A stretch of DNA of 64,000 nt from the sequence record NC_133255.1. One strand, given 5' to 3'. The position numbers were made by a program, and so were the translations under genes. The notes below the pieces were generated by a model that saw only the letters and a list, made by a program, of their open reading frames with translations, ran no database searches and had not been told where the DNA came from. This DNA comes from Escherichia phage vB_EcoS-26175I. Positions 1 through 64,000 of this stretch are shown here, piece after piece (the first letter of the stretch is position 1; every line of letters starts with the position of its first letter).

Positions 1-292
1 AAGATAGGAAGATTGTGCAGTAAGCAGAAGCACTAGGACCGAGCAGGTGCCCAATAACCGTTCCACGACAGTTAGCTATTAGGTTAGATAGCTGTGCAGC
101 AGTATCAACGTAACCACCAGGCCCATTAATCATCAGATTAATTTCATCATCTTCACTAGCCTGCATCAGTATCATTGATAGATCACGATACTCATCCGGT
201 GAGCCTAACTCTTCGTCAAAGAAAAAGGTATACTCATTAGATTGGCGAACAGTGTGAAACAGGTTAGTCTTTTCTTCTTTCTTATTAGTCAT
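1..292 (-). CDS. ClpP-like serine peptidase (S14-like), 5' part only; gene runs past window start
   Basis: ATG at 292 on minus strand, open frame to position 1; translated motif INLMINGPGGYVDTAAQ...GPSAS resembles ClpP INSPGG / GQAAS. Confidence 0.4.
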   Translation of the reverse strand, partial: MTNKKEEKTNLFHTVRQSNEYTFFFDEELGSPDEYRDLSMILMQASEDDEINLMINGPGGYVDTAAQLSNLIANCRGTVIGHLLGPSASAYCTIFLS

Positions 293-304
293 AGTGATCC
301 TTAA

Positions 305-1057
305 TTATCCAACTAGTGGTTCTAGCTCTAAGTCACAGAAGTGGTACACATCGGTACGAAGTGCATCAAGTCCATTGAAGGTATTCTCAAATTTATGAGA
401 AATGTATTTTTCAGGAATACCGCTTTCAGACGGATGATCTGTCTCGATGCGATACTTATTAGTAATACCAGATTCAACCTTAATAAGTATGGAATCCATA
501 TCTAGAGTATTGGTTTCCATGATTAGCTCTCCCTCATTGGGAAAACGCACATCGGTAACGATTGCGACGTCTGGGTCGTCTTTATCGATGGATTGCTCCA
601 GAATTATGAGCCAAATGCGTTCATGCACCAGCTGCCTTCCTAACTCAGTACCTACAAGCTGTAGCATTTTTCTTGGGGAGATAAATACGCTATACAGCGC
701 ATCATCAGCTTGCCCAATTAACTGCTGAGGATCAAGGTATTTTCCTTCAAAAATCGGCCAAACGTACGAGAAGTCCTCAAACTTATCGATACCATACTTA
801 AACCATACGTCTCTAGCTCGCTCCAATTGAGATTGTGTGACCGTAAACCATTGGTCAATCTCTTTTCCCCTGCGCTCTCCCAGAAACTCTGGAGTTACCC
901 CGAGGATTACGGATGCAAGTTCGTAAACGGGTTTAGCAAAACTGTAACGACGAGATAAACACGTTGGGAACGTGTCATTACACCAATCAATCATTAATTC
1001 TGCAACGGTATCTTTTCCCGCACCAGCCTCACCATGTAAACCGACTAATACTGACAT
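305..1057 (-). CDS. deoxynucleoside monophosphate kinase-like P-loop kinase
   Basis: 250 aa ORF; N-terminal P-loop GLHGEAGAGKDT. Confidence 0.5.
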   Translation of the reverse strand: MSVLVGLHGEAGAGKDTVAELMIDWCNDTFPTCLSRRYSFAKPVYELASVILGVTPEFLGERRGKEIDQWFTVTQSQLERARDVWFKYGIDKFEDFSYVWPIFEGKYLDPQQLIGQADDALYSVFISPRKMLQLVGTELGRQLVHERIWLIILEQSIDKDDPDVAIVTDVRFPNEGELIMETNTLDMDSILIKVESGITNKYRIETDHPSESGIPEKYISHKFENTFNGLDALRTDVYHFCDLELEPLVG

Positions 1058-1410
1058 TAATCTTTCCTATTTGTAATGGGTGGATAATAAACTAAGCAAC
1101 GTTTTTCTTGTAAATCTTGACGATAGAAGCAAACCATACCGGTCAGTCGTGAAATGTAAGAGTAAACTGCTTCCTCGCATTTTGCTTTTGCATTCCAATC
1201 TTTGTAAGGTACAACAACTACTACGCCATCTTCACCATTTGTAGCTAATTTCTTTTCGAATTTGAAATCAAAGCTACACGGCTGAAGTCCTTTAGGCCAA
1301 TCTATATGAGCTTGCTTTAACTCATGGGATGGCTCCGGTTTTATTTCTTCTGCACAGCCTGTGATTGTGATTGCGGCTGCGAGCAGTACTCCAAGTTTCC
1401 AGTTAAACAC
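1057..1410 (-). CDS. lipoprotein (possible outer-membrane spanin component)
   Basis: signal peptide with lipobox ITGC; overlaps upstream membrane/coiled-coil ORF. Confidence 0.45.
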   Translation of the reverse strand: MFNWKLGVLLAAAITITGCAEEIKPEPSHELKQAHIDWPKGLQPCSFDFKFEKKLATNGEDGVVVVVPYKDWNAKAKCEEAVYSYISRLTGMVCFYRQDLQEKRCLVYYPPITNRKD

Positions 1411-1790
1411 GCTAATCTTTCCTCGAACTCTTTATTCTGCTTTTTAGCAATTAATGTTACCAATCCAGGCTTTGCAGCGATAACATCTTGACGACTAAGA
1501 GCTTTATCTAACTGCTTAATCTTTTTGTCTAGATCTGCTTGCGAAATATTATTCATTGTGAAATACTGGTTCATTCGAGTCTCACGAAGTTCACTCTCAG
1601 TTTTCACTTTATTAAGAGAAGTCTCTAGAGTGGAGATCTTTTTAGTCGCAACTGCAAGATCACCTGCTAGAGTCTCAACCTTATTAACTAAGTGATAAGC
1701 ACCGAACCCGATGCCTATCGCTAGACCTGCTCCCAGGATATACCACTTACCTTGCCATATTCCTGAAAGAAGTTTTTGTATCAAATCCAT
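1341..1790 (-). CDS. N-terminal TM plus coiled-coil protein (possible inner-membrane spanin)
   Basis: hydrophobic segment WYILGAGLAIGIGFGAY followed by heptad-like charged region; 3' end overlaps lipoprotein ORF. Confidence 0.4.
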   Translation of the reverse strand: MDLIQKLLSGIWQGKWYILGAGLAIGIGFGAYHLVNKVETLAGDLAVATKKISTLETSLNKVKTESELRETRMNQYFTMNNISQADLDKKIKQLDKALSRQDVIAAKPGLVTLIAKKQNKEFEERLACLTGNLEYCSQPQSQSQAVQKK

Positions 1791-2445
1791 GTGCTGCTAA
1801 CCTGTCTTTATCTGATACGGTAATCATATCAGGCTCACCAGTTCCTAGTACACCGAAGATATACTGTTCGAGAACTTGGTGTAAACGGTATAAGTTACTT
1901 TCAATTTCCTGCCACGGAATACCTGACTGGTGGAAACGAATGTTTGTCTGAATTACGAAGTTACGAACATCATCGTTATCGTTCTTCTTAATACCTTTCA
2001 CATATGCAATTGGTACGCGCAGTTCAGATAAGATACGTTCTGCTTTAGGTTTTGCTTCAACCAACATATCTCGCATGGTTTCACGAACATCACCACGATT
2101 CTTGTCTAGTAAGTAAGAACGGGCATGTAATCCCATTTCTTCCATTTTATCAAATACAGCATCGATGTTGAACGTTTTGAAACTGAATGCCGGATGCCAG
2201 CAGGACAGCTCATGTAACCAGTAAACTTCACCTGCAATAAACAGCGGATTTACTGAGTATTCGAAATCACCACGGAAGGATAAGGAACCTTCACGAAACA
2301 CCTGACGATTATGAACAATATTCTTTTCTACATCGTCGGTTACTTTTACTAGCAGCTCTTCAGTTTTACGCTCCCAGACACGATCTGGATCAAATAAACT
2401 ATTCTGCAAATCGTATACATCATTGAACTTTGAAATGATTCTCAT
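1747..2445 (-). CDS. hypothetical protein
   Basis: 232 aa ORF; SD AAGGA upstream; promoter at 2477-2505. Confidence 0.4.
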   Translation of the reverse strand: MRIISKFNDVYDLQNSLFDPDRVWERKTEELLVKVTDDVEKNIVHNRQVFREGSLSFRGDFEYSVNPLFIAGEVYWLHELSCWHPAFSFKTFNIDAVFDKMEEMGLHARSYLLDKNRGDVRETMRDMLVEAKPKAERILSELRVPIAYVKGIKKNDNDDVRNFVIQTNIRFHQSGIPWQEIESNLYRLHQVLEQYIFGVLGTGEPDMITVSDKDRLAAHGFDTKTSFRNMAR

Positions 2446-2476
2446 AAATTATCCTTTTGCCTCAATCTATAAACAT

Positions 2477-2505
2477 ATTATACAATACTTGTGGCATCTG
2501 AGCAA
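2477..2505 (-). promoter_or_regulatory. sigma70-type early promoter (TTGCTC-17-TATAAT)
   Basis: plus-strand attata 2477-2482 and gagcaa 2500-2505. Confidence 0.55.
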
Positions 2506-2526
2506 CTGAAATTTTATTACAAAAAT

Positions 2527-2556
2527 AGCCCAGTCGCAAAATTGCAGGCTGGGCTT
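2527..2556 (-). terminator. hairpin terminator
   Basis: inverted repeat agcccag...ctgggct with T-rich tract on minus strand. Confidence 0.45.
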
Positions 2557-2590
2557 TGTCATTATTATTCTTGCTAGGAGGTGATTATCA

Positions 2591-2980
2591 TCACTCTTGT
2601 TTACTTAATTCTCTAGCACGACGTAGCGATCCAGCGGTTCTCCATAGTTTAATGTCGTCAACAACTTCTTTGTAGGGAGCAATAGTAAGACCTAGCGGCC
2701 CCGCTACCAACAGTCCAAAGAAACCAATTACACGCATGTAAAGCAAGCATTCTTTGGGAGTCATTGACTGGACAGCCTGTCTTTCCTCAGCACTGTCGAA
2801 CTCGTGTTCTTGATCGTCTAAACGTAGGTACTTAATAAACCATTCAGCAGAATATTCATCCAGATGACGAATAACTGCAATAGCATAGCCTAAACCAATA
2901 ATAAACCATGCTGCTACAATGAATAAAATAAAGCTCATGATATCTCCAGTTAAAGTTGAGGTCAGCGACCAACTCACCAC
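2591..2980 (-). CDS. small membrane protein
   Basis: two predicted TM segments; hairpin terminator downstream at 2527-2556. Confidence 0.4.
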   Translation of the reverse strand: MVSWSLTSTLTGDIMSFILFIVAAWFIIGLGYAIAVIRHLDEYSAEWFIKYLRLDDQEHEFDSAEERQAVQSMTPKECLLYMRVIGFFGLLVAGPLGLTIAPYKEVVDDIKLWRTAGSLRRARELSKQE

Positions 2981-3054
2981 TTACCGCACTAAGGGGCACG
3001 ACTCCCTTATCCGTAACAGTTGCAGGTGACGCAACTCGGTCCTACGCGAGTTCT

Positions 3055-3339
3055 TTACTTGCTCTGCATTTCAGCACGGAACTTTTTCATCTTACGAGTT
3101 TTACGGAAGAAGAAATAAGTAGCTACTGGCCCGAACAAGGTGTCCATAATAAGCATACCTGACATAATGAATTTGAACATCTTTTCATCGTCAAATTCTG
3201 CTAATTCTGGCGGACGATATTTGTTTATAACATAAAGAATAACATCTTTATTTTTAGAGATATACAGATCATCAATCAGACTGTAAATCGCGACAACTGC
3301 ACCAATAACAAACCACAAAGCAAATGGAGAGATAATCAT
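3055..3339 (-). CDS. small membrane protein
   Basis: 94 aa ORF with hydrophobic segments. Confidence 0.35.
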   Translation of the reverse strand: MIISPFALWFVIGAVVAIYSLIDDLYISKNKDVILYVINKYRPPELAEFDDEKMFKFIMSGMLIMDTLFGPVATYFFFRKTRKMKKFRAEMQSK

Positions 3340-3629
3340 TTAAGATCCTTTTCGTCAATTAGAATAGTAACAAACAATGGTATACAACCTGGGCACAAAT
3401 ATTTACCAAACTTTTCCATCACATCCCAAAGTGGTAAAGTAATCAGACCATTCTTAACTCTAGGATCTGTATACTCAGCTATTCGTTTATTTGCAAAATC
3501 AGTAGCTAAATCTGAGTTATGCTCGTAGCTATAATCAGTCCAGAATTTAACATGATCCTTTCTAAGATATTCTAGTACAGCATCAGTTGCTGGAATCTGT
3601 ACTAGACTGTTGAGATTTAGCTCTTTCAC
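3336..3629 (-). CDS. hypothetical protein
   Basis: 97 aa ORF, start/stop overlap with neighbours. Confidence 0.35.
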   Translation of the reverse strand: MKELNLNSLVQIPATDAVLEYLRKDHVKFWTDYSYEHNSDLATDFANKRIAEYTDPRVKNGLITLPLWDVMEKFGKYLCPGCIPLFVTILIDEKDLK

Positions 3630-4080
3630 GTTCTTCTCTCCGACGTTTGCGTTCTTTCATCATGTAAGCTGCTACAACTTCATGGTAGTAGTCGTTAATG
3701 TTACCTTCAGGTAAGAAATGCTTAATCGTTTCTAGCTGGCAGACAACACGGTAAAGATGTTTATTTGGTAAACATAATTTCATGCCCATAACAAATCCAG
3801 AGAAGCCTGGAACACTGAACATGGGTTGGGCTTCTACGTTGCCCTCTGGGTTGATACTAAGTTCAATCGAGATGCCCATTTTCATGCTATAAAGCTGACA
3901 GCCTTCACCATTGCCAAATCTTGACCAAACAGTGAAGTCCTCATCTATCTGATCTTGGATTTCTTCGACTGCATGTTTAATTCTAGGGTCTAAATTACTC
4001 ATCTTCACCTTCAAAGCCGCAGTCATAACGGCAAGTAAAAGAATCAGAACTATTAGTACGTTGAGTAGTGATTTCACCAC
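3583..4080 (-). CDS. hypothetical protein
   Basis: 165 aa ORF. Confidence 0.35.
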   Translation of the reverse strand: MVKSLLNVLIVLILLLAVMTAALKVKMSNLDPRIKHAVEEIQDQIDEDFTVWSRFGNGEGCQLYSMKMGISIELSINPEGNVEAQPMFSVPGFSGFVMGMKLCLPNKHLYRVVCQLETIKHFLPEGNINDYYHEVVAAYMMKERKRRREERERAKSQQSSTDSSN

Positions 4081-4294
4081 GTTTACTAACAGTAATAGCC
4101 GGAGTAGAGAAGTTTTTATTAGTATAGATTTCTACTTTGCCATTACGTTCTTTAACATCACGTACTTTACCATATTCGGTGGTAATGCCGTTCTGCTGAA
4201 CTTTAACATTACCATTTTTCATAGAAACTTTGGTAGATGCCAGAGAACCGAAACTAACTGCTGAGATTACTAGAGCAATAATAAACTTATTCAT
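3995..4294 (-). CDS. secreted protein (signal peptide)
   Basis: internal Met start MNKFIIALVISAVSFGSLAS looks like a signal peptide; longer ORF extends to 4360. Confidence 0.35.
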   Translation of the reverse strand: MNKFIIALVISAVSFGSLASTKVSMKNGNVKVQQNGITTEYGKVRDVKERNGKVEIYTNKNFSTPAITVSKRGEITTQRTNSSDSFTCRYDCGFEGEDE

Positions 4295-4568
4295 CTTCAT
4301 CGTCCTCTTCACAGTCACGGCATACATCATAATCATTGAAAGAATGTTCGTGAGCTTCACACCACCAAGAACAAGAATCGCACAAGAAAATTTCTGTTTT
4401 CTCTATTGCCTGTCCAAGCAGTTCGTCTGCTTCATCTTCGGTGATTTTCAAACTACAAACATCAGCAACACGTTTAACAATCATTTTACCTGCTTCATGA
4501 TAAGACATACAAGTCCCAACAACATCATGCTCAAGTACGTGAACAGCACAGTCTAGGCGAGTTTTCAT
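4287..4568 (-). CDS. Cys-rich acidic small protein
   Basis: 93 aa; SD GAGAGG and early promoter at 4599-4627 immediately upstream. Confidence 0.4.
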   Translation of the reverse strand: MKTRLDCAVHVLEHDVVGTCMSYHEAGKMIVKRVADVCSLKITEDEADELLGQAIEKTEIFLCDSCSWWCEAHEHSFNDYDVCRDCEEDDEDE

Positions 4569-4598
4569 TTCAAAGCCCTCTCATCAATTTATATAAAT

Positions 4599-4627
4599 AT
4601 TATATCAAAAGGAGAGGGTTTTAGCAA
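4599..4627 (-). promoter_or_regulatory. sigma70-type early promoter (TTGCTA-17-TATAAT)
   Basis: plus attata 4599-4604, tagcaa 4622-4627; SD GAGAGG then ATG 4568. Confidence 0.6.
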
Positions 4628-4644
4628 ATGAATTATTTACGAAA

Positions 4645-5040
4645 TTAGTCGTAGCACCACCATAACCCACGCTTACGCAGATCATGATCGCGATTATAGT
4701 CGTAATTTTCTGGATCTTTCATCACACGATGAAGTTCGCGACGGTTTCCCTGACGAACCATTTTGTTAGAATGCCACTTAACATTCCTACTAACAGAATC
4801 CCACCAGTGCCCATCTTTCTTCTCGTTACGGATGATATTTTCCTGAATCTCCTTCTCAATTTCATCCCAAGTTTTAGCCCATGCTTCATTGGATCGAACT
4901 TGATAATACTTCCACTGCTTACCATCCCTATCCGTGTAGATATACGGAATACGGATATTAGTGCTATGAAAATTATAAGTAGAACGATGTGCATCACGCC
5001 AGTGACGATCACCAGATTGTTTACGATATGTACGGCTCAT
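4645..5040 (-). CDS. hypothetical basic protein
   Basis: 131 aa ORF. Confidence 0.35.
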   Translation of the reverse strand: MSRTYRKQSGDRHWRDAHRSTYNFHSTNIRIPYIYTDRDGKQWKYYQVRSNEAWAKTWDEIEKEIQENIIRNEKKDGHWWDSVSRNVKWHSNKMVRQGNRRELHRVMKDPENYDYNRDHDLRKRGLWWCYD

Positions 5041-5098
5041 ATTACCTCCATTAAGTCTTTTAAATTAACTTAATGTGGGCGAACTTCAAAATATAACA

Positions 5099-5284
5099 TC
5101 AGTAATCTCCGTTGTCGTTGTATACTACCCCACTGCTCGGGAGTTCTTCTACTGTCACATCCTCGAATTCTATAGAACTTCTATGGTTTCTAGCCAGTTC
5201 GATTGCTTCTTCTGCAGTTTCTGCAACGACAATAGCTGTACCACCTAACCACAGGCCGCTATAGTTCACTTTAAAAATTTTCAT
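5099..5284 (-). CDS. hypothetical small protein
   Basis: 61 aa ORF. Confidence 0.3.
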   Translation of the reverse strand: MKIFKVNYSGLWLGGTAIVVAETAEEAIELARNHRSSIEFEDVTVEELPSSGVVYNDNGDY

Positions 5285-5348
5285 TTCGAAAATCCTACAT
5301 ACAAGAAAACCCCAGACTACCTATTCAATAGCTGGGGTTTATTATTAA

Positions 5349-5648
5349 TTAGATAATTTCGACAATATCCTGAGTTACAAAACCGTCGAATTCATCAGAG
5401 ATACCACCTGTAAAGGTGATGCCCATAATCATTGCATCCATCTTTTTAATCTCCGAGATTTTCATACCTGCTTTACTATTCTTATAGTATTTGCGAGGAT
5501 TCCCACACATCCAACAAGAACAGATGCAAGGAGTGGTAGTGATAATGCCTAACCGCTTAGGACTTTCTTCATGTGGGAAGACTGTCCAATACTTTTTGCG
5601 ATTGTTTTTCACACGTTGCCGGTGATGGCGTCTTAATGCTCGATCCAC
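5349..5648 (-). CDS. hypothetical Cys-containing small protein
   Basis: 99 aa ORF with CICSCWMC. Confidence 0.3.
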   Translation of the reverse strand: MDRALRRHHRQRVKNNRKKYWTVFPHEESPKRLGIITTTPCICSCWMCGNPRKYYKNSKAGMKISEIKKMDAMIMGITFTGGISDEFDGFVTQDIVEII

Positions 5649-5729
5649 ACATTTCTCCTAAAACTTGGGAGATAAATGGAGTTTGCTCGACTACCTTGCG
5701 TAGCTGGGAGAAATCGTATCCAAATCCCA

Positions 5730-6098
5730 TTATATCGCCTGAGTAAATGTACGACTAATAACGTCGTTCTGTTGTTCACGCGTCAATGCGTTAAATCGAA
5801 CAGCATAGCCAGAGACACGGATGGTCAACTGAGGATATTTTTCAGGATGTTTCTGTGCATCCAAAAGCTGATCACGGCTTAACACATTGACATTTAGGTG
5901 CTGACCACCCTCGACTTGAGGAACCACTTCCACATCTACAATGCGAAAGGCCTCAGGGTCAAAGTGAGGTGTGATACCTTCTAGATCTTCGACTAGAACT
6001 TTCTGTTTAAGTTCACCATCTTTAGAATATAGTTGAATGATCTGATTGTTATGAACAATGTTAATTACGCCAGACTTAAGACTTTGATATGCTTTCAT
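5730..6098 (-). CDS. grcA: autonomous glycyl radical cofactor (GrcA/YfiD-like)
   Basis: C-terminus [12 protein letters not shown]...[27 protein letters not shown] carries the glycyl-radical RVSGY motif and closely matches enterobacterial GrcA. Confidence 0.85.
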
Positions 6099-6462
6099 TA
6101 GATCTCCCTGATGTTAGAATTTGGCTCAGCTTTTTGTTAACCCAGAAGCAAGATAAAAACTGGAAGGCAGGCTTGCTTATTAAGTGAATACCCGATAATC
6201 GCTCGTAGTCCGGCTTGTGGATTGATAGTCCCATTCAGTTTAATAAGCACAGGAGCTTTGATTTTAACGTTGCGATCTCCTGGTCTGTTGCAACTACGTG
6301 ATTGCTCACGCTAAGACAATGGCTATCTAAAGTCCTAGCTTCTACATTTATACTCCTGGATAGCATGGAGTTGCAGTCTACTTCCTGCTGTCACGCCCGG
6401 CCATTTATAGAATGTGGACTCTCTTCTCAGCAGGATCTGGTACAAAGACCTGATCCTCTGTT

Positions 6463-6538
6463 TGGTAGTTAGTAGTGGATTTGAACCACTGTAGTCGCCC
6501 CGTATGAAGGAGGTGCATAACCACTCTGCCAACTAACT
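6463..6538 (-). tRNA. tRNA-Met/Ile2 (anticodon CAT)
   Basis: minus-strand cloverleaf: T-arm agtgg-atttgaa-ccact, 7-bp acceptor, anticodon loop ttCATac; TGG (CCA rc) encoded. Confidence 0.55.
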
Positions 6539-6544
6539 ATAATT

Positions 6545-6620
6545 TGGTACTCCGAGTTGGAATCGAACCAACGTTTGACGATTATCGGTCGCCCGTTCTA
6601 ACCTATTGAACTATCAGAGC
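6545..6620 (-). tRNA. tRNA-Ile (anticodon GAT), loop ccGATaa with C33
   Basis: T-arm gttgg-aatcgaa-ccaac, acceptor pairs with GU, D-arm gttc/gaac; anticodon loop has C at position 33. Confidence 0.55.
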
Positions 6621-6621
6621 A

Positions 6622-6888
6622 TTAATACGGGTACTTGGCTCTTTTCACTGCTCTTTCAAATTCTCTAATATGTTCTCTAGAGAGTGCAGATAAATCAAAG
6701 GCACAAGATACTAAACGTTCTTTCTTGAAGAATCCTAAATAAAAGGAGGCTGTTATACATTGCGTAGGTCTAGCAAAGATCTTGTAAACTCCGGATTTAG
6801 GGATTCCCATACCCTTTTGATAATTACTGCCATTTGTAGGCCCAGCCATTAAGTTTTTGGGTACTAAGTCAAAACGTATTTTAATCAT
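6622..6888 (-). CDS. hypothetical protein
   Basis: 88 aa ORF. Confidence 0.3.
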   Translation of the reverse strand: MIKIRFDLVPKNLMAGPTNGSNYQKGMGIPKSGVYKIFARPTQCITASFYLGFFKKERLVSCAFDLSALSREHIREFERAVKRAKYPY

Positions 6889-7178
6889 CGCATAATATCC
6901 AAATAAGATTCATAACGATAGTCTGTTAGGCCTTCCTCCGTCACCGTAACCTTCACTGGAGGTACCCGACGAACTAAACCATGAATCATCTTGTACTGAA
7001 TAGACTTAGATGGTTCGTGATCTTTTGGAAATACTTGTTTAACCGTTACTACTTTGAAGCCTTCACGAGGTGTTAGCACAACAACTTGATCACCTTCTTT
7101 TATTTTCCAAGACTCAGGAAATTCGTAAGTATAGCGTTGACCACCAGTTTGGAACACGACAGAAAGATAACGTTTCAT
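6885..7178 (-). CDS. hypothetical protein
   Basis: 97 aa ORF; promoter 7208-7236 upstream. Confidence 0.35.
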   Translation of the reverse strand: MKRYLSVVFQTGGQRYTYEFPESWKIKEGDQVVVLTPREGFKVVTVKQVFPKDHEPSKSIQYKMIHGLVRRVPPVKVTVTEEGLTDYRYESYLDIMR

Positions 7179-7207
7179 TTGGTTTCCCTCTCATTAATTT
7201 ATATAAA

Positions 7208-7236
7208 TATTATAACAAGAAATAAGAGAGAAGGCA
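7208..7236 (-). promoter_or_regulatory. sigma70-type early promoter
   Basis: same conserved element (caatttatataaatattata...gcaa). Confidence 0.55.
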
Positions 7237-7255
7237 AATGAATTTTTTAAATTTG

Positions 7256-7327
7256 ATGCTCCCACCAGGAATCGAACCCAGTTCAGATGCTTACAAGGCA
7301 ACTGCATCGCCAGCAATGCTTTAGGAG
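7256..7327 (-). tRNA. tRNA-Thr (anticodon TGT)
   Basis: T-arm with aatcgaa loop, acceptor gctccca/taggagc, anticodon loop ctTGTaa; no encoded CCA. Confidence 0.55.
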
Positions 7328-7494
7328 CATTAACCCGTTATTTCAACGGGATTTCTTTTTCATATACAGGAGACTTATCAGACATTACTGTCCTAGCCAA
7401 CTGCTGTAGAAATTCGAAGGAGAGTTTTAAACGTTCTTCACCCAACTCAACCTCAACGCACTTCATTTGTTTATCAACCTTTAGCTTTAGATTA

Positions 7495-7716
7495 TCAGCC
7501 ATCTTCGGATTCTCTTTGCTCAGCTATTGCTAGCCAGTTTGGTAAAAGAAACTTCGTACGAAATTCTTCATATGTTTCTTCTGGATGAAAGCTATAACCT
7601 TGCTTTTCATCATTTAATAAAACCGAACCGTCTTCCTGTTCATAAGCTCGGTATGTTTCACCAATAATTAAAACTCGTCTATTAGGATTTTTATTACGAA
7701 ACTCAAAAACGTGCAT
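7495..7716 (-). CDS. hypothetical protein
   Basis: 73 aa ORF. Confidence 0.3.
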   Translation of the reverse strand: MHVFEFRNKNPNRRVLIIGETYRAYEQEDGSVLLNDEKQGYSFHPEETYEEFRTKFLLPNWLAIAEQRESEDG

Positions 7717-7741
7717 AACGTTTCCTTAAATTGGTGCGGGA

Positions 7742-7816
7742 TACGAGAGTCGAACTCGTGTCTACTGGTTGGAAGCCAGTTATTCTAGCCACTGAACTAA
7801 TCACGCATGAATTGGC
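7742..7816 (-). tRNA. tRNA-Gly (anticodon TCC)
   Basis: T-arm acgag-agtcgaa-ctcgt, anticodon stem actgg/ccagt, loop ctTCCaa. Confidence 0.7.
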
Positions 7817-7822
7817 TGGAGA

Positions 7823-7898
7823 AGGAGGAATCGAACCTACCATTAACGGAGTCAAAGGCCGTTGTGCTAACCGTTACACTACTCTCCAAGTATTTGGC
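7823..7898 (-). tRNA. tRNA-Gln (anticodon TTG)
   Basis: T-arm with aatcgaa loop; anticodon loop ctTTGac. Confidence 0.6.
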
Positions 7899-7904
7899 TG
7901 GGAT

Positions 7905-7980
7905 GCCACGGATCGAACGTGGAACCTTCGGAGTCAGAGGCCGACGATCTGCCAATTGATCTACATCCCAATAATTTTTT
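7905..7980 (-). tRNA. tRNA-Gln (anticodon CTG)
   Basis: T-arm ccacg-gatcgaa-cgtgg, perfect acceptor tgggatg/catccca, loop ctCTGac. Confidence 0.6.
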
Positions 7981-8179
7981 ATTCTACAGGAACCGTGGCG
8001 ATTGGATCAGGTTCTTCTAGACGTTTACCATTATGATCAACACGAATAATACCACAACCCTCACAGATTACAACAGCACCATAGCCTTCTTTAACTTCGG
8101 CTTCTGTAATCAGCCCAGAAAGATCACCAGTATCTTTTCCCCACATATCAATGGAACATTCTTTGCAGAAATCAGCCAT
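7979..8179 (-). CDS. Cys-rich small protein (zinc-ribbon-like)
   Basis: 66 aa with CxxC...CxxC. Confidence 0.3.
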   Translation of the reverse strand: MADFCKECSIDMWGKDTGDLSGLITEAEVKEGYGAVVICEGCGIIRVDHNGKRLEEPDPIATVPVE

Positions 8180-8203
8180 ATTTTATTTCCCGTTTAAGTT
8201 AGT

Positions 8204-8278
8204 TGGTGCATCCTCAGGGAATCGAACCCCGATCGTAAAGTTCGTAGCTTTACATTCTTTCCATTGAAATAAGGACGC
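8204..8278 (-). tRNA. tRNA-Arg (anticodon ACG)
   Basis: T-arm with aatcgaa loop; anticodon stem taaag/cttta, loop ctACGaa. Confidence 0.7.
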
Positions 8279-8284
8279 AATATT

Positions 8285-8361
8285 TGGGGTGACTAGTGGA
8301 ATTCGAATCCACATAGGCCTGATTCACAATCAGGATCATTAACCAATTATGATATAGCCAC
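8285..8361 (-). tRNA. tRNA-His (anticodon GTG)
   Basis: T-arm gtgga-attcgaa-tccac; anticodon stem cctga/tcagg, loop ttGTGaa; 74-nt body consistent with the extra 5' G-1 of tRNA-His. Confidence 0.75.
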
Positions 8362-8676
8362 AATTGAAATCTCTAGTTATCCCTTTCGTAGGGGCTAAAG
8401 GGCGATACCCATCCTAAAGACTTCAATTGTGGCGGCTCTCCGAAACTCATCACACTAACAACTAGTTGATTACTTCTGGATTCTCGCCCAGAAAATTCTC
8501 TAGAAAGGTGCACCGTTACTCTTTGAGCCATTGAATATCAAGAAGTAGAAGGACTCGAACCTTCACGAGATAGACCATTTATCTCAGCCTCGTTTTCGGG
8601 TATCTTATGAGGAGTGGATGTTCCCCTTACGCCCTTTAGGAAGCCCCGTCTACCGATTCCGGCATACTTCAAGATT

Positions 8677-8766
8677 TGGCAGAAGATAATGGAGTCGAAC
8701 CATCACCGTATCACTACAGCGGGCCGGTTTTCAAGACCGGTTACGTACCACTACGTCCTATCTTCT
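8677..8766 (-). tRNA. tRNA-Ser (anticodon TGA), long variable arm
   Basis: 87-nt body; acceptor agaagat/atcttct; anticodon stem ccggt/accgg, loop ctTGAaa. Confidence 0.7.
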
Positions 8767-9121
8767 ATTGTTCGTATATTACAAAGTTTACAGATTCAGA
8801 GTAATAACCATTACTAGAACCATGCCATTTAACGGTTACACAGCCTTTAGCTGTGGCAAACTTATACCATGTATGGGTTACTGAATCCCAATCTTCTGTA
8901 GCGTGTGTGATTACTTCCTCTGCTTCTATGATTGGATAACCTAAAAGGTCATGTAAATCACCAATAATATCATCTATATGAACATCTTCACAGCAGTCCT
9001 GCTCATGATAAAACTTATAGTTCTTACCATCAGTACAAATGAAGATAAGAGTATCTTGGTCTTGGCATACATTAGTAAAAATTTTGCCAAGCATTTCATT
9101 ATAGATTGTCACTTCTGACAT
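8765..9121 (-). CDS. hypothetical protein
   Basis: 118 aa ORF. Confidence 0.35.
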   Translation of the reverse strand: MSEVTIYNEMLGKIFTNVCQDQDTLIFICTDGKNYKFYHEQDCCEDVHIDDIIGDLHDLLGYPIIEAEEVITHATEDWDSVTHTWYKFATAKGCVTVKWHGSSNGYYSESVNFVIYEQ

Positions 9122-9143
9122 ATTAGTTTCCTAGTAAGTTGTT

Positions 9144-9233
9144 TGGCGGAAGAAGAGAGATTCGAACTCTCAAGCCGTTTTACCAGTCAGCCACTTTCCA
9201 AGCGGTTTTCGTCACCTATCGATTTGCTCTTCC
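9144..9233 (-). tRNA. tRNA-Ser (anticodon GGA), long variable arm
   Basis: 87-nt body, T-arm gagag-attcgaa-ctctc; anticodon loop ttGGAaa. Confidence 0.5.
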
Positions 9234-9407
9234 GTAGATCTCAGGATTAAATCATAAACTTCATTAGCGGATACTGGAAGTATGAGATTATACATCTTTT
9301 GGTCATACCTCTGACCATACTCTATAAACACATACTCTTTAGTTAATGTATTAACAGCTAACCAGATATCAGTTATAGGAGTTTTCATCATGAGTTAATC
9401 CAATGTT

Positions 9408-9488
9408 TGGTAGGGATGGAGGGACTCGAACCCACACCCGAAGACTAGAACCTAAATCTAGCGCGTCTGCCAATTTCGCCACATCCCC
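9408..9488 (-). tRNA. tRNA-Leu (anticodon TAG), short variable region
   Basis: 78-nt body; anticodon stem ctaga/tctag perfect, loop ttTAGgt. Confidence 0.5.
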
Positions 9489-9495
9489 ATTTTAT

Positions 9496-9714
9496 TTAGT
9501 TAGAAATAAATAATAATCCCGCAACAATAGAACCTACGCCACTGAATACCATTATCAGCATAGCTTCTAAGCTGATAAAGCGGACAGTATATGGAGCGCC
9601 CCAAGAATAATCAGTAAAGAAAGTTTTCTTTTCTTTAGCTAAATCTTTAATAGTTCTAAAATAGATAGCTAGTGCTAAAGCTGCAAGAACTACAGAGGCT
9701 GCTAAGAATACCAT
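9496..9714 (-). CDS. small membrane protein
   Basis: 72 aa, two hydrophobic segments. Confidence 0.3.
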   Translation of the reverse strand: MVFLAASVVLAALALAIYFRTIKDLAKEKKTFFTDYSWGAPYTVRFISLEAMLIMVFSGVGSIVAGLLFISN

Positions 9715-9733
9715 ATTATTTCCTTAATTTGTT

Positions 9734-9809
9734 TGGTGGAGTCACTCAGAATTGAACTGAGTTCCACTGCTTGCAAGGCAGTAAGTTTAACCAAATAACC
9801 TATGACCCC
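9734..9809 (-). tRNA. tRNA-Ala (anticodon TGC)
   Basis: T-arm ctcag-aattgaa-ctgag; anticodon stem actgc/gcagt, loop ctTGCaa. Confidence 0.7.
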
Positions 9810-9814
9810 GAATT

Positions 9815-9893
9815 TGGTGGAGAATAAGAGATTCGAACTCTTCTGATATCCTCGGTGCAAGCGAGGTGTCCACTCCAAGCAGACCCATTCCCC
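9815..9893 (-). tRNA. second tRNA with anticodon TGC (Ala-like), 7-nt variable loop
   Basis: T-arm aagag-attcgaa-ctctt; anticodon stem cctcg/cgagg perfect, loop ctTGCac; atypical positions 8-9. Confidence 0.45.
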
Positions 9894-9902
9894 AAAATTT
9901 AT

Positions 9903-10166
9903 TTATTCTCTATACATATCGAGAACAGTTGCTACAATCTGAGCTTCTAGCCTAGCAATATCTTTATTCACTATATCAGATTCTACTACTAAGTGATTAT
10001 ATATTGCTTCAGTTTTAGCAAGATCTATATCAGATAGTTTATTAAGACTATTATAATACTTAGCATTATTGCAACGTTTCTTCATATCGGAAACTCGTTT
10101 ATGGAGGGTTCTTTGTTGATAACGTTGCGACATTAGTTTCTTAGCCATATCTTTAAGATCAAACAT
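9903..10166 (-). CDS. hypothetical protein
   Basis: 87 aa ORF. Confidence 0.3.
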   Translation of the reverse strand: MFDLKDMAKKLMSQRYQQRTLHKRVSDMKKRCNNAKYYNSLNKLSDIDLAKTEAIYNHLVVESDIVNKDIARLEAQIVATVLDMYRE

Positions 10167-10431
10167 AGATATTCCTTCTAGTTTACTAAGGCTATTAGCT
10201 CGGTGTGCGTATTACCCTCAGACATTAGCCAGTAGAGGATAACCGCTCTTCACAAACCCGATACACTATTCAGTTGCCGCTGAATCTAGTGGACTAATCT
10301 AGAACTTATTGCAAAGTATCCCCTGCCATTAGGGGTCTAATTGCAATTGTGCTTTTTGGCAGCCAGTCCTAGGTCGAGCTAATACCTTAGTGAACTTTGA
10401 TGAGGATTTCTCCTCATCAATTTATATAAAT

Positions 10432-10460
10432 ATTATAACAAGAAATTAAGCATCAAGCAA
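10432..10460 (-). promoter_or_regulatory. sigma70-type early promoter (TTGCTT-17-TATAAT)
   Basis: conserved element; followed leftwards by ~260 nt without annotated ORF. Confidence 0.55.
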
Positions 10461-10812
10461 GTACATTTTTAGCGATTTCTTGTAGTTCCTTAACGTCGCT
10501 AACGAAAAGGTAATCAGAGCTTCCAGAGTGCATACTCTGCATAACCACACCATCCTCTGGTGCATCTTCCTTCAAAGTAAGTCCTAACCAGAACTTGGCA
10601 AAACCAGGTGTTACCTCACCTTGACTTGCCTTGAACACATCGCCTTCTGTGATCTCTTGACCAGTAGAGAGTCCCATGTATGGTACGTTCAGATCAATAT
10701 CTTTGTAGAACTCAGCTAGATCTTGCTCGAAATCCCAACCTTTAGAGATAGCGAACTCCATTGTTACATGACCGAAATAGCCTTGAACCTTGCTTGATAA
10801 TTGCATTTGCAA
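10453..10812 (-). CDS. hypothetical protein
   Basis: 119 aa ORF. Confidence 0.35.
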   Translation of the reverse strand: MQMQLSSKVQGYFGHVTMEFAISKGWDFEQDLAEFYKDIDLNVPYMGLSTGQEITEGDVFKASQGEVTPGFAKFWLGLTLKEDAPEDGVVMQSMHSGSSDYLFVSDVKELQEIAKNVLA

Positions 10813-10831
10813 TTCCTTATTTTGAGTTAAT

Positions 10832-10905
10832 TGGTACTCGGTGATAGAATCGAACTATCGCAACCGCCGTGTAAAGACGGGGTTCTCCCATTAAACTAAC
10901 CGAGT
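10832..10905 (-). tRNA. tRNA-Val (anticodon TAC)
   Basis: perfect acceptor actcggt/accgagt, T-arm gatag-aatcgaa-ctatc, loop ttTACac. Confidence 0.7.
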
Positions 10906-10909
10906 AATT

Positions 10910-10987
10910 TGGTGGATTGCCTGGGATTCGAACCCAGAACTGACGGATTAAAGGTCCGCTACTCTTATCCAGTTGAGCTAGCAATCC
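10910..10987 (-). tRNA. tRNA-Lys (anticodon TTT), loop ccTTTaa with C33
   Basis: perfect acceptor and T-arm (ctggg-attcgaa-cccag); anticodon loop has C at position 33. Confidence 0.55.
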
Positions 10988-11451
10988 AATTTTTCTACTA
11001 ATAATTTAAAAGCATCTAGTACAGGTACTTCAAACCATTCTCCAGATACTCTATAATCTTTAAGAAGATTATGTAATTCTTTCTCTGTACGTCTTTTATC
11101 AGACGAAAATCTGAAATGGTATAGCTTGTAGTCTCTATTAGGTGAATAAGTTTGATAACTTGCTAACCTCTCATTCACATCTATAGTCATACCTATTTTA
11201 TACATGCCTGGCCATGCTGGATTACCAATTACATATACAAAACCTTCCGTTATAGGTATTTTATGCTCCCTTTTATACTTTAAGAGATTTAAGGCTGCCA
11301 TTCGATAACAGAATCTAAACTCTGAAGTTTTTAACTTACCTTCTTTACCCGAAATTTCGTTATATTTGCTCATATAAGCTCTTATGAGCTTATCATCTAT
11401 AATGAAGTTATCAGGAAGGTTTAAGGCAGCTAAAACTTTATTAATTAGCAT
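10978..11451 (-). CDS. T5orf172-type (GIY-YIG-like) domain protein
   Basis: motif GFVYVIGNPAWPGMYKIGMT...R...Y typical of the T5orf172/MUG113 GIY-YIG-like fold. Confidence 0.5.
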   Translation of the reverse strand: MLINKVLAALNLPDNFIIDDKLIRAYMSKYNEISGKEGKLKTSEFRFCYRMAALNLLKYKREHKIPITEGFVYVIGNPAWPGMYKIGMTIDVNERLASYQTYSPNRDYKLYHFRFSSDKRRTEKELHNLLKDYRVSGEWFEVPVLDAFKLLVEKLDC

Positions 11452-11626
11452 AGACTTCCTTAATAGAATAAACTTTTAAGTAAGGGTGATTAATACCAAA
11501 TTCCGCCATCACTTCGTTTTCATCTTTACCGTAATGGGCTAGTGGATACTTCTTACGATCTTTGCTAGAACGTAGATCACTTACTTTTAAACGAAATAAT
11601 TTCATTTCGAAATCCTTCTATTAAAT

Positions 11627-11704
11627 TGGAAGCGGGTGCAGGAATCGAACCTACCTCTTTCTAGCTTATGAGACTAGCGATCTCTACCAGAGATCTAACC
11701 CGCA
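11627..11704 (-). tRNA. tRNA-Met (anticodon CAT)
   Basis: T-arm with aatcgaa loop; anticodon loop ctCATaa; 1-72 pair mismatched. Confidence 0.6.
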
Positions 11705-11710
11705 ATTGTT

Positions 11711-11788
11711 TGGTCTCCGTGGGAGGATTTGAACCCCCGACCCTACCGCCCCAAACGGAACGCTCTGGCCAAACTGAGCTACACGGAG
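11711..11788 (-). tRNA. tRNA-Pro (anticodon TGG)
   Basis: perfect acceptor ctccgtg/cacggag; loop ttTGGgg. Confidence 0.6.
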
Positions 11789-12100
11789 AATATTCTTTGT
11801 TAACTCACTTTATAAAATATATTATACAGATATTTAAGCATAATAGCAAATGAGTTTTTAATAAATTTACTTATTGCGTAGGCCACCTCACGCTTCAAAC
11901 GCTCTGCTGACAAAGAAGTTTGCGAGACTTCTCTTAAATGCCAGAATAGACCCGCCGATCTATCGGAACCTACTCAATAAGTAAACTTTCGTTTACCTAC
12001 ACCTACCTGGTCGGGAGGATTTTCAGCGACTAGAACCGGCCGGAAACTCATCGCCTTGTTTATCTAGGAGTCCGTTCTCTAGGAAGCAGAAACCTAAATT

Positions 12101-12174
12101 TGGTGCGGTCGGAGGGAATCGAACCCTCAACTTCTGGTTGGCAACCAAAAATTATACCTTTTAACTACGAACGC
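12101..12174 (-). tRNA. tRNA-Gly (anticodon GCC)
   Basis: T-arm gaggg-aatcgaa-ccctc; loop ttGCCaa. Confidence 0.6.
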
Positions 12175-12312
12175 ATAATAAGTCAATCTAGGCAGGACTT
12201 GAACCTGCTATCACTTGTGCGGATTTACGAGAACCATTCTTTCACTCGAATCGAACGAGCTTCTACCCTCGGCAAGCTGGTGTCCCCTCTCCACCACGCT
12301 AGAATGTTTAAT

Positions 12313-12390
12313 TGGTACACCTGCTGAGATTCAAACTCAGGATCTTCCGATTAAGAGTCGGTTGCTTTAAGTCAACTAAGCTACAGATGC
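12313..12390 (-). tRNA. tRNA-Lys (anticodon CTT)
   Basis: T-arm ctgag-attcaaa-ctcag; D-arm gctt/aagc; loop ctCTTaa. Confidence 0.55.
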
Positions 12391-12930
12391 ATTTATATCT
12401 TTATAGGACTTACCAGCCAGTCTTGTATAGCGTTTTCGCAAACCATTATCTGACATGCCCAATTCTCTAGAAGCTCTAGACCATGAGTAATTTTTAACCC
12501 AGTACTCTATTTGTTCTACAGTAATTTCTTGTGGATTTTGACAGTGCTGTTTGCAGTAACTAGCTCTTTTAGCTATTTCTTTGTTGCAAATAGGACAGAA
12601 ATTTTTATCTGAACTTAATCCACGTTCTTCTATAGTTTTGAGAATATGATCAGCTTTACTTCGTACAATCAGATTTTCAAGAGAGAAATTTAGTTTATTT
12701 GTATCATCATGATCTACTTCTAAGTCAGAACTCAAAGATGGTAGATCTTTGTATACTCTCGCTAATACTCTGTGTAATAGAAGATGTTTTGATTTTCCAT
12801 TATGTTGAACAGTAAAGAAAGGATACCCAGAAGTATTAATCTGTATTGAAAGTATACGATTAACTTTAGTACTAAATACTTCCCCAGTCTCACTTATTAA
12901 GTATTCTGGATATTCGGGTATTTCTTTCAT
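12376..12930 (-). CDS. free-standing HNH homing endonuclease
   Basis: 184 aa; HNH-type motif LLLHRVLA...EVDHDDTNKLNFSLENL; embedded in tRNA array. Confidence 0.6.
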   Translation of the reverse strand: MKEIPEYPEYLISETGEVFSTKVNRILSIQINTSGYPFFTVQHNGKSKHLLLHRVLARVYKDLPSLSSDLEVDHDDTNKLNFSLENLIVRSKADHILKTIEERGLSSDKNFCPICNKEIAKRASYCKQHCQNPQEITVEQIEYWVKNYSWSRASRELGMSDNGLRKRYTRLAGKSYKDINASVA

Positions 12931-12947
12931 TACTGTTCCTTATAATT

Positions 12948-13024
12948 TGGCGCGACCGATGGGATTCGAACCCACATTCTCTCCCGTGACAGGGGAGTAC
13001 CATTACCAAGCCAGCCCCGATCGC
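12948..13024 (-). tRNA. tRNA-Asp (anticodon GTC)
   Basis: T-arm atggg-attcgaa-cccac; anticodon stem ctccc/gggag perfect, loop ctGTCac. Confidence 0.8.
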
Positions 13025-13033
13025 ATAATTTGT

Positions 13034-13219
13034 TTACTCAGCTTTGAGTTTTTCGATAGCTTCCTCAACCTCTTTTAGAGCTTCACGACGCTCTACTTGA
13101 CCTTGAAGTTCTTCAAGAAGTTCAGCTTTCAGAGCCTTAATAATATTACCACGAACCTTAATATTATTAATCAGATTATCACGATCAGCTTCTAGTCGAG
13201 CAATTGCACGAGTTGTCAT
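13034..13219 (-). CDS. hypothetical coiled-coil small protein
   Basis: 61 aa ORF. Confidence 0.3.
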   Translation of the reverse strand: MTTRAIARLEADRDNLINNIKVRGNIIKALKAELLEELQGQVERREALKEVEEAIEKLKAE

Positions 13220-13246
13220 ATCTATTTCCTCAGTTGTTAGTGAAAT

Positions 13247-13332
13247 TGGCGGGCCGTGTAGGAGTTGAACCTACTTTATCCTTGCGGATACGGATTAACA
13301 GTCCGGCGCTTAAACCGTTCAGCCAACGGCCC
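13247..13332 (-). tRNA. tRNA-Asn (anticodon GTT) with unusually long variable arm
   Basis: 83-nt body, perfect acceptor gggccgt/acggccc, T-arm gtagg-agttgaa-cctac; loop ctGTTaa; variable hairpin atcc-ttgc-ggat. Confidence 0.5.
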
Positions 13333-13339
13333 TAAAATT

Positions 13340-13415
13340 TGGACGACCGCATGAGATTCGAACTCACATAAGGAGGTTTTGCAGGCCTCCGCCTAAGCCA
13401 TTCAGCCAACGGTCG
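13340..13415 (-). tRNA. tRNA-Cys (anticodon GCA)
   Basis: T-arm atgag-attcgaa-ctcac; anticodon stem ggagg/cctcc; loop ctGCAaa. Confidence 0.65.
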
Positions 13416-13593
13416 ATTTATCTTGTTTTTCGAGATTAGTAAATTCTAAGTCTTTGGAATGCCCTATAGATCTAGCATAATAACCATCTCCAGCATCGTA
13501 GCCTGATTTACCACACTCACACATCTTAAACTCCCGATAACGAGTGAATATATGCTCAGAACCACAACACTTAAATTTAACTAACATTTTCAT
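13402..13593 (-). CDS. hypothetical Cys-containing small protein
   Basis: 63 aa ORF. Confidence 0.3.
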   Translation of the reverse strand: MKMLVKFKCCGSEHIFTRYREFKMCECGKSGYDAGDGYYARSIGHSKDLEFTNLEKQDKSTVG

Positions 13594-13832
13594 GAAACAC
13601 GCTCCGGTAGATCTTCTAATTTATACTCAGTAGCTACATTAGTAGCGTCTAGTAATAAACCCATATGTTTAAGGATTTTAGTAATAGATTCGCCTTCAGC
13701 TTCTTCTACAAAAGTGCGTAGTTGAATGAAGTCAATACCACCATCCATACCAGAGAAAATGTTTAGTAAGCGAAGCATTACCAGCTTACGTTCTTTTAAT
13801 TCTTGTTCTGTCATGTTGCTTCTCCAGTTCAA
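13590..13832 (-). CDS. hypothetical protein
   Basis: 80 aa ORF; promoter 13844-13872 upstream. Confidence 0.3.
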   Translation of the reverse strand: MNWRSNMTEQELKERKLVMLRLLNIFSGMDGGIDFIQLRTFVEEAEGESITKILKHMGLLLDATNVATEYKLEDLPERVS

Positions 13833-13843
13833 TTTATGTAATA

Positions 13844-13872
13844 ATTATACAGAACTTTAAGGATTTAAGCAA
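13844..13872 (-). promoter_or_regulatory. sigma70-type early promoter
   Basis: attata 13844-13849, aagcaa 13867-13872. Confidence 0.5.
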
Positions 13873-14152
13873 CTACATTTTTCAGAAATTTGATGCCTTT
13901 CTTTTTCTTCTTATATTTCCACGTTAACGGGTTCTGTCGATTATGAACGCTTGAGATCTTTGTCTCGTCAAAGTTCTTCAATACCATGTAATCACATGCC
14001 AACTGCTCTAGTGGAATGGTTTCTCCATCAAAAGCATAAACATAAGGCTGTTGACTAGCACGATAATGATAGACTTTGTTAATTCTACATTTCAGCGACT
14101 TATCCGCGCAGTAAATAAAGAAGTTTTCAGGATGCATCAGCATCTCCTTCAA
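13865..14152 (-). CDS. hypothetical protein
   Basis: 95 aa ORF. Confidence 0.3.
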   Translation of the reverse strand: MKEMLMHPENFFIYCADKSLKCRINKVYHYRASQQPYVYAFDGETIPLEQLACDYMVLKNFDETKISSVHNRQNPLTWKYKKKKKGIKFLKNVVA

Positions 14153-14154
14153 AT

Positions 14155-14229
14155 TGGTGCACCCTGTTCGTATCGAACGAACCTCTCAAGCTCTTCAGGC
14201 AAGCGCTAATCCATCTCAGCTAAAGGTGC
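14155..14229 (-). tRNA. tRNA-Phe (anticodon GAA), weak anticodon stem
   Basis: T-arm gttcg-tatcgaa-cgaac; standard register gives loop ctGAAga; anticodon stem has two U-U mismatches. Confidence 0.5.
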
Positions 14230-14235
14230 AAATAT

Positions 14236-14312
14236 TGGCAAACCTACTAGGACTCGAACCTAGACCGTACGGTTTTGGAGACCGACATGCTGTCCAGTAA
14301 CACTCTAGGAAT
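14236..14312 (-). tRNA. tRNA-Trp (anticodon CCA)
   Basis: T-arm ctagg-actcgaa-cctag; loop ctCCAaa; acceptor has mismatches. Confidence 0.5.
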
Positions 14313-14320
14313 GCAGAAAT

Positions 14321-14397
14321 TGGCGTCCTGTGCGGGGATCGAACCCGCAAATCCTACCTTGAAAGGGTAGTGACTTTACCAGTTTGTCTAACAGGAC
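14321..14397 (-). tRNA. tRNA-Glu (anticodon TTC)
   Basis: perfect acceptor gtcctgt/acaggac, T-arm gcggg-gatcgaa-cccgc, anticodon stem ctacc/ggtag; loop ctTTCaa. Confidence 0.75.
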
Positions 14398-14404
14398 TTA
14401 AATT

Positions 14405-14486
14405 TGGTGGGGGATGGAGGACTCGAACCTCCGCGTGGTATACCCGGTCTACAGCCAGGCGCCGTCGCCACTGAGCCAATCCCCCC
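14405..14486 (-). tRNA. tRNA-Tyr (anticodon GTA)
   Basis: 79-nt body, perfect acceptor gggggat/atccccc, T-arm ggagg-actcgaa-cctcc; loop ctGTAga. Confidence 0.65.
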
Positions 14487-14676
14487 CTATTTGAATGAAA
14501 AGTAAGTCGGTTAAACTCAAGGTGGAATATTTCAGGATTTCCTGACTTTACCCCTAAAAGTCAACTCGCTTAATTACTTCTCATTCAGATATGTTTCCAA
14601 ATTAGATAACTATTATATCAAGTTTTATGGCACTGAGCAAGTCAAATTTTAAAGAACTTGCTCAGTGCTGTATTAG

Positions 14677-14952
14677 TTAGTCGAACTTAGGAGTGACAGT
14701 TAAGGAGAACGGAAGTTCAAAAACTTCTTCACCCTCATCACTAACAGTGATTACACGACCTTTAAGTTCAGACATTGAAATATCAATATCAGCTTTTGCA
14801 TCTGGAGCCATGCCAGCTTCAACACATTTAGCTTTAATTTCCGGCAGAAGTTCTACATCATAGAAATAAAGCCATTCAATCTCACCTTCCCAGCCTTCCC
14901 AGGATTTACAGATTGCACTTTCAATACCAGTTGTTATAACACGATTTTGCAT
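14677..14952 (-). CDS. hypothetical protein
   Basis: 91 aa ORF; promoter 14983-15012 upstream. Confidence 0.35.
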   Translation of the reverse strand: MQNRVITTGIESAICKSWEGWEGEIEWLYFYDVELLPEIKAKCVEAGMAPDAKADIDISMSELKGRVITVSDEGEEVFELPFSLTVTPKFD

Positions 14953-14982
14953 TCGTTAACTCCTTCATCAATTTATATAACT

Positions 14983-15012
14983 ATTATACCAGAAATTTAA
15001 AGCAAAAGGCAA
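14983..15012 (-). promoter_or_regulatory. sigma70-type early promoter
   Basis: conserved element upstream of 14677-14952. Confidence 0.5.
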
Positions 15013-15042
15013 GTACATTTTTAAAAATTCTGTTTGGAGGAG

Positions 15043-15249
15043 CTAAACTCCAGATTCTTCAGCCAGATCAAGCCCAACCAATGTGATTGCCATAATAGCC
15101 GCGCCATGTTCTTTCTCTCCTAGCTCTTTGGCTTGAGTGAGAATATTTAGGAACTGCTTGTGGAAATCTTCCACTTCTTCTGTCATGCCTGCTTCAGAAA
15201 TAATACCTTTCAGCATAAAGCGCTGTGCAGTAATTTCAGGATTAGCCAT
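15043..15249 (-). CDS. hypothetical protein
   Basis: 68 aa ORF. Confidence 0.3.
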   Translation of the reverse strand: MANPEITAQRFMLKGIISEAGMTEEVEDFHKQFLNILTQAKELGEKEHGAAIMAITLVGLDLAEESGV

Positions 15250-15400
15250 TTATTATCTCCAGTTATTTAGAATGTAAGCCAAACTTAGGATCATAGCGAT
15301 CATAAGTCGTACCATTAGTTGAAGTCTTGATGCTATGAAAACGACAGTACATAAATTTACGTAGTGCTTTCTTAATAGCTTTCATTTTATTTCCTTAATT

Positions 15401-15478
15401 TGGTAGGGGTGGTGGGATTCGAACCCACAAAACCTGAATTTTAAGTCCAGTACCTATGCCAATTCGATTACACCCCCA
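15401..15478 (-). tRNA. tRNA-Leu (anticodon TAA), short variable loop
   Basis: T-arm gtggg-attcgaa-cccac; loop ctTAAaa; type-I length is unusual for Leu. Confidence 0.5.
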
Positions 15479-15486
15479 TGTAATCT

Positions 15487-15834
15487 TTAGAGTTCGTAAC
15501 CCTGAATATATCGAGCAAAACCAGTAATCTCGAACTGAATTGCCCATGCTACTTCCATATGCTCAATCTTACTAAAATGAGCGTCAGACTGTTCTAGGAA
15601 ATAACGAGAGATTATAGGGAACTCAATGTCAAAATCTTCCTTATCCATACCATAGAAGAAGTTTCCAGAAATATTACGAACTTCACGAAAGAAATCCTCA
15701 ATCTGAAAATCCATCAGAGGATAAGTATATTCCTCTTTGCTATCATCCGTTTGGAAGAAGCGGAAATGCACAAGGCAAGAGCCAATCAGATTTACTGCTG
15801 GAGTAGTGTAAATATCCATGTTAACCTCGATCAA
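15487..15834 (-). CDS. hypothetical protein
   Basis: 115 aa ORF. Confidence 0.35.
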   Translation of the reverse strand: MIEVNMDIYTTPAVNLIGSCLVHFRFFQTDDSKEEYTYPLMDFQIEDFFREVRNISGNFFYGMDKEDFDIEFPIISRYFLEQSDAHFSKIEHMEVAWAIQFEITGFARYIQGYEL

Positions 15835-16006
15835 TATCTAGAGAAATTCCAAATTCTGGATTAATACCAGAACCATTACATGCTGCGCATTCCCACTCTT
15901 CAAAACGCATATCGCCAGGTTCAGCATCATTAATAGTACCTGTTCCATGGCAGTGAGTACACATGCACTCTTCTAGTTCTTGTTTAAGCTCTTGAAACTT
16001 AGACAT
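15821..16006 (-). CDS. small Cys-rich protein (two CxxC pairs)
   Basis: 61 aa; CTHCHGTG...CAACNGSG. Confidence 0.3.
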   Translation of the reverse strand: MSKFQELKQELEECMCTHCHGTGTINDAEPGDMRFEEWECAACNGSGINPEFGISLDIDRG

Positions 16007-16023
16007 ATAGTCTCCTAGTTAAT

Positions 16024-16102
16024 TGGTGGCTCCCGGAGGATTCGAACCTACCTACCTTTCGCTTATGAGGCGACGGCTCATACCAAATGAGCTTGAGAAC
16101 CA
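16024..16102 (-). tRNA. tRNA-Met (anticodon CAT)
   Basis: T-arm with attcgaa loop; D-arm gctc/gagc; loop ctCATaa. Confidence 0.55.
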
Positions 16103-16106
16103 AATT

Positions 16107-16196
16107 TGGAGGAAGAAGTGGGAATCGAACCCACAAGGCTATGTTTCAAACCGACAGATTAGCAATCTGCTGCAATACCGTTATGCTATTCTTCCT
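16107..16196 (-). tRNA. tRNA-Ser (anticodon GCT), long variable arm
   Basis: 87-nt body, perfect acceptor ggaagaa/ttcttcc, T-arm gtggg-aatcgaa-cccac; loop ttGCTaa. Confidence 0.7.
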
Positions 16197-16705
16197 TAAT
16201 TATTTCGGGCATATTCCCCATGAAGTTTCTCTCTCAGTTGAATTAGAGCTTCATTTGCTGCTTCAGGAGTACTGTGCAGCCCTGCGGAGTATGACTTACC
16301 TTTAAACATTATTCTATCCTGCCACTGACCAGATGCTTTGTGGTAGGATACTCCCTTAAATCCGCTAGTATTCCTAGAAGATTTACTAGCATTATGAGTA
16401 TTAGTGGTACTATCCGCTGCTCTTAAATTTAAAGGATGTATGTTTAACTTATTGCAGTCTTTATGATCAATCATTTCCGGCCTATACCCATAATATAGTA
16501 TAAATACTATGATATGAGCTAAGTAATCTTGGTGATCAACGTTAACTCTGATATACCCAGAGCTTTTGTGCAAAGATCCCGCAGGTTTATTGGCAAACTT
16601 AGTATTAAATATCTTCTCCTCTCTGGAGTTTCCGGAGAGCGGATTCCACACCAGTACACCATCTTCTAAACGGAATCTATAAAGTATAGACTCATAGTCT
16701 AGCAT
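16196..16705 (-). CDS. free-standing HNH homing endonuclease with AP2-like DNA-binding region
   Basis: 169 aa; IDHKDCNKLNIHPLNLRAA (HNH) followed by SGFKGVSYHKASGQWQ. Confidence 0.55.
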   Translation of the reverse strand: MLDYESILYRFRLEDGVLVWNPLSGNSREEKIFNTKFANKPAGSLHKSSGYIRVNVDHQDYLAHIIVFILYYGYRPEMIDHKDCNKLNIHPLNLRAADSTTNTHNASKSSRNTSGFKGVSYHKASGQWQDRIMFKGKSYSAGLHSTPEAANEALIQLREKLHGEYARNN

Positions 16706-16738
16706 AAATAGTTCCTAATCTTACAAATTTATGAATAT

Positions 16739-16767
16739 ATTATACAGAAAATTTCGGCATTAAGCAA
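16739..16767 (-). promoter_or_regulatory. sigma70-type early promoter
   Basis: attata 16739-16744, aagcaa 16762-16767. Confidence 0.55.
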
Positions 16768-16775
16768 GTGAAATT

Positions 16776-17072
16776 TTACTGAACATTGCACTGATATACC
16801 TGTTTGATACGTGTCACTGACTTCTTAGTTGGGTTGATAGAAGAACCCTGCCACCAACGTGATTCTGAGCTGAGAACAGCACCAGGAACAGCTTGTTCTT
16901 TTGGCAGAACAATATCAAAACACTGTTCACCCATATTATCTTTAATGTGCGACCAAATGTCTAGAGTAAATCGTTCTAGCTTATTACAAACTTGAACTTG
17001 ACAAAGTTCCTGTTGTGGAGCAGCAAATACAGAAGTAGATACTAGAGTCAATGCAAGTACAATGCGTTTCAT
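16776..17072 (-). CDS. secreted small protein (signal peptide)
   Basis: MKRIVLALTLVSTSVFAAPQ signal peptide; promoter 17103-17131. Confidence 0.35.
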   Translation of the reverse strand: MKRIVLALTLVSTSVFAAPQQELCQVQVCNKLERFTLDIWSHIKDNMGEQCFDIVLPKEQAVPGAVLSSESRWWQGSSINPTKKSVTRIKQVYQCNVQ

Positions 17073-17102
17073 ATTTGATTCCTCTCTCAAATTTATAAAT
17101 AT

Positions 17103-17131
17103 ATTATACAGAAATTTTCTATATTAAGCAA
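17103..17131 (-). promoter_or_regulatory. sigma70-type early promoter
   Basis: attata 17103-17108, aagcaa 17126-17131. Confidence 0.55.
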
Positions 17132-17139
17132 GTGAAAAT

Positions 17140-17170
17140 TTCTGTATAATAGCCCTCGCTTAGAGGGCTA
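17140..17170 (-). terminator. hairpin downstream of pnuC
   Basis: stem agccctc / gagggct, loop gctta. Confidence 0.4.
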
Positions 17171-17178
17171 TAGCTACT

Positions 17179-17871
17179 TTATTTGTTAACGCGTACAAAG
17201 TATCCTTTATAGGCTCCCATAATAGAGTTACCTAAGAATACTAGCCACATTGCTAGGATTGCATAAGATGCACCTGTAGATTGAGTAGTTACAAGCCAAA
17301 TGTACACAGTACCAATGTTAATAGCAATCCAGATCAGCCACTGCTCGGCATACTGCTTAACCATAAGCCACATAGCGATCACACTACCTACCGCAGTAAA
17401 TGCATCCAACATTGGGAATGGATCAGCCGTAGTAGCTAAGAAACTACCATACCCTAACGTGGCTACTGCTAGAATCCCTAGAGTCAGCAGAGCTTGGACT
17501 TTAGTCAGAATCTTAGTTGGAACATCTGGCAGATTACTTGGCTTATTTTTATGCCATAAGTACATTCCATAAAACTGCATAGGAACGTAGTATAGCAGGT
17601 TTAGTGCAGCGTTACCATAAAGATCTGCGTTTAAAGCTGTAATACCATAGGTAAGAACACCAACTAAGCCCCAAATATAGTTAGAAACACGTCCTTTAGC
17701 AACCAAAATAACACAAACTACGTTGGTTATCGCAGTAGCCCAATCTAGAGCTGTACCATTATAGTTTGCTAAACTAATAAAGGCGACTGCCATAAACAGC
17801 CACAGATATTCCAAAGGTTTCCAGTTTTTAAAGTCATTTACAAGATAGTTAGTCATATTAAAACTCTCCAA
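17179..17871 (-). CDS. pnuC: nicotinamide riboside transporter PnuC-like membrane protein
   Basis: 230 aa polytopic membrane protein, Trp-rich TM helices, immediately downstream of the NadR-like gene. Confidence 0.6.
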   Translation of the reverse strand: MESFNMTNYLVNDFKNWKPLEYLWLFMAVAFISLANYNGTALDWATAITNVVCVILVAKGRVSNYIWGLVGVLTYGITALNADLYGNAALNLLYYVPMQFYGMYLWHKNKPSNLPDVPTKILTKVQALLTLGILAVATLGYGSFLATTADPFPMLDAFTAVGSVIAMWLMVKQYAEQWLIWIAINIGTVYIWLVTTQSTGASYAILAMWLVFLGNSIMGAYKGYFVRVNK

Positions 17872-18913
17872 CGTTAAAGTGATGAATCAGCCAGTCTACT
17901 GCGTTTACTGCTTCGTCCATACGAACTTTGTAGTCCGGGGAGTCGATGTAAACAGTACGTCCTTCAGGGAACTGATTTGGAAATTCTTTCTTCATCTGCT
18001 CGAACAGTTCAGAAGTAATTGAACGATCGGAGTTAATACGTAAACCATCATCTACCCACTTGACAGTAGGCGCTAGAACAATTACTAAATCGTAATGTTC
18101 TTCTTTTGCAATTGCTGTAACCACAGGATTCTTACGATGTTCATAAAGTCTGTGGTAGAACTCAGTAATAAAAGCATTTGTATCCACAAACATGATCTTA
18201 TTTGCAGTACGTTCTGCTTCAAACTCTAGCTCTTTGTGTCTGAACGCAATTTTACTATAATCTTCGCTGGTAAGCAGATTTTCGTTACCAACTAGATCAA
18301 CTTCACAATACGTTCGACCATATTCTTCTACCCACGAAGTGTTGTATAGCTTCGCAAGGTATTTTGTTAAAGTAGTCTTTCCCGAGCTTTCAGTCCCAAT
18401 GAGTACAACCTTACGCACGTAATCTTTACGAACTACGCTAGGAAGAAACTCCCAATACTTCATAAGATCATTACGAATCATTGTAGCTGAGATTGGAACA
18501 CGAGTCCGATCAGAATCTACAATATAATGACCAAACTTCGGCAGATATTTCTTATATTCTGCATCATAGTCTAGTTCGCTAGAGAAAATGGTGATCTCAG
18601 GCAAATGTCCATAATTTTCATTAAGGATTCTAGCATATTCCGGCCAACCATTCGGATATTCAGGAATATCATCTTCAATAATGTACTCTACCGAAACGTG
18701 CTCAATATCCGCGTAAGTTTGTTCTAACCAACGAAGACGATTCTTTAACTGTAATACTTCCTGATCACGTGTGTTCTGCTTATCCAGCCAACGATTATCA
18801 TGACTAACTACAATAATAACTCGTTCACACATAGTTGCTGCTGTGTTTATTAGGTTAATATGACCACGCGTTAATGGTGCGAACTTACCAATTACTAGAC
18901 CAGTCTTAATCAT
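17858..18913 (-). CDS. nadR: NadR-like bifunctional NMN adenylyltransferase / ribosylnicotinamide kinase (no HTH domain)
   Basis: N-terminal nucleotidyltransferase motif GKFAPLTRGH; C-terminal Walker A GTESSGKTT; Met start at 18913 with SD and promoter 18944-18972. Confidence 0.75.
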   Translation of the reverse strand: MIKTGLVIGKFAPLTRGHINLINTAATMCERVIIVVSHDNRWLDKQNTRDQEVLQLKNRLRWLEQTYADIEHVSVEYIIEDDIPEYPNGWPEYARILNENYGHLPEITIFSSELDYDAEYKKYLPKFGHYIVDSDRTRVPISATMIRNDLMKYWEFLPSVVRKDYVRKVVLIGTESSGKTTLTKYLAKLYNTSWVEEYGRTYCEVDLVGNENLLTSEDYSKIAFRHKELEFEAERTANKIMFVDTNAFITEFYHRLYEHRKNPVVTAIAKEEHYDLVIVLAPTVKWVDDGLRINSDRSITSELFEQMKKEFPNQFPEGRTVYIDSPDYKVRMDEAVNAVDWLIHHFNVGEF

Positions 18914-18943
18914 GTTTGATTCCTCTCTCAAATTTATAAATAT

Positions 18944-18972
18944 ATTATACAGAGAATTTAGCATTCAAGCAA
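18944..18972 (-). promoter_or_regulatory. sigma70-type early promoter driving nadR-pnuC
   Basis: attata 18944-18949, aagcaa 18967-18972. Confidence 0.55.
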
Positions 18973-19110
18973 TCGAATTTTTAAACTTTTTAGTGGAAAA
19001 ATCTCAAGGCATTTAGTGGTAGCACGTTGTTGCTGCAATAATAGTATATGATTCTAAAGAATTAAATACTAAAGACCTTAGTTGAATAACTTATGGGATT
19101 TTCTTTTACC

Positions 19111-19152
19111 TTAAATACAGAAAAGCCCGCGCTCTCGGAGGAAACGCGGGCT
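19111..19152 (-). terminator. rho-independent terminator downstream of SPFH gene
   Basis: stem agcccgcg / cgcgggct followed on minus strand by tttctgtattt. Confidence 0.55.
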
Positions 19153-19176
19153 TGTTTCGAAGATTACGTGGAACTA

Positions 19177-20121
19177 TTACTTATTACGCATATCCATAAT
19201 CATTTGACCATCGTAGCCAGTACCGACAACAGTCTGCGGTACACCACCTTGGTATTTTTCAGCACGAAGCATTTCAACTTCCAGCTGCTTCCAACGAATC
19301 ATTTCAGGAGTAATGGTACGTTGCAGAGCGGCGTTAGCTTCAGCTTCTTTCTTAGCTGCGTACAGTTTAGCATCTGCGTCACGTTCGTTAGCTACTGCCA
19401 TGTTTTCACGAGCGGAACGATCTGCCTCAGCTTGCTTAACTTTCTGCTGTGCTTCTTGTTCAACACGAGCCAGTTCAGCTTTTGCAGCGTTAACTTGTTC
19501 TTCACGAACTTTAGTGTTCTGTACCTGTTCCATGATTACCGGTGGCAGAGTAATATCCTGAAGGAATACTTGCTTAACCGTGTAACCATAAGGACGCGCG
19601 TACTCTTCTACCTCTTGCTGAATAGCAGTTTGCAGTTGAGCCTGAATCTTAGCGTCGAACAGATCTTGTGCTTTTGGTACGGACTTACCAAACTCACGAA
19701 TCGTAGACAGCATCTTCTCTTCAACGTATTTGTTCAGAGCCTGATCCTGAGTACCTGCGTTAACACGGTTCATAGGAGCTTTAGCACCATCAAACTGCAA
19801 CATAACGGTAATGTCAACAGTAGACTTAAACTTATCCTGGCTAGGAACCTGAAGTTTATCCAGTTTCATGGAAATATCTTTCGTACTAAAAGTATCAAAA
19901 GAAGCAAATGGGTTAACAATATGGAAGCCTGGCAATACAGGATTAGGGCTAACTTTACCCAGGAAGGTTTGAGTCTTAACAGTACCATCCTGAACAACTG
20001 TATAGGAATTGAGAGCCAGAATAAGAGCACCAAGACCAACAGCAGCACCAACACCCCAACGTTTAATAGTACGAATTACTTTTTGCTCAGAAGTCAGTTC
20101 TTTAGTGTTTTTAGTAAACAT
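19177..20121 (-). CDS. SPFH/band-7 (prohibitin/HflC-like) membrane protein
   Basis: N-terminal TM, SPFH-like core, C-terminal Ala/Glu/Gln-rich coiled coil; terminator hairpin 19111-19152 downstream. Confidence 0.65.
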   Translation of the reverse strand: MFTKNTKELTSEQKVIRTIKRWGVGAAVGLGALILALNSYTVVQDGTVKTQTFLGKVSPNPVLPGFHIVNPFASFDTFSTKDISMKLDKLQVPSQDKFKSTVDITVMLQFDGAKAPMNRVNAGTQDQALNKYVEEKMLSTIREFGKSVPKAQDLFDAKIQAQLQTAIQQEVEEYARPYGYTVKQVFLQDITLPPVIMEQVQNTKVREEQVNAAKAELARVEQEAQQKVKQAEADRSARENMAVANERDADAKLYAAKKEAEANAALQRTITPEMIRWKQLEVEMLRAEKYQGGVPQTVVGTGYDGQMIMDMRNK

Positions 20122-20132
20122 ATATTTCCTTA

Positions 20133-20333
20133 TTATTTAGAAGAGTTATCTACTACAGTTACTTTAGTTGCAGAAATAAATAGGCTAGCATCCACAGCAA
20201 ATTCAGGAGCTTTGATATCTCCATTATGAAATATGACTATACCGGAGACTACTTCAAATGCTAGTGCTGTAACATCGGTGGTCTTTAGTTGTGAATGTTC
20301 ACCTACTACTTTTACTATATATCGTGTTTTCAC
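20133..20333 (-). CDS. hypothetical protein
   Basis: 66 aa ORF. Confidence 0.3.
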   Translation of the reverse strand: MKTRYIVKVVGEHSQLKTTDVTALAFEVVSGIVIFHNGDIKAPEFAVDASLFISATKVTVVDNSSK

Positions 20334-20359
20334 TTTATTTTCCTAGCAGTTAATAAAAT

Positions 20360-20434
20360 TGGCCGAGGTGACAGGATTCGAACCTGCATAAAGGAATTTA
20401 GAAGACTCCTGCCTATCCCTTAGACTACACCCCG
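20360..20434 (-). tRNA. tRNA-Arg (anticodon TCT)
   Basis: T-arm acagg-attcgaa-cctgc; anticodon stem ggaat/actcc (one GU); loop ctTCTaa. Confidence 0.65.
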
Positions 20435-20442
20435 AGAATAAA

Positions 20443-20952
20443 TTACTTAATGATTTCGTTCAGTTTGGTTTGGCTTTCTAGCGCTGCTTTAGCTGATTTC
20501 TCAGCATCCCTAGCAGCACGTCGTGCTTTAGAGTCAATCAATAGCTTGTCATACTTGATATTAACGAACTCTTTAATATCATGGTAGAAACGTTGATGTG
20601 CCATGTATTCTTGTGCATCTGCATCGTAACAGCGCATATAGAAGTAATCACTAGGCTCTCCACGAAGTGTACGCTCTAGAATCTGAGGTCGATAACGACG
20701 TAATGTATCTTTCGCCATTTTTATTTCATCAGTTTCTTCACCAAGCTGAACTAGGTGATAAAGACGAGTATTGTCGATGTAATCCAAAGCTACGCTAAAG
20801 TATTCACCTTCTCGAAGATTGTATCCTGTAATCTCACTCATTTTCTCACGAGCTTGATCAAGTGTCAGGCGTTCTGGAAAATGTGCTATATGCAGAATAC
20901 GAGGGCAACACATTTCTTGATGATCAAAGATACAAGTTGTTCCTAGATTCAT
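20443..20952 (-). CDS. hypothetical protein
   Basis: 169 aa ORF downstream of the 1-kb ORF-poor region. Confidence 0.4.
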   Translation of the reverse strand: MNLGTTCIFDHQEMCCPRILHIAHFPERLTLDQAREKMSEITGYNLREGEYFSVALDYIDNTRLYHLVQLGEETDEIKMAKDTLRRYRPQILERTLRGEPSDYFYMRCYDADAQEYMAHQRFYHDIKEFVNIKYDKLLIDSKARRAARDAEKSAKAALESQTKLNEIIK

Positions 20953-21921
20953 ATTGATTCCTTTTGTTAGGTATTTTTAAGAACTCTCGTAAAAGTCCTT
21001 AAAGATACCCGGCGGTAGGTAGGGTCAGCCCCCTCAGATTAAGCTCTGCAGCCCTTCCGTCAGACAATATCTTCCAGTTTAAGTCAGGGTGACTTTGTGG
21101 TTATTCAGCTAAGGCTGATCGGCAGCTCTTAGGTCATGACTCCTCGTCGCTCTTTACTCACCGGCTAGGAAGTTATCTCGAGTTCTTCCTAGCTCTTTAG
21201 TCGTGCCATTAAGGTGCCTTCTAAGAGACTTACCTTTTCCCACTTTCGATTTGGGCATGTATCAGGTAAGGGTAGCCAAATCAGCATCCTAGTCCTACGG
21301 GGTCTCATCAAATTACATACCACCGCTTTTCGATATGTAATGCCCATGTCTATACGGGAGAAGAAAATGGGCATCTTTCTCTTCGTCTGATAGCTTGAAA
21401 AACGACTCCTCATGGAGGAAAAACTTCACTATCTAGGCTAAAGCCTAAAGTTCTTCTTTAATCCGGCAAAGCAAAACCGTAGTATATACTTTTCAGGAAT
21501 GGTTGGTTAGTCTGGAACCAACTACCGCGTGGTTTTGGCAGTGCACAGCTGCCTGCGATTGCTTCGCCATTAGAAGCACCAGTTATCCAACTCTTTCCGA
21601 CCGTGGGACTCGAACCCACATCTTCAGGCGGTGAAGCCCTAATAATACCTATTATACTAGGACGGCAGTGTTGTTACATAAGTGGTTTCGGCACCCCACT
21701 AACATAAACTAGAGAAGAGTTTACGAGATTTCGGGACAGCTCCCGAGTTTTCCGCAGATTTTCAGTTCCCTATCAATAGCAATAAGCGTTAGCTCGTAGC
21801 CTCTCTCAGAGTACTTACTAGTCTCCAACTCACCGACTCTATTCAGTGGAATAGCTATCCTAGTAGGAGTCACTAAACTCACTCAGCGTAATCGGCTCGC
21901 TGTTCTCTAATTTATGAATCT

Positions 21922-21950
21922 ATTATACAGAATTTTGAAGCGTTTAGCAA
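21922..21950 (-). promoter_or_regulatory. sigma70-type early promoter reading into the 1-kb ORF-poor region
   Basis: attata 21922-21927, tagcaa 21945-21950. Confidence 0.5.
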
Positions 21951-21958
21951 ATCAATTT

Positions 21959-22393
21959 TTAATTAAATTCGCCAGCAACCTGAGCAGCAACTTTACCCTC
22001 GTAACGACCAGGAAACTCTTCCTTAATCGCTTTCATTAGCTGGCCTTTAGTGATTCCAGAATTTAATTTAACCAGTTCGGCAAAGTAATTACGAATCTGT
22101 ACTTCTGATAACTGCTCTAACGCGTATTCGTATTCTAGACCCGCTAACAGATCGAGATATTCAGCATCCGGAGTATATTCAATGTTTGCCTTTTCAGCAG
22201 CCGCCTGAGTATTTTCGATTGCTTTGAACTGCGATTTAATCCAGTTAGTAAATTCTAACTTAGTTACGCAGTCCTTATCAATACGCTGCAAGTCACCTAA
22301 AATCGTACTTAGGTGCTTAACCGACACAGTGTCACCACGTTTGCGAGCAGCTTCAATCAACTCTCGCAGTACACGAATCATATTCGTACCCAT
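21959..22393 (-). CDS. hypothetical protein
   Basis: 144 aa ORF. Confidence 0.4.
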   Translation of the reverse strand: MGTNMIRVLRELIEAARKRGDTVSVKHLSTILGDLQRIDKDCVTKLEFTNWIKSQFKAIENTQAAAEKANIEYTPDAEYLDLLAGLEYEYALEQLSEVQIRNYFAELVKLNSGITKGQLMKAIKEEFPGRYEGKVAAQVAGEFN

Positions 22394-22584
22394 TATTTTA
22401 TTCCTAATGCTTGGTTAAAAGATTGTTCTGTCATAACTGCTGAGACTTTGGCGAAATCAAACTTCTTAGGATTTGTAGTAATTTCAGCAACGTTAGTAGT
22501 TTTAACTGTTTTCGTAGTACGAATACCGTGAGTGTTAACACCAATAATTACAACTGATTTCATATTTCGCTTTCCTCTCATCAA
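22393..22584 (-). CDS. hypothetical protein
   Basis: 63 aa ORF; promoter 22596-22624. Confidence 0.3.
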   Translation of the reverse strand: MMRGKRNMKSVVIIGVNTHGIRTTKTVKTTNVAEITTNPKKFDFAKVSAVMTEQSFNQALGIK

Positions 22585-22595
22585 TTTATACAGTT

Positions 22596-22624
22596 ATTAT
22601 ACAGAAATTTAAGGCTTTAAGCAA
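22596..22624 (-). promoter_or_regulatory. sigma70-type early promoter
   Basis: attata 22596-22601, aagcaa 22619-22624. Confidence 0.5.
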
Positions 22625-22632
22625 TCGAATTT

Positions 22633-23100
22633 TTAAGTTTTCTTAACCACAGGCTTGTAGAACGTATGGCCTTGAATCTTCGTTGTTTTCTTAAACTTCT
22701 TTGTCCAGTACGGTTTATCTTTACCACTATGGAAGTATAACGCTCCATGTGTTGGATCTTGTGGTAAATCAACGTAGTATATCACTCTAGCTAAATTCTT
22801 AGCAACTTGCCAAGCCTCATCGGTTTTATCAACTTTTGGTCTCTTGGCCACCCAAGAGAACTGGTTAGACTGATATACTACTTTACAGTAAGAATCAGGA
22901 AAAGTACCAGAGTTAACACGGTTTTTAGTAACCTGTGCAACTGCGATCATTCCTTTAGTGCCCTCACCTCGTGCTTCGAAGTAGATATTTTTTGCAATGC
23001 AATCAATCTGCTTTGAGTCGTAGGTCGCATGACTATTGAAGCTATAGGTTAGGGCAGCTATTAAAAGCAAAGCTGCCTTCATTTTATTTACTCCGGCCAA
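22633..23100 (-). CDS. SleB-like cell wall hydrolase
   Basis: signal peptide; NIYFEARGEG...AVAQVTKNRV...QFSWV matches SleB/Hydrolase_2 signature. Confidence 0.7.
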   Translation of the reverse strand: MAGVNKMKAALLLIAALTYSFNSHATYDSKQIDCIAKNIYFEARGEGTKGMIAVAQVTKNRVNSGTFPDSYCKVVYQSNQFSWVAKRPKVDKTDEAWQVAKNLARVIYYVDLPQDPTHGALYFHSGKDKPYWTKKFKKTTKIQGHTFYKPVVKKT

Positions 23101-23405
23101 TCGTACTCAATACGATTAGGGCTTTCTTGATACCCTTCGTCAAGCAAATCATTGCGCATGTTCTGCTTAGCTACAGGGTTCGAGGTTACTAGTACCACTT
23201 TCTTGGGTCTCTGACCAAATTCTAGGAGTAAACGAAGAATTTGATAACCTTCCATACCATCTACAGCCAGATCGTTATCCATATAAACGAAATGACCCGT
23301 GGTATCGGTTGTATTCAGAAACTCAATAGCGGCTTCGGGGGTTCGAATGATAATGTCCATTCCATGGAGGTTACGCACATCATCAATCAGAATATGAAAA
23401 ATCAT
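23088..23405 (-). CDS. hypothetical protein
   Basis: 105 aa ORF; promoter 23435-23464. Confidence 0.35.
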   Translation of the reverse strand: MIFHILIDDVRNLHGMDIIIRTPEAAIEFLNTTDTTGHFVYMDNDLAVDGMEGYQILRLLLEFGQRPKKVVLVTSNPVAKQNMRNDLLDEGYQESPNRIEYDWPE

Positions 23406-23434
23406 AATAGCCTCGTCTCATCAATTTAAAAATA

Positions 23435-23464
23435 TATTATACAGATAATTAAACTGTTTTGCAA
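23435..23464 (-). promoter_or_regulatory. sigma70-type early promoter
   Basis: attata 23435-23440, ttgcaa 23459-23464. Confidence 0.5.
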
Positions 23465-23845
23465 ATACATTTTTAGATTGAGAGAACTAGTAAACCGATA
23501 AACAGCCTAGAGGCGCCACAGGCCATATCTTATGAGCCATGTACCTTTGATCTAGGGTTTGAATCATCAACGAATACTTTGCATCTTTTAGCTTTAGAAG
23601 GTTAGAAGTTTGAGTGCTTTTAACTTTTCAGCTTTCATACTTGAGCGTTGATCTTTGAAGTTGTGTTGGTACTACCAACGACCGTTTTTACAGTTCAGCT
23701 TAAGAGGCTGGTGTAATAAACATAATCTCCAATAGATTATACTTTATAGTATGGTCAGCGGTCTTATTTAACCTCGTATTTCAACCGCTGCTGCGAGGTA
23801 AGATGCTTGGGCTTTCGTCTACCGATTTACTAGTCTTTTAAATTA

Positions 23846-24484
23846 TTACTCTACTTCGATAAAAGTAGAGGCGTTGGACTCAGACAGAACAAAGTCAACG
23901 TTGGTTGCAAAGTCCTGGTATTCTTCGTCGTGTTGCTTGATCAGCTTTTCCAGCTCCAGTGGATCGATCAGGAACGGAGTGTTCTTGAGTTCCAGCAGGT
24001 TAAGCTGCATCTTAACTTCATCCTCGGAAGTCTTCTTGTCGCGGGTAGCCATGGTATCCTGCAAACGCTCATACTTAGCATCAAACTGAGCTTTCTGAGT
24101 GTTAAACTTAACAGTAGCAGCATGGAACTGCTTACGCATGTTAGCCAGCAACTGAGCTTTGAGTTCCATAGAACGCTTAGCTTCGATTGCTTCCGCAACA
24201 GTCATAGAGCGCGAACCGATCTCTACAACAGTTTCAGCATTGCTCTTGATCAGCGCAGCTTTCAGACGATCACGCTGGGACATCATATCCAGCAGAGACT
24301 GGAAATCAGTCTTAATACGGGTAGACAGAGCATCTACTTCGATTGCAGCGCCAACGACAACTTGGTTCTTGTCCTTACCTTCACCAACAGCGATCAAAAG
24401 CTGTTGTTCAGTAGCTTTACGGATTTTAGCTTCCAGAGACTTGATAGTTGCCAGAGCACGAGTTTTAGAGATACGAGTAGTCAT
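23846..24484 (-). CDS. hypothetical coiled-coil protein
   Basis: 212 aa ORF. Confidence 0.4.
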   Translation of the reverse strand: MTTRISKTRALATIKSLEAKIRKATEQQLLIAVGEGKDKNQVVVGAAIEVDALSTRIKTDFQSLLDMMSQRDRLKAALIKSNAETVVEIGSRSMTVAEAIEAKRSMELKAQLLANMRKQFHAATVKFNTQKAQFDAKYERLQDTMATRDKKTSEDEVKMQLNLLELKNTPFLIDPLELEKLIKQHDEEYQDFATNVDFVLSESNASTFIEVE

Positions 24485-24538
24485 TATTTGCTTCCTTATA
24501 TGAAGTTTGAGATTTGAATTTGTTTTAAAAACGGTCTA

Positions 24539-24721
24539 TTACAGACCGATTGCCAGCATAGTGCGCAGAACAGTATCAGAACTGTTATCAATATTCGGAT
24601 TGGCGCGATTCAGTACGTTAAAGATTTTCTGGATGCCGGACTGACGTTCAGCCATACGACGCAGACCCAGGTTACGTTTTGCTACTTTACCATTTTTACG
24701 GACGTTTTTAGATACTGGCAT
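24539..24721 (-). CDS. small basic protein
   Basis: 60 aa Lys/Arg-rich; promoter 24762-24790. Confidence 0.3.
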   Translation of the reverse strand: MPVSKNVRKNGKVAKRNLGLRRMAERQSGIQKIFNVLNRANPNIDNSSDTVLRTMLAIGL

Positions 24722-24761
24722 AATTATTTTCCTTTTGTTGTTCTCTCAAATTTATGAATAT

Positions 24762-24790
24762 ATTATACAGAATTTTGGAGCTGAAAGCAA
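24762..24790 (-). promoter_or_regulatory. sigma70-type early promoter
   Basis: attata 24762-24767, aagcaa 24785-24790. Confidence 0.5.
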
Positions 24791-24791
24791 A

Positions 24792-25493
24792 TCAAATTTT
24801 GATTTTTTCGATCATGACGGCTACACAATAACTTTCAACTAAAGCATCGAATGCTGGATCATGCTTCACAGGATAGATTCCATAACGAATGGTGTCCATC
24901 TTTTCCATTTTAGCTTTTGCCCAGCTAGCACCTTCGGCTTCTAGATCTTTATAGCTATAACCAGCTTGCATCCACTGATTACGGAAAGATCGAACGTTAC
25001 CTAAGTTCCAGAATTTCCACGGAACTATTTCTTCATGAGTTCCGGCATGGAACGTATTTGCAGAGTAGATTGTCATATCAAACTCTGGGCCATTGCCGTA
25101 ATACAGAGCATTATCTCCTAGAGACAATTCCATAATGTTCTGAGCCATAGAGAAGGCAGCATAATTAGAGCCTACGTCATTAGTGCAGTGATGCTTACCA
25201 TCACGGAAGGCAATCAGTTTAGGATTACGATCATTTAGAGCCTCCATAATATGGAGCGCAGATGGACTGTTTTTAGCTTGATCCATCCAGAATGCAATAG
25301 TAGAGGCAGTTACCTTAGCACCCGCATTAAGCTGATCTTGAACGTCTAGAGTAACGAATACCAGATCAGGATCTTTATCAATTCCGTGCATCGCTACAAA
25401 AGCGAAAGAAGGCATTGCAATATGAGTAGTACCGCAATTTCCTGGAGTACCTAGAGATTCAATGTCCAGCATACCAAAGGGCTTGAATTTCAT
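24792..25493 (-). CDS. DEDDh-type 3'-5' exonuclease (DexA-like)
   Basis: Exo I motif MLDIESLG and Exo III-like HDPAFDAL. Confidence 0.5.
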   Translation of the reverse strand: MKFKPFGMLDIESLGTPGNCGTTHIAMPSFAFVAMHGIDKDPDLVFVTLDVQDQLNAGAKVTASTIAFWMDQAKNSPSALHIMEALNDRNPKLIAFRDGKHHCTNDVGSNYAAFSMAQNIMELSLGDNALYYGNGPEFDMTIYSANTFHAGTHEEIVPWKFWNLGNVRSFRNQWMQAGYSYKDLEAEGASWAKAKMEKMDTIRYGIYPVKHDPAFDALVESYCVAVMIEKIKI

Positions 25494-25523
25494 AATTATG
25501 TCCTTTATTGTTGTAGAAAACTA

Positions 25524-25736
25524 TTAAAGAGCTGTCTCTTTAATAGACTCCCACTGTTTGGGGTCTTTCAGAGGAAGTTCCTCTTCTTCAAACAGGTCTA
25601 TTCCACTTTCGTTAACATCCCAATTTTCTTCCATGATCTCTTCTAGAAGCTCATGTTTAGAAAGACGAGTGTAGTCTCTAGCAGATTTATGAGTGCTAGC
25701 ACGGTTAAAATCATTCTTTGCAACGAAGTTACGCAT
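25524..25736 (-). CDS. hypothetical acidic small protein
   Basis: internal Met start avoids intergenic hairpin 25752-25767. Confidence 0.3.
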   Translation of the reverse strand: MRNFVAKNDFNRASTHKSARDYTRLSKHELLEEIMEENWDVNESGIDLFEEEELPLKDPKQWESIKETAL

Positions 25737-25774
25737 AGTTTCTCCAAATAAGAGGGGCTTTCGCCCCCTGCATA

Positions 25775-26092
25775 TCAAAGATAAGTTCTACAGTAGTGCT
25801 CTAAAGCACTCTGAGCTTCTCCAGGCGTAACGAAGTATCCCTCGCTAAACTGTTCACACTCATCAGAGTATTCATACCAAGTAAATGTTTGGTTGTACAA
25901 AGAATCTGGATCATCTGATATCCGAAACTCTAGTTTCCAGATATTTGGAAATTCAGTTTTGTACGCTTTTACTGCACCATCGTAGAACAGGCGTTGCAGC
26001 ATACCTGACATAATACGAGCGTTATTTTCTCTCATATTACTTGCCCAGCAGTTTAAGGATGTTTTCCTTAATAGTTTGAGCAGATTTTTCAC
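25775..26092 (-). CDS. hypothetical protein
   Basis: 105 aa ORF. Confidence 0.35.
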   Translation of the reverse strand: MKNLLKLLRKTSLNCWASNMRENNARIMSGMLQRLFYDGAVKAYKTEFPNIWKLEFRISDDPDSLYNQTFTWYEYSDECEQFSEGYFVTPGEAQSALEHYCRTYL

Positions 26093-26252
26093 TCTTATTG
26101 GTTTCAGCCAGTTTCAGAGCGAGTTCTTCCTGCTGTTTCTGAATATCAGCAGCAGTTTTCTGGTCCGCTTCAATACGAGCTTGAAGTTCATCAGTAATAA
26201 TGGTAAAGGAAGCAACGATTTCAGTAACGGAACGTGGTTTCTTAGAGAACAT
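26037..26252 (-). CDS. hypothetical protein
   Basis: 71 aa ORF. Confidence 0.3.
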   Translation of the reverse strand: MFSKKPRSVTEIVASFTIITDELQARIEADQKTAADIQKQQEELALKLAETNKSEKSAQTIKENILKLLGK

Positions 26253-26313
26253 AAAGATATCCTTAATTAGTCAGAGAAAGAGTTAGTATATGGGGCTTTC
26301 GCCCCATCAATCA

Positions 26314-26829
26314 TTACTTCGCTTTACGCTTACGAGTAGGTTTAGCGGATTTACGATCGGAAGCACCAGTAAACTTAATACCGATACCGTAGCACAGAGC
26401 GCGAACGTTGTCACGGCTATACTCTACACCGAAAATATTCGGTTTAACGGAGCCAAACTGTCCACGGGATTCACGCATTACGTCAGCCATTGGCTTACGC
26501 TTCTGATTGACTGCTTTTTCGTAGTCTTTCAGAGCCATACCGTTGCGGGCGAACATCTCAGCACCGCCGTTAAAGCTCAGAGTTACCGGTACAGACTTAT
26601 GACCTTCACCCTTGATGAACACAACCTGCTTAGCAGTTGCGCGAGTAGAGTTCTTGGCCTTCGGCTTCTGGCGAACCGGAGCCGGAGACTTCAGGGCAGT
26701 CTGAGCCTGAGCATCAGTAGGATGCTTACGCAGATGACGTTCCAGACGAGCCTTACGATTGGCTTCGGTCTGGGCGAAAGTTTTAACTGCCGGAGCTGCC
26801 TGAGTTTTTGCGTTTTTCTGCTTAGCCAT
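26314..26829 (-). CDS. basic protein (possible nucleic-acid binding)
   Basis: 171 aa, Lys/Arg/Ala-rich termini; promoter 26868-26896. Confidence 0.4.
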   Translation of the reverse strand: MAKQKNAKTQAAPAVKTFAQTEANRKARLERHLRKHPTDAQAQTALKSPAPVRQKPKAKNSTRATAKQVVFIKGEGHKSVPVTLSFNGGAEMFARNGMALKDYEKAVNQKRKPMADVMRESRGQFGSVKPNIFGVEYSRDNVRALCYGIGIKFTGASDRKSAKPTRKRKAK

Positions 26830-26867
26830 TATTTGTTTTCCTTTTTGTTGATCAATTTATGAGATAT

Positions 26868-26896
26868 ATTATACGAAATTTTGAAGCGTTTAGCAA
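26868..26896 (-). promoter_or_regulatory. sigma70-type early promoter
   Basis: attata 26868-26873, tagcaa 26891-26896. Confidence 0.5.
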
Positions 26897-26912
26897 ATGA
26901 ATTTTTTAAAAA

Positions 26913-27191
26913 TTATCTGCCGATCATCTTAGCTTGTTCCTCACTGGAAACGTACTGATAACCACCCTTGTTATATGCAGGAGCAGTACACAGTTTCTTG
27001 CGCTCAATTTCTTCTTGAGCTTTGCGTTCCCTTTCGGCTAATTCTTCATCTAGATAAACTAGACGCTGCTCCGGAGGTGGTGGAAGCCTAGTTTCTGGCT
27101 CACCAATATTTGCCTTTCTGATCTGACGCGGAGATTGTGCGCGTTTTCTCAACGGTTTAAATCCTAATGAATTTGAGTTGTAAATTCGCAT
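26913..27191 (-). CDS. hypothetical protein
   Basis: 92 aa; promoter 27219-27247. Confidence 0.3.
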   Translation of the reverse strand: MRIYNSNSLGFKPLRKRAQSPRQIRKANIGEPETRLPPPPEQRLVYLDEELAERERKAQEEIERKKLCTAPAYNKGGYQYVSSEEQAKMIGR

Positions 27192-27218
27192 AAAGCCCTC
27201 CTCACTTTCAATACGAAT

Positions 27219-27247
27219 ATTATACTAAATTCTAGGGCTTTAAGCAA
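27219..27247 (-). promoter_or_regulatory. sigma70-type early promoter
   Basis: attata 27219-27224, aagcaa 27242-27247. Confidence 0.5.
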
Positions 27248-27267
27248 GTGAATTTTTAAATTATTTA

Positions 27268-27744
27268 TTACATCTCAGCAAGTTCTTGCTCAGTAATTAC
27301 AGTATTGCATAGAGCATCAACTTCTTCATTACCACGAATACCTGAGTGACCTTTAACCTTAACAAAGGTTGGATTGGTATCATGGAAGTTAATATACTGT
27401 TGAGTTAGTTTAAATGCTTCTTGCCAGAGTTCTAGATTGAGAGGAGTTTCACCATCTCCCTTCTTCCAGCCTTTCTTCTGCCAAGACCACATCCAGCTTT
27501 CCATACCATTTTTACAGTAAGCAGAATCAGTGTAGATAATTACTGGACGATTATCTTTCTTAGTAGACCAACGAAGAACTTCAACAATTGCAGTAAGTTC
27601 CATTTCGTTATTAGTAGTTTTAGGGCTGAAGCCAGATTTAGAGCCAATACGATCATCATTATCATTATAGACAACGAATCCCCACGCACCTAAACCAGGA
27701 TTGCCTTTACATGCACCATCTGTATATATGTGGAAAACCGACAT
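27268..27744 (-). CDS. rnhA: ribonuclease H
   Basis: IYTDGACKGNPG...IYTDSAYCKNG...HSGIRGNEEVDAL carries the RNase HI catalytic signature. Confidence 0.8.
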   Translation of the reverse strand: MSVFHIYTDGACKGNPGLGAWGFVVYNDNDDRIGSKSGFSPKTTNNEMELTAIVEVLRWSTKKDNRPVIIYTDSAYCKNGMESWMWSWQKKGWKKGDGETPLNLELWQEAFKLTQQYINFHDTNPTFVKVKGHSGIRGNEEVDALCNTVITEQELAEM

Positions 27745-28013
27745 TATTTGCTCCAATCAATTTCAAGCCAAAAACCTTCACGCTGTTCATACTTAGCTTC
27801 TACAACATAACCTAGTTTGCTAAGTTTTTGCATGACGCTATTTCTAGCGTTTTCTGAGTATTCAGTTAATCCCTGGATGTGACAGTTAAATTCTTTATCT
27901 TTAATAGCTTTGTCAATCTCTACGGCAATAAGTGATTCTAGGTCAATTACTTCCTTTTTAATGCTAGCAATAGTATTTTGTTTTGCTTCTAAAGCAGATA
28001 AAAGAATAGACAT
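27744..28013 (-). CDS. hypothetical protein
   Basis: 89 aa ORF. Confidence 0.3.
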   Translation of the reverse strand: MSILLSALEAKQNTIASIKKEVIDLESLIAVEIDKAIKDKEFNCHIQGLTEYSENARNSVMQKLSKLGYVVEAKYEQREGFWLEIDWSK

Positions 28014-28015
28014 AT

Positions 28016-28594
28016 TTATTCTCCAATTACTAAAACATCATGTTGAGAAGATACACCACACATATAATCTGCACAATGCGTAAAAGCCAGATCAATGATT
28101 TCAAATATATCATCTACATCTAAATCTGTGGCTCGACAATCCGCAATAGCTAAACCTGTACGAATACTGGAAAGTACATCTTCTCCTCCACAGCCTACAC
28201 CGGCATATTCAACTTCTAGAATAGAAGCATTAGATTGGAAAATAAAGATTCTTCCTTTGTAGAGCATAATAAATTGTCCCAGATTAGGTTCAGCATATTT
28301 TTCATTTTTCTTTTCGCCAAAATCTTTCTGGTTAAACATATCACGTAATTTAGGTACTATTTCCGTATATAAATATTTATCATCGGAAATATCCGCTAAA
28401 CGTGGTGGTACAGTAAAGCTATGCTCTAGTAATTGTCCCATGTAGAAGGAACTAGTGTATCCGAAGTACAAATCATCAGAGATTTTGAATACTTTCGGAT
28501 TTTTAACCAGCAGTTTCGTATAGCCATTAGAACCCATACGATCACCAGCTAAGTATACTTTATCTTTATATTTAAATGCTACTATGGCTGTCAT
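28016..28594 (-). CDS. Ntn-hydrolase (HslV/proteasome-like) peptidase candidate
   Basis: MTAIVAFKYKDKVYLAGDRMGS: Thr at position 2 and HslV-like N-terminal pattern; promoter 28625-28653. Confidence 0.4.
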   Translation of the reverse strand: MTAIVAFKYKDKVYLAGDRMGSNGYTKLLVKNPKVFKISDDLYFGYTSSFYMGQLLEHSFTVPPRLADISDDKYLYTEIVPKLRDMFNQKDFGEKKNEKYAEPNLGQFIMLYKGRIFIFQSNASILEVEYAGVGCGGEDVLSSIRTGLAIADCRATDLDVDDIFEIIDLAFTHCADYMCGVSSQHDVLVIGE

Positions 28595-28624
28595 TATTAA
28601 ATCCTTCTGTCAAATTAGAAGTAT

Positions 28625-28653
28625 ATTATATTTGAATTTCACTCAGTAAGCAA
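28625..28653 (-). promoter_or_regulatory. sigma70-type early promoter
   Basis: attata 28625-28630, aagcaa 28648-28653. Confidence 0.5.
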
Positions 28654-28659
28654 ATGAAA

Positions 28660-28687
28660 TTTAAGTATAATAGCCCCGAAGGGCTAT
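28660..28687 (-). terminator. hairpin downstream of membrane-protein gene
   Basis: stem agccc-cgaa-gggct; element shares gtataatagccc with 17142-17160. Confidence 0.4.
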
Positions 28688-28692
28688 TTGAA

Positions 28693-29046
28693 TTAGATTA
28701 TAATCAAGATTATTAGGGCGTATGTCAGATAATGCAGTAACTGATCAAATCCTAAAGCTATCCAAAACTTAGCGTCGCTTATAGCGTATTTACAGCGTTG
28801 TGCTTTCCAATAATCTATAATAAAGTGTAGAATTAATTCCATAATAGCTAAAGCTATAGACATTCCTAGTGATGTGAATAGGATTAGAATTGCAAATGTT
28901 AATCCAGCATGTACTAGCGAATGGGTTAATAATGGAAGTTTCCACCCTATTTTATGCGTCTTTCTTAGCATATATGGTGTTTGGAGGGGATAATCGGCCA
29001 TAAAATGTTTTAGAAAGAATATGACAAATAATAGTATAATTAACAT
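28693..29046 (-). CDS. membrane protein
   Basis: 117 aa, multiple hydrophobic helices. Confidence 0.35.
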   Translation of the reverse strand: MLIILLFVIFFLKHFMADYPLQTPYMLRKTHKIGWKLPLLTHSLVHAGLTFAILILFTSLGMSIALAIMELILHFIIDYWKAQRCKYAISDAKFWIALGFDQLLHYLTYALIILIII

Positions 29047-29049
29047 ATG

Positions 29050-29904
29050 TTACACCGTAAATGGATATGCAATAGCAGGATGGTGTTCATAGCCACGAAC
29101 AGTAAAATCATCCTTACTTACCCACGTTAATACATCATCCAAAGTTCTAATATTTGGATTGATTTCTAAAGTAGGGGGTGCAAAAGGTTCACGATCGAAT
29201 TGCTTGTGCTCCATCAGAACATTATACTGATCTTCATAGATATGAAGATTAATAATCTTTTGACGAGCAATACCTGGCTTAAGACCTGTAATCTGTGCCA
29301 TAATAGCTAGAAGTGCATAGCATTGCACCATATTAAATACTTGGCCCAGCAAGAAATCATTAGACCTCTGGAAAGAGTTTAGGTATAGTGTATCACCTAA
29401 AATAGAGAATTGATGGGTATGCATACACGGACGTAGGCATCCTTTACGAAATTCCCCAGGGTTCCAAAAAGTTAAAATTTCTCCACGATCGTCAATCCCT
29501 CTTTTCAAATTATGATAGACTTTGGCTAACTGATCAAATACCATACCATCAGAATTAGTCCAATGACGTCCTTGAACACCATAGACTCGTCCCATATCAT
29601 CCTCGCCTTTACGGAATGGATTACCTAGCCAGGCAATATTTTCATTTGCATTAGCATTCCATGTATTAACACCAATAGCGCGGAATTGTGCTGCTGAGTC
29701 GTACCCACGGAGATATCCGATCATTTCCATTATTGCTTGTTTAGCAAATGCTTTACGAGTAGTTACTAGCGGCAGTTCTCCTGCTCCTACGTTAAAGGTA
29801 AAGTCTGCATCAATAATAGTTAGGCAACGAATCCCTGTTCTAGGATTCGTTACCCATACACCCTCTTCAAGAATACGTTTTCCAGTTTCAATATATTGGC
29901 GCAT
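29050..29904 (-). CDS. thyA: thymidylate synthase
   Basis: [21 protein letters not shown] matches the ThyA WNP...PPCH active-site region; adjacent to DHFR. Confidence 0.8.
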
Positions 29905-30431
29905 TAATAAGTCACCAGTTCTTGTACAAAAGATAAACTTTTGTCTGCATTATGCCCTACTGCATAGTCCATCCTAGTTGCTGTTGAATTAGTCATAGTA
30001 ATATGATGGTGAAGATGTACATCAGCAGATAATGGTGTGGCTGAATTAATAGTAGATACATACGCCATATCTAGATGATTATTGACGTACATTTCAAGAA
30101 GCAGAGTTGCTCCTCCTAATACTACAGTTACTTCTTCCTTGAGGAAATCAGGCAGACTGTATCCAATATTACTTATGCGTGTGGCTGATCCTACAGAGTT
30201 AGGTAGTGGTCTATTTGCATAAATAAATAGGTCAGAATCTCCTAGTATTCTTTTTTGCAGAGTCTCAGGGAAGGCTAACCAAGTCCCTGCTCCTACAATA
30301 ATATTATCAGGTGCTAGAGAATCCAAAGTAGCGTAGAAGATATCTAGTTCTTCTTTGAAAGAACCCCAAGGGAGTTTACCGTTGAGGCCGAACTCCCCAT
30401 TCGGCCCAGTTGCATAGATTGCTGCTATCAT
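29904..30431 (-). CDS. dihydrofolate reductase
   Basis: [23 protein letters not shown]-terminus typical of DHFR; 175 aa. Confidence 0.75.
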
Positions 30432-31576
30432 TAGAACATACCCTCAAATTCGTTGCCAAGATCTTTCAGAGTATCAGCAGAGGTTTCTGTGACTTGACCT
30501 ACGCGGTAGGCTGCACCAATCTGAATCTCTTGCGGAGCAGGTTGTAGAGAAGTAGTATCCAACCAGTTCATGATCCACGGAATCGGATTCTTAGTAATTA
30601 CAGGTAAGTGGCTTGGCCATTCTACACCAATGTGCATAAATGCGTTACGTCCTACAAAGTAAAGGTATTCTTCAAGCAGTTCTGCGTTCAAACCAATCAG
30701 ACTACGGCCTTTAAAGATAAAGTGACCCCATTCAATCTCAGTTTTCAGAGTTTTTAGGAGTTGTGCTGGTGCTTTAGCTAATGCTTCATCTACCAGATCT
30801 TTATCAAACTGCTGGAACATAATCTGGATGATAGCTTTAGACATTTGAGTATGTAGAGCTTCATCTTTAGCGATTAATTGCAGGTTCTTAGCAATACCTT
30901 GCAGAATATCGTTCTCTGCTAGAGCAAAGGTACATGCAAAGGATGCGTAGAACTGCATTGCTTCCAGACCGTAGATTGCAAAGTAAGCATCTAACAGCTT
31001 AGCCTGAGTTTCACGTTTAACTTCAGGGAACTCAGTTTCTGGATAAGTATTATCACCACGATGATCACGTACTGCAAGGAAATACTGACCTAACAGATAC
31101 AATTCATCAAACAGTTCAACAGAATCTGCGATACGTGCAAATGCTTCTTGGTTTTTAGTTACAGAATCAATAAATTCTGCTGGATCAGTCAGAACGTTAC
31201 GAATAATGTTACTATATGCACGGCTATGCAGATCTTCGAAGTAGCTCCACTGCTTGAGCATACCCTCCAATTCAGGACGGCTTACAAGCGGCATAATAGC
31301 TGCTTCAGGAGCACGGCTAATGAAAGAATCTGTTTGAGTCTGCCATGCTAAGTTCAGGAGAGTAATTTCCTGAATATCACGCGGGAGGTTTGGCCATTGT
31401 TTCTTATCGGCTTCCAGACTGATTTCAGTTTCAGTCCAGAATTGAGAGCGAGCTAATAACGCCAGCCTTTCTAGCTCTGGATGAGCTACTCGTACATAAT
31501 CTGCAATACCAAGAGAATCACCGAGAAATAGATCTTTATTGGTATGATCCCAGTTTAAGTTAAGTAAAGTTGTCAT
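30431..31576 (-). CDS. nrdB: ribonucleotide reductase class Ia beta subunit
   Basis: 381 aa; size and helical di-iron R2 pattern; adjacent to nrdA. Confidence 0.85.
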   Translation of the reverse strand: MTTLLNLNWDHTNKDLFLGDSLGIADYVRVAHPELERLALLARSQFWTETEISLEADKKQWPNLPRDIQEITLLNLAWQTQTDSFISRAPEAAIMPLVSRPELEGMLKQWSYFEDLHSRAYSNIIRNVLTDPAEFIDSVTKNQEAFARIADSVELFDELYLLGQYFLAVRDHRGDNTYPETEFPEVKRETQAKLLDAYFAIYGLEAMQFYASFACTFALAENDILQGIAKNLQLIAKDEALHTQMSKAIIQIMFQQFDKDLVDEALAKAPAQLLKTLKTEIEWGHFIFKGRSLIGLNAELLEEYLYFVGRNAFMHIGVEWPSHLPVITKNPIPWIMNWLDTTSLQPAPQEIQIGAAYRVGQVTETSADTLKDLGNEFEGMF

Positions 31577-31584
31577 TAGTTCTC

Positions 31585-32100
31585 CTATTTATCTGTGTTT
31601 CTAAGTAGTGTTGGGTCTTTGGTTATAGAGAGGATTAAAGAATCTCGATACTCTATCGCCTCTTCGAGAGTTGGAAGAGTTTTCACGTATTCTTTTCCGT
31701 TAATGGATTTTCTAACTTGAAATCCAGACCCTTTCTTCCGAATATTCTTAGTACCCAATATATTATTTTTACTGGTTTTTCTGTTTTGACTATTTAACTG
31801 CCAGTCTGCTTCTCTTAGATTAGTCCACTTATAGTTTAGTGAATCTCCATCTATATGATCAACCATAACTTTAGGTAAGTTTCCTGTCATGTACAGGAAA
31901 GCAATATTTTGTGCAGGATATTTCTTACCATTGATTTGTATTACTAAGTCTTTTCGGTTAGGATCTACTGAGTGGGGTTTTAAACAACCAGCAGGTAGTC
32001 CTCTTACTTTATTGTGTACTTCTTGGTTATTTAACCAAGTAAATGTTCCTTCATCTGGATTATACTCCAGAATCCTTTTTAATTCATCTTGTGTTATCAA
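31585..32100 (-). CDS. free-standing HNH homing endonuclease (between nrdA and nrdB)
   Basis: 171 aa; VDHIDGDSLNYKWTNLREA HNH motif plus AP2-like GFQVRKSINGKEY. Confidence 0.55.
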   Translation of the reverse strand: MITQDELKRILEYNPDEGTFTWLNNQEVHNKVRGLPAGCLKPHSVDPNRKDLVIQINGKKYPAQNIAFLYMTGNLPKVMVDHIDGDSLNYKWTNLREADWQLNSQNRKTSKNNILGTKNIRKKGSGFQVRKSINGKEYVKTLPTLEEAIEYRDSLILSITKDPTLLRNTDK

Positions 32101-32201
32101 AACTAATCTCCTTAACTAATGGAGATATTATAGCAAATCTGGTAGCAATTAGCAAGTAAAATTTCAAAGAAAAAGGAGACCCGAAGATCTCCTTGTTTTT
32201 A

Positions 32202-34592
32202 TTACAGGTTACAACCGCCTGATGCACAACCTGCTGCTTCTTCACCAGCTCCACCACCATTTTCAGTGTTGAAGTTAGCGTAGTACCAAGTTTTCCAACC
32301 GTACTTAACAGCAGTCATAAAGTCACGAACTACTACTGGGCCAGGAATTACCTCATTCTCAAACTTAGTATAGTCATAGTACATATTCGTACTGATAGAC
32401 TGGCTAAAGAATTTCTGCATAGTTGCTACCCATTTGATCCACTCGATACGATCTACATCATAAGCCAGTTTATAGCTCATTAATGTATCCCAATCGGTTG
32501 CACCTGGAGCAATTGCAATTACTTTATTCACTGCACTACCCTTGATAGATACAATCTTACGAGGTGGTTCAATAGAGTTAGTAACACCTAGCAGTACAGA
32601 GGAACTTTCACCCGGCATCTGAGCAGTCAGAACAGAGTTGCGCATACCATATTTCAGAATATCTGCACGCAGAGATTCCCAATCCATTTCTAGACCTACA
32701 GTTACCAGTTCATCAACAGTTTTCTTGTACGTGTCGATTACCAGAGTTCCTTGCGAAGGCTTAGTACGATTAAACCAGTCACATGCACCTTGTTCTTTAG
32801 CCAGACGTACAGAGGCTTTATGCAGGAAGTAGGACAGCTTTTCAGCTTCACGGTGAATCCAGTTACGAGCTTCAACACCTTCGTAAGCCAAACCTTCTGC
32901 TGCCATTGCGCCTGCTGCGTTCATCAGACCAATACCAACGTTACGACGTTTCTTAGCCGTGTACTCCATAGTTGGGAATGGGTAATCCTGAATCTCGATG
33001 ATTGTATCAACGAATTTCAGAAGAATGTAGCAAGTTTTCTCCCATTCAGCCAGAGATTCCATGCGACCTAGCACAACACCACCTAAGTTACACAGAGATA
33101 CTTCACCAATATCTTCTGGACGCATATCATCTAACTGATCTTGGGTCTTATACAGTTCCGTAATATGGTGGAATGGGCGAGTTGGCTGAGTAATTTCAAC
33201 ACAAAGGTTGGTCATACGAATCGGGTCAAGGAAGTTACCATGACGGTTAGATTCACCAATGTGATGAGCATACATACGCCCTGTTTCCATACGGATACGT
33301 AACCAAGTATCTAGGATTTCTTTTGCAGAGATTCTAGGAGCTGCTGGAATTGTTTTTCCTTCATGGTCGATCTTTGTAAGAGATGCCACACGTTTCTCCG
33401 CTGCCACGTAGATTTCTTCAAACTTAGCCTCATCTTCGCCATAAAACGCTTCATGAACTTCTGGTGCGTAGAAGTAGGACATTAGCGTAATATCTTCGTT
33501 TTTCAGGTAACGTTTTAACAGAAGGTTGTTAAAGCTCAGAGAGTAATCCATCTTATCGATTTTATTCTCGTCTGTAGCACGTTGTTGTTTAACCTGCATC
33601 AACTGAATGATTTCAGGATCGAAGTATGGATAAGACACAGTAGCAGAACCGCCACGGGTTTGCTGAGTGTTAGCTTTTACTGATCGGTCAATGTGTCGAT
33701 AATATGGCAGTTTTCCGGAATGCGGGAATGCCCCATTTCGCACCGGATCAGCAATTGATCGGCTTTCAAGATGATACCCGATTCCCGCTCTGGCTGCGAC
33801 CATTTTGAAGACGATGTGCTCGGCTGTGTCGATTGAATCGAGCGTGTCAGTGGAATCCACGAGGCAGCAACTAGCAAATCCACGGTCACTAGAGCGCAGG
33901 CCAACCAGTGGCGGCGTAGGAACGTTGATTTTGTGGAGTGACATTGCATTGTAGAGGTCGATTGCATCTAGAATTGTCCAGTTAGGTTGAGATAACATCG
34001 CCATTGCCATACCCATGTAGGCAAACTGCGGGGTTTCATAAATTTCACCAGTTGCAATATTACGACGAGAATACTTGTCGAAGAACTGTTTCAGTCCACC
34101 ACTAGTGAATAAACGATCGCGATCATGATCAATAACTTGGTTCAGAGCGTCAAACTGATCATCGCTAATCCATGCACTCATATTTTCCCAAGCGCCAACA
34201 CGAACCATATGATCGTGGAAGAAACGCAGAGAAGGTGGTTCGAAGGAATCATATAGGCGTTTACGCATCTGCGCAAGACGTAATTCCTTCGCTACAGTAT
34301 CATATGCTGGATTGTCTTTGATAAGACCTTCAGCAGCTTTAATTAACACATCTTGGAGTGTATCGGAGTCTACAACACCTTTGGGTAGATTTTTCAGGGC
34401 AGCCATAACTACGGCAGACCAACTTACGTCAGTATCTTTACATGCCCATGCAGCCCAATCATTGAGTTTTTCAGGAGCAAAGTCCTGAACAGTACCGTCA
34501 CGTTTAATTACTTTTTCTATGCGATGGCTCATTTGGCTTTCCTTTTTGTAGTTATCAGGATTTAAATAGTATTCTACTTTATTCTCAGTCAT
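32202..34592 (-). CDS. nrdA: ribonucleotide reductase class Ia alpha subunit
   Basis: 796 aa; ATP-cone N-terminus, C-terminal Cys pair ...GCASGGCNL. Confidence 0.9.
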   Translation of the reverse strand: MTENKVEYYLNPDNYKKESQMSHRIEKVIKRDGTVQDFAPEKLNDWAAWACKDTDVSWSAVVMAALKNLPKGVVDSDTLQDVLIKAAEGLIKDNPAYDTVAKELRLAQMRKRLYDSFEPPSLRFFHDHMVRVGAWENMSAWISDDQFDALNQVIDHDRDRLFTSGGLKQFFDKYSRRNIATGEIYETPQFAYMGMAMAMLSQPNWTILDAIDLYNAMSLHKINVPTPPLVGLRSSDRGFASCCLVDSTDTLDSIDTAEHIVFKMVAARAGIGYHLESRSIADPVRNGAFPHSGKLPYYRHIDRSVKANTQQTRGGSATVSYPYFDPEIIQLMQVKQQRATDENKIDKMDYSLSFNNLLLKRYLKNEDITLMSYFYAPEVHEAFYGEDEAKFEEIYVAAEKRVASLTKIDHEGKTIPAAPRISAKEILDTWLRIRMETGRMYAHHIGESNRHGNFLDPIRMTNLCVEITQPTRPFHHITELYKTQDQLDDMRPEDIGEVSLCNLGGVVLGRMESLAEWEKTCYILLKFVDTIIEIQDYPFPTMEYTAKKRRNVGIGLMNAAGAMAAEGLAYEGVEARNWIHREAEKLSYFLHKASVRLAKEQGACDWFNRTKPSQGTLVIDTYKKTVDELVTVGLEMDWESLRADILKYGMRNSVLTAQMPGESSSVLLGVTNSIEPPRKIVSIKGSAVNKVIAIAPGATDWDTLMSYKLAYDVDRIEWIKWVATMQKFFSQSISTNMYYDYTKFENEVIPGPVVVRDFMTAVKYGWKTWYYANFNTENGGGAGEEAAGCASGGCNL

Positions 34593-34654
34593 TTAGCAAG
34601 TACAATTTTTCTGATAGAAAAGGCCCGAGTATTTTCATACCCAGGCCTTCTATA

Positions 34655-34897
34655 TTACCAGTCTAGTTTTTCGGCTTGATTAATTACTTTTGCTTTCGCA
34701 TTCGCCCTCAGAAGAATATCTACTGATGTTGAAAGTTCATTATAATTAAAAGGCCGATTTGGATTAGAGGCTACAATTTTCCATGCTAGGGTAGTCTTAG
34801 GACTTTCTTCCCCTTCCTTACGTGTAATCATATTAGCAGCACTCAATGAAGTACGGTGGATCTTAGTTTTGCGGTGCAGATGTACGACGTTTCCCAT
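34655..34897 (-). CDS. hypothetical protein
   Basis: 80 aa ORF. Confidence 0.3.
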   Translation of the reverse strand: MGNVVHLHRKTKIHRTSLSAANMITRKEGEESPKTTLAWKIVASNPNRPFNYNELSTSVDILLRANAKAKVINQAEKLDW

Positions 34898-34898
34898 A

Positions 34899-35660
34899 CT
34901 ACACCTTCCCCATATCCTTAAAGATATCGTAGAATGCTTTAGACTCTGGTGAGCGAACGTTGTCGATCAGTTCGATCATAGAGAAAGGAGAGTTTTCGTA
35001 CTTCTCATAGACTTCCATAAGAAGTGCTAGACCTGAATCACCCTTGATGTCTTTCTGAGCTATATCCCCACAGATAATTAAACGACAATCTTGTCCTACA
35101 CGAGTCAGGAGACAGATCATTGCTTCAACGGAGATATTCTGAGCTTCATCGACAATTACATAGGAGTTGTTGAAAGTTCGGCCACGGGCATGTTCGATAG
35201 CCAGGAATTTGATTTTCTGACGTTCGACATATCCTTTGTAGGCGTGATCACCGATTGCCCATTTCATGCCATCGGCTATTGGTTCCAACCAAGGTTCTAG
35301 CTTTTCTGCTAGATCACCTGGGAGCATACCAAGAGATTTACCTAGAGGTTCGTTCGGACGCACGAGGATCACTTGCTCAATATCTGAGTGAATGTCTACG
35401 AGTTCCTGAGCTGCAAGAACGGACGGAATAAAGGTTTTACCAGTACCTGGTTCACCGATACCCACAGTCACTGTGTTGTTCTTGATCATATTGATATATG
35501 ATTTTTGCTCACGGTTTTTACCAACTAGGGATTTAGCAACTGGATTGGCGTAATCACCAGAGAAATCTGCTTGAATTACGTTACTCTCGTACTTGTTGCC
35601 ACGCTTTCTTGAACCATTGCGGTTCTCTCTTTTTTGACGTGCTTTTCCCATAAATAACAC
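34899..35660 (-). CDS. phoH: PhoH-like ATPase
   Basis: Walker A GIGEPGTGKTF and Walker B VIVDEAQN. Confidence 0.7.
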   Translation of the reverse strand: MLFMGKARQKRENRNGSRKRGNKYESNVIQADFSGDYANPVAKSLVGKNREQKSYINMIKNNTVTVGIGEPGTGKTFIPSVLAAQELVDIHSDIEQVILVRPNEPLGKSLGMLPGDLAEKLEPWLEPIADGMKWAIGDHAYKGYVERQKIKFLAIEHARGRTFNNSYVIVDEAQNISVEAMICLLTRVGQDCRLIICGDIAQKDIKGDSGLALLMEVYEKYENSPFSMIELIDNVRSPESKAFYDIFKDMGKV

Positions 35661-35724
35661 TCCTATAGTGTACTTCGCTAACAGAGGATCAACAAAAAGA
35701 TCTTGTTTATCAACTTACAAATAT

Positions 35725-35753
35725 ATTATACCAATATATACGGGAGAAAGCAA
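35725..35753 (-). promoter_or_regulatory. sigma70-type promoter for the phoH-nrdA-nrdB leftward unit
   Basis: attata 35725-35730, aagcaa 35748-35753. Confidence 0.5.
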
Positions 35754-35945
35754 CTACAATTTTAAATAAGCCTATGATATTGCATTTAAATAAAAAATTT
35801 GCTTGCTTTTATTGGGAAATGTATGGTACTAGATAATCATTTTATATCGCGTACACGGGTGCGTGATTATACTATTTTTAGTAGAGGTTGGCAAATAAAA
35901 TTTTTTGACTCAGATCAATTTACAGAATGTTATAGTAAAATATTG

Positions 35946-35974
35946 TTGACATCCGCCTTCGAATGAGTTATAAT
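35946..35974 (+). promoter_or_regulatory. consensus sigma70 promoter (TTGACA-17-TATAAT) for nrdD
   Basis: ttgaca 35946-35951, tataat 35969-35974, RBS gaaggagag, ATG 36004. Confidence 0.7.
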
Positions 35975-36003
35975 AGTAGTCTTAGTTAGAGAAGGAGAGT
36001 ATA

Positions 36004-37878
36004 ATGAATCGCAATGAAGAACTAAAGTATAAAGGAATGCAGTCCTTGATTCGAAACTGCAAAGAAATTATCGAAGGTTCAGCAGATGAAGAGCTGCTGT
36101 TTAATAATGCCAATAAGCCCTCAGAACGTTTCCCTACACAAAGGGATATGCTTGCAGGGGAATTGAGTAAATATCTGATTCTGGAAGAAATGCCAATCCA
36201 GATTCGAAATGCTCACATGATTGGTGATATTCACTTCCATGATGCTGATTACGCTGCGTTAGGTATGACTAACTGTTGCCTGGTTGCTTTGGAAGATATG
36301 TTGAAGAATGGTATGAAGGTTGGTAATGCTGAAATCAGTACACCAAACTCTATTACTACTGCGGCTGCTATCACAGCTCAGATTATCACTCAGGTTAGTT
36401 CACATCAATATGGTGGTACTTCTGTAGACCGATTAGATGAAGTACTGGCTCCTTATGTTCGTAAGTCTTATGATAAGAATCATGCGTTTGCAAAACGTTG
36501 GACTAAGGATGAAGCCAAAGCATCTGTAATGGCTACGGAAATGACTGAGAAAGAAGTTTACGATGCCTGTCAGGGCCTGGAGTATGAAATCAATACGATG
36601 TTCAACTCTAATGGTCAGAGTCCATTTATTACCTTTGGTTTTGGTCTAGGAACTTCCTGGGAAGCACGTCTTGTACAGAAAGCAATCTTAGAAGTGCGTA
36701 TGGATGGTTTGGGTATCAATAAACGTACAGCTATCTTCCCTAAACTGGTATTTGTTTTGCGTGATGGCGTAAACATGAAACCTGGTGATGTTAACTATGA
36801 TATCAAGAAGTTAGCTATGAAATGTACTGCCGAACGTATGTACCCCGACTATATCAGTTATGATAAGGTTGTAGAAGTTACTGGTGACTATAAAGTCTCT
36901 ATGGGTTGTCGTTCATTCCTGGCTGCTGCGGAAGATGGTGAAACTTCTGGTCGTAACAACTTAGGCGTTGTTTCCGTAAACCTTCCTCGAATCGCTATCG
37001 AAGCAGAAGGAAATATTGATCTATTCTTCGATCTGCTTGAGCTGCGTGTGGATACCGCGTTAAAAGCATTGGAGTGGAGGGTTGATCGCTTAAAATACAT
37101 TCAAGCTAAAGCTGCGCCCATCCTCTATATGTCAGGAGCCTTTGGATTACGTCTGGGACCCGATGAATATGTATTTGATCATTTCTACAAGCGTGCTTCT
37201 GTATCTCTAGGATATATTGGTTGCCACGAAATGTTGCAGCTCATGTTTGGTAAAGATGTAGATACAATGTCTGAGTCTTGTATCAAGTTCGTTCAACGTG
37301 TGCTACAATATATGCGTGATCGTGCTGATCAGAAGAAGGAAGAGACTCAGTTAGGTTATAGTCTGTATGCTACACCATCTGAATCTCTGTGTGATCGCTT
37401 CTGTCGTCTAGACCGTGAGTACTTCCCAGAGCATGAGGATATTCTGGCTAAAGGATACTACACTAACTCCCATCACCTTGATGTAGAACGTAAGGTTGCT
37501 CCAAATGTGAAATTTGATTATGAGTCTAACTTTACTCCTATTGCTTCTGGTGGGTGCATTTCCTACGTGGAATTACCTGACATGAAGAAATTCCCAGATG
37601 CCCTAGAATGGGTAATTAACTATGCTGCAAGTAAAGTTCACTACTTTGGTATTAATACTCCAGTTGATTCTTGTGGTGAGTGTGGATTCTTAGGCGAAAC
37701 AATTGCTTCTGAAGATGGATTTAAATGCCCAATTTGTGGCAACCATGATCCTGAGACTCTTGAGGTAACACGTCGTGTTTGTGGGTACCTTGGTAATCCA
37801 GGTGCACGCCCATTTAACCCAGGTAAACAGCATGAGGTTATGGGACGAATCAAGCATGCAGATGTAAGAGCTAAATAA
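36004..37878 (+). CDS. nrdD: anaerobic ribonucleoside-triphosphate reductase (class III)
   Basis: 624 aa; C-terminal Zn ribbon CGECG...CPICG and glycyl radical motif RRVCGYLG; consensus promoter and RBS upstream. Confidence 0.9.
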   Translation: MNRNEELKYKGMQSLIRNCKEIIEGSADEELLFNNANKPSERFPTQRDMLAGELSKYLILEEMPIQIRNAHMIGDIHFHDADYAALGMTNCCLVALEDMLKNGMKVGNAEISTPNSITTAAAITAQIITQVSSHQYGGTSVDRLDEVLAPYVRKSYDKNHAFAKRWTKDEAKASVMATEMTEKEVYDACQGLEYEINTMFNSNGQSPFITFGFGLGTSWEARLVQKAILEVRMDGLGINKRTAIFPKLVFVLRDGVNMKPGDVNYDIKKLAMKCTAERMYPDYISYDKVVEVTGDYKVSMGCRSFLAAAEDGETSGRNNLGVVSVNLPRIAIEAEGNIDLFFDLLELRVDTALKALEWRVDRLKYIQAKAAPILYMSGAFGLRLGPDEYVFDHFYKRASVSLGYIGCHEMLQLMFGKDVDTMSESCIKFVQRVLQYMRDRADQKKEETQLGYSLYATPSESLCDRFCRLDREYFPEHEDILAKGYYTNSHHLDVERKVAPNVKFDYESNFTPIASGGCISYVELPDMKKFPDALEWVINYAASKVHYFGINTPVDSCGECGFLGETIASEDGFKCPICGNHDPETLEVTRRVCGYLGNPGARPFNPGKQHEVMGRIKHADVRAK

Positions 37879-37910
37879 TGAATCAGCCAGGTCGCTAGTC
37901 GATCTGGCTT
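37874..37910 (+). terminator. rho-independent terminator after nrdD
   Basis: inverted repeat gccag...ctggc followed by ttttatttt. Confidence 0.5.
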
Positions 37911-37919
37911 TTATTTTAC

Positions 37920-37948
37920 TTGCTTTCTAGCTAAAACTTATGTATAAT
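37920..37948 (+). promoter_or_regulatory. sigma70 promoter with extended -10 (TGTATAAT)
   Basis: ttgctt 37920-37925, tataat 37943-37948. Confidence 0.55.
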
Positions 37949-37977
37949 TGATTTATAAATTTGAGAGGAGAAAACGA

Positions 37978-38196
37978 ATGGCAAAAGTACCACAAGAATT
38001 TACGGATGGAATTAAGGCAGATCTAGATGTAATGCTAATGGCCCAATGGGAGTCTGGCTTCCGAGATGGAATTGATTGTTGTGTGGCCGTGCTCGATACT
38101 ATTAGTTGGCAGCTTATTCAATCTGGAAATGATGCAGAAGGCAACCTTCTAGCTAACCTTTCTAAACAAATTAGGGAAATGAAATGCGCAGATTAA
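37978..38196 (+). CDS. hypothetical small protein
   Basis: SD GAGAGGAG before ATG 37978; promoter 37920-37948. Confidence 0.3.
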   Translation: MAKVPQEFTDGIKADLDVMLMAQWESGFRDGIDCCVAVLDTISWQLIQSGNDAEGNLLANLSKQIREMKCAD

Positions 38197-39035
38197 TTAT
38201 TGTTAGTGGTGCAGGTTTGAGTGTAGACAGTGGTGTTCGTGCTTTCCGTACTGATACTTCTAGTGGAAAATCTTTGTGGGATGAGTACGATCTAGAGGAA
38301 GTATGTAGCTTGCCTAACTTTGAAGCTGGCTTCCGTCGCTTCTGTGGTGAAGATGATCCTAACTACTTCAGTGCTCGTTTCCCTGGCATTGATGAAGATG
38401 GTAACGATCTGTATCTCAAGACTCATGAGTTCTACAACATGCGTCGTCAGGAATTACAGACTGTTGAGCCTAACATTGCCCATCTGCGAATTGCAGAATG
38501 GTTCCAGCGTTATGGTGCGGATAGCGTGAAGAACTTCACTACTAACGTTGATGACCTTCTGGAACGTGCTGGTATCCCTCGTGATGAAATCATCCATGCT
38601 CACGGATACTTGAAAGAGGTGATCTATCGTCGGGGTCGCAATCAAATCATCGAAGATGTTGGATACACTGCAATTGTTCCTGAAGATTACGAATGGGTAA
38701 AACCAAACGTGGTGTTCTTTGGTGAGACAGCTCCGTGGTACATGGGTCAAATCAACCTGTTTGATACTCTTACTAGCAATGACATGGTTATTGTGGTGGG
38801 TTGTAGTAACCAAGTTATCAACTTCAACTGGGAATTATTTCCTGCTGTATGTCGTGGAACTAAGATGATGGTTGTTAACCCACAAGTTCGTTATGACGAG
38901 CAGCTTGAGTATGAGAAACGTGGTGTTACTGTATGGCGTGCTGGAGCTGCCGAAGTTTTTGGTAACAAGCATTTCATTGATCAAGTTGAAGCCTTTATGG
39001 AAGGAACTATTTATGCACCAGAAAAACATAGGTGA
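38184..39035 (+). CDS. Sir2-family (sirtuin-like) NAD-dependent protein, no zinc-ribbon module
   Basis: GAGLSVDSGVRAFR (cf. GAGISxxSGIPxFR), TTNVDDL, HAHG, KPNVVFFGE, VIVVGCS; the four Zn-binding Cys are absent. Confidence 0.6.
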   Translation: MRRLIIVSGAGLSVDSGVRAFRTDTSSGKSLWDEYDLEEVCSLPNFEAGFRRFCGEDDPNYFSARFPGIDEDGNDLYLKTHEFYNMRRQELQTVEPNIAHLRIAEWFQRYGADSVKNFTTNVDDLLERAGIPRDEIIHAHGYLKEVIYRRGRNQIIEDVGYTAIVPEDYEWVKPNVVFFGETAPWYMGQINLFDTLTSNDMVIVVGCSNQVINFNWELFPAVCRGTKMMVVNPQVRYDEQLEYEKRGVTVWRAGAAEVFGNKHFIDQVEAFMEGTIYAPEKHR

Positions 39036-39175
39036 TCTTTTAGTATGGCCGGATGGTAGTTGGTGCTACCGTTTCGAATTTGCTACCGATGACTTCTCAT
39101 GGAAGAGTGATGATTTCTGCGTTATCTACGAAGATACAGCGGAATGGAAAGAATTCCTGATTAAGGAGGGAGAAT

Positions 39176-39361
39176 ATGGTGAAGAAGATTTTTAAGGGTA
39201 TCTGGAAAGGTCTAGTATGGTTTGTCAACCTAATTGGTATGATTACCATTTATTCTCTGTTCCTATCTGTTATGTGGGGTAAAGGTGAACTGAAGGTTCC
39301 GGTTCCTTTTACTAATGAAGTTAAAGTCTGGACGTGGGATGCTACTGGTGGAAATAAGTAA
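39176..39361 (+). CDS. small membrane protein
   Basis: 61 aa with one TM helix. Confidence 0.3.
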   Translation: MVKKIFKGIWKGLVWFVNLIGMITIYSLFLSVMWGKGELKVPVPFTNEVKVWTWDATGGNK

Positions 39362-39854
39362 TACTCCTGTGATTTTCCTGGATATTGATGGGGTGCTCAA
39401 TTCGAGCATCTCTCACCATCATGCTCCAGATAATGAAAAGCTGTTCTTTGGCAGTGATTGGGTTTATAAACCGTTACTCCAGGCTTTTCAGAACTTCCTT
39501 AAACCTTCTCCAATAATGATTGTTGGGGTATCTTCATGGTTTTCTGTACGAAACGAGATGGAGAACGTTCAGATTATGACCGGGCTCGGTTTGATCGATC
39601 GTTTTCTTGGTACAACAGATTTTACTGGTGGCGGTTTATCTCGTGGTAATTCTGTCTTACGTTTCGTAGAAAAACATAAGCTCAAGCATTGGTGCGTCCT
39701 AGATGATGCTGGTGCTATGATGTATCAATTTCCTACTGTTATTGTAAATGGCAGGACTGGAATAAACTTTCAAGATTTAAATGCTATCAGCTATACGCTG
39801 GAATTTAGTCCAGATCTTGAAATGTGTAAGGCTCTTCAGAAACTCAAGGTGTAG
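39339..39854 (+). CDS. HAD-superfamily phosphatase (possible nucleotidase)
   Basis: HAD motif I FLDIDGVLN near N-terminus. Confidence 0.5.
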   Translation: MLLVEISNTPVIFLDIDGVLNSSISHHHAPDNEKLFFGSDWVYKPLLQAFQNFLKPSPIMIVGVSSWFSVRNEMENVQIMTGLGLIDRFLGTTDFTGGGLSRGNSVLRFVEKHKLKHWCVLDDAGAMMYQFPTVIVNGRTGINFQDLNAISYTLEFSPDLEMCKALQKLKV

Positions 39855-39856
39855 AT

Positions 39857-40285
39857 ATGTTCGATAATCTTTTCATGAAAGAGGTAAACCCTATGCTTCT
39901 CAACTTCTGGCGTTCTCTCCCTAATGGTATGTACAATGAAACCATCAATCTGCTTAAGATTTGGTGTGAGAATAACGATATCTTCTTATCCTTTAAAGGC
40001 CCACTAGAGGAAGCTCCGTGTATTGGAGTTAGTGTGGATTTAGGGGAGGGAGTAGAAGAAATTGTGGACTGGAAAGAACTCGATGAAATGGGTCTGGTTT
40101 TTGCCTTGAACCATAAGCTGTTTATGCCTGCAAATCACCGTCTTATTGTAAATTATCGCACTGGTGAAGCTCCTGCTTTCCAGGTAAATGAACGTGAGGG
40201 CTGGTCATATTCGCCCGAGGAAGTAAATGAGGGGATTCAGAAACTTCGTCGTTTCGGGTATATGATCCCAGGTTTAACTGCTTAA
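39857..40285 (+). CDS. acidic protein, tandem paralog A
   Basis: shares W-EL--MGL--ALN...TGE-P...PGL pattern with next ORF. Confidence 0.4.
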   Translation: MFDNLFMKEVNPMLLNFWRSLPNGMYNETINLLKIWCENNDIFLSFKGPLEEAPCIGVSVDLGEGVEEIVDWKELDEMGLVFALNHKLFMPANHRLIVNYRTGEAPAFQVNEREGWSYSPEEVNEGIQKLRRFGYMIPGLTA

Positions 40286-40294
40286 GGAGGCAGA

Positions 40295-40690
40295 ATGGAA
40301 CAAGTATTTTGGCGTCAGATAGATCCTAGTTTGGTAGAGCGTGCTGAAGGGCTCCTTGCACGTTGGTTGGGGGTTGACAAGGTTAGTGTAACATTTCCGT
40401 TTACTTCTGTAACAGACCCTAGTGTAGGTGTCTTTGTGGACGAAGATGAAGATGATGGTTGGGAAGCTGACTGGAATGAATTGTCCAGCATGGGCTTGAT
40501 TGTTGCCCTCAACTTCTCTATATTCCATCCACGTGGCTTAGCCATTACACGTGACCCCGAGACTGGTGAATCCCCTTATCTTTTGCAAGTAGAAGATGAT
40601 ATTTGGGAGTACACCGAAGATATTCTCGAAGAAGCTAAAGGTCAATTAAATCTCATTGGAATCTATGTCCCAGGCCTAAATGTTGATTGA
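40295..40690 (+). CDS. acidic protein, tandem paralog B
   Basis: paralogous to 39857-40285; terminator-like hairpin downstream. Confidence 0.4.
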   Translation: MEQVFWRQIDPSLVERAEGLLARWLGVDKVSVTFPFTSVTDPSVGVFVDEDEDDGWEADWNELSSMGLIVALNFSIFHPRGLAITRDPETGESPYLLQVEDDIWEYTEDILEEAKGQLNLIGIYVPGLNVD

Positions 40691-40781
40691 TTTTCATTAG
40701 TTCAATCCTGATTACCGAGTCATTTTGGCTCGGTTTTCTCCGTGCTCAAAGACACTGATAGCACCTTCGGAAAAATTTTAC

Positions 40782-40810
40782 TTGCAGGATGCTCAAAATC
40801 TTGGTATAAT
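40782..40810 (+). promoter_or_regulatory. sigma70 promoter with extended -10 (TGgTATAAT)
   Basis: ttgcag 40782-40787, tataat 40805-40810; followed by ~590-nt leader. Confidence 0.55.
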
Positions 40811-41402
40811 ATTTATATTGAATTGAGAGACATTAGTAAAAATTGATTTTGCTAATTTTTCTTAATGAAGCTGACAATGGATTTACGGCGAGAGCGATCG
40901 ATGACCCGTAAATAGCTGCATAAGGTACGTTGCTAGAGCTTTATGAAAAAGTTTTTCTTGTTTACAATCCGCAATACGGAACAGTTAGGCTGCCCCATTA
41001 AAGGTTGTTTTAACTATTACTAGTGTTTATACTGCATTAGTTAATTATCAATTAAGTGATCTGCGTACCCTGAATTCGGAAAGGTAAATCCAAACCGTGC
41101 ATATTTAGCTCGTTATATAGGCAGAGCTTTATATGGGGGTGCGAACGAAAAGAGCAGCGAATGGTGACACGTCCAGTAGCCACCTACCAATAGGATAGTG
41201 AGGGCAATCAGAATCGGCTTAGCGGCCAATGACCTAGGTTCTGATCTGGATAAGAGTTAAGAGAGCGCAGCACTGAGGTATGATAACTTATTCATACTGC
41301 TTGATGATGATTAATGTTTGTGTAAATGGTAGTAATAGTTGTTCTATTCTTTTGAATAGTCCTAAAGAAAGATATCCGAATAACCAACATAGGAGTATTG
41401 TT

Positions 41403-44192
41403 GTGTTCTCAATCCTACAAGGTCACGCAGGATTTTCCAGAGATAAAGCCACTGGCATCTGGAAAGAGATCAAAGTGGAAGATTACACCTTTGCAAAGCG
41501 ATTCTCTAAAGAGCATCCAGAAGGTAAACCAGCTTCCATGCCCTTCAAATTTGACGTACTTGAAGAACTTGACCCGCAAAACCTTGCTGAAATGTTACCT
41601 ATCATGCGTCGTCTTACCAAAGATCCGCATATTGTAGCTATTCGTGGTAAATGTCTAGCTCCAAAAGATAATGTGCGTCGTACCAGAGGAAACTTTAACG
41701 TATCCAATCCTAGTCATATTATTGCTATGGACGTGGATGGTATTGTAGATACTGGTGGCTATGACAAGTTTAATCTTGTTGGCATGGCACGTCATATTAT
41801 TAAGATGTTGAATAGTATTAGTGAGGATATGTTTCCTCTTGATGCAGGGTTTATTGCCCATGCATCGTCTTCGGCTGGATTAAAACCAGGTATCCGAATG
41901 CACTTAATGCTAGAATCTAATGTCAAGGTAACGCAGGGACAGTTAAAGTTCTTATTTACATCTATCAATGATAGTAGTAAGCAAAAGTACGGCTTTGATA
42001 TTGCTGACTTAGCTTATTATTCTTCTGTTCAGCTTCACTATTTCGCAGATCCCTTATTTGATGATGGTATAGTCGATCCGTTTAAAGCGGAGAATAAACC
42101 ACGTCTTGTGTATGTTAAGGGTTCGAAGGTGAATCTACCTAATAACCTAGTTGACTTTGAGACAACTAGAGGTGAGTTTAAAGAAGAATTCTATTCCTTA
42201 CTTGACCAAATTAAAGGCAAGAAGGCTGCATCTGATAAAGTGGAAGAAACCATCAGCGAACTAGAAGAAGCTGAGGATGGAGTGTACCTGCGTATTATCC
42301 CAAAGCTGTATCACAGAGCATTGGAAGATGGTGTGGACTTCGCATGGTTAGAAAAGGAGATTAAACCAGCCTTATCTGAGTATATTGCAACTAAGGATAA
42401 TAGTCGTAACATTCAAGATTACTTTAATAACGGTCGTAAGCAGGCTCTCAAAGCCTTTGTAAATAACTCCAAACGTGAGATTCCACCAAACTTAAAAGGT
42501 GTACCATTAAAACGTCTAGATACAGATTCACCACCAGAAGTTCCATACCTGAAAATTAACATTGTACCACCAAAAGGACATTTAACATTTGTTAAGGCAA
42601 GTCTTGGTACGGGTAAAACTACAGCAGTAACTAAGTGGCTAGATGCAGGTGTTCTTCCAGGAAACTTTATTGCAATCACGAATACTAGGGCACTTGTATC
42701 TTCAAACGCGAAGAAATTCAGTGCTGGCCAGTATGATAAGTCAGTTGATATGCTAAACTTCAAACGTGGTGCTATTGATCGTATGTCTTCAACTATTCAC
42801 TCTATCCATAAGTTCAAGAGCTTTGTGGGTCAGATTGATACGATCTTTATTGATGAATGTGATGCAGTAATGAATGATCTGTTATTCGCTCCGGTTGTTA
42901 AAAACCGTCGTGAATGTATTCAGGTTCTTCGTGATATCCTTATTACTGCTAAAACTGTTATCTTATCTGATGGTGATATCAGTGCAGAAACGATTGAAGC
43001 CTATGGTTCTTTGATTGATTTTGATAAACCAGTTGCATTCTATAATCATCACCGTAAAATGCTGGCGAAAGCTCACGCTTATGAATTCCCTGACGAATCC
43101 AGTATTTGGGTTGCACTTCAAACATCTCTAGAGATGGGGGAGAAGTCAATCCTAGTATCTGACTGTGGACCGGATGAACTGAATGAAAAGGGAATGGCGT
43201 TACGTCGTAATACTGGTGCGTTAGTTAAAGAAATTCACTCAAACTCTACATCTGATGTAGATATCCGACGTATTCTGGATTATACAACTAATGAGCTAAT
43301 TGATCAACAGATTGATTGTTTGTTATGTAGTCCATCTGTAACGAGTGGTGTTGACTTTAACTATTTTGATAACGTATTCGTAATCACTAGAACCTCAAAC
43401 CAAGCGCCAAACATGCGTTTCCAAGCAATCAGGCGCGACCGTGGTGCTCAGAATATCTATTACTTCATTGATAAGTCTACAAGTGGATTTTCTGCGGGTT
43501 CCGAGCAGTATAATATTGATGAAGGTTGGATTGAGTTAGCCCAACAACTGTACGCACGTCGTCGTGAGCTGGAATCTAAAAACTATACTAGTACTTTGCG
43601 TTATTATCTACTTGATCAGGGTGCAACTATTGATATTTTCAGTGAAAGCTGGGGAACTATCGAAGGTGCAGGCAAAGAGTATACAGAAGAGCGAATCAAA
43701 GCTATTTTGTACTCAACTCCTGAATATTGCGCACCACGTCATGCAGATGCCTATGAAGCCAAGATACTTCTGGTTCGCTATTATCATCTGGATTCTATTA
43801 AAGATGTAACAGTGGAACACGTTGAACAGTATATCAAGGATAAACCGAATGATCGAGCTGCATTTTTCCATAAGATGCACGAGATGTTCTGGGAAGATAT
43901 TAAAAAGTGTTCAAACGTAACAATCAAACCGTTTATCGAAGCTCTTAAGAATAAGAAGAAGGATTTCTTCCTTAAGACAGGTCAGAGCGCTAACCCAAAA
44001 TATGCTCGTATGTATCTTGGCATGATGGGTATCGGTAAAGATCTGGATACGGAAAAGATTGTGGACTGGTACAGAACTTACTGTAAGATCGAATGTATGC
44101 CGATTCCAGTTAAGTTTATGACAGATGAAGAACGTCAGATGCATGAGGAAGCTCTTGCTGAATTGGGAGCTAGAAATGACAGTGAAGAATAA
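41403..44192 (+). CDS. large P-loop NTPase/helicase-like replication protein
   Basis: Walker A ASLGTGKTTAV and Walker B IFIDECD; probable GTG start at 41403 after SD AGGAG (longest ORF begins 41280). Confidence 0.55.
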   Translation: MFSILQGHAGFSRDKATGIWKEIKVEDYTFAKRFSKEHPEGKPASMPFKFDVLEELDPQNLAEMLPIMRRLTKDPHIVAIRGKCLAPKDNVRRTRGNFNVSNPSHIIAMDVDGIVDTGGYDKFNLVGMARHIIKMLNSISEDMFPLDAGFIAHASSSAGLKPGIRMHLMLESNVKVTQGQLKFLFTSINDSSKQKYGFDIADLAYYSSVQLHYFADPLFDDGIVDPFKAENKPRLVYVKGSKVNLPNNLVDFETTRGEFKEEFYSLLDQIKGKKAASDKVEETISELEEAEDGVYLRIIPKLYHRALEDGVDFAWLEKEIKPALSEYIATKDNSRNIQDYFNNGRKQALKAFVNNSKREIPPNLKGVPLKRLDTDSPPEVPYLKINIVPPKGHLTFVKASLGTGKTTAVTKWLDAGVLPGNFIAITNTRALVSSNAKKFSAGQYDKSVDMLNFKRGAIDRMSSTIHSIHKFKSFVGQIDTIFIDECDAVMNDLLFAPVVKNRRECIQVLRDILITAKTVILSDGDISAETIEAYGSLIDFDKPVAFYNHHRKMLAKAHAYEFPDESSIWVALQTSLEMGEKSILVSDCGPDELNEKGMALRRNTGALVKEIHSNSTSDVDIRRILDYTTNELIDQQIDCLLCSPSVTSGVDFNYFDNVFVITRTSNQAPNMRFQAIRRDRGAQNIYYFIDKSTSGFSAGSEQYNIDEGWIELAQQLYARRRELESKNYTSTLRYYLLDQGATIDIFSESWGTIEGAGKEYTEERIKAILYSTPEYCAPRHADAYEAKILLVRYYHLDSIKDVTVEHVEQYIKDKPNDRAAFFHKMHEMFWEDIKKCSNVTIKPFIEALKNKKKDFFLKTGQSANPKYARMYLGMMGIGKDLDTEKIVDWYRTYCKIECMPIPVKFMTDEERQMHEEALAELGARNDSEE

Positions 44193-44409
44193 AAAGTGGG
44201 AAACAAGGAAGTTTCCAGTAAAAGAACGTAAAACTTCTGTTTACGATACCGCGGAGAAACTATGTAGGGTTGTACCACCTCGTCTCGCTGGCATCCCTAA
44301 CGTCTCCATATGGTTACTTAAACAACGGAAGACTCGTGTGTCTCTTCGCATTGGCTTTGAGTTAGATAAAGTCTATGCTGAACTTGCTTCTTTGCTCAAA
44401 GAATCATAA
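44176..44409 (+). CDS. hypothetical small protein
   Basis: overlaps stop of upstream gene. Confidence 0.3.
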   Translation: MTVKNKKWETRKFPVKERKTSVYDTAEKLCRVVPPRLAGIPNVSIWLLKQRKTRVSLRIGFELDKVYAELASLLKES

Positions 44410-44416
44410 AAATTTA

Positions 44417-44445
44417 TTTGCTTTCAGGAAAAATTTTCTGTATAA
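44417..44445 (+). promoter_or_regulatory. sigma70 promoter
   Basis: ttgctt about 44418-44423, tgtataat ending 44445; SD GAGAGAGGAG. Confidence 0.5.
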
Positions 44446-44477
44446 TAGATTCATAAATTTGAGAGAGGAGTTTAAAT

Positions 44478-45182
44478 ATGGCTGGTTCTCGTAGAAAGAA
44501 ACTTATCCATGAAATCCCTGATGAAACCTTTAAAAAGGTTATTGAACATCTGGAGAATGGTGGTACTAAGAAAGCAGCATGTGAAATGCTCGGTGTTTCT
44601 TCTAACCCAACTATGGAACGAATGATCGAAGAATGGAGAGATCGTCAGGTTCAGGTTGCGGAAATGAAAAAGAAGAAGCGCGGAACACTGATTGAAGGTG
44701 TTGAGCTTGCAAACGTAATTGAACAGTATCTTTCTGGTGATTCTTTTGAAGAAATTGCTGATCGTAACTATCGTTCTGTAGCGATGATTAAATCTGTTCT
44801 GGAACGTTATGGTGCTCTGCTTCGTTTAAACGATATTGTTGATCCATTGAATCCTCCATTGATTCCTGATGATGCGATGGCAGAAGAATTTGAAGTTGGT
44901 GAACTTGTTTGGGTTCCTGGATATCAGTGTATTGGTGAAATCAAGAAAGCAATGACTAATCCAGTTGGTTGCTATCGTGTTTGGTTGTTATCAGAAGGTA
45001 AACAACAGAACGTTCACTATATGCACTACGAATTAGCTTCTGTTAAACATCTGGAAAAGCTGGGTGTTGATGTTAAGGCTCTGGGCTTTAAGTGGAGTCG
45101 TGAAGAAGTTATCACGTTGGTTAATGAAGCTGTTAAAGCTGCCTTGAAACTCGATAAAGAGAAAGGAAAACGCCGTGAGTAA
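44478..45182 (+). CDS. HTH-domain DNA-binding protein
   Basis: N-terminal HTH-like TKKAACEMLGVS; promoter 44417-44445. Confidence 0.4.
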   Translation: MAGSRRKKLIHEIPDETFKKVIEHLENGGTKKAACEMLGVSSNPTMERMIEEWRDRQVQVAEMKKKKRGTLIEGVELANVIEQYLSGDSFEEIADRNYRSVAMIKSVLERYGALLRLNDIVDPLNPPLIPDDAMAEEFEVGELVWVPGYQCIGEIKKAMTNPVGCYRVWLLSEGKQQNVHYMHYELASVKHLEKLGVDVKALGFKWSREEVITLVNEAVKAALKLDKEKGKRRE

Positions 45183-45438
45183 ACTAACTGATCTGTTAAA
45201 AGCTGGAGACGTAAAATATCTCCAGCGAGATAGTTGGGTTAACTGGGATGTTCGTAGCTGCTACTCTACCATTATAAAGGTAGATGTTGATAATAATGAT
45301 ATTATCGAATTTACTTGGTGGCCTGATGTAGATGGATATACTAATCTCTCTTTTGAGAAAGCATCGTGGAAAACCACTGAGCTGACTCTAGACGAAGCTC
45401 TGGCCGACGATTGGGAGATCATTGAACTAGATGTGTAG
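45175..45438 (+). CDS. hypothetical protein
   Basis: 87 aa ORF, translationally coupled. Confidence 0.3.
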   Translation: MSKLTDLLKAGDVKYLQRDSWVNWDVRSCYSTIIKVDVDNNDIIEFTWWPDVDGYTNLSFEKASWKTTELTLDEALADDWEIIELDV

Positions 45439-45458
45439 CAGTTACTGAAAAATTTCAG

Positions 45459-45487
45459 TTGCTTAATCCTGTAATTCTTGATATAAT
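45459..45487 (+). promoter_or_regulatory. sigma70 promoter
   Basis: ttgctt 45459-45464, tataat 45482-45487. Confidence 0.55.
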
Positions 45488-45545
45488 ATTCTCATAGTTT
45501 GAAAGAACTATTCTGTTTAATTCTTAATTAAGGAAATCGAAAAAT

Positions 45546-45956
45546 ATGACTACTCCAACTCAGTGGACTGATGAACTGTTCGAAAAAATGTCTTCCGACT
45601 ACGTTGCTCGTATGGAGCAATTCCCAGAAGATGAGCGTCCGGGCGTTAGCATGGAAATTGTTAGCGAAATTGCTCAGGAAAATGGTGTAACTCCGAATGG
45701 TTTCCGTATGAAGCTGACCAAAGCAGGTCTGTATATCAAGAAAGCTGCTGGCTCTACTTCTAAATCAAGCGCATCTACTGGAGAAAAAGCTTCTGGGGGT
45801 TCTCGTACTTCCAAAGCTCAGGCTCACTCCGATCTACGCTCTGCATTCTCTGATGCTGGCTTAGCACCGGACTTCCTGGACGACGCAATCATCGACAAGC
45901 TGACCGGTAAAGCAGCTGCTCATCTGGCAGAAGCTATCCGAGCTATCACTAAGTAA
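45546..45956 (+). CDS. hypothetical protein
   Basis: 136 aa; promoter 45459-45487. Confidence 0.35.
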   Translation: MTTPTQWTDELFEKMSSDYVARMEQFPEDERPGVSMEIVSEIAQENGVTPNGFRMKLTKAGLYIKKAAGSTSKSSASTGEKASGGSRTSKAQAHSDLRSAFSDAGLAPDFLDDAIIDKLTGKAAAHLAEAIRAITK

Positions 45957-45992
45957 TTCTTAGATAAATCCACCAATACAAGGAATACAGTT

Positions 45993-46289
45993 ATGAATAA
46001 AGCTGAAATTATTGCTCAATGCGAAAAATTTGGTGAGTTTTATCTTCATTACGAAAAACTTCGTCAGAAAGGAACCACGTACCTTCAGGGTACGATGGAA
46101 TTTGATCCAGCTCAGGATAAATACCTGGCTGAGCGTATTAAACGTGAGCGCATCCGTAAGCCGAAAGAAGATGAAATCCTCGTTTTCTCTCGTACTAACG
46201 ATAGCTTCCGTTTCATTCCTGTTGCGAAAGTTCGCCGTGTGACGAGCCTCCAGTCAGAGTTAGATCGTGCTTCTCCAGTAGGCCGATAA
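45993..46289 (+). CDS. hypothetical protein
   Basis: 98 aa; terminator 46300-46322. Confidence 0.35.
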   Translation: MNKAEIIAQCEKFGEFYLHYEKLRQKGTTYLQGTMEFDPAQDKYLAERIKRERIRKPKEDEILVFSRTNDSFRFIPVAKVRRVTSLQSELDRASPVGR

Positions 46290-46299
46290 GAAACCAATT

Positions 46300-46322
46300 A
46301 GCCCCTATATGGGGCTTTTTGT
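46300..46322 (+). terminator. rho-independent terminator
   Basis: gcccc-tatat-ggggc followed by ttttt. Confidence 0.65.
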
Positions 46323-46339
46323 GTATTTGGGATATGTAA

Positions 46340-46648
46340 ATGAGCGATCAAGTAAATCAAAACTATGAAGGACACGTTGACGACCAGTCCATCATGCTTT
46401 GGGAGAAGGAGGGGGAACAAGTAAGATTAACCGTATCTGAATTTCGTGGGAATCTATACATGGGAATTCGTTACTGGCTCCAAGATATTACTGGAGAGTG
46501 GTTTCCAACGAAATCCGGCTTCTCTTTTCCTTATACCCTAGAAACTACATCACAGCTATTCTACGCTTTTACGCAAATCCTCAGTGAATCAGAGGTCTTG
46601 CATGAAGTACAGAAACGAGCTGAAGAACTCAAAGCCAAGAATGCCTAG
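46340..46648 (+). CDS. hypothetical protein
   Basis: 102 aa; hairpin plus T-run 46633-46665. Confidence 0.35.
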   Translation: MSDQVNQNYEGHVDDQSIMLWEKEGEQVRLTVSEFRGNLYMGIRYWLQDITGEWFPTKSGFSFPYTLETTSQLFYAFTQILSESEVLHEVQKRAEELKAKNA

Positions 46649-46675
46649 TTCTTGGCTTTTTCTTTATAAATGTAC

Positions 46676-46704
46676 TTGCTTTCTTCCCTATTTTCTTATA
46701 TAAT
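46676..46704 (+). promoter_or_regulatory. sigma70 promoter
   Basis: ttgctt 46676-46681, tataat 46699-46704. Confidence 0.55.
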
Positions 46705-46726
46705 AGTTATATAAATTAATGAGAGG

Positions 46727-47005
46727 GTGAATATGAAAAAGATAAAAATAAGTCCACTCAAACCTTTACCGTACATAGGACAGTCTTTAGTTCTTTCCTG
46801 GGAAGAAAAGCTCAATGGAGAGAAGGTACGTATGGTTCGACAGGGATATAAACTTATATCTCTCGCTTACGAAGCAAACACATTAGTTGCTGATATTTAC
46901 TCTCCAATAACTCAAAGAGTGGGAAGGACTACCTATCTTTGCTTATGTAAGAACTTTACATGGCAGGGAGATACTATTCATCCTAAAGCATATGAGGTAC
47001 AGTAA
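46727..47005 (+). CDS. hypothetical protein
   Basis: 92 aa; promoter 46676-46704, SD GAGAGGG. Confidence 0.3.
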   Translation: MNMKKIKISPLKPLPYIGQSLVLSWEEKLNGEKVRMVRQGYKLISLAYEANTLVADIYSPITQRVGRTTYLCLCKNFTWQGDTIHPKAYEVQ

Positions 47006-47200
47006 ATGACAATAACACTTCCAAAGATTCAAGCAAAACTTAATTTGCTCTCCATGGCAAGAAGCAACTATCAGGATAGTATCGGCACCCCAAACCAGAA
47101 AGCATACAAAGATGCATGGTTGAAAGAAGCTGCTGATTTAGCTGGTATGGCTGCTCAGTATAATAAAGAACTCAAAATGGAAATCGCAGACGATGAATAA
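47006..47200 (+). CDS. hypothetical protein
   Basis: 64 aa ORF. Confidence 0.3.
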   Translation: MTITLPKIQAKLNLLSMARSNYQDSIGTPNQKAYKDAWLKEAADLAGMAAQYNKELKMEIADDE

Positions 47201-48164
47201 TGTAAAAGACTTTATCAAACGTTGTCAAGAAGCGTACTACCAGGGAATGAGTCTTATTTCCGATGAAGAATATGATCGTCTAATTAAAAGATTCCCTCTA
47301 GAGGAAGAAATCGGACCGAAAGGTGATATCCCTCATTTGTATCGTATGTATTCTTTGCAGAAAGTCTATTATGGTCGTGGTGATAAATCTCCGTTCAATC
47401 CATTAGGTCAGGTTGAAACTGATAAGTTAGATGGTTGTGCGATTTCCCTATTATATATTAATGGTGAGTTTGTTCAAGCGTTAACTCGTGGTAACGGTAT
47501 TCTAGGGAATGATGTAACGCATAATGTTAAAATGCTGAACATCCCCAAAACTATTTCCCAAAAAGTACCAACTCAAATCACTGGTGAAGTTCTCATTACT
47601 AAAGAAGTAGAGAACAAACGTAACTATGCTTCTGGTGCTATTAACCTGAAAGATAGTGATGATTTCATGCAACGTATTGGTGAAGGTGGTTTAATCTTCG
47701 TTGCATATGGTATCCAGTGTTCAGCGGAAACAGTCGGTATTACAGAAGCCTATTTAAAAGATATGCTTTGGCTAGAGAATGAGAACTTCTTGACAGTTGT
47801 TAATGTTCGTTCCTTCTTTAAATGGATTCCGACAGATGGTAAAGTTGTTCGCATTAACGACAATAATAAATTCTTCCGTGAAGGTTGGACTAATAAATTT
47901 CCTCGTGGTGCATTTGCTATTAAAGAGGATGAAGAAGGCGAAATTACCACACTTGTTAAAGTTGAATGGCAAGTAGGGGCTTCTGGTAAGGTAACTCCAG
48001 TTGGTTATTTCGAACCGGTGATTATTGATGATGCCACAATCGTTAAAGCAACTCTTAATAACGTTGATTATATTAACGCTCTCGATTTAGAGATCGGTTG
48101 CCAGATTCGAGTGATTCGTGCTGGTGGTGTAATCCCTTGTATAGTAGAGCGAGTATACGACTAA
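47193..48164 (+). CDS. NAD-dependent DNA ligase, N-terminal (adenylation/OB) part
   Basis: N-terminus EEYDRLIKRF like LigA Ia domain; adenylation lysine motif KLDG. Confidence 0.75.
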   Translation: MNNVKDFIKRCQEAYYQGMSLISDEEYDRLIKRFPLEEEIGPKGDIPHLYRMYSLQKVYYGRGDKSPFNPLGQVETDKLDGCAISLLYINGEFVQALTRGNGILGNDVTHNVKMLNIPKTISQKVPTQITGEVLITKEVENKRNYASGAINLKDSDDFMQRIGEGGLIFVAYGIQCSAETVGITEAYLKDMLWLENENFLTVVNVRSFFKWIPTDGKVVRINDNNKFFREGWTNKFPRGAFAIKEDEEGEITTLVKVEWQVGASGKVTPVGYFEPVIIDDATIVKATLNNVDYINALDLEIGCQIRVIRAGGVIPCIVERVYD

Positions 48165-48307
48165 TTCGTAACCCTTTGCTACCCGTTTACCATGTCGGAA
48201 TTATAAAGTGGTTATTGACATTTTCGCCGCTTAGGTATATACTATTATCATTCAGTTGAGGGATAGAAAGTTATGGCGAGGGTAAGCAAAGTTAGTTAAA
48301 ATTGTAG

Positions 48308-48336
48308 TTGCTAAATGCTTAAATACTTGCTATAAT
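48308..48336 (+). promoter_or_regulatory. sigma70 promoter between the two ligase ORFs
   Basis: ttgcta 48308-48313, tataat 48331-48336. Confidence 0.55.
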
Positions 48337-48363
48337 ATTTATATAAATTGATAAGGAAGAAAT

Positions 48364-49146
48364 TTGATGAAAATCGAAATTCCAACACAATGTCCCTCTT
48401 GTGGTTCTAAGCTAGATCTTGTCAACGGGCAATTATTCTGTAGGAATAAGTCCAACTGTCCAGCGCAATCAAGTAAGTTAATCGAGAACTTCTGCACAAA
48501 AATGAAGTTAAAGGGCTTTGGCCCGAAAACTATTGAGAAGCTGGAGCTGACTAAGATCTCAGAACTGTTTTACCTGACCGAAGAAGATTTGGTCGGAGCT
48601 GTGGGTAGCAAGGTTGCCACTAAGTTGATTAGCGAGTTAAATACTAAGGTTCGCGGAGACATTGACTTTGGTTCAGTTCTCGGTTCTTTAGGAATTCCTC
48701 TTATTGGAGAGGTTGCAGCAAAGAAACTGTCCCAAAATTGCACTAGCTTCCACGATGTGAAGGCTGACGGCAAGGCTGGAGAAAATTACAAAACCTGGCT
48801 AAATTCCCCACAAGGCAAGGATGTTATTGAATTACCGTGGAAATTCTCAACTGGTATTCGAGGCATTAAAGCTGATATCATCATTACGGATGATTTAGTT
48901 GCCCAACCAAATGGAATCACGGTCTGTATTACCGGATCTTTGCAAGATTTTGCAAATCGAACGGATGCAACAAACTATTTAGAAAGTCTAGGATATACGG
49001 TTAAGAAGTCCGTTACCAAAGATGTCAAATACCTAATCTGTGAGGATGAATCAAAACGTTCTTCCTCATCTTATAAGAAAGCCGAAACGAATGGGATAGA
49101 AATCCTGTCGATTAAAGAACTATTGGAGAAAAATAATAATGTCTAA
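48364..49146 (+). CDS. NAD-dependent DNA ligase, C-terminal (Zn-finger/HhH/BRCT) part
   Basis: CPSCGSKL...CRNKSNCPAQ zinc finger then HhH-like and BRCT-like regions; own promoter 48308-48336. Confidence 0.75.
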   Translation: MMKIEIPTQCPSCGSKLDLVNGQLFCRNKSNCPAQSSKLIENFCTKMKLKGFGPKTIEKLELTKISELFYLTEEDLVGAVGSKVATKLISELNTKVRGDIDFGSVLGSLGIPLIGEVAAKKLSQNCTSFHDVKADGKAGENYKTWLNSPQGKDVIELPWKFSTGIRGIKADIIITDDLVAQPNGITVCITGSLQDFANRTDATNYLESLGYTVKKSVTKDVKYLICEDESKRSSSSYKKAETNGIEILSIKELLEKNNNV

Positions 49147-49906
49147 ACTGAACTGGAACGTAGAAGGTGTAACCGAGTCTCTGAAAGCAAAAGCCACTGC
49201 TCTGGGTGTTGCTGTAATCTCTCAAGAACAAGTAGCTGCTATCGCTGCTGAACTGGCTACCGAGACTGGTAAAGACGTTACCGCCCGCTCTGTTGGCTCT
49301 AAGCTGCGTAAAGAAGGTTTTGAAGTACAGAAAGCTAACGAAGTACAGAAATCCCCGTGGACTCCTGAGCAGGAAGCTGAACTGGTTGATTTCCTGAACG
49401 CTCATGCTGGTCAGTATACTTACGCTGAAATCGCTGCTGCTGTAGCTGGTGGTCAGTTTGGTGCTAAGCAGGTACAGGGAAAGATCCTGAGTCTGGAAAT
49501 GACCGCTTCTGTTAAGCCAACTGAAAAAGCTGCTGCTGTTCGTTCCTTCACTCCGGACGAAGAAACTGATTTCGTTAATCAGGTTGTTGCTGGTGCTACT
49601 ATTGAAGCTATCGCTGCTCACTTCGGTCGCAATATTAAGCAGATCCGTGGTAAAGCTCTGAGCCTGCTTCGTGAAGGTCGTATCGCTGCTATGCCGGTAC
49701 AGGAAACTTCAAGTGCTAAAACTCGTGAAGATCTGTTAGAAGGTCTGGATCTGGCTAACATGACTGTTGCTGAGATCGCTGAAAAAACTGGTAAGTCTGA
49801 GCGCGGTGTTAAATCTATGCTGTCTCGTCGTGGTCTGGTTGCTAAGGACTATGATGGTGCCGCTAAGCGTGCTAAACTGGATGCAAAAGCTGCGGCTGCT
49901 GAATAA
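49139..49906 (+). CDS. Ala-rich protein with three HTH-like repeats
   Basis: repeats TYAEIAAAVAG / TIEAIAAHFGRNIKQIRGKALSL / TVAEIAEKTGKSERGVKSMLSRRGL; GCT/CTG-rich codon usage unlike neighbours. Confidence 0.45.
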   Translation: MSKLNWNVEGVTESLKAKATALGVAVISQEQVAAIAAELATETGKDVTARSVGSKLRKEGFEVQKANEVQKSPWTPEQEAELVDFLNAHAGQYTYAEIAAAVAGGQFGAKQVQGKILSLEMTASVKPTEKAAAVRSFTPDEETDFVNQVVAGATIEAIAAHFGRNIKQIRGKALSLLREGRIAAMPVQETSSAKTREDLLEGLDLANMTVAEIAEKTGKSERGVKSMLSRRGLVAKDYDGAAKRAKLDAKAAAAE

Positions 49907-49915
49907 TCTGGTAAA

Positions 49916-49948
49916 TTAAACCTAAGGGGAGGGGGCTATGCTCCTTCC
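49916..49948 (+). terminator. rho-independent terminator
   Basis: aaggggagg...ccttcccct followed by ttttt. Confidence 0.6.
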
Positions 49949-49988
49949 CCTTTTTGCATTTAGAAGGCACGAAAGCGTGCAAAGGAGA

Positions 49989-51461
49989 ATGACCTTGTTT
50001 AACGTGCAAGCTGTAGTGTTGAAGATGCTTCTCGCTTCTGAACAGAAGCAAATAGCATTGGAAACATTCTCAAAACTGCATAAAGATCATTTTAATGACG
50101 CTTTCTCCTCAATTTACCAAGCCGTCCAGAATTATTATAAGAAATATAACGCAATGCCGTCCATTGACGCACTGATGCTTGAGGCCAATAGGAACGCCCG
50201 CCTTTCTCAAGCTCTTGTCGTCTTAGCTAACACTCAAATTCCAGAAGTGAGCATGGAACAGGCACTTGAAGTCCTAGAAGCCGAATATACACAGGATCTA
50301 TTCCTGAAACTTCTAGAAACAGACGTGCTTCAAGATTTAACAATGCTGGATCAGGGAGAAATTCTCAACCGAGTTGCCTCCCTTCACTTAAAATTAGAAG
50401 AGAAAGTAACGAATACTGGAAAGGTATTCAACGCAGACACAATGCGTATTTTCCAGAGAGAAGAAGATACCAAACTGAACTTGATCGCTCTTGGTATTTG
50501 TAATGAGTTCGACGCTCAAATTGGTTTAGCTCGCACAGAAACGTTACTGCTTGGTGGTTGGCGTGGTACTGGTAAATCCATTATCTGTTCAAACATACAG
50601 GTTCAGCAATATTTGAATGGAGACATTGCTCCATATTTCTCAATTGAGATGAAAGAGCACGAAGTGTTTAGACGTAATCTGGCTATGTTAGCTGGAGTAT
50701 CTGCATTAGCAATGCGTAATAACACTCTTGAAGGTGCTGCTCTGTTGAGATTAGCCAGAACTAGGGCTAGAATGTTTAATGGTGGTGAAGAGCTTTTCGA
50801 TAACTTCGTTAAGCAGTACACTATGGCTAAAATGAGTGACTTCTATGATATGGAAAGTAAACTCATTGAAGGCTATGAGCTTCACACTCCTATGATCATC
50901 GTTTACGACCCTGAACTGTCTATTACGACGGTTGACGTAGAATTAAATAAACTAGTTGCTAAGTATGGTGATAAGGTTACTGTAGCTCTTCTAGACTACA
51001 TTAACCAAACAAGACTTCCAGATTCAAAGACCATTGACATGTATGACTGGAAAGAACAGATGGTTGTTAGTTCATCTTTCAAATCTATCTGCCAGAAACA
51101 TAACGTGGCTGGTGTTGCCCCTTACCAGATTGACCAAGATGGTAGAACGCGTATGTCTAAAGGGATTCTTGATTCCGCAGATATGGCTGCTAATCTTAAT
51201 GCTGCAAAAGCTGATAACGGTCAAGGTGCTATTATGTTTGACTTCGTTAAGACTCGTTCCTCTGATAGTGTGAAGTTTATGCCTAAGATGAACTGGGAAA
51301 CTCTGCGAATGGATAATACTACCAACCTAGCAATGGAAGATATTGCGCAAATGGAAGCTGAGTTCGTTATTCCTATTGAAAAGGATAAACCAGCTCAACC
51401 TAAACGTGCTAAGAAAGACAAAGCTGAAAATTCAACAGGTGAACAGGCCAGCGATATATGA
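49989..51461 (+). CDS. DnaB-like replicative helicase
   Basis: Walker A GGWRGTGKS; start at ATG 49989 after SD AAAGGAGA. Confidence 0.6.
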   Translation: MTLFNVQAVVLKMLLASEQKQIALETFSKLHKDHFNDAFSSIYQAVQNYYKKYNAMPSIDALMLEANRNARLSQALVVLANTQIPEVSMEQALEVLEAEYTQDLFLKLLETDVLQDLTMLDQGEILNRVASLHLKLEEKVTNTGKVFNADTMRIFQREEDTKLNLIALGICNEFDAQIGLARTETLLLGGWRGTGKSIICSNIQVQQYLNGDIAPYFSIEMKEHEVFRRNLAMLAGVSALAMRNNTLEGAALLRLARTRARMFNGGEELFDNFVKQYTMAKMSDFYDMESKLIEGYELHTPMIIVYDPELSITTVDVELNKLVAKYGDKVTVALLDYINQTRLPDSKTIDMYDWKEQMVVSSSFKSICQKHNVAGVAPYQIDQDGRTRMSKGILDSADMAANLNAAKADNGQGAIMFDFVKTRSSDSVKFMPKMNWETLRMDNTTNLAMEDIAQMEAEFVIPIEKDKPAQPKRAKKDKAENSTGEQASDI

Positions 51462-52348
51462 GTAGAATAACAGAACTACTTGATCTGAAAGGCATTGAAT
51501 ACAAAGACACAGGTGGGGACATCCTCATCTGTTGTCTCAATCCAGATCATGATGATAGACACCCAAGCTTGCGTATTGATCCTGCATCAGGTATTATGCA
51601 TTGCTTGAGCTGTGGCTTCGGTAGAGGAATACCGAGCATTTACCATTATTTTAATGAGACTCAGTACAGACAGTCCCCAAGATTGTCACAAGTACGTAAA
51701 AAGATTTCAGAGATTAGGAATGGATCTACGAATCTTGCAATTCCTGAATCTGCTTACCTTTTCGAAGGTGATTTCCGAGGTATCAGTTCTAAGACCTTGA
51801 AGAAATATTTTGCTTTCCAACATCAAGCAGACTGGGAAGGCAGAATTGTATTCCCAATAACAGATGCTGTTGGACGCAATATCCTATTCCTGGGACGTTC
51901 TATAAACAGTTCTGCCCCTCCTAAATACTTAGTAAAACCAAAACAAGTTTCACCACCGATTTTCCCTGTACGATATAATACACCAGTTCTTGTTCTAGTT
52001 GAAGGTATCTTTGATATGTTAAATCTAGAAGATAACGGTGTGGATTATGCTTCTTGCTGCTTTGGTACACATCAGTTTACATCTGATAACATTGCTGATA
52101 AGTTCAGTTCTTACATTATTGCTGGAGTAAGAGTAGTTGTTATCTTGCTAGATAACGATGCCTCTGGTAATAAAGCTGCCCAAGCACTAGCGAAGCTAAT
52201 TCGTACAAAAACACGTTTAACACCTGTAGTTGGTAACTTCCTTCTTCCAGAAGGCAAAGACCCAGGTGATTTAAATAAAGAAGAGATCGATATGTTGGCT
52301 CAACGTATTGAAATTTTAGTTGCCGAATCGCTCAAAGATTTGGTATAA
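51458..52348 (+). CDS. DnaG-like DNA primase
   Basis: N-terminal zinc-binding CCLNPDHDDRHPS...HCLSCG, TOPRIM-like VLVEGIFDMLNL. Confidence 0.65.
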   Translation: MSRITELLDLKGIEYKDTGGDILICCLNPDHDDRHPSLRIDPASGIMHCLSCGFGRGIPSIYHYFNETQYRQSPRLSQVRKKISEIRNGSTNLAIPESAYLFEGDFRGISSKTLKKYFAFQHQADWEGRIVFPITDAVGRNILFLGRSINSSAPPKYLVKPKQVSPPIFPVRYNTPVLVLVEGIFDMLNLEDNGVDYASCCFGTHQFTSDNIADKFSSYIIAGVRVVVILLDNDASGNKAAQALAKLIRTKTRLTPVVGNFLLPEGKDPGDLNKEEIDMLAQRIEILVAESLKDLV

Positions 52349-52349
52349 T
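52321..52349 (+). promoter_or_regulatory. putative promoter with extended -10 upstream of DNA polymerase
   Basis: tggtataat 52341-52349; weak -35. Confidence 0.35.
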
Positions 52350-52410
52350 ATATTGGTAAGTTAGAGAAGAAACACTGAAGTTATACTTACTTACCAAAAG
52401 GAGACTAAAT

Positions 52411-54978
52411 TTGAAAATTGCAGTAGTTGATAAAGCTCTAAATAACACTCGTTATGATAAACACTTCCAGCTTTATGGTGAGGAAGTTGATGTATTCCAT
52501 ATGTGTAACGAGAAGTTATCTGGCCGTTTGCTGAAAAAACATATTACAATCGGAACTCCAGATAACCCGTTCGATCCGAACGATTACGATTTTGTTGTAC
52601 TAGTTGGTGCTGAACCTTTCCTGTATTTCGCAGGTAAGAAAGGTATCGGTGATTATACTGGTAAACGTGTAGAGCATGGCGGCTATGCCAATTGGATTGC
52701 AAGCATTAGTCCAGCTCAGTTACACTTTAAACCTGAAATGAAACCAGTTTTCGATGCAACTGTAGAAAGTATTCACGATATTATTAATGGTCGTGAGAAG
52801 ATTGCAAAAGCTGGTGATTATCGTCCTATTACTGATCCAGATGAAGCTGAAGAATATATCAAGATGGTGTATAACATGGTTATCGGACCTATCGCATTCG
52901 ACTCCGAAACCTCAGCTTTGTACGCTCGTGATGGTTATCTGCTTGGTGTTTCTATGTCTCACCAAGAGTATCAGGGTGTTTATATTGACTCTGATAGCAT
53001 CACCGAAGTAGCTGTACATTATCTCCAGAAAATTCTGGATAGCAAGAATCATCAGATCGTTTTTCATAACTTGAAGTTCGATATGCACTTTTATTCCTAT
53101 CATCTAGGACTTTCCTTCGAGAAAGCACATAAAGAGCGTAGACTTCATGATACCATGTTGCAACACTATGTTCTCGATGAACGTCGTGGTACTCACGGCT
53201 TGAAATCTCTGGCTATGAAGTATACGGACATGGGCGATTATGACTTTGAACTGGATAAGTTCAAGGATGATTATTGCAAGGCACATAAGATCAAAAAAGA
53301 GGATTTCAGCTATGATCTGATTCCTTTTGATATTATGTGGCCATATGCTGCAAAAGATACCGATGCTACTCTGCGTCTGCATAACTTCTTCTTACCAAAA
53401 ATTGAGAAGAACGAAAAGCTTTGCAGTCTATACTACGAAGTTCTGATGCCTGGTTGTGTATTCCTGCAACGTGTTGAAGATCGTGGTGTACCAATTTCTG
53501 TTGATCGCTTAAAAGAAGCTCAGTATCAATTAACTCACAATCTGAATAAGGCTCGTGAGAAGCTGTATACTTATCCAGAAGTCGTTCAGCTAGAGAAAGA
53601 TCAGAACGAAGCGTTTAATCCGAACTCTGTTAAGCAACTCCGTGTTCTTCTGTTTGATTATGTTGGTTTAACTCCAACTGGTAAATTGACGGATACAGGT
53701 GCAGATTCTACAAACGCAGAAGCTCTGAACGAACTGGCTACTCAGCACCCGATTGCTAAAACTCTGCTAGAGATTCGTAAGCTGACTAAGCTGATCTCTA
53801 CTTATGTTGAAAAGATTCTTCTGAGCATCGATGCAGATGGTTGTATTCGTACCGGTTTCCACGAACATATGACTACTTCTGGTCGTCTGAGTTCTTCTGG
53901 TAAGCTGAACCTACAACAGTTACCACGTGATGAATCTATTATCAAGGGTTGTGTAGTAGCTCCTCCTGGATATCGTGTAATTGCATGGGACTTAACAACT
54001 GCGGAAGTTTACTATGCTGCTGTTCTGTCTGGTGACAGAAATATGCAACAAGTATTTATCAACATGAAGAATGAGCCTGATAAATACCCTGACTTCCACT
54101 CAAACATCGCCCACATGGTATTTAAACTGACTTGTGAACCACGTGATGTTAAGAAGCTGTTCCCAGCTCTGCGTCAGGCTGCTAAGGCAATTACCTTCGG
54201 TATTCTGTATGGTTCTGGCCCAGCGAAAGTAGCTCATTCTGTTAACGAAGCTCTTCTGGAACAGGCTGCTAAGACAGGCGAACCGTTTGTTGAATGTACC
54301 GTTGCAGATGCGAAGGACTATATCGAAACTTACTTCGGTCAGTTCCCTCAGCTTAAGCGTTGGATTGATAAGTGCCACGATCAGATCAAGAACTTTGGGT
54401 TCATCTATAGTCACTTTGGTCGTAAGCGTCGTCTGCACAACATCCATTCCGAAGATCGTGGTGTTCAGGGTGAAGAAATCCGTTCTGGATTTAACGCAAT
54501 CATTCAGTCTGCATCTTCTGATAGCCTGTTGTTAGGTGCTATTGATGCTGATGAAGAAATCCTGTCCCTGGGTCTAGGAAAAGAGATGAAGATCGTCATG
54601 TTGGTTCACGACTCCGTGGTTGCTATTGTACGTGAAGATCTGATTGATCAGTATAACGAGATTCTGATTCGTAACATCCAGAAGGATCGTGGTATTAGTA
54701 TCCCTGGCTGCCCAATCGGTATTGATTCTGATTCTGAGAAAGGTGGTTCTCGTGACTACTCTTGTGGTAAGATGAAGAAACAGCACCCATCAATCGCTTG
54801 TATTGATGATGATGAATATACTCGTTATGTTAAGGGTGTATTACTCGATGCAGATTTCGAGTATAAGAAGTTAGCTGCAATGGATAAAGAGCATCCAGAC
54901 CACAGCAAGTACAAGGATGATAAGTTTATTGCTGTATGTAAAGATCTGGATAATGTGAAAAGGATTTTAGGTGCTTGA
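52411..54978 (+). CDS. DNA polymerase, family A, with 3'-5' exonuclease domain
   Basis: 855 aa; exo motif FDSETSALY; Pol I-type palm motifs; apparent TTG start at 52411 after SD AAGGAGA. Confidence 0.9.
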   Translation: MKIAVVDKALNNTRYDKHFQLYGEEVDVFHMCNEKLSGRLLKKHITIGTPDNPFDPNDYDFVVLVGAEPFLYFAGKKGIGDYTGKRVEHGGYANWIASISPAQLHFKPEMKPVFDATVESIHDIINGREKIAKAGDYRPITDPDEAEEYIKMVYNMVIGPIAFDSETSALYARDGYLLGVSMSHQEYQGVYIDSDSITEVAVHYLQKILDSKNHQIVFHNLKFDMHFYSYHLGLSFEKAHKERRLHDTMLQHYVLDERRGTHGLKSLAMKYTDMGDYDFELDKFKDDYCKAHKIKKEDFSYDLIPFDIMWPYAAKDTDATLRLHNFFLPKIEKNEKLCSLYYEVLMPGCVFLQRVEDRGVPISVDRLKEAQYQLTHNLNKAREKLYTYPEVVQLEKDQNEAFNPNSVKQLRVLLFDYVGLTPTGKLTDTGADSTNAEALNELATQHPIAKTLLEIRKLTKLISTYVEKILLSIDADGCIRTGFHEHMTTSGRLSSSGKLNLQQLPRDESIIKGCVVAPPGYRVIAWDLTTAEVYYAAVLSGDRNMQQVFINMKNEPDKYPDFHSNIAHMVFKLTCEPRDVKKLFPALRQAAKAITFGILYGSGPAKVAHSVNEALLEQAAKTGEPFVECTVADAKDYIETYFGQFPQLKRWIDKCHDQIKNFGFIYSHFGRKRRLHNIHSEDRGVQGEEIRSGFNAIIQSASSDSLLLGAIDADEEILSLGLGKEMKIVMLVHDSVVAIVREDLIDQYNEILIRNIQKDRGISIPGCPIGIDSDSEKGGSRDYSCGKMKKQHPSIACIDDDEYTRYVKGVLLDADFEYKKLAAMDKEHPDHSKYKDDKFIAVCKDLDNVKRILGA

Positions 54979-55468
54979 TTTCAAATTGCCCGTATATGCT
55001 TTACGGGCATTTGTATCAATTGAGCAGGAAGGTGATTATTCCGTAATTACAACAAGATATAATAAATATGTGCTAGATAACAGGGAGTTGCCTGGCACAT
55101 TCTCTCAACGTAGGTTAGCCTTATTTGAGAAGCGGAAAGAATTACCTTATAAGCTCTACCCTATTCGTGGTAGAATATCAATGTTGTCCCAATTAGTTGG
55201 GTCAAAGCGTAGCCAGTTCATAGATTCTGATGGAAATCTAATTAACTGGAAGAAAACTACGTTCTATGATGTTATCACGTCTAAAGTTCTGCATTCTGCA
55301 AGAATTTATAATGGAAAGTATCAATGCTATGTGGCTAAAGTCCCGTATCCATTCGTGCTATCCTATGTTCCAGCTTATATAAGCTATATTCTGGTAAATA
55401 ATAGCCCTGTTATTTATCAAGTCCATCAAGAGGAGCCTGAAATTCCTAGACTTAGAATAAAATTATGA
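54971..55468 (+). CDS. hypothetical protein
   Basis: 165 aa ORF. Confidence 0.35.
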   Translation: MLDFKLPVYALRAFVSIEQEGDYSVITTRYNKYVLDNRELPGTFSQRRLALFEKRKELPYKLYPIRGRISMLSQLVGSKRSQFIDSDGNLINWKKTTFYDVITSKVLHSARIYNGKYQCYVAKVPYPFVLSYVPAYISYILVNNSPVIYQVHQEEPEIPRLRIKL

Positions 55469-56817
55469 AGGTTGTTATATCTAATAAAGCCTATTTCAAG
55501 CCCGATGATGAACTCTGGGATTACTGTAGTAAGCAAACCACTTATCACATCGAGACAATGACTAGTAAATACCCTATTATGTATAAGAATAGTGGTGTTG
55601 TTGCTAAAGAGATTAAGTGGATTCCCATTACGCGTCTGGATTTGCTAGATGCTAAGGGAGTAAAATACGAATTAGTTGATAAACGCACGTTAGCTCCGGT
55701 AAAAATACCAGAACCTCAGTTCAAGCTGCGTGAAGAAGATCAACTCCCTATATATGAAGAGTGTGATGATACTTGTATTATCAATGGTAAGCCCGGATTT
55801 GGTAAAACTATCCTAGCTTTAGCTCTTGCATATAAGTTTGGCCAGAAAACTCTGGTAATCTGCACCAACACATCCATACGGGAAATGTGGGCTGCAGAAG
55901 TTCGTAAATGGTTTGGATTCGAGCCTGGTATTATAGGTTCTGGAAAGTATAATATTGATCCACCAATCGTGGTCAGTAATATACAAACAGTGAACAAACA
56001 TGCGAATAATCTTTCTAAGGTGTTCGGTACTGTTATAGTTGATGAAGTTCACCACTGTGTGGCTACAACTTTCACTAATTTCTTAGAGATCTCGTGTGCT
56101 CGCTACAAGATTGGTTTATCGGGTACGTTAAAACGTAAAGATGGCCTACAAGTTATGTTCAAAGATTTCTTTGGATATAAGATCTTTAGTCCGCCTGTCA
56201 ATAACACTGTTCCACCCACAATCCATAGGTACTCCGTACCTGTCGAGTTATCAGGAAACCAGAACGTACCGTGGGCACTACGTGCTAATGATGTATATAA
56301 TCATCCTGAATATCGGGAAACTATTATAAACCTAGCACATTTATATGTGTCTATGGGGCATAAGGTTCTCTTTGTAAGTGATAGGACGGAACTAATCCAA
56401 ACAATATTAGAAGCTCTCGCACAACGTGGTGTTACAACCTATGAGATTATAGGTGCAACTCCTTTGGATGATCGATTGAGAATCCAGAAAGATGTAGCAG
56501 AGGGCGGTCCATGTGTACTTGCAGCAGCTCAGAGTATCTTCTCAGAAGGTATTTCTCTTAACGAGCTGTCTTGTTTAATAATGGGAAGTCTCATTAATAA
56601 TGAATCTCTCATAGAACAGCTAGCAGGTCGCGTTCAACGTATTGTTGACGGAAAACTAGATCCGATTGTTGTAGATTTAATTATGAAAGGAGGTACTGGT
56701 TTAAGACAGGCTTCTGGACGTATGGCTGTATATCGCAATAATGCATGGAAAACTATTACTATGACTCCGGAGAAAGCAGTACAATTAGCTAAAATTGCAT
56801 TTGGCAACTGCTCATAA
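55465..56817 (+). CDS. SF2 DNA helicase
   Basis: Walker A GKPGFGKT, Walker B/DEAH-like VDEVHH. Confidence 0.7.
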   Translation: MKVVISNKAYFKPDDELWDYCSKQTTYHIETMTSKYPIMYKNSGVVAKEIKWIPITRLDLLDAKGVKYELVDKRTLAPVKIPEPQFKLREEDQLPIYEECDDTCIINGKPGFGKTILALALAYKFGQKTLVICTNTSIREMWAAEVRKWFGFEPGIIGSGKYNIDPPIVVSNIQTVNKHANNLSKVFGTVIVDEVHHCVATTFTNFLEISCARYKIGLSGTLKRKDGLQVMFKDFFGYKIFSPPVNNTVPPTIHRYSVPVELSGNQNVPWALRANDVYNHPEYRETIINLAHLYVSMGHKVLFVSDRTELIQTILEALAQRGVTTYEIIGATPLDDRLRIQKDVAEGGPCVLAAAQSIFSEGISLNELSCLIMGSLINNESLIEQLAGRVQRIVDGKLDPIVVDLIMKGGTGLRQASGRMAVYRNNAWKTITMTPEKAVQLAKIAFGNCS

Positions 56818-56829
56818 TTATTGTATAAT
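56801..56829 (+). promoter_or_regulatory. sigma70 promoter (first of a tandem pair)
   Basis: ttggca 56801-56806, tgtataat ending 56829. Confidence 0.5.
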
Positions 56830-56900
56830 ATACACATAAATTTGAGAGAGAAAGTTTCGGATTGATAAGAAAGTCCGAAGCAGAAAAATAAAAATTGTAC

Positions 56901-56930
56901 TTGTCAAATCCTCCCGATTTAATGTATAAT
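56901..56930 (+). promoter_or_regulatory. sigma70 promoter (second of a tandem pair)
   Basis: ttgtca 56901-56906, tataat 56925-56930. Confidence 0.5.
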
Positions 56931-56957
56931 ATATACATAAATTGATGAGAGACAAAA

Positions 56958-57320
56958 ATGAAATTCTTTGATTACGAGAGAATTTACCTCTTAGCTAGAG
57001 GAAACTCCGACCTGATTGTCAAGCTATTTAATAGAATGCTTGCAGAGCCTGATGCTCACCAACTACTGGTCGGTTCTTCATTCATCTTGAATGAATCAAC
57101 TATTGTTGATAACCCTTACAAATTGTCTAATAGACAACTGGCAGAATATCTAGGAATTCTAAGTCTACGAAATTATGCCGAATATAAGTTTACAAACGAT
57201 CCGAGTTTGGACATGCAATATGTTCCCGTATGGATACCACGTTCTGTAATCGACACTAACCCACTAATTGCAATCAATAAATCGAAGATAATCTTTAAAG
57301 AGGAAATAAAATATGTCTAA
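56958..57320 (+). CDS. hypothetical protein
   Basis: 120 aa; tandem promoters 56801-56829 and 56901-56930 upstream. Confidence 0.35.
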   Translation: MKFFDYERIYLLARGNSDLIVKLFNRMLAEPDAHQLLVGSSFILNESTIVDNPYKLSNRQLAEYLGILSLRNYAEYKFTNDPSLDMQYVPVWIPRSVIDTNPLIAINKSKIIFKEEIKYV

Positions 57321-58086
57321 GTCTTGGGGCGAAACTACTGGCGGTTCTAACGATAAAATCGACTTCCTGAAATTCAACAACGGTGTAACTCGTGTTCGTA
57401 TCGTTTCTGGTGTTCTTCCACGTTATGTATACTGGCTGACTAACAAAGATGGTAATGCAGCTCCGTTTGAGTGCCTGCGTTTCAACCGTACTAAAGAGAG
57501 CTTCGTTCGCGGTAAAGCTGACCCGATTCACGAAATGGGCTTCTTTGAAAAAGAGCTGGATAAAGATGGTAATCGTGTTCCGCTGAAACCGAAGAAAAAT
57601 TACATAGCTTTCGTTATCGACCGTTCCGATAACAAACTGAAAGTTATGGAAGTTAAAGCTACTATCCTGAAAGGCATCCAGTCTATCATGAAGCAGCTTG
57701 AACTGGCAGATCCATTCGATATCGATATTTCTATCGAGAAGAAAGGTAAAGGCTTCGATACTGAGTACGATGTACAGCAGATCGCAGCAATGCAGTTCCA
57801 GATGAAACTGAAAGATCCTACCAGTGCTGAGTCTAAACTGCACGCCGCAGATGCCGATATTCTCGGTGAAGCTATGTGTGATGATACTGGTGAGTTCATC
57901 AAGTTTGAAAAAGTTCCTTCTCTGGAAGAAACCTACCCGGTTCCGTCCTACGAAGAGCAGAAAGAAGCTATTCTCGCCTTCATGGAAGGTCGTGAGAAGC
58001 AAGACGGCGGTGATGCTAAGTCTGGTGGAGATGCTGGTTCTCAGAAAGGCATCGACGCTGAAGCTGCTAGCGATCTGGACGACTAA
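57313..58086 (+). CDS. single-stranded DNA-binding protein-like (acidic C-terminal tail)
   Basis: 257 aa, acidic tail ...DAEAASDLDD; terminator 58094-58120. Confidence 0.45.
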   Translation: MSKSWGETTGGSNDKIDFLKFNNGVTRVRIVSGVLPRYVYWLTNKDGNAAPFECLRFNRTKESFVRGKADPIHEMGFFEKELDKDGNRVPLKPKKNYIAFVIDRSDNKLKVMEVKATILKGIQSIMKQLELADPFDIDISIEKKGKGFDTEYDVQQIAAMQFQMKLKDPTSAESKLHAADADILGEAMCDDTGEFIKFEKVPSLEETYPVPSYEEQKEAILAFMEGREKQDGGDAKSGGDAGSQKGIDAEAASDLDD

Positions 58087-58093
58087 TAAACCA

Positions 58094-58120
58094 AGGGGAG
58101 CTACGGCTCCCTTTCTTTTT
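58094..58120 (+). terminator. rho-independent terminator
   Basis: gggagc-tacg-gctccc followed by tttcttttt. Confidence 0.6.
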
Positions 58121-58125
58121 AACTT

Positions 58126-59103
58126 ATGAGAATACTATTTAGTGCTGATCATCATATCAAATTAGGACAAGATAAAGTTCCAAAGGAATGGCAAAAGCGT
58201 CGCTTCCTGATGCTAGGAGAACGGTTAAATGACATATTCCATAATCATAACTGTGATCTGCATATTGCTGGTGGTGATATTCTTGATGTTGCCGACCCAT
58301 CGTCGGAAGAAATAGAACTTCTTGAACAGTTCATGTCAAGACTTGACCATCCAGGCAAGATCTTCACTGGTAACCATGAAATGTTAACTAAAACTATTTC
58401 ATGTCTATATCATTATGCAGGAGTTATTAATAAAGTAACAAACGGAAATTGGGAAGTCATTACTAAACCATATCGTTCTCCTGAATTTGATATTATCCCT
58501 TATGATGAAATCCACAAACCAAAGTGGAAACCATCTGAATCAAAATTATGTTTCACGCATGTTCGTGGTGAAATCCCCCCACATGTAAAACCAGAGATTG
58601 ATCTAACTAGGTATAACTGTTATGACACTGTAGTTGCTGGCGATTTACATTCTTATACTAATAGTCAAACTGTTGGTTCTACTAGACTTCTTTATCCAGG
58701 ATCTCCATTAACTACATCGTTCCACAGAGAACGCACAAAAGGTACAAATGGTTGTTTTATCATTGATACCGACACATTAAAAGTAGAGTGGATTGAACTT
58801 GGTGACTTACCACAACTGATTCGTAAAACAATCGGAGTTGGTGAGGAAATGGAGCCTAGTGACTATGACCGTGTAATTTATGAAGTCACTGGTGACGTCG
58901 TTCAGTTAAAGTCTATTAAAGATTCCGATCTCTTAGATAAAAAGATTAACCATCGAGTTACTAAAGATGCTAAGCTAAATCTTGTTGATCTTGATATGTT
59001 AGGCGAGCTTGAGCTTTACTTCCGTGAAGTTGAAAAGCTGTCTCAAGGCGACATTGATAGAATCTTGGCTAGAGCTGCTAAATATGTCAAAGATTATAAT
59101 TAA
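58126..59103 (+). CDS. sbcD: SbcD/Mre11-like nuclease
   Basis: phosphoesterase motif MRILFSADHH...GGDILD...GNHE. Confidence 0.75.
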   Translation: MRILFSADHHIKLGQDKVPKEWQKRRFLMLGERLNDIFHNHNCDLHIAGGDILDVADPSSEEIELLEQFMSRLDHPGKIFTGNHEMLTKTISCLYHYAGVINKVTNGNWEVITKPYRSPEFDIIPYDEIHKPKWKPSESKLCFTHVRGEIPPHVKPEIDLTRYNCYDTVVAGDLHSYTNSQTVGSTRLLYPGSPLTTSFHRERTKGTNGCFIIDTDTLKVEWIELGDLPQLIRKTIGVGEEMEPSDYDRVIYEVTGDVVQLKSIKDSDLLDKKINHRVTKDAKLNLVDLDMLGELELYFREVEKLSQGDIDRILARAAKYVKDYN

Positions 59104-60922
59104 GACACTAAAATTCAGCAACGTTATGTCTTACGGTAAGGATATCGTAATTCATTTCGATAAGAATCCAGTTACTCAGTTAATCGGAGGAAACGGTCTA
59201 GGGAAGTCCACTATTGCTACTGTTATTGAGGAATTGTTTTATAACAAGAACTCACGTGGTATCAAGAAAGACGCCTTATTCTCTTGGGGTTCTCCGAAGA
59301 AAGAGTACGATATGCACGCTTACTTCTCGAAAGATGAAGATGAGTATGAGTTGCATAAAGTAGTTAAATCAACTGCTAAGGTTACACTGATTAAGAATGG
59401 AGAAGATATCAGTGGACACACAGCAACCCAAACATATAAGATGATTGAAGAGATTATGGGTGGTGACTTCCAAACATTCACTAAACTGATCTATCAATCT
59501 GTAGGTTCCAATCTAGACTTCCTCAAAGCAACTGATGCGACACGTAAAGCTTTTCTTGTTAATCTGTTTAATCAGGAACAGTATAAAGAGATGTCAGAAA
59601 CTATTAAGGCCGATCGTAAAGAAGTGGCAAGTACATTAAGTAACTTGCAAGGCCAGATGGCCGTAATTACGAAAATTCTTAATGGAAAGAATAACTTGGG
59701 AACCTTACAAGAACCAGTCGAAGTTCCAGAGTTTAATGAAGAACCGTTATCACAAGAACTTACTGAATCGAAAATTAAGGCGGCATTAGCCAAGTCACAA
59801 GAGGCTAATATTACTAAACTCCGTAATTTGGACAAAGCTGTACAAGTTGCCGAACAATCTTTCGAGCCTTTCAAAAATTTCCCTGCGCCCACTGACCAAT
59901 CTGAAGAGATCTCAAGTGTTACGCGTGACCTAACGATTGTTACCTCACGTGCGGGAGAAGTCAAGAAACGTTATCAGAAGTTCAAGCAAGAGGCTTCAAA
60001 TACTGAATGTCCTACTTGTGGTACTCACCTTGATACAACTGCTGCTCAAAAAGCAATGGATATGGCTAGAACAGAGTATGATCCTCTGTTTAAAGAGAAA
60101 CAATCTCTTGAAGATACACTAGAGCAGTTGAAGAAAGAACAAGTCGAGTACACTGCGTATACTAGAGCTAAAGATGCTTTAGATAAGGCAGTAGCAGCTA
60201 GAGACGAGTTCAAAAATTCAATGAGTGATGCTTCTTTCGAAGAACTCAATGTGCAAATCCTACAGGTGCAAATCCGACAATTAGAACAGGAAATCGCTGA
60301 TGGACGTTCTAAAGTTGCAATTGCCAAAGAGCATAATGCAAATGTCGAGTTAGCCAATGCAAAATATAAAGCGAAACTAGAACAGATTGAGAAAGCTGAG
60401 GCAGAAATGTCTGAGATAACATCCAAACTGGATGGAGTATCAGAAGCTGTTGCTGATCTTGATATTCTGATCGCTGCATTGAAAAATCTGGTAGGATATA
60501 AACTAGAGCATAGTGTGAAAGTATTTGAGGAATTGATTAATAAATATCTTTCTATTATGACTGGTGGTAAGTTCGCACTTGGATTTGAGCTTGATGAAAC
60601 TAAATTACAAGTAGTAATCTTCAATGATGGAAACCGTACCAGTATGGAGAACTGCTCTACTGGTCAGCAAAGTAGAATTAACCTAGCAACTCTGTTAGCA
60701 ATTCGAATGCTGTTAACATCTATTAGTAAAGTTAATATTAATCTTCTGTTCCTTGACGAAGTTATTAGCTTTATTGATACGAAAGGACTTGATACTCTCG
60801 TTGAATTATTAAATGAAGAGGATAGTCTGAATTCTATCATTGTTTCTCATGGGCACTCTCACCCGCTGGCCCATAAGATTACAGTTAAAAAAGATGCAGA
60901 AGGATTCTCTTATTTAGAATGA
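59084..60922 (+). CDS. sbcC: SbcC/Rad50-like ATPase
   Basis: Walker A GGNGLGKST, long coiled-coil middle, C-terminal signature/Walker B LLFLDEVISFID. Confidence 0.75.
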   Translation: MSKIIIKTLKFSNVMSYGKDIVIHFDKNPVTQLIGGNGLGKSTIATVIEELFYNKNSRGIKKDALFSWGSPKKEYDMHAYFSKDEDEYELHKVVKSTAKVTLIKNGEDISGHTATQTYKMIEEIMGGDFQTFTKLIYQSVGSNLDFLKATDATRKAFLVNLFNQEQYKEMSETIKADRKEVASTLSNLQGQMAVITKILNGKNNLGTLQEPVEVPEFNEEPLSQELTESKIKAALAKSQEANITKLRNLDKAVQVAEQSFEPFKNFPAPTDQSEEISSVTRDLTIVTSRAGEVKKRYQKFKQEASNTECPTCGTHLDTTAAQKAMDMARTEYDPLFKEKQSLEDTLEQLKKEQVEYTAYTRAKDALDKAVAARDEFKNSMSDASFEELNVQILQVQIRQLEQEIADGRSKVAIAKEHNANVELANAKYKAKLEQIEKAEAEMSEITSKLDGVSEAVADLDILIAALKNLVGYKLEHSVKVFEELINKYLSIMTGGKFALGFELDETKLQVVIFNDGNRTSMENCSTGQQSRINLATLLAIRMLLTSISKVNINLLFLDEVISFIDTKGLDTLVELLNEEDSLNSIIVSHGHSHPLAHKITVKKDAEGFSYLE

Positions 60923-61428
60923 AAAAGCAAGATATAACTGTAGAGTTCCTACAGGATAGGTATGAAATTAGAGACGGTACTCTATTTCATAGAAAATCAG
61001 TAGGATCAGCTAAGAAAGGATCTAGAGTCGGATCCCTGTCTAAAGATGGGTATTATAGAACAAGTATTAAAGGGACAGAATACAGAGTATACGATTTAAT
61101 TTACTTTATGGCCAACGGTACCTGGGCAGACTCAGTGGATCATAAAGATAGAAATAGGCAAAATGATATTCCAGATAACTTACGTAATGCTTCTAAGTCT
61201 CAGCAAGCTCAAAATAGATCTTCTAGGTCTAAGGCTACTAAGTATAAAGGTTTAGATTTCCCTAACGGTAGAGATGGTAAACCCAGGGCTAGAATTAAGA
61301 ACCCTAATACTGGTATTAGAGAAAACTTAGGATCTTTTAATACTCTAGAGGAGGCTGCCAAAGCATATGATATTAAAGCAAAAGAATACTTCGGAGATTT
61401 CGCAGTATTAAATTTCCCAGAGGAATAA
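60919..61428 (+). CDS. free-standing HNH homing endonuclease
   Basis: VDHKDRNRQNDIPDNLR HNH motif plus AP2-like GLDFPNGRDGKPRARI. Confidence 0.55.
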   Translation: MKKQDITVEFLQDRYEIRDGTLFHRKSVGSAKKGSRVGSLSKDGYYRTSIKGTEYRVYDLIYFMANGTWADSVDHKDRNRQNDIPDNLRNASKSQQAQNRSSRSKATKYKGLDFPNGRDGKPRARIKNPNTGIRENLGSFNTLEEAAKAYDIKAKEYFGDFAVLNFPEE

Positions 61429-61910
61429 TGGCCGTAGATAGTAGAGAGAAAGGTAAACGTGGTGAATATCAGGTAAGAGATATACTGCGTGAACGTACAG
61501 GTCTTGAGTGGGAACGTGTTCCAGGCTCTGGTGCTTTTGGCCAGAGCCATGGACTGAAGGGCGACATCTACCTTCCACCACAAAGCGGACGCATTAGTAA
61601 ATACTGCTTCGAAGTTAAGTGGTATAAAGATGATAATATATCAAGTAATTTATTTAACGTTGGTGAATCCACTCTAGAGAAGTGGTGGCAGCAGTGTTCC
61701 CGTGAAGGTGAACAGATGAACTCCAAACCAGCCTTAATATTCAAGAAAGACAGAGGACAGTGGTTAATTGCTTTGGATAGCTCAGACCCGATGGTTGACA
61801 ACTTAATGAGTCGTACCCATATGGTATTAAATAAGAAAGACATAGAAATCGTAATCGGGTTATTCGAACCGTGGTTACATCACGCATCTGTTGAGGACTT
61901 AATTAAATAA
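61428..61910 (+). CDS. PD-(D/E)xK nuclease, Hjc-like Holliday junction resolvase candidate
   Basis: GKRGEYQVRDIL...GSGAFG...GDIY...FEVKW pattern. Confidence 0.45.
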   Translation: MAVDSREKGKRGEYQVRDILRERTGLEWERVPGSGAFGQSHGLKGDIYLPPQSGRISKYCFEVKWYKDDNISSNLFNVGESTLEKWWQQCSREGEQMNSKPALIFKKDRGQWLIALDSSDPMVDNLMSRTHMVLNKKDIEIVIGLFEPWLHHASVEDLIK

Positions 61911-62785
61911 TGAGTAAATCCTGGGGAAAATTTATTGAAGAGGAAGAAGCTGAGCTGGCTTCTCGTCGCAACCTAATGATTGTTGATGGAACTAACTTGG
62001 GCTTCCGCTTCAAACATAATAATAGTAAGAAACCATTCGCTTCAAGTTATGTTTCCACTATTCAGTCTCTAGCAAAATCTTATTCTGCTAGAACTACAAT
62101 AGTTTTAGGAGATAAAGGGAAGTCTGCATTCCGTTTGGAGCATCTTCCTGACTATAAGGGCAACCGTGACGAAAAATATGCTCAACGCACAGAAGAAGAG
62201 AAAGCACTAGACGAACAGTTCTTTGAGTATCTTCGTGATGCTTTCGAGTTGTGTGAAACCACATTCCCAACCTTCACTATTCGTGGTGTAGAAGCAGATG
62301 ATATGGCAGCTTATATTGTTAAGCTCATTGGTCACTTATATGATCACGTTTGGCTAATCTCTACTGATGGTGACTGGGATACTCTATTAACTGATCGAGT
62401 TTCTCGGTTCTCCTTTACCACACGTCGTGAATATCACCTCCGTGATATGTATGAGCATCACAACGTTGATGATGTGGACCAGTTTATCTCTCTGAAAGCA
62501 ATTATGGGAGATCTAGGCGATAACATCCGTGGTGTTGAAGGAATTGGTGCGAAACGTGGTTATAATATTATCCGTGAATTTGGTAATGTTCTGGATATTA
62601 TTGATCAACTCCCTCTGCCTGGGAAACAGAAATATATACAGAATCTGAACGCATCGGAGGAGTTGCTTTTTCGAAATCTGATTCTGGTTGATTTACCGAC
62701 CTATTGTATAGATGCTATTGCTGCTGTGGGTCAAGACGTACTAGATAAGTTTACGAAAGATATTTTGGAGATCGCAGGACAATGA
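61910..62785 (+). CDS. flap endonuclease / 5'-3' exonuclease
   Basis: 291 aa; N-terminal MIVDGTNLGFRF and acidic metal-binding clusters of the FEN/5' nuclease family. Confidence 0.85.
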   Translation: MSKSWGKFIEEEEAELASRRNLMIVDGTNLGFRFKHNNSKKPFASSYVSTIQSLAKSYSARTTIVLGDKGKSAFRLEHLPDYKGNRDEKYAQRTEEEKALDEQFFEYLRDAFELCETTFPTFTIRGVEADDMAAYIVKLIGHLYDHVWLISTDGDWDTLLTDRVSRFSFTTRREYHLRDMYEHHNVDDVDQFISLKAIMGDLGDNIRGVEGIGAKRGYNIIREFGNVLDIIDQLPLPGKQKYIQNLNASEELLFRNLILVDLPTYCIDAIAAVGQDVLDKFTKDILEIAGQ

Positions 62786-63228
62786 TTAAAATTAAACTAA
62801 CTCATCCAGATTGCATGCCAAAGATTGGTTCTAATGATGCCGCAGGTATGGATCTGCGTGCATTCTTTGGTACTAACCTTGCAGCAGATTTACGTGCTAT
62901 TGCACCAGGCAAATCCCTTATGATTGACACCGGTGTCGCGGTGGAAATTCCGCGAGGTTGGTTTGGTTTGGTAGTTCCTCGCAGCTCTTTAGGTAAGCGT
63001 AAACTGATGATCGCAAATACCGTAGGAGTGATCGACTCAGACTACCGTGGTACTATTAAGATGAACCTGTTTAACTACGGTTCTGAGATGCAAACTCTGG
63101 AGAATTTCGAGAGACTTTGTCAGCTAGTGGTACTACCACACTACTCAACCCATCATTTTGAAATCGTTGACGAACTAGAGGAGACTGATCGTGGAGAAGG
63201 CGGCTTTGGAAGCTCAGGAAGTAAGTAA
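62782..63228 (+). CDS. dut: dUTP pyrophosphatase
   Basis: 148 aa; dUTPase motifs AAGMDLRA, GLVVPRSSLG, GVIDSDYRG. Confidence 0.85.
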   Translation: MIKIKLTHPDCMPKIGSNDAAGMDLRAFFGTNLAADLRAIAPGKSLMIDTGVAVEIPRGWFGLVVPRSSLGKRKLMIANTVGVIDSDYRGTIKMNLFNYGSEMQTLENFERLCQLVVLPHYSTHHFEIVDELEETDRGEGGFGSSGSK

Positions 63229-63457
63229 TTTTGCTGACCCTAATATGGTAGGAGTAGACGTAGATCAATCTAACTTTTACAAGATTGATGTTAAATACGT
63301 AGAACCTGAGAAAATAGTACTGAGAGTTGATGTATCTGGTGTAGTAGAACAGTGGGATGAGGAAGGATTTATAGCACTTTGTAGTGAATCCCAAGATCCC
63401 ATGCTTAAAGCTATGTTAGCAGTATATAACTTAGGTATTATTGCAGGTAGTAGATAA
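63191..63457 (+). CDS. hypothetical protein
   Basis: 88 aa ORF overlapping dut end. Confidence 0.3.
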   Translation: MEKAALEAQEVSNFADPNMVGVDVDQSNFYKIDVKYVEPEKIVLRVDVSGVVEQWDEEGFIALCSESQDPMLKAMLAVYNLGIIAGSR

Positions 63458-63461
63458 TAAT

Positions 63462-63496
63462 AAACCCCAGTGGATTATCCACTGGGGTTTTCTTTT
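63462..63496. terminator. bidirectional terminator between converging plus-strand early and minus-strand tail-fibre transcripts
   Basis: ccccagtgg-attat-ccactgggg flanked by A-run upstream and ttttctttt downstream. Confidence 0.6.
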
Positions 63497-64000
63497 ACTT
63501 AGAACTTCTTAGTGCATTAAGTTCTCTCTGCATATATTCTAACTGTTCCTTATAGTCCACTATTTGTTTTTGTAGTTCCTGTACAACTGTGATAATATCA
63601 GCCATAACAGCCTTATCATTTACGTTTAGAATCTCAAATTCTTTTCCATTATCATCTACAGACTGACCTCCACTAAAAACATAAATAGGGTCAATAGCTT
63701 CCATCTGCTGTGCTAAATACCCACGCTGGGGAACTACATTTCCTTTATATGTGAATTCTACGATCCCTATTTGTTCAATTCGTTCCCACGCACCCGATTT
63801 CGGCAATTTAAAATTGTCTTTGATACGAACATCAGAACCTTGAATAGCAACTTGCCCTAAAGGAGTATGCATTGTGCTGTCCGCTCGCATAGAATACCAG
63901 AGATTTATATTATCAGATCTTGTTAATTGCCATGTATATTGTGCAACTCCATCTACGGTATAAATGTAGTTGGCTACCGTACAGTCAGAGTTTTCAAGAT
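63495..64000 (-). CDS. tail fibre protein, C-terminal intramolecular chaperone-like domain; gene continues past window end
   Basis: minus-strand frame open to window end; C-terminus has coiled-coil tail (QELQKQIVDYKEQLEYMQRELNAL) typical of self-cleaving fibre chaperone domains. Confidence 0.45.
   Translation of the reverse strand, partial: LENSDCTVANYIYTVDGVAQYTWQLTRSDNINLWYSMRADSTMHTPLGQVAIQGSDVRIKDNFKLPKSGAWERIEQIGIVEFTYKGNVVPQRGYLAQQMEAIDPIYVFSGGQSVDDNGKEFEILNVNDKAVMADIITVVQELQKQIVDYKEQLEYMQRELNALRSSK

What the first reader, a model, noticed from the sequence alone, without database searches (positions are those of the whole stretch)
40691..41402. Roughly 590-nt untranslated leader upstream of the large helicase-like gene
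A strong extended -10 promoter (40782-40810) is followed by only a 16-codon mini-ORF and then ~500 nt with no convincing coding capacity before the probable GTG start at 41403. Long structured leaders before replication genes can hold regulatory RNA structures or a replication origin.
Basis: seen in the sequence. Interest (0 to 1): 0.45.

Follow-up and report, generated by a model that had tools for sequence, protein, structure and literature searches.

The report
Large structured RNA leader before T5 helicase
The long gap in front of the T5-type phage "origin-binding" helicase gene is a real untranslated leader that folds into a large, evolutionarily conserved RNA structure matching no catalogued RNA family, so it is a good candidate for an undescribed regulator or cofactor of phage DNA replication.

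Summary
The window is a T5-like phage (100% identical to Escherichia phage vB_EcoS-26175). Positions 40691-41402 are non-coding and form the largest ORF-free stretch of the 64 kb. A T5-type early promoter (TTGCAG-17-TGgTATAAT, 40782-40810) precedes them, and the helicase/"origin-binding protein" (OBP) gene starts at GTG 41403, not at ATG 41280. The 16-codon mini-ORF lies in an optional 96-nt insert that T5 itself lacks.

The about 450 nt from 40952 to 41402 form a conserved RNA fold on the sense strand. In 38 distinct sequences of six sequence types, 95.7% of cells in 54 curated pairs are paired, and 19 pairs show compensatory changes (8.5±1.6 in shuffles, 3-5 in slid controls).

The fold has these parts:
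- an almost invariant 5' hairpin domain;
- a 35-45 bp AU-rich helix closing a roughly 310-nt module;
- an invariant CUUAGCGG hairpin loop;
- a hairpin over the start codon.

The module has been swapped between phage lineages as a cassette. Rfam has no match. There are no iterons, no excess of DnaA boxes and no skew switch at the leader. Function is not established. My best guess is a cis-acting protein-binding leader of the OBP mRNA (about 0.35). The rivals are an origin or primer RNA and an independent non-coding RNA.

The parts
40714..40739 (+). Terminator-like hairpin (ACCGAG-N9-CTCGGT followed by TTTCT) that ends the upstream operon (T5.107 homologue, 40295-40690)
   Evidence: Read directly from the sequence. 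T5 annotates a rho-independent terminator at the homologous site, 58952-58976. The scan tool missed it because the loop is 9 nt.
40782..40810 (+). T5 early-type sigma-70 promoter: -35 TTGCAG, 17-nt spacer, extended -10 TGgTATAAT. The predicted transcription start is about 40815-40817, followed by the TTGAGAG box.
   Evidence: Sequence. T5 annotates a promoter at 58999-59073. The block is conserved in all 15 intergenic regions aligned. Query positions 179-231 also match Klebsiella phage DNA at other, unannotated loci, consistent with a shared promoter-type sequence.
40831..40867 (+). AU-rich hairpin at the 5' end of the transcript (arms 40831-40844 and 40854-40867)
   Evidence: Inverted repeat I2. 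The homologous hairpin is annotated as 'terminator' in the Stitch and Shivani records. It consists only of A-U pairs, so it is probably not an efficient terminator.
40864..40959 (+). Optional 96-nt insert flanked by TTTTTCTT direct repeats (40856-40863 and 40952-40959). It contains the 16-codon mini-ORF (40865-40915).
   Evidence: Present in some members of sequence types A, B and C and absent from T5, Stitch and others. There is a single copy per genome.
40960..41010 (+). P2 domain: nested hairpin (ACAAUCC/GGGUUGU, GAU/AUU, GG/CC, CAGU/GCUG) carrying the invariant AUACGGAACAGUnnGGCUGCCCCAU
   Evidence: Covariance model R1 gives 76.7 bits (E = 6e-17), the only hit in the window. It gives one hit each in the Klebsiella, My1 and L048-type phages. 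The motif is unique in the window. Pair counts are (helix 1, 97.3% paired).
41011..41055 (+). P3, 5' strand of the long AU-rich helix (about 38 bp in this phage)
   Evidence: Minimum-free-energy and alifold structures. In the P3 base, 6 of 12 pairs show compensatory changes. Along the full helix, tested on 5'-strand + GAAA + 3'-strand constructs, 10 of 22 pairs do. Inverted repeat I1.
41302..41341 (+). P3, 3' strand of the long AU-rich helix
   Evidence: Same as for the 5' strand.
41056..41066 (+). P4, 5' strand (GUGAUCUGCGU)
   Evidence: 7 of 9 pairs carry compensatory changes and 98.8% of cells are paired.
41265..41273 (+). P4, 3' strand (GCGCAGCAC)
41021..41331 (+). Exchangeable central module (distal P3, P4, a multi-helix core with P8, and P9). 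Its sequence is highly divergent between types but its architecture is kept.
   Evidence: Sliding identity and topology counts. T5 versus B-type phages are 93-100% identical in the flanks and 33-60% in the module. Stitch-like versus T5 are 59-85% identical in the flanks and 95-96% in the module.
41207..41245 (+). P8 hairpin: outer helix AUCAGAAUC/GGUUCUGAU, inner GGCU-UAGC-GGCC (41216-41227) and a 3' internal loop
   Evidence: CUUAGCGG is invariant in all 38 sequences. The outer helix has a different but complementary sequence in every type. Compensatory changes occur within type A at alignment columns 313/349 and 314/348. Related hairpins lie upstream of OBP in L088 and in Aeromonas phages.
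41275..41300 (+). P9 hairpin (GAGGUAUGA/UCAUACUGC). The ATG at 41280 lies in its 5' strand.
   Evidence: There is a compensatory G-C to A-U change within type A (columns 383/402) and a U-A to G-C change within type B (columns 384/400).
41344..41359 (+). P10 hairpin (CUAUUC-UUUU-GAAUAG)
   Evidence: helix 5 (94.3% paired). Klebsiella phages have CUAUC/GAUAG.
41386..41407 (+). Hairpin AACAUAG/UUGUGUU that pairs the GUG start codon (41403-41405). The Shine-Dalgarno sequence AGGAG (41391-41395) lies partly in its loop.
   Evidence: helix 6 (95.9% paired; column 498/512 shows CG:29, UG:5, UA:2, where the start codon changes from GUG to AUG together with its partner). The unpaired probability of the start codon is 0.01-0.19 in Markadamsvirinae types.
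41403..44192 (+). Gene served by the leader: a 929-aa UL9-like SF2 helicase annotated as 'replication origin binding protein' (T5.108 homologue)
   Evidence: Pfam Herpes_ori_bp gives E = 3.6e-5 over residues 391-533. There is a weak PDB match to a herpesvirus origin-binding protein.

Best explanation
WHAT IT IS (shown; confidence about 0.9). The region is the 5' leader of the OBP (T5.108-type helicase) mRNA, transcribed from a strong T5 early promoter. From 40952 to the start codon it folds into a large, conserved, sense-strand RNA structure made of:
- an almost invariant 5' hairpin domain (P2);
- a 35-45 bp AU-rich helix (P3) that closes an autonomously folding module of about 310 nt (P4, a multi-helix core, the P8 hairpin with the invariant CUUAGCGG loop, and P9);
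- a small hairpin (P10);
- a hairpin that pairs the GUG start codon.

HOW IT MOST LIKELY WORKS (inferred; confidence about 0.35). It acts in cis as a protein-binding regulatory platform on the OBP mRNA. Strong early transcription produces much leader RNA. Translation of OBP is intrinsically poor, because the start codon is GUG and is paired. A phage factor, most simply OBP itself, recognises the invariant loops (AUACGGAACAGU..GGCUGCCCC and CUUAGCGG) and sets how much OBP is made. RNase III may also cut the long P3 duplex and so alter the mRNA.

Steps shown: promoter, gene start, absence of coding capacity, the fold and its covariation, the paired start codon, and module exchange. Steps inferred: protein binding, the identity of the factor, any RNase III cleavage and the regulatory outcome.
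For: Identity and layout:
- The window is 100% identical to Escherichia phage vB_EcoS-26175 (Demerecviridae).
- T5 has the same order of terminator, promoter, about 470-nt leader and gene.

Structure:
- RNAalifold on 38 distinct sequences of six types predicts 45 pairs, 24 of them with compensatory changes.
- For the curated 54-pair structure, 95.7% of cells are paired. 19 pairs have changes on both sides, against 8.5±1.6 in 500 shuffles (0 of 500 reach the observed value) and 3-5 when partners are slid. The covariation score is 0.168 against at most 0.063.
- In P3, 10 of 22 pairs are compensatory.
- Within-type variation is compatible with the fold. Type A has 147 pairs, 7 compensatory, 19 one-sided and only 5 with any non-canonical cell; type B has 145 pairs, 6 compensatory, 14 one-sided and 6 with any non-canonical cell.
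- The MFE z-score is -4.9 for the whole leader and -3.6 for the core, against -1.9 for the antisense strand.

Link to the gene:
- The distance from the P2 motif to the start codon is 406-432 nt in all types.
- The stretch from P10 to the ribosome-binding site is nearly invariant.
- The start-codon hairpin is conserved, with GUG/CAY changing to AUG/CAU, and the start codon is mostly paired in the ensemble.
- In Shivani the homing-endonuclease gene, and in HildyBeyeler, ESCO40 and Th1 an extra small ORF, sit upstream of the promoter, not between the RNA and OBP.

Not coding: no ORF is shared between types.
Against: - The large domain does not change the predicted accessibility of the Shine-Dalgarno sequence (full leader versus truncated).
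- The long-range pairing of the 5' U-rich strand with the Shine-Dalgarno sequence, or with AAAGAAA, is no better than shuffled controls. Direct sequestration of the ribosome-binding site by the big fold is therefore not supported.
- In the L088/L089 lineage (OBP 66% identical), a second perfect 12/12 promoter lies 40 nt before the OBP start, downstream of the structured stretch. In Aeromonas phage TS3, a terminator-like hairpin lies between the structured stretch and OBP (sequence). In those phages the RNA need not be in cis with OBP.
- RNA module type does not clearly co-segregate with OBP sequence type, which is not what a tight OBP-RNA specificity pair predicts.
- A fold of about 450 nt is far larger than known translational operators.
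Confidence: 0.35

Rival explanations
1. Replication-origin RNA. The strong promoter drives a transcript whose fold promotes a persistent R-loop, a primer or a loading site next to the initiator gene. OBP (a UL9-like helicase) would load on the RNA-DNA hybrid or on hairpins of the displaced sense DNA strand. This is analogous to ColE1 RNA II, to T4 oriF/oriG and to T7 primary-origin transcription.
For: - The element stays next to the OBP gene across Demerecviridae even where the sequences cannot be aligned. The gap is 598 nt in Klebsiella IME260, 590 nt in My1, about 710 nt in Vibrio Athena, 1101 nt in Vibrio JSF10 and 1590 nt in Aeromonas TS3.
- It persists where OBP has its own promoter (L088).
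- Hairpins with a UUAGCGG loop occur in one to three copies, only on the sense strand and only upstream of OBP, as initiator-binding sites would.
- No T5 origin sequence turned up in the searchable literature.
- From memory, not checked here: electron microscopy placed a primary T5 origin near the genome centre, and the T5 leader lies at 48.4-48.9% of the genome.
Against: - There are no iterons and no excess of DnaA boxes.
- The cumulative GC-skew minimum is at about 35-36 kb, not at the leader.
- The promoter scan lists no antisense (minus-strand) promoter inside the leader, such as a ColE1-type control circuit would need.
- Selection on an extensive fold with G-U pairs is not expected if the RNA works as a hybrid with DNA.
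- More distant OBP homologues have short upstream gaps (L102, L103, L106, L108).
Confidence: 0.25
2. Independent non-coding RNA. The P3-closed module is released, for example by RNase III cutting the long duplex, or is transcribed on its own. It would act in trans as a scaffold, decoy or ribozyme, for instance in host takeover or anti-defence. Its position before OBP would be historical.
For: - The module is an autonomous folding unit closed by a 35-45 bp duplex.
- It is exchanged between lineages as a cassette and diverges very fast in sequence while keeping its architecture, as expected under an arms race.
- L088 has separate promoters, and TS3 has a terminator-like hairpin before OBP.
- Its size and complexity resemble those of large ornate RNAs, which are often carried by phages.
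Against: - In the 38 sequences of the six aligned types examined here, no promoter or terminator was seen between the fold and the OBP start, and the spacing is constant.
- The most conserved parts (P2 and the P10-to-RBS stretch) lie outside the module.
- There is no match to any known ribozyme or large RNA family.
- Synteny with OBP is kept over very large evolutionary distances.
Confidence: 0.25
3. The region encodes unannotated small proteins, or the OBP gene really starts upstream (ATG 41280 or 41307), so there is no long leader.
For: - An ORF runs in frame from ATG 41280 in this phage.
- One record starts the gene at 41307.
- The PMBT29 record annotates three small ORFs in its leader.
Against: - No ORF is conserved between types, and in T5 the homologous ATG ORF stops after 26 codons.
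- There are 1-nt indels within 41280-41402.
- Protein homology to distant relatives begins at residue 1 of the GTG 41403 product.
- The substitution pattern is compensatory pairing, not codon-like.
- The mini-ORF lies in an optional insert.
Confidence: 0.03

Closest known systems
ColE1-type plasmid pre-primer RNA II
   Same: Both are structured RNAs of about 500 nt made from a strong promoter, placed next to the replication machinery, whose fold matters for function. Both lack iterons.
   Different: The promoter scan lists no antisense (minus-strand) promoter within the leader, so there is no sign of an RNA I-type antisense transcript. No G/C-rich hybrid anchor was seen. This RNA runs straight into a protein-coding gene. 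There is no sequence or Rfam similarity. R-loop formation was not tested.
Autogenous translational operators of phage replication proteins (T4 gp43, gp32, RegA targets)
   Same: Both are RNA structures at the ribosome-binding site of a replication gene. Here a conserved hairpin pairs the start codon, and the start codon is the weak GUG.
   Different: Those operators are 20-40 nt long. Here about 450 nt of conserved fold precede the ribosome-binding site, and the fold is not predicted to change its accessibility. Protein binding was not tested.
RNase III-processed phage leaders (lambda N leader, T7 early mRNA R sites)
   Same: Both have a long double-stranded helix in an early phage transcript just downstream of a strong promoter. 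P3 is longer than the roughly 20 bp needed for RNase III.
   Different: P3 encloses a module of about 250-310 nt with its own conserved architecture, instead of being a simple processing hairpin. Cleavage was not tested.
Large ornate non-coding RNAs often carried by phages (GOLLD, ROOL)
   Same: Both are large (over 400 nt), have many helices supported by covariation, are phage-borne and have unknown biochemical function.
   Different: There is no match to their Rfam models, even at E = 10 over the leader. This RNA is a 5' leader fixed upstream of one gene family, instead of lying near tRNA genes.
Herpesvirus oriS and the UL9 origin-binding protein
   Same: The downstream gene is the only weak homologue of UL9. 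From general knowledge, UL9 recognises a hairpin conformer of its origin, and here conserved hairpins lie next to the gene.
   Different: oriS is a compact AT-centred palindrome with repeated UL9 boxes in duplex DNA. Here there is no repeated box in T5-like phages (one CUUAGCGG copy) and the constraint covers about 450 nt of single-strand fold.

Membership tests
Any Rfam 15 family (riboswitches, T-box, ribozymes, RNase P, tmRNA, group I/II introns, GOLLD, ROOL, OLE, HEARO and others) | A covariance-model match at or near the family's gathering score | tested here: not met
   The gathering-threshold scan of the window finds only tRNAs. An E≤10 scan of 40500-41600 gives one meaningless 12.6-bit hit. 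Scans at E≤1 of nine related loci give nothing in the leaders. ARAGORN finds no tmRNA or tRNA in the leader.
Riboswitch or attenuator leader | An expression platform: an intrinsic terminator, or sequestration of the Shine-Dalgarno sequence that alternates with the aptamer fold | tested here: not met
   No terminator lies between the fold and the gene. Long-range anti-SD pairing is no better than shuffles. SD accessibility is unchanged by the large domain.
Riboswitch or attenuator leader | A slowly evolving ligand-binding core | tested here: inconclusive
   P2 and the CUUAGCGG loop are invariant, but most of the core is only 33-60% identical between types.
Iteron or DnaA-box replication origin | Repeated initiator-binding sites (iterons or DnaA boxes) | tested here: not met
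   No direct-repeat family has more than two short copies. DnaA-box-like matches number 77 against 77 expected.
Iteron or DnaA-box replication origin | A strand-composition switch at the origin | tested here: not met
   The cumulative GC-skew minimum is at about 35-36 kb, where gene orientation flips, and not at 40.7-41.4 kb.
ColE1-type primer RNA origin | An antisense regulator RNA promoter, a persistent RNA-DNA hybrid and an RNase H cut at the origin | tested here: inconclusive
   The promoter scan lists no minus-strand (antisense) promoter within the leader. Hybrid formation and cleavage cannot be tested with these tools.
RNase III-processed leader | A double-stranded RNA helix of about 20 bp or more | tested here: met
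   P3 has 38 pairs in this phage and 24-38 in the other types, with covariation.
RNase III-processed leader | Cleavage in vivo that depends on rnc | not testable with these tools
   This needs RNA end mapping in wild-type and rnc hosts.
Translational operator at the ribosome-binding site | A conserved structure overlapping the Shine-Dalgarno sequence or the start codon | tested here: met
   A 7-bp hairpin pairs the start codon, with 95.9% of cells paired and the partner changing when GUG becomes AUG. The unpaired probability of the start codon is 0.01-0.19.
Translational operator at the ribosome-binding site | Binding of the encoded or a cognate protein | not testable with these tools
   The co-segregation test of RNA module type against OBP type gave a mosaic, inconclusive picture.
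The proposed new family itself (Demerecviridae OBP-leader RNA) | A P2 domain with AUACRGAACAGUnnGGCUGC, a long P3 helix, P4 and a P8 CUUAGCGG hairpin, lying 406-432 nt before the OBP start | tested here: met
   The window has all of these features. Model R1 hits once per genome in Markadamsvirinae, Sugarlandvirus, Myunavirus and the L048 type, and gives no hit in L088, Vibrio or Aeromonas phages. Of those three, only L088 and the Aeromonas phages keep a P8-type hairpin upstream of OBP; L088 also folds with a long closing helix around it, and the Vibrio phages lack the UUAGCGG motif.

The most novel reading that the evidence does not exclude
The leader is the founding member of a new class of large structured RNAs (about 450 nt here, up to about 700-1500 nt in other Demerecviridae). 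These RNAs would be dedicated cofactors of the UL9-like helicase and would define the long-sought T5 replication origin. In this reading the origin is specified by an RNA fold (or by the identical fold of the displaced sense DNA strand in an R-loop) with the UUAGCGG hairpin as the helicase loading site. The exchangeable module would set initiator or defence-escape specificity.
Probability: 0.2. Interest if true: 0.85.

Novelty: new variant of a known kind. Interest (0 to 1): 0.62.

Why it matters
T5 is a classical model phage, and its relatives are widely isolated for therapy. Several hundred related genomes are in the public collection searched here. Even so, I found no description of its replication origin sequence or of the control of its initiator helicase. 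None of the records examined annotates the 600-700 nt in front of that gene as anything other than a promoter, a putative terminator or doubtful small ORFs.

Finding a fold of about 450 nt there, supported by covariation and absent from Rfam, gives a concrete and testable object for two questions: how T5-type phages start or time DNA replication, and what large structured RNAs do in phages.

The cassette-like swapping of the central module between otherwise near-identical phages is unusual for an RNA element. It hints at specificity or arms-race pressure.

On the practical side, the work also corrects the gene start in several database records and flags small ORFs annotated in this region as probably spurious.

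Tried and rejected
- **Known RNA family.** Four Rfam scans at gathering and permissive thresholds, plus ARAGORN, found nothing in the leader.
- **Resemblance to RNase P.** I noticed ACAGAAC..GGCUUA.CGG, which recalls RNase P CR-IV/V. I dropped it because there is no Rfam hit and no GAGGAAAGUC-type core.
- **Long-range anti-SD pairing.** RNAalifold proposed pairing between the 5' U-rich strand and the Shine-Dalgarno sequence. The duplex energies are not better than shuffles, and type-specific folds prefer a different partner, so I treat the closing helix as unresolved.
- **P3 as terminal inverted repeats of a MITE-like mobile element.** I rejected this as the main reading because the mismatches are G-U only (sense-strand specific), the helices inside the module also covary, and the element always sits at the same locus. 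The 96-nt insert with an 8-bp direct repeat is single-copy.
- **A second GCTTAGCGGC at 49859 (minus strand).** It lies antisense inside a coding gene and has no hairpin, so it is a chance match.
- **DNA-level origin signals.** Iterons, DnaA boxes and GC skew were all negative.
- **More sequence diversity from metagenomes.** About six of the 41 IMG/VR pattern hits were also chance.
- **Structure-aware alignment.** mafft-qinsi was unavailable. MAFFT could not align the 3' strand of P8 across types, so the P8 outer helix is documented per type instead of by column counts.
- **Co-variation of module type with OBP sequence.** The result was mosaic and inconclusive.
- **Literature.** Eight searches found no description of this leader or of a mapped T5 origin sequence. 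The Davison preprint concerns a different non-coding region, in the terminal repeat.
Full report
**Source and layout.** The window is a T5-like phage. The 901 bases around the finding are 100% identical to Escherichia phage vB_EcoS-26175 II-V (Demerecviridae, Epseptimavirus) and match 519 phage records at 77-100% identity. The finding lies between the homologue of T5.107 (40295-40690) and the homologue of T5.108. T5.108 is a 929-aa protein annotated as 'replication origin binding protein', also called DNA primase C or D1. Its only domain signal is a weak match to the herpesvirus UL9 helicase. The T5 reference record has the same order: a terminator at 58952-58976, a promoter at 58999-59073 and the gene at 59545.

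**Checking the observation.**
- 40691-41279 is the longest stretch of the 64 kb without an ORF of at least 50 aa on either strand.
- The promoter reads TTGCAG, 17 nt, TGgTATAAT (40782-40810). It is conserved, together with a downstream TTGAGAG box, in every relative aligned. The consensus scan skipped it only because its -35 hexamer matches 3 of 6.
- A terminator-like hairpin (40714-40739) closes the upstream operon.
- The gene start is GTG 41403. Most records use it. Protein homology to the Klebsiella and Pectobacterium phage proteins starts at residue 1. The start codon lies 406-432 nt after a conserved 5' motif in all types.
- The in-frame ATG at 41280 is not conserved as a start. In T5 it opens a 26-codon dead-end ORF, and single-base indels occur downstream of it.
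- The 16-codon mini-ORF (40865-40915) lies in a 96-nt segment bounded by TTTTTCTT repeats. This segment is present in some phages and absent in others, including T5.

**A conserved RNA fold.** I collected 38 distinct versions of the leader from GenBank phages and IMG/VR. They fall into six sequence types:
- A: this phage and T5;
- B: HildyBeyeler, SP3 and others;
- C: Yersinia phage phiR2-01;
- D: Klebsiella Sugarlandvirus;
- E: Pectobacterium phage My1;
- F: an IMG/VR genome.

The flanks are almost invariant, whereas the centre is so different between types that it barely aligns. Even so, the same helices can be drawn in each type.

The statistical support is as follows:
- RNAalifold on all 38 sequences gives 45 pairs, 24 with compensatory changes.
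- A curated set of 54 pairs that are in register across types (P2, P3 base, P4, P8 inner, P10 and the start-codon hairpin) is paired in 95.7% of cells.
- In that set, 19 pairs change on both sides, against 8.5±1.6 in shuffles (0 of 500 reach the observed value) and 3-5 when the partners are slid by 1-3 columns.
- P4 is the clearest helix, with 7 of 9 pairs compensatory.
- The long AU-rich helix P3 (38 pairs here) has 10 of 22 compensatory pairs when its two strands are joined and aligned.
- Within types A and B, nearly all variation is compensatory or wobble-compatible.
- The P8 outer helix has a different complementary sequence in every type, around an invariant GGCU-UAGC-GGCC.
- The sense strand folds better than its shuffles (z = -3.6 for the core and -4.9 for the whole leader), and the antisense strand does not do so clearly (z = -1.9).
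- The non-Watson-Crick pairs are G-U. The structure therefore belongs to the transcript, or to the identical sense DNA strand.

**Not a known family.** Rfam 15 has no match at any threshold tried, in this window or in nine related loci. Eight literature searches found no description of the leader.

**Anatomy in window coordinates.**
- AU-rich hairpin: 40831-40867.
- Optional insert: 40864-40959.
- P2 domain: 40960-41010. Model R1 scores it at 76.7 bits, the only hit in the window.
- P3: 41011-41055 paired with 41302-41341.
- P4: 41056-41066 paired with 41265-41273.
- Multi-helix core, with P8 at 41207-41245.
- P9: 41275-41300.
- P10: 41344-41359.
- Start-codon hairpin: 41386-41407. It pairs GUG with CAY. 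When the start is AUG, as in Klebsiella phages, the partner is CAU.

**The module is exchanged as a cassette.** T5 and B-type phages are 93-100% identical for more than 1 kb upstream, and again in the 3' part of the OBP gene and beyond. They are only 33-60% identical across 41021-41331. Conversely, Stitch-like phages and T5 are 59-85% identical upstream but 95-96% identical in the module. Site-pattern counts show the same switch of topology exactly over the module. The break points fall at paired positions of P3, so the unit exchanged is the P3-closed domain. The OBP gene itself is a mosaic and does not cleanly follow the module type.

**Breadth across the family.**
- Every Demerecviridae lineage I first looked at has a long gap before OBP: 598 nt in Klebsiella phage IME260, 590 nt in My1, about 710 nt in Vibrio phage Athena, 1101 nt in Vibrio phage JSF10 and 1590 nt in Aeromonas phage TS3.
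- Vibrio phages show the same pattern of conserved islands around a divergent centre.
- The P2 motif is confined to the T5, Klebsiella and My1 clades.
- Hairpins with a UUAGCGG loop and strong flanking helices also occur upstream of OBP in L088 and in Aeromonas phages. There are two well-supported copies each in TS3 and L112 (TS3 has a third, weakly flanked copy of the motif), and their stems differ between the two phages. They are found only on the sense strand and nowhere else in 165 kb examined.
- L088 folds with a long closing helix around that hairpin. It has two perfect promoters, one before the structured stretch and one 40 nt before OBP.
- Some very distant OBP homologues have short gaps, so the element is not universal.

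**Mechanism.** DNA-level origin signals are absent: no iterons, no excess of DnaA boxes, and a skew minimum 5 kb away at the flip in gene orientation. Direct control of the ribosome-binding site by the large fold is not supported either. The proposed anti-SD pairing is no better than chance, and predicted SD accessibility is the same with or without the domain. The start codon is mostly paired by its local hairpin.

My ranking is therefore tentative:
- a cis-acting, protein-binding leader that sets OBP synthesis (0.35);
- an origin or primer RNA working with OBP (0.25);
- an independent RNA released from the leader (0.25);
- coding or mis-annotation (0.03).

That the region is a conserved structured RNA I hold at about 0.9.

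**Verdict.** The element appears to be an undescribed RNA family in a classical phage, of unusual size and with an unusual modular mode of evolution.

Noticed in passing
window 23430-23845 (- strand): A second large ORF-free stretch (416 nt) outside the tRNA cluster. It folds well on the minus strand (z = -4.2) and is closed by a long-range helix. It ends in a T5-type promoter (TTGCAA-17-TATAAT) pointing leftwards. It is conserved at 90% or more in 438 phage records, with nothing annotated between two hypothetical genes. It may be another structured non-coding element.
   Followed up: partly
window 40856-40959: A 96-nt presence/absence polymorphism bounded by 8-bp TTTTTCTT direct repeats, which resembles a target-site duplication or a slippage deletion. 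It is found in some members of three different leader types, as a single copy per genome, and is 94-100% identical between copies. It contains its own hairpin (AUUUACGG...CCGUAAAU).
   Followed up: partly
window 6463-21667 (- strand): A cluster of 31 tRNA genes. One of them has a UCA anticodon, and ARAGORN calls it tRNA-SeC (21594-21667; Rfam tRNA, 33 bits). It could be a UGA-reading suppressor-type tRNA.
   Followed up: no
L088 2205-2233 and 2935-2964 (IMGVR_UViG_2974547928, OBP 66% identical): Two perfect 12/12 sigma-70 promoters. One lies before a structured non-coding stretch of about 700 nt that includes a CCACG..GCCUUAGCGGGU..CGUGG hairpin. The other lies immediately before the OBP start. 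In this lineage the RNA can therefore be a separate transcription unit.
   Followed up: partly
L105 about 2226-2425 and 2626-2775 (IMG/VR contig, OBP 33% identical): The region upstream of OBP carries two tandem copies of a unit of about 90 nt and two copies of a unit of about 40 nt (GTTTAACCCGAGGATTATTGTATCTGTAATATGGTAAACC). These are iteron-like repeats, and the T5-like phages lack them.
   Followed up: no
window 39315-40690: The genes just upstream of the leader encode a HAD domain of 'Swiss Army Knife' RNA-repair proteins (39315-39851) and two DUF7415 proteins (39857-40282 and 40295-40687). Relatives annotate Sir2-like genes further upstream.
   Followed up: no
L004 1731-2183 (Shivani); L003, L006 and L013, about 1584-1778: A homing-endonuclease (HNH) gene, or an extra small ORF, is inserted between the T5.107 homologue and the leader promoter in some relatives. 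In these examples the insertion never falls inside the structured RNA or between it and OBP.
   Followed up: partly
Database records MK907269 (start equivalent to window 41307), OQ680478, MN026741 and PP554579: Gene-start calls for the OBP gene are inconsistent between records, and PMBT29 annotates three small ORFs inside the leader. Comparative data favour GTG 41403 and no coding in the leader.
   Followed up: yes

What the first reader, a model, noticed from the sequence alone, without database searches (positions are those of the whole stretch)
47193..49146. NAD-dependent DNA ligase encoded as two separate ORFs with an internal promoter
The adenylation/OB portion (47193-48164, KLDG motif) and the Zn-finger/HhH/BRCT portion (48364-49146) are separated by ~200 bp containing a TTGCTA-17-TATAAT promoter (48308-48336) and an RBS. 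Either the ligase works as a two-subunit enzyme or the gene was split by an insertion or deletion.
Basis: seen in the sequence. Interest (0 to 1): 0.5.

Follow-up and report, generated by a model that had tools for sequence, protein, structure and literature searches.

The report
T5-type split NAD DNA ligase

Summary
The window is a T5-like phage, 100% identical to Escherichia phage vB_EcoS-26175 (Epseptimavirus). ORF A (47193-48164) carries domain Ia, the adenylation domain (K78-L-D-G) and the OB fold. ORF B (true start ATG 48367, ending 49146) carries a Cys4 zinc finger, HhH and BRCT. Against E. coli LigA the cut falls cleanly between the OB fold and the zinc finger (residue 393 | about 400). 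The 202-nt gap has stops in all frames and no match to any curated RNA family. It holds two sigma-70 promoters, not one. They are 75/75 identical to the promoters annotated as P-K28b and P-K28a in the T5 GenBank record, which also names the genes ligA and ligB. The split is present in every Demerecviridae genus examined. Both halves are under strong purifying selection (dN/dS 0.04-0.14). A solved structure exists for the Providencia phage PR1 homologue: PDB 9HU3, 'heterodimeric DNA ligase in complex with nicked DNA'. [quoted passage not shown] Small additions from this work: the tandem promoter pair sits at a fixed distance from ligB in all but the most distant relative examined, and in some relatives the gap has taken up extra genes (GIY-YIG, NADAR, DprA-like).

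The parts
47193..48164 (+). ligA: subunit A of the NAD-dependent DNA ligase (323 aa). It holds a short domain Ia, the nucleotidyltransferase domain with the catalytic Lys78 in KLDG, and the OB fold. It ends at the position of E. coli LigA residue 393.
   Evidence: PF01653 E 2.3e-23, PF03120 E 9.5e-22; 9hu3_A E 2.6e-106; phrog_3359 E 2.6e-176, full length; alignment to E. coli LigA; dN/dS 0.04-0.14.
48165..48366 (+). 202-nt non-coding spacer between ligA and ligB. It has stops in all three frames and no match to any curated RNA family.
   Evidence: It is 197/202 identical to the T5 spacer.
48195..48269 (+). Promoter identical to T5 'P-K 28b'. Core TTGACA-17-TATACT at 48215-48243.
   Evidence: 11/12 match; T5 annotation; 75/75 identical; same position in other genera.
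48288..48362 (+). Promoter identical to T5 'P-K 28a'. Core TTGCTA-17-TATAAT at 48308-48336, with TG upstream of the -10 and the downstream ATAAATTGA...GGA typical of T5 early promoters.
   Evidence: (about 12 sites in the window have the same extended architecture).
48367..49146 (+). ligB: subunit B of the ligase (259 aa). It holds a Cys4 zinc finger (C9, C12, C25, C31), the HhH domain and BRCT. It starts at the position of about E. coli LigA residue 400. AAGGAAG Shine-Dalgarno at 48352-48358.
   Evidence: 9hu3_B E 5.4e-80; E. coli LigA residues 402-529 and 585-666; phrog_3498 E 1.2e-136; AF2 model pLDDT 84; Foldseek 9hu3_B E 1.7e-25, 2owo_A E 1.2e-7.
49139..49906 (+). D5 DNA-binding protein gene. 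Its ATG overlaps the ligB stop (ATGTCTAA), so it lies in the same transcription unit and is probably translationally coupled to ligB.
49924..49952 (+). Strong terminator-like hairpin (13 pairs followed by a T run) that closes the ligB-D5 unit.

Best explanation
The locus encodes the heterodimeric NAD+-dependent DNA ligase typical of T5-like phages (Demerecviridae). Subunit A (Ia-NTase-OB) reacts with NAD+ to form the lysyl-AMP intermediate at Lys78 and carries out the chemistry. Subunit B (Zn finger-HhH-BRCT) supplies the DNA-binding half of the clamp. The two polypeptides assemble around a nick, as the single-chain bacterial LigA does, and seal it during phage DNA replication.

The 202-nt spacer is a transcription-unit boundary, not a lesion. 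It carries the tandem T5 early promoters P-K28b and P-K28a. These promoters, together with any read-through from ligA (no terminator follows ligA), drive ligB and the overlapping D5 gene up to the terminator at 49924-49952.

What is shown here: domain content, the clean cut point, homology to each chain of a solved heterodimer on nicked DNA, family-wide conservation, purifying selection, and identity of the promoters to annotated T5 promoters. What is inferred: subunit assembly and activity in this particular phage, and that the promoters mainly raise ligB and D5 expression.
For: Identity of the genome. The window is 100% identical to Escherichia phage vB_EcoS-26175 II-V, and 454 phage records share the region.

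Domain content. The two halves align colinearly to one full-length phage LigA family (phrog_3869 positions 9-381 and 388-654 of 656) and to E. coli LigA (A ends at residue 393, B starts at about 400). Y22, D32, Y35, D36, K115, D117, G118, R136, E173, R200, D285, K314, R379 and the four Cys are all kept.

Solved homologue. The matches are 9hu3_A (E 2.6e-106) and 9hu3_B (E 5.4e-80). Chain B is 100% identical to Providencia phage PR1/PSTCR5. The entry title is 'PR1 phage heterodimeric DNA ligase in complex with 21-mer nicked DNA containing phage nick sequence', released 2026-01-14.

Conservation. The split is present in Tequintavirus, Epseptimavirus, Sugarlandvirus, Novosibvirus, the two Providencia phages PR1 and PSTCR5, Pectobacterium phage DU_PP_V, Thalassavirus, Pogseptimavirus, other Vibrio phages and a metagenomic relative. 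The top 120 of 628 LigB homologues include no full-length ligase: 118 are 247-263 aa and two are shorter (190 aa, labelled partial, and 214 aa). dN/dS is 0.04-0.14 for both halves.

Annotation and literature. The T5 record annotates ligA, ligB, P-K28b and P-K28a, and the window matches both promoters 75/75. [quoted passage not shown] PMC3632103 lists ligA and ligB as T5 subunits.
Against: No biochemical result for this phage or for T5 itself could be read here, and the paper behind 9HU3 is not in the searchable library. Three E. coli LigA residues are substituted: K290 to R, R208 to N and H23 to Q. The HhH match in Pfam is below the gathering score, and the HhH region is shorter than in E. coli. 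Promoter activity was not measured here; it rests on the T5 annotation.
Confidence: 0.93

Rival explanations
1. The two ORFs are an artefact or a decaying gene: a sequencing or assembly error, or a pseudogene broken by a recent insertion or deletion.
For: Bacterial LigA is a single chain, so two ORFs look broken at first sight.
Against: The same arrangement, with an identical 202-nt gap, occurs in hundreds of independently sequenced phages. The two ORFs are in different frames, and the gap has several stops in each frame. Only about 6 linker residues are missing relative to full-length LigA. dN/dS is 0.04-0.14 in both halves. A homologous heterodimer has been crystallised.
Confidence: 0.01
2. 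The gap is removed or bypassed (group I intron, intein-like element, ribosomal bypass or frameshift), so that one full-length LigA polypeptide is made.
For: Phage genes are often interrupted by introns, and T4 gene 60 shows translational bypass (general knowledge; one search lists such cases).
Against: No curated RNA family matches, even at E <= 10. The gap consists of two complete promoters plus a Shine-Dalgarno sequence and an ATG. The leader fold is not conserved among relatives. The PR1 homologue was solved as two separate chains whose ends coincide with the ORF ends.
Confidence: 0.02
3. The split was created by a mobile element, such as a free-standing homing endonuclease gene landing between the OB fold and the Zn finger, as mobE did in Aeromonas phage Aeh1 nrdA. 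The element was later lost and left only its regulatory DNA. This concerns origin, not present function, and is compatible with the best explanation.
For: A GIY-YIG ORF sits in the gap of Salmonella phage SP3 and one other phage. Other cargo occupies the gap in Proteus and Vibrio phages: NADAR, a DprA-like protein and small ORFs. The Aeh1 precedent is in PMC3045599 (abstract only).
Against: The endonuclease is in only 3 records representing 2 phages, among about 1000 records that carry ligB, so it is a late and sporadic invader. All inserts lie upstream of the conserved promoter block. No relative with a fused gene or an ancestral endonuclease was found.
Confidence: 0.25
4. Subunit B has a life of its own. 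It is expressed from its own strong promoters together with D5, in excess over A, and acts as a nick-binding or scaffold protein in addition to, or instead of, completing the ligase.
For: Two strong promoters lie directly upstream of ligB, and ligB overlaps D5. The tandem promoters are kept at a fixed distance from ligB in all but the most distant relative examined. The 161 nt upstream of ligB are invariant between genera whose synonymous sites have diverged. The 9HU3 title mentions the phage nick sequence.
Against: A and B are always adjacent and co-conserved. B contains exactly the LigA modules that an A-type fragment lacks for ligation. There is no evidence of any kind for a separate function.
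Confidence: 0.1

Closest known systems
Bacteriophage T5 ligA (T5.116) / ligB (T5.117) with promoters P-K28b and P-K28a (GenBank AY543070; Wang et al. 2005, Virology 332:45, as cited in PMC1684257)
   Same: Same gene order (D3 ... ligA, gap, ligB, D5, D6 helicase) and the same 202-nt gap, 197/202 identical. Both annotated promoters are 75/75 identical. LigA is 95.7% and LigB 95.8% identical.
   Different: The window phage is an Epseptimavirus, not a Tequintavirus. It has two extra small ORFs (46727-47005 and 47006-47200) upstream of ligA that are absent in T5 and BF23.
PR1 phage heterodimeric DNA ligase, PDB 9HU3 / 9I5I (Providencia phage vB_PreS_PR1)
   Same: Two chains whose ends match the window ORF ends. 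Chain A matches at E 2.6e-106 and chain B at E 5.4e-80. The domain split is the same, and the gap (195 nt) also holds tandem promoters.
   Different: Only about 53-55% amino-acid identity. The host genus is different.
Single-chain bacterial LigA (E. coli LigA, PDB 2OWO)
   Same: All six modules are present in the same order (Ia, NTase, OB, Zn, HhH, BRCT), and the catalytic and Zn-binding residues are kept.
   Different: The protein is cut into two polypeptides at residue 393 | about 400. Subunit A is about 70 aa shorter than the equivalent E. coli part, the HhH region is shortened, and K290 is R, R208 is N and H23 is Q.
'Genes in pieces': Aeromonas phage Aeh1 nrdA split by the homing endonuclease gene mobE (PMC3045599)
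   Same: An essential DNA-metabolism enzyme of a lytic phage is encoded as two adjacent genes whose products must reassemble. In a few relatives (phage SP3) a GIY-YIG endonuclease gene lies between the halves.
   Different: In the window and in most relatives there is no endonuclease gene in the gap, only promoters. The ligase split is family-wide and old, and no mobile-element-derived interaction domains are evident.

Membership tests
NAD+-dependent DNA ligase (LigA family) | Nucleotidyltransferase motif I KxDG with the adenylated lysine | tested here: met
   K78-L-D-G in ORF A aligns with E. coli K115-L-D-G. PF01653 E 2.3e-23.
NAD+-dependent DNA ligase (LigA family) | Domain Ia residues needed for reaction with NAD+ (E. 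coli Y22, H23, D32, Y35, D36; list taken from my knowledge of the Sriskanda & Shuman 2002 work, which is cited in PMC7470946) | tested here: met
   Y16, D24, Y27 and D28 are kept. H23 is Q17. Four of five.
NAD+-dependent DNA ligase (LigA family) | NTase motifs III, IV and V (E173, D285, K290, K314) and the OB fold | tested here: met
   E132, D215 and K244 are kept. K290 is R220. PF03120 OB E 9.5e-22.
NAD+-dependent DNA ligase (LigA family) | Cys4 zinc finger, HhH domain and BRCT domain | tested here: met
   C9, C12, C25 and C31 in ORF B (read from the sequence; misplaces one Cys by two columns). BRCT E 1.1e-8. The HhH match is below the Pfam cut-off, but this region aligns to E. coli LigA residues 402-529, and the AF2 model matches 2owo_A at E 1.2e-7.
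NAD+-dependent DNA ligase (LigA family) | All modules on one polypeptide | tested here: not met
   Two ORFs in different frames, separated by a 202-nt gap with stops in all frames. This is the defining departure of the T5-type variant.
NAD+-dependent DNA ligase (LigA family) | NAD+-dependent nick sealing | not testable with these tools
   Inferred from homology only.
T5-type heterodimeric NAD+ ligase (LigA + LigB subunits; PDB 9HU3) | Adjacent genes cut between the OB fold and the Zn finger, each homologous to one chain of the solved heterodimer | tested here: met
T5-type heterodimeric NAD+ ligase (LigA + LigB subunits; PDB 9HU3) | Demerecviridae replication-module context (D3 ... ligA, ligB, D5, D6 helicase, primase) | tested here: met
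T5-type heterodimeric NAD+ ligase (LigA + LigB subunits; PDB 9HU3) | Physical A-B complex on nicked DNA | not testable with these tools
   Shown for PR1 by the PDB entry title. Inferred for this phage.
T5 early promoters P-K28a / P-K28b | Sequence identity to the annotated T5 promoters and sigma-70 hexamers with a 17-nt spacer | tested here: met
   75/75 identity for each. 11/12 and 10/12 consensus matches. P-K28a shares the extended architecture of about 12 other sites in the window.
T5 early promoters P-K28a / P-K28b | Transcription initiation in vitro or in vivo | not testable with these tools
   Rests on the T5 annotation. From my own knowledge, these names come from Gentz & Bujard 1985, which is cited in PMC7472727 but could not be read.
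Gene split by a homing endonuclease ('genes in pieces') | Endonuclease gene between the two halves | tested here: not met
   There is no ORF of 40 aa or more lying within the window gap. A GIY-YIG ORF is present only in SP3-type relatives.
Group I/II intron or other self-splicing element | Match to an intron covariance model or a conserved RNA structure | tested here: not met
   No curated RNA family reaches its threshold; the best E-value is 2. The fold is not conserved among relatives.

The most novel reading that the evidence does not exclude
The split may be maintained because it uncouples the two halves. The invariant 161-nt tandem-promoter block (P-K28b/P-K28a), kept at a fixed distance from ligB in all but the most distant relative examined, would let LigB be made with D5 in a different amount or at a different time than LigA. 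LigB could then have a second role, for example as a nick-binding or scaffold factor at the natural single-strand nicks of T5-type genomes. The conserved P-K28b leader could also carry a regulatory element of its own.
Probability: 0.1. Interest if true: 0.45.

Novelty: already known. Interest (0 to 1): 0.1.

Why it matters
It matters little as a discovery. The split ligase of T5 has been annotated since the 2004-2005 genome sequences. [quoted passage not shown] A crystal structure of a homologous heterodimer on nicked DNA was released in January 2026. The case remains a useful natural example that the LigA clamp can be assembled from two polypeptides cut between the OB fold and the Zn finger. 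The comparative data here add two small points: the tandem promoter pair upstream of ligB is as conserved as the split itself, and the space just after ligA repeatedly takes up foreign genes.

Tried and rejected
- **RNA element in the gap.** An Rfam scan of 47900-48600 at E <= 10 gave only chance-level hits, so an intron or known RNA element was rejected.
- **Structured leader.** The P-K28b leader (48250-48375) folds with z = -3.7. The equivalent regions of L003, L035 and L036 fold differently and less significantly, so a conserved RNA structure is not supported.
- **Mini-ORF after P-K28b.** The mini-ORF MARVSKVS has a counterpart in PR1 (MADKPDGNE) but none in the Klebsiella or Vibrio relatives. 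It is treated as chance.
- **Homing endonucleases in the gaps of distant relatives.** Pfam and PHROGs found DprA-like, crAss001_48-like and NADAR proteins and unknowns, but no endonuclease. The only endonuclease is the GIY-YIG ORF of phage SP3 and one relative.
- **Literature.** Searches for the paper behind 9HU3 and for P-K28a/b found nothing readable.
- **Promoter count.** The simple promoter count is not above chance, so it was not used as evidence.
- **Not run.** The search of protein representatives, the metagenome and genome contig scans, and a model of subunit A were not run, because the verdict does not depend on them.
Full report
**What is in the sequence**

The two ORFs exist as described: 47193-48164 (323 aa) and 48364/48367-49146 (260/259 aa), both on the + strand.
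- Pfam places the NAD-ligase adenylation domain (E 2.3e-23) and the NAD-ligase OB fold (E 9.5e-22) in the first ORF. It places BRCT (E 1.1e-8) and a sub-threshold HhH match in the second.
- The KLDG motif is at residues 78-81 of ORF A. ORF B opens with CPSCGS...FCRNKSNC, a Cys4 zinc finger at C9, C12, C25 and C31.
- The spacer runs from 48165 to 48366, which is 202 nt. It has several stop codons in each frame, and ligB lies in the +1 frame relative to ligA.
- The correct start of ORF B is ATG 48367, preceded by AAGGAAG. TTG 48364 is not the start. This is the start used in GenBank records and in the crystallised homologue.

**Where the window comes from**

Region 47000-49400 is 100% identical to Escherichia phage vB_EcoS-26175 II-V (Epseptimavirus, Demerecviridae). 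454 phage records match it, and 428 of them cover at least 80% of the query. [quoted passage not shown] The window also holds the T5-type block of 31 tRNA genes.

**How clean the cut is**

- Both halves align end to end with separate PHROG families: phrog_3359 (E 2.6e-176) and phrog_3498 (E 1.2e-136).
- They also align colinearly with one full-length phage LigA family, phrog_3869, at positions 9-381 and 388-654 of 656.
- Against E. coli K-12 LigA, subunit A ends at residue 393 and subunit B begins at about residue 400. Only a short inter-domain linker between the OB fold and the Zn finger is missing.
- These residues are kept: Y22, D32, Y35, D36, K115, D117, G118, R136, E173, R200, D285, K314, R379, V383, I384 and the four cysteines.
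- These are substituted: H23 to Q, R208 to N and K290 to R.
- Subunit A is about 70 residues shorter than the equivalent E. coli part, and the HhH region is shortened.

**It is a known two-subunit enzyme**

- Against all PDB sequences, ORF A matches 9hu3_A ('DNA ligase (NAD(+))', 339 aa) at E 2.6e-106 over its full length. ORF B matches 9hu3_B ('DNA ligase subunit B', 248 aa) at E 5.4e-80.
- Chain B is 100% identical to Providencia phages PR1 and PSTCR5.
- An AlphaFold model of ORF B (pLDDT 84) retrieves 9hu3_B first (E 1.7e-25). The entry title is 'PR1 phage heterodimeric DNA ligase in complex with 21-mer nicked DNA containing phage nick sequence', released 2026-01-14. E. coli LigA on nicked DNA (2owo) follows at E 1.2e-7.
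- The T5 GenBank record AY543070 names the genes ligA (T5.116) and ligB (T5.117).
- PMC3632103 lists them as subunits A and B.
[quoted passage not shown] 2005. It also shows that an Ia-NTase-OB fragment of the archaeal LigN adenylates itself but cannot ligate. That result explains why subunit B is needed.

**The spacer**

- The consensus scan finds two sites on the + strand inside the gap: TTGACA-17-TATACT at 48215-48243 (11/12) and TTGCTA-17-TATAAT at 48308-48336 (10/12, with TG upstream of the -10).
- The overall count of such sites in 46500-50000 is not above the shuffled expectation, so the count alone proves nothing.
- The T5 record annotates 'promoter P-K 28b' and 'promoter P-K 28a' in exactly this gap. 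Window 48195-48269 and 48288-48362 are 75/75 identical to them.
- P-K28a also has the extended architecture (AAAATT..TTGCTA..TATAATAT..ATAAATTGA..GGA) shared by about a dozen other sites in the window. Its TATAATATT contains the ATATT element that PMC7472727 reports for all known T5 early promoters.
- No terminator follows ligA. A strong terminator-like hairpin follows D5 at 49924-49952. The D5 start codon overlaps the ligB stop.
- The simplest reading is a ligB-D5 unit driven by the two promoters plus read-through from ligA.
- No curated RNA family matches the gap.

**Comparative picture**

tblastn with LigB finds 1007 phage records. Those at 45-100% identity are Demerecviridae with a stand-alone B gene. 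Only hits below 30% identity are full-length LigA of jumbo phages.

In 41 fetched loci, A and B are always adjacent and separate. The figures below are distances from the last aligned A residue to the first aligned B residue, so they include the 3-nt ligA stop codon.

| A-to-B distance (nt) | Where |
|---|---|
| 205 | Nearly all Markadamsvirinae, including T5 itself (L020) |
| 202 | Sugarlandvirus (L003) |
| 192 | Pectobacterium phage DU_PP_V (L035) |
| 195 | Providencia phages PR1 and PSTCR5 (L036, L038) |
| 110 | A 40%-identical metagenomic relative (L040) |
| 347-1060 | Proteus and Vibrio phages, where extra ORFs follow ligA |

The extra ORFs in the larger gaps include a 55-aa ORF, a NADAR-domain protein, a DprA-like protein and a crAss001_48-like protein. 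Salmonella phage SP3 and one relative carry a GIY-YIG endonuclease ORF there. All these inserts lie upstream of the promoter block.

In nine of the ten divergent loci scanned (all except L040), a pair of promoter-like sites has its -35 hexamers at -146 to -156 and at -59 to -61 from the ligB start. The window's own pair sits at -152 and -59. The metagenomic L040 has a single site.

Between the window and Tequintavirus BF23 or T5, the 161 nt from 48206 to 48366 are identical. Third codon positions in ligA and ligB differ by 29% and 12% over the same comparison (dS 0.7 and 0.24).

dN/dS is 0.04-0.14 for both halves. In the 5.8-billion-protein collection, the best 120 of 628 LigB homologues include no full-length ligase: 118 are 247-263 aa and two are shorter (190 aa, labelled partial, and 214 aa).

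**Rivals**

- An artefact or pseudogene is excluded by the number of independent genomes, the purifying selection and the solved heterodimer.
- Splicing or bypass to a single chain is not supported. There is no RNA family match and no conserved fold, the gap has its own promoters, Shine-Dalgarno sequence and ATG, and the PDB entry has separate chains.
- A mobile-element origin of the split remains possible, by analogy with Aeh1 nrdA/mobE (PMC3045599). However, the only endonuclease seen is sporadic and recent.
- A separate role for LigB is not excluded, and nothing supports it directly.

**Verdict**

The feature is already annotated, published and structurally solved. Novelty: already known. 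Interest is low. The minor additions are the family-wide fixed tandem promoters upstream of ligB and the use of the post-ligA space as a landing pad for accessory genes.

Noticed in passing
L033:2199-2840 (Salmonella phage SP3; equivalent to window 48165-48205): A 213-aa GIY-YIG ORF (PF01541, E 1.1e-5) lies between ligA and the promoter block in phage SP3 and one other Salmonella phage. It overlaps the end of ligA and replaces the variable 41 nt after the stop codon.
   Followed up: partly
L039:2153-2809 (Proteus phage, IMG/VR contig 2974547928): A 218-aa NADAR-domain protein (PF08719, E 1.8e-31) is inserted between the two halves of the NAD-dependent ligase. Closely related Proteus phages (L004, L041) have only a 55-aa ORF there.
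   Followed up: partly
L005:1784-2344 (Vibrio phage Chloris) and L004:526-1158 (Proteus phage M4H10_20): A DprA-like protein (phrog_768, E 8.7e-49) sits inside the ligA-ligB gap in the Vibrio phage. In the Proteus phage, a gene annotated DprA sits just upstream of ligA. So the gene moves around the ligase locus.
   Followed up: no
window 48206-48366: This 161-nt block (both promoters, the 50 nt between them and the RBS) is 161/161 identical between this Epseptimavirus and Tequintavirus BF23 and T5. Flanking synonymous sites have dS of 0.24-0.7. The inter-promoter 50 nt are still 74% identical in Sugarlandvirus, where third codon positions are at 43-45%. This is more constraint than two promoter cores need.
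   Followed up: partly
window 48250-48350: The leader transcribed from P-K28b folds into a long hairpin that pairs with the P-K28a -10 region (-26.1 kcal/mol, z = -3.7). The fold is not reproduced in the Klebsiella, Pectobacterium or Providencia relatives. A mini-ORF (MARVSKVS, 48272-48298) with a GAGGGA Shine-Dalgarno sequence is also not conserved.
   Followed up: partly
window 49924-49952 and 49938-51461: The annotated ATG (49938) of the D6 DnaB-like helicase lies in the loop of the terminator-like hairpin that follows D5. The Klebsiella phage homologue is annotated 25 aa shorter, so the helicase start may be misplaced. A candidate is ATG 49989, after AAGGAG, although the spacing is very short.
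   Followed up: no
window 46631-46726: A terminator-like hairpin (46631-46659) is followed by another T5-early-type promoter (cTTGCTT-17-TATAAT, then AGTTATATAAATTAATGAGAGGG, at about 46675-46703). This heads the unit that contains ligA.
   Followed up: no
window 46727-47005 and 47006-47200: Two small ORFs (92 and 64 aa; the second matches phrog_8267, function unknown) lie between the PC4-like gene and ligA. They are absent in BF23 and T5, where ligA directly follows the promoter.
   Followed up: no
window 56801-56930 (+ strand): A second tandem pair of T5-early-type promoters lies about 100 nt apart (TTGGCA-17-TATAAT and TTGTCA-18-TATAAT). The arrangement resembles P-K28b/P-K28a.
   Followed up: no
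window 6463-21667 (- strand): There is a block of 31 tRNA genes, including one called tRNA-SeC (anticodon TCA) at 21594-21667. Such blocks are typical of T5-like phages.
   Followed up: no

What the first reader, a model, noticed from the sequence alone, without database searches (positions are those of the whole stretch)
49139..49906. Ala-rich protein with three HTH-like repeats and atypical codon usage
The 255-aa protein has three repeats resembling sigma-factor region-4-type helix-turn-helix units. Its coding sequence uses GCT/CTG/CGT-rich codons typical of highly expressed host genes, in contrast to the AT-rich codons of neighbouring phage genes. It could be a highly expressed transcription regulator or a recently acquired gene.
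Basis: seen in the sequence. Interest (0 to 1): 0.45.

Follow-up and report, generated by a model that had tools for sequence, protein, structure and literature searches.

The report
T5 D5 abundant DNA-binding protein
This gene is the well-known D5 early protein of T5-like phages, a very highly expressed DNA-binding protein built of four (not three) helix-turn-helix units; its host-like codons come from selection for heavy expression, not from recent gene acquisition.

Summary
The ORF at 49139..49906 (+) is real. Its protein is 98.8% identical to gene D5 of phage T5, and the identical GenBank genome already annotates it as 'putative transcription factor D5'. The window is a T5-like Epseptimavirus.

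The codon observation holds. CAI is 0.705, the highest of 126 ORFs in the whole phage (mean 0.30), and z = 13.6 against synonymous re-sampling. The bias is not unique: the major capsid protein, the D11 SSB, D3 and one unknown early protein form the same high-CAI class.

GC3 equals the genome mean. The gene is syntenic in about 900 Demerecviridae genomes and absent from 5,426 E. coli genomes. In a Vibrio phage the bias uses a different Leu codon. 'Recently acquired' is therefore rejected.

The same-position gene has the highest TPM of the phage genes listed in published RNA-seq of a T5-like phage.

Profile comparison and a confident AlphaFold model show four three-helix HTH units plus a C-terminal helix, not three. 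They resemble GcrA-DBD/Myb-type domains more than a sigma factor.

Best explanation: an abundant, stoichiometric dsDNA-binding protein needed for replication and the early-to-late switch. This is ordinary and already known, with minor new detail.

The parts
48215..48243 (+). Promoter-like site TTGACA-17-TATACT upstream of ligB/D5; its position corresponds to T5 early promoter P-K28b
   Evidence: Consensus scan gives 11/12 matches; sequence read. T5 RefSeq annotates P-K28b and P-K28a in the same ligA-ligB spacer. The correspondence is inferred from offsets.
48308..48336 (+). Promoter-like site TTGCTA-17-(TG)TATAAT; its position corresponds to T5 early promoter P-K28a
   Evidence: Consensus scan gives 10/12 matches plus an extended -10 TG; sequence read; T5 annotation.
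48367..49146 (+). NAD-dependent DNA ligase subunit B (ligB). It is the first gene of the two-gene unit, and its last 8 nt overlap the D5 start.
   Evidence: ORF list; annotations of Sw2 and T5.
49125..49128 (+). GGAG Shine-Dalgarno of D5, 10 nt before the ATG and inside the end of ligB
   Evidence: Sequence read directly; an RBS is annotated at the same place in phage Sw2.
49139..49906 (+). D5 coding sequence, 255 aa plus stop
   Evidence: PHROG 323 'transcriptional regulator, D5-like', E = 1.5e-71. 98.8% aa identity to T5 D5 / T5.118. Annotated 'putative transcription factor D5' in 100%-identical MK907268.
49154..49324 (+). HTH unit 1 (aa 6-62): helices 11-22, 29-43, 49-58; recognition helix with invariant R50, K55, L56, R57
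   Evidence: AlphaFold2 model, pLDDT 94.6; conservation in A1; hhalign to units 2, 3 and 4 with E = 1.7e-4 to 3.1e-4.
49352..49498 (+). HTH unit 2 (aa 72-120): helices 76-88, 95-101, 109-118; motif W74...KQVQGKxLS
   Evidence: hhalign of unit 2 against unit 3 gives probability 95.8%, E = 6.5e-9. Weak Myb_DNA-binding hit at aa 71-100, below threshold.
49541..49678 (+). HTH unit 3 (aa 135-180): helices 139-150, 155-162, 166-178; motif RGKALSL
   Evidence: Pfam HTH_23 hit at aa 151-184, E = 1.2e-4, below threshold.
49727..49846 (+). HTH unit 4 (aa 197-236): helices 210-217 and 221-231, then a short beta hairpin; motif ERGVKSMLSRRG
   Evidence: Pfam Sigma70_r4_2 at aa 204-230, 29.1 bits against cut-off 25.7.
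49856..49900 (+). Conserved C-terminal helix (aa 240-254, AAKRAKLDAK...). Its role is not shown; a protein-protein or cooperative contact is an inference.
   Evidence: AlphaFold2 helix 240-254; G240 invariant and K246 nearly invariant.
49924..49958 (+). Intrinsic-terminator-like hairpin (13-pair stem, 8 G-C pairs) plus T tract, starting 18 nt after the D5 stop. It bounds the ligB-D5 unit.
   Evidence: Terminator scan; sequence.

Best explanation
The gene is the ortholog of bacteriophage T5 gene D5. Its product is an abundant early protein that binds double-stranded DNA through four tandem three-helix HTH domains.

Expression (partly shown, partly inferred). D5 appears to be transcribed with ligB from two strong sigma-70 early promoters. 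Its start overlaps the end of ligB, and a terminator hairpin follows it. Because the protein is needed in stoichiometric rather than catalytic amounts, selection has driven its codons to the host's translationally optimal set. The same has happened in the phage's other bulk proteins: capsid, SSB and D3.

Function (inferred from the architecture, from the RefSeq note for T5.118 and from my recollection of 1979-83 biochemistry). Each HTH recognition helix carries a conserved basic motif, so one monomer could contact several successive sites on the duplex, and many monomers could coat phage DNA. This coating would be required for phage DNA replication, would help shut off early promoters, and would permit late transcription by host sigma-70 RNA polymerase.

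D5 is not a sigma factor and was not recently acquired.
For: Identity. PHROG 323, E = 1.5e-71. 98.8% aa identity to T5 D5. The 3.2-kb region is 100% identical to MK907268, which annotates D5. The order ligB-D5-helicase-primase-pol is kept in T5 and in Vibrio phage Chester. The RefSeq note for T5.118 reads 'DNA-binding protein; required for DNA replication and late transcription; also is involved in shutoff of expression of ...'.

High expression. CAI is first of 126 ORFs, z = 13.6 against synonymous re-sampling. Only 8.3% of conserved codons differ synonymously from T5, against 13-34% in 13 neighbouring genes. In Bas33 RNA-seq the 768-nt gene at the D5 position has TPM 22,868 and 16,641, the highest of the phage genes listed, against 5,136 and 3,009 for the capsid gene (10.64898/2026.01.13.699316 Table S1). 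D5 was among the most abundant proteins in phiR2-01 particle preparations (PMC8624392).

DNA binding in recent work. T5 D5 is reported as a 26-kDa species (its expected monomer size) that engages retron-Kva2 in vitro (mass photometry). Its HTH is predicted by AlphaFold3 to bind the retron's msDNA stem-loop, and it is toxic when expressed alone (10.64898/2026.07.11.737809).

Not acquired. GC3 is 0.340 against a mean of 0.338. 901 phage records, all T5-like by size and name, carry it. The Chester ortholog is also biased but uses CTA for Leu (16/23) rather than CTG. There is no blastn match in 5,426 E. coli genomes. Only 7 hits were found in 185,579 species genomes, all on metagenome-assembled (MAG) contigs; the one whose ORFs were listed (L012) has a T5-like gene order.
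Against: No experiment on this phage was available. DNA binding, cooperativity and abundance are carried over from T5 and its relatives.

I could not read the primary biochemical papers (McCorquodale 1979 was requested and is not held; the others were not located). Cooperative, sequence-independent binding therefore rests on my recollection and on database notes.

The protein has no net positive charge (34 K+R against 34 D+E), unlike classical histone-like proteins.

The identification of bas33_0040 as D5 rests on gene length and order, not on sequence. The RNA-seq table lacks genes 0083-0122 and records one time point (20 min).

The qualitative result is backed by reference-free tests (the G-test and the synonymous-change comparison).
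Confidence: 0.85

Rival explanations
1. It is a sigma-like or sequence-specific transcription factor that redirects host RNA polymerase to late promoters, acting in regulatory amounts.
For: Sigma70_r4_2 hit above Pfam's cut-off at aa 204-230. Many records label it 'transcription factor'. D5 mutants fail in late transcription (RefSeq note). The mechanism of the T5 early-to-late switch is stated to be unknown (PMC7472727).
Against: No sigma region 2 hit at E <= 10. The only region 3 hit is a sub-threshold Sigma70_r3 match at aa 209-229 (20.9 bits against cut-off 25.3), on the same HTH. The match covers 27 residues of one of four similar HTH units. All T5 gene classes are transcribed with host sigma-70 (PMC7472727). 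The highest phage TPM listed and the top CAI fit a stoichiometric protein, not a regulator. No whole-protein structural match to sigma factors was found.
Confidence: 0.1
2. It was recently acquired horizontally from the host or another source, and so retains foreign codon usage.
For: G+C is 48% against about 40% for the window. Codon usage resembles that of highly expressed E. coli genes.
Against: GC3 equals the genome mean. The gene is present and syntenic across Demerecviridae of Vibrio, Aeromonas, Klebsiella and Proteus. Its divergence from the Chester ortholog (55% identity) matches that of pol and ligB. The bias uses a different Leu codon in the Vibrio phage. Four other phage genes share the bias. 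No homolog was found in 5,426 E. coli genomes.
Confidence: 0.02
3. It is a DNA-associated protein packaged with the genome in the virion, and that is its main role.
For: D5 was among the 'major virion-associated proteins' by spectral count in Yersinia phage phiR2-01 (PMC8624392).
Against: The same paper notes that D5 is the one such protein not found in T5 virions. The gene lies in the early replication module behind early-type promoters. An abundant DNA-bound protein could easily co-purify with particles.
Confidence: 0.05

Closest known systems
Bacteriophage T5 gene D5 product (T5.118, YP_006946.1; PHROG 323 'transcriptional regulator, D5-like')
   Same: Same length (255 aa), with 3 substitutions (98.8% identity). 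Same position between ligB and the DnaB-like helicase. Two promoter-like sites lie where T5 has P-K28b/a. Same codon bias (CAI 0.695 in T5).
   Different: Nothing material. The host phage is an Epseptimavirus rather than a Tequintavirus, and the neighbouring genes are 86-94% identical in DNA.
GcrA DNA-binding domain (Caulobacter, PDB 5yiu; Pfam PF07750)
Myb/SANT repeat DNA-binding domains (R2R3-Myb, Timeless DBD, CDC5/Cef1)
   Different: The Myb hit is below the Pfam threshold (17.8 against 24.4 bits). The regularly spaced tryptophan triad of Myb repeats is absent; the protein has only two Trp in all.
Sigma-70 region 4 / LuxR-type HTH
   Same: Unit 4 passes Sigma70_r4_2's gathering score (29.1 against 25.7 bits). 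TraR, RcsB and sigma chains appear among weak structural and profile hits.
   Different: Only a 27-residue HTH core matches. Sigma region 2 is absent and region 3 gives only a sub-threshold hit on the same HTH, so this is not a sigma factor.
Abundant phage or cellular DNA-coating proteins (e.g. phi29 p6, HU/H-NS-type nucleoid proteins), as functional analogues only
   Same: Early, very highly expressed, stoichiometric dsDNA binder affecting both replication and the transcription switch. This is an inference, plus established knowledge of those systems.
   Different: Unrelated fold. D5 is a roughly 26-kDa four-HTH species (reported at its expected monomer size) with no net positive charge. No nucleoprotein structure is known.

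Membership tests
T5 D5 protein family (PHROG 323) | Full-length sequence homology to T5 D5 | tested here: met
   PHROG 323 E = 1.5e-71 over aa 1-253; 98.8% identity to T5.118 over 255 aa.
T5 D5 protein family (PHROG 323) | Position in the early replication module, directly after ligB and before the helicase, primase and polymerase genes | tested here: met
   Window ORFs against T5, Sw2, Chester and Bas28 annotations.
T5 D5 protein family (PHROG 323) | Binds double-stranded DNA; required for replication, early shut-off and late transcription | not testable with these tools
   Only the RefSeq note, the HTH fold and the msDNA binding predicted for T5 D5 bear on this.
T5 D5 protein family (PHROG 323) | Very high early expression | tested here: inconclusive
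   The evidence is indirect: top CAI, synonymous-site conservation, and the highest phage TPM listed in the related phage Bas33. There are no data for this phage.
Sigma-70 family | Region 2 (-10 recognition / core binding) together with region 4 | tested here: not met
   The Pfam scan at E <= 10 lists Sigma70_r4_2, Sigma70_r4 and a sub-threshold Sigma70_r3, all on the same HTH at aa 204-230, and no Sigma70_r2.
GcrA family (PF07750) | Match to the GcrA profile; a single N-terminal DBD plus a C-terminal sigma-70-interacting domain | tested here: not met
Myb/SANT domain | Pfam Myb_DNA-binding above threshold; conserved tryptophan triad per repeat | tested here: not met
   17.8 bits against cut-off 24.4; only W6 and W74 in the whole protein.
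Horizontally acquired (alien) gene | Atypical third-position composition, patchy distribution, discordant divergence, and a donor homolog | tested here: not met
   GC3 0.340 against 0.338; 901 syntenic phage records; divergence in line with neighbours; no E. coli match.

The most novel reading that the evidence does not exclude
D5 could be the missing agent of the T5 early-to-late switch. On this reading it is a phage 'chromatin' protein whose four GcrA/Myb-like HTH units let each monomer span several turns of duplex. As D5 accumulates to very high levels, its coating of replicating phage DNA would progressively occlude early promoters (and perhaps the genome's nicks) while leaving late promoters usable by unmodified sigma-70 polymerase. 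The same surface would be what retron-Kva2 has evolved to sense. The four-unit architecture, and its five-unit variant P0122, have not to my knowledge been described.
Probability: 0.3. Interest if true: 0.5.

Novelty: already known. Interest (0 to 1): 0.2.

Why it matters
For the scan, this closes the finding. The unusual codons mark one of a small set of bulk-expressed phage genes, not a foreign insert or a new regulator.

There are modest biological points. First, codon adaptation alone picks out the stoichiometric proteins of a T5-like phage: D5, capsid, SSB, D3 and one unknown 212-aa early protein. Second, the Leu codon that D5 favours differs between the enterobacterial and the Vibrio phage (CTG against CTA).

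Third, D5 is a four-domain HTH array. This bears on two open matters: how T5 switches from early to late transcription (stated as unknown in PMC7472727), and how retron-Kva2 recognises D5 (2026 preprint).

Tried and rejected
1. Phage-tRNA hypothesis: that D5 avoids codons read by the 31 phage tRNAs because it is made early. The fraction of codons cognate to phage anticodons is 0.42 against a mean of 0.47 (sd 0.05), which is not distinctive. Dropped.

2. Sequence link to solved structures. phmmer of the protein and hmmsearch with profiles of units 2 and 3 against PDB sequences gave only generic HTH, designed-repeat or chance hits. GcrA was not retrieved.

3. Whole-protein fold match. Foldseek against the PDB gave nothing below E = 0.1. 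Foldseek against BFVD matched only D5 orthologs with a meaningful TM-score (0.68); other phage multi-HTH proteins had TM <= 0.26.

4. Primary literature. McCorquodale 1979 (PMC353123) is not held. Several full-text searches gave little on D5 biochemistry. The DRT4 paper's trigger is ORF55, not D5.

5. Guessing the Bas33 GenBank accession failed: MZ501077 is Bas10 and MZ501076 is Bas28. Equating bas33_0040 with D5 therefore rests on gene lengths and order.

6. Long multi-stretch hits in the representative search (P0242, P0249, P0256) are generic Myb/HTH_7 repeat proteins, not D5 relatives.

Full report
What is there.

The window is a T5-like phage. The 3.2 kb around the finding is 100% identical to Escherichia phage vB_EcoS-26175II (MK907268, Epseptimavirus) and 99% identical to many Salmonella and Escherichia phages. 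A 27-kb overlap with that record differs at 4 positions.

The ORF at 49139..49906 (+) encodes 255 aa. It matches PHROG 323 'transcriptional regulator, D5-like' at E = 1.5e-71. It differs from T5's own D5 protein (T5.118) at 3 residues.

It lies where D5 lies in T5, directly after the B subunit of the split NAD-dependent ligase and before the DnaB-like helicase, primase and DNA polymerase genes. The ligB stop overlaps the D5 start by 8 nt, and a GGAG sits 10 nt upstream of the ATG.

Two sigma-70 promoter-like sites (48215-48243, 11/12 matches; 48308-48336, 10/12 plus TG) occupy the ligA-ligB spacer, where T5 RefSeq annotates early promoters P-K28b and P-K28a. A 13-pair hairpin with a T tract follows the D5 stop (49924-49958). 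ligB-D5 therefore looks like a short, strongly promoted and terminated unit. The transcription itself is inferred.

Checking the observation: composition and codons.

Ala is 17.6%, the highest of 126 ORFs in the reconstructed genome (mean 7.1%). Codon choice is extreme: GCT 39/45, CTG 17/19, GGT 17/19, CGT 9/12, and all Val as GTT or GTA.

CAI is 0.705 against a mean of 0.30 (sd 0.10) for the other ORFs. This is rank 1 of 73 in the window and of 126 in the genome. Re-encoding the same protein with pooled phage usage gives 0.337 +/- 0.027, and none of 10,000 samples reaches 0.705. A reference-free G-test gives p = 1.5e-15.

The codon observation is therefore confirmed. Two corrections matter.

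First, D5 is not alone. The major capsid protein (0.658), D11 single-strand DNA-binding protein (0.634), a 212-aa early protein (0.609) and D3 DNA-binding protein (0.604) form a distinct class, and the next gene is at 0.48. Apart from the unknown protein, these are the proteins a phage needs in bulk.

Second, the raised G+C (48%) lies in codon positions 1 and 2 (0.66 and 0.45). GC3 is 0.340 against a genome mean of 0.338. The composition signal comes from amino-acid content, not from foreign DNA.

Acquired or selected?

tblastn finds the protein in 901 phage records. Nearly all cover at least 80% of the query, and they come from phages of Vibrio, Salmonella, Escherichia, Klebsiella, Proteus, Aeromonas and Pectobacterium. 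Synteny is kept in Vibrio phage Chester. Identity to the Chester ortholog (55%) is like that of pol (58%) and ligB (55%).

The Chester gene is also strongly biased (GCT 31/39, GGT 17/17, CGT 10/13), but its Leu codon is CTA (16/23) instead of CTG. So the favoured Leu codon differs between the two phages.

Between this phage and T5, only 8.3% of conserved D5 codons differ synonymously, against 13-34% for 13 neighbouring genes. That pattern is expected from selection on synonymous sites.

blastn finds nothing in 5,426 complete E. coli genomes. A pattern scan of 185,579 species genomes finds 7 loci, all on metagenome-assembled (MAG) contigs. The one whose ORFs I listed (L012) has a T5-like gene order. 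Recent acquisition is rejected.

Direct expression evidence from relatives.

A 2026 preprint on daunorubicin and T5-like phage Bas33 provides RNA-seq at 20 min after infection (10.64898/2026.01.13.699316, Table S1). The 768-nt gene bas33_0040 overlaps a 780-nt upstream gene by 8 nt. On one side it is followed by 1467-nt and 891-nt genes, and on the other it is preceded by 972-, 309-, 297- and 411-nt genes. This is the D5 neighbourhood by length and order.

Its TPM is 22,868 and 16,641 in the two replicates, the highest of the phage genes listed. The next values are a 252-nt pre-early gene (16,765 / 15,336), ligB (10,850 / 7,448) and D3 (10,586 / 8,010). The capsid gene is at 5,136 / 3,009.

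I could not confirm the gene's identity by sequence, and the table omits genes 0083-0122. Separately, D5 was among the most abundant proteins in particle preparations of Yersinia phage phiR2-01, although it is not a T5 virion protein (PMC8624392).

Checking the observation: the repeats.

An alignment of 53 homologs was cut into four segments, which were compared as profiles. Unit 2 against unit 3 gives 95.8% probability, E = 6.5e-9. Units 1-2, 1-3, 1-4 and 3-4 give E = 1e-4 to 3e-4. Units 2-4 are weak.

AlphaFold2 on the alignment gives mean pLDDT 94.6. The pTM of 0.58 suggests that the relative domain orientations are not well defined. The model has four three-helix bundles (helices 11-22/29-43/49-58; 76-88/95-101/109-118; 139-150/155-162/166-178; 210-217/221-231 preceded by an extended segment), then a beta hairpin and a C-terminal helix at 240-254.

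Invariant residues cluster in the third helix of each unit: RSVGSKLRK, KQVQGKxLS, RGKALSL and RGxKxxLxRRG. There are thus four units, not three. A metagenomic homolog (P0122, 309 aa) has five, with unit 2 duplicated.

What kind of HTH?

Pfam gives one hit above threshold, Sigma70_r4_2 at aa 204-230 (29.1 against 25.7 bits). Weaker sub-threshold hits to HTH_23, Myb and HTH_33 fall on the other units. There is no sigma region 2 and no GcrA hit.

Sequence profiles of units 2 and 3 do not reach any solved relative. The family itself is small: 543 representatives at E <= 1e-3 among 1.84 billion, of which about 55 are full length. The units belong to the broad tri-helical HTH class. D5 is not a sigma factor.

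How it most likely works.

Shown here:
- orthology to T5 D5;
- a four-HTH architecture;
- a strong signature of selection for efficient translation;
- early-promoter and terminator-like context.

Taken from annotation and recent literature:
- D5 is a DNA-binding protein required for DNA replication and late transcription, and is involved in shut-off of some early genes (RefSeq note; the same sentence from the 1979 abstract is quoted).
- T5 D5 is seen at 26 kDa, its expected monomer size. AlphaFold3 predicts that its HTH binds the msDNA stem-loop of retron-Kva2. It triggers that retron and is toxic when expressed alone.
- All T5 gene classes use host sigma-70 polymerase, and the switch mechanism is unknown (PMC7472727).

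From my own recollection of Rice et al. 1979 and Fujimura & Roop 1983, which I could not retrieve: the protein is made in large amounts, binds duplex DNA cooperatively, and inhibits polymerases on duplex or nicked templates.

Inference: many D5 monomers coat phage DNA, each contacting the duplex through up to four recognition helices. That stoichiometric demand explains the codon optimisation. Coverage modulates which promoters and nicks are accessible, and so links replication with the early-to-late switch.

Comparison and novelty.

This is the known D5 gene, already annotated as such in the identical GenBank record. What this analysis adds is minor: the unit count (four), the GcrA/Myb-like fold similarity, and the ranking of D5 as the most codon-adapted gene of the phage within a five-gene high-CAI class. 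It also adds the different Leu codon in a Vibrio relative and the conservation of synonymous sites.

Interest is low. The most novel reading not excluded is that D5 coating is itself the early-to-late switch.

Noticed in passing
window 23846-24484 (-): A 212-aa ORF in the early/tRNA region has the fourth-highest CAI of the phage (0.609). It has no Pfam hit, and its PHROG label 'tail fiber protein' (E = 6e-81) looks doubtful for an early gene. The same-length gene in Bas33 (bas33_0075, 639 nt) has TPM 8,541 / 6,881 at 20 min. It is probably an abundant early protein of unknown function.
   Followed up: partly
window 45546-45956 (+) and 57313-58086 (+): D3 (DNA-binding protein, CAI 0.604) and D11 (single-strand DNA-binding protein, CAI 0.634) share D5's host-optimal codon usage, as does the major capsid protein, which lies outside the window (0.658). 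Neither D3 nor D11 has a Pfam match.
   Followed up: partly
window 49924-49991 (+): The longest-ORF start of the DnaB-like helicase (ATG 49938, used in the T5 RefSeq annotation) lies in the loop of the terminator hairpin after D5. An in-frame ATG at 49989, preceded by AAGGAG (49982-49987), is the likelier start. Phage Sw2's annotation likewise uses a downstream, RBS-preceded start about 90 nt after the D5 stop.
   Followed up: partly
window 6463-21667 (-): ARAGORN predicts a cluster of 31 tRNA genes. One is called tRNA-SeC with anticodon TCA (21594-21667) and could be a UGA-reading tRNA. Three have anticodon CAT.
   Followed up: no
window 47193-49146 (+): The NAD-dependent DNA ligase is split into two genes, ligA (47193-48164) and ligB (48367-49146). 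The roughly 200-bp spacer between them carries the two strong promoter-like sites. This is a known T5 feature.
   Followed up: no
P0122 (metagenomic homolog, 309 aa): This D5 homolog has five HTH units, with unit 2 tandemly duplicated. Repeat number therefore varies within the family.
   Followed up: partly
window 46340-46648 (+): A 102-aa protein matches PHROG 4053 'transcriptional regulator'. Phage Sw2 annotates its counterpart as PC4-like (transcriptional coactivator p15 fold). This may correspond to the T5 PC4-like ssDNA-binding protein mentioned in PMC10194208 (ORF106).
   Followed up: no
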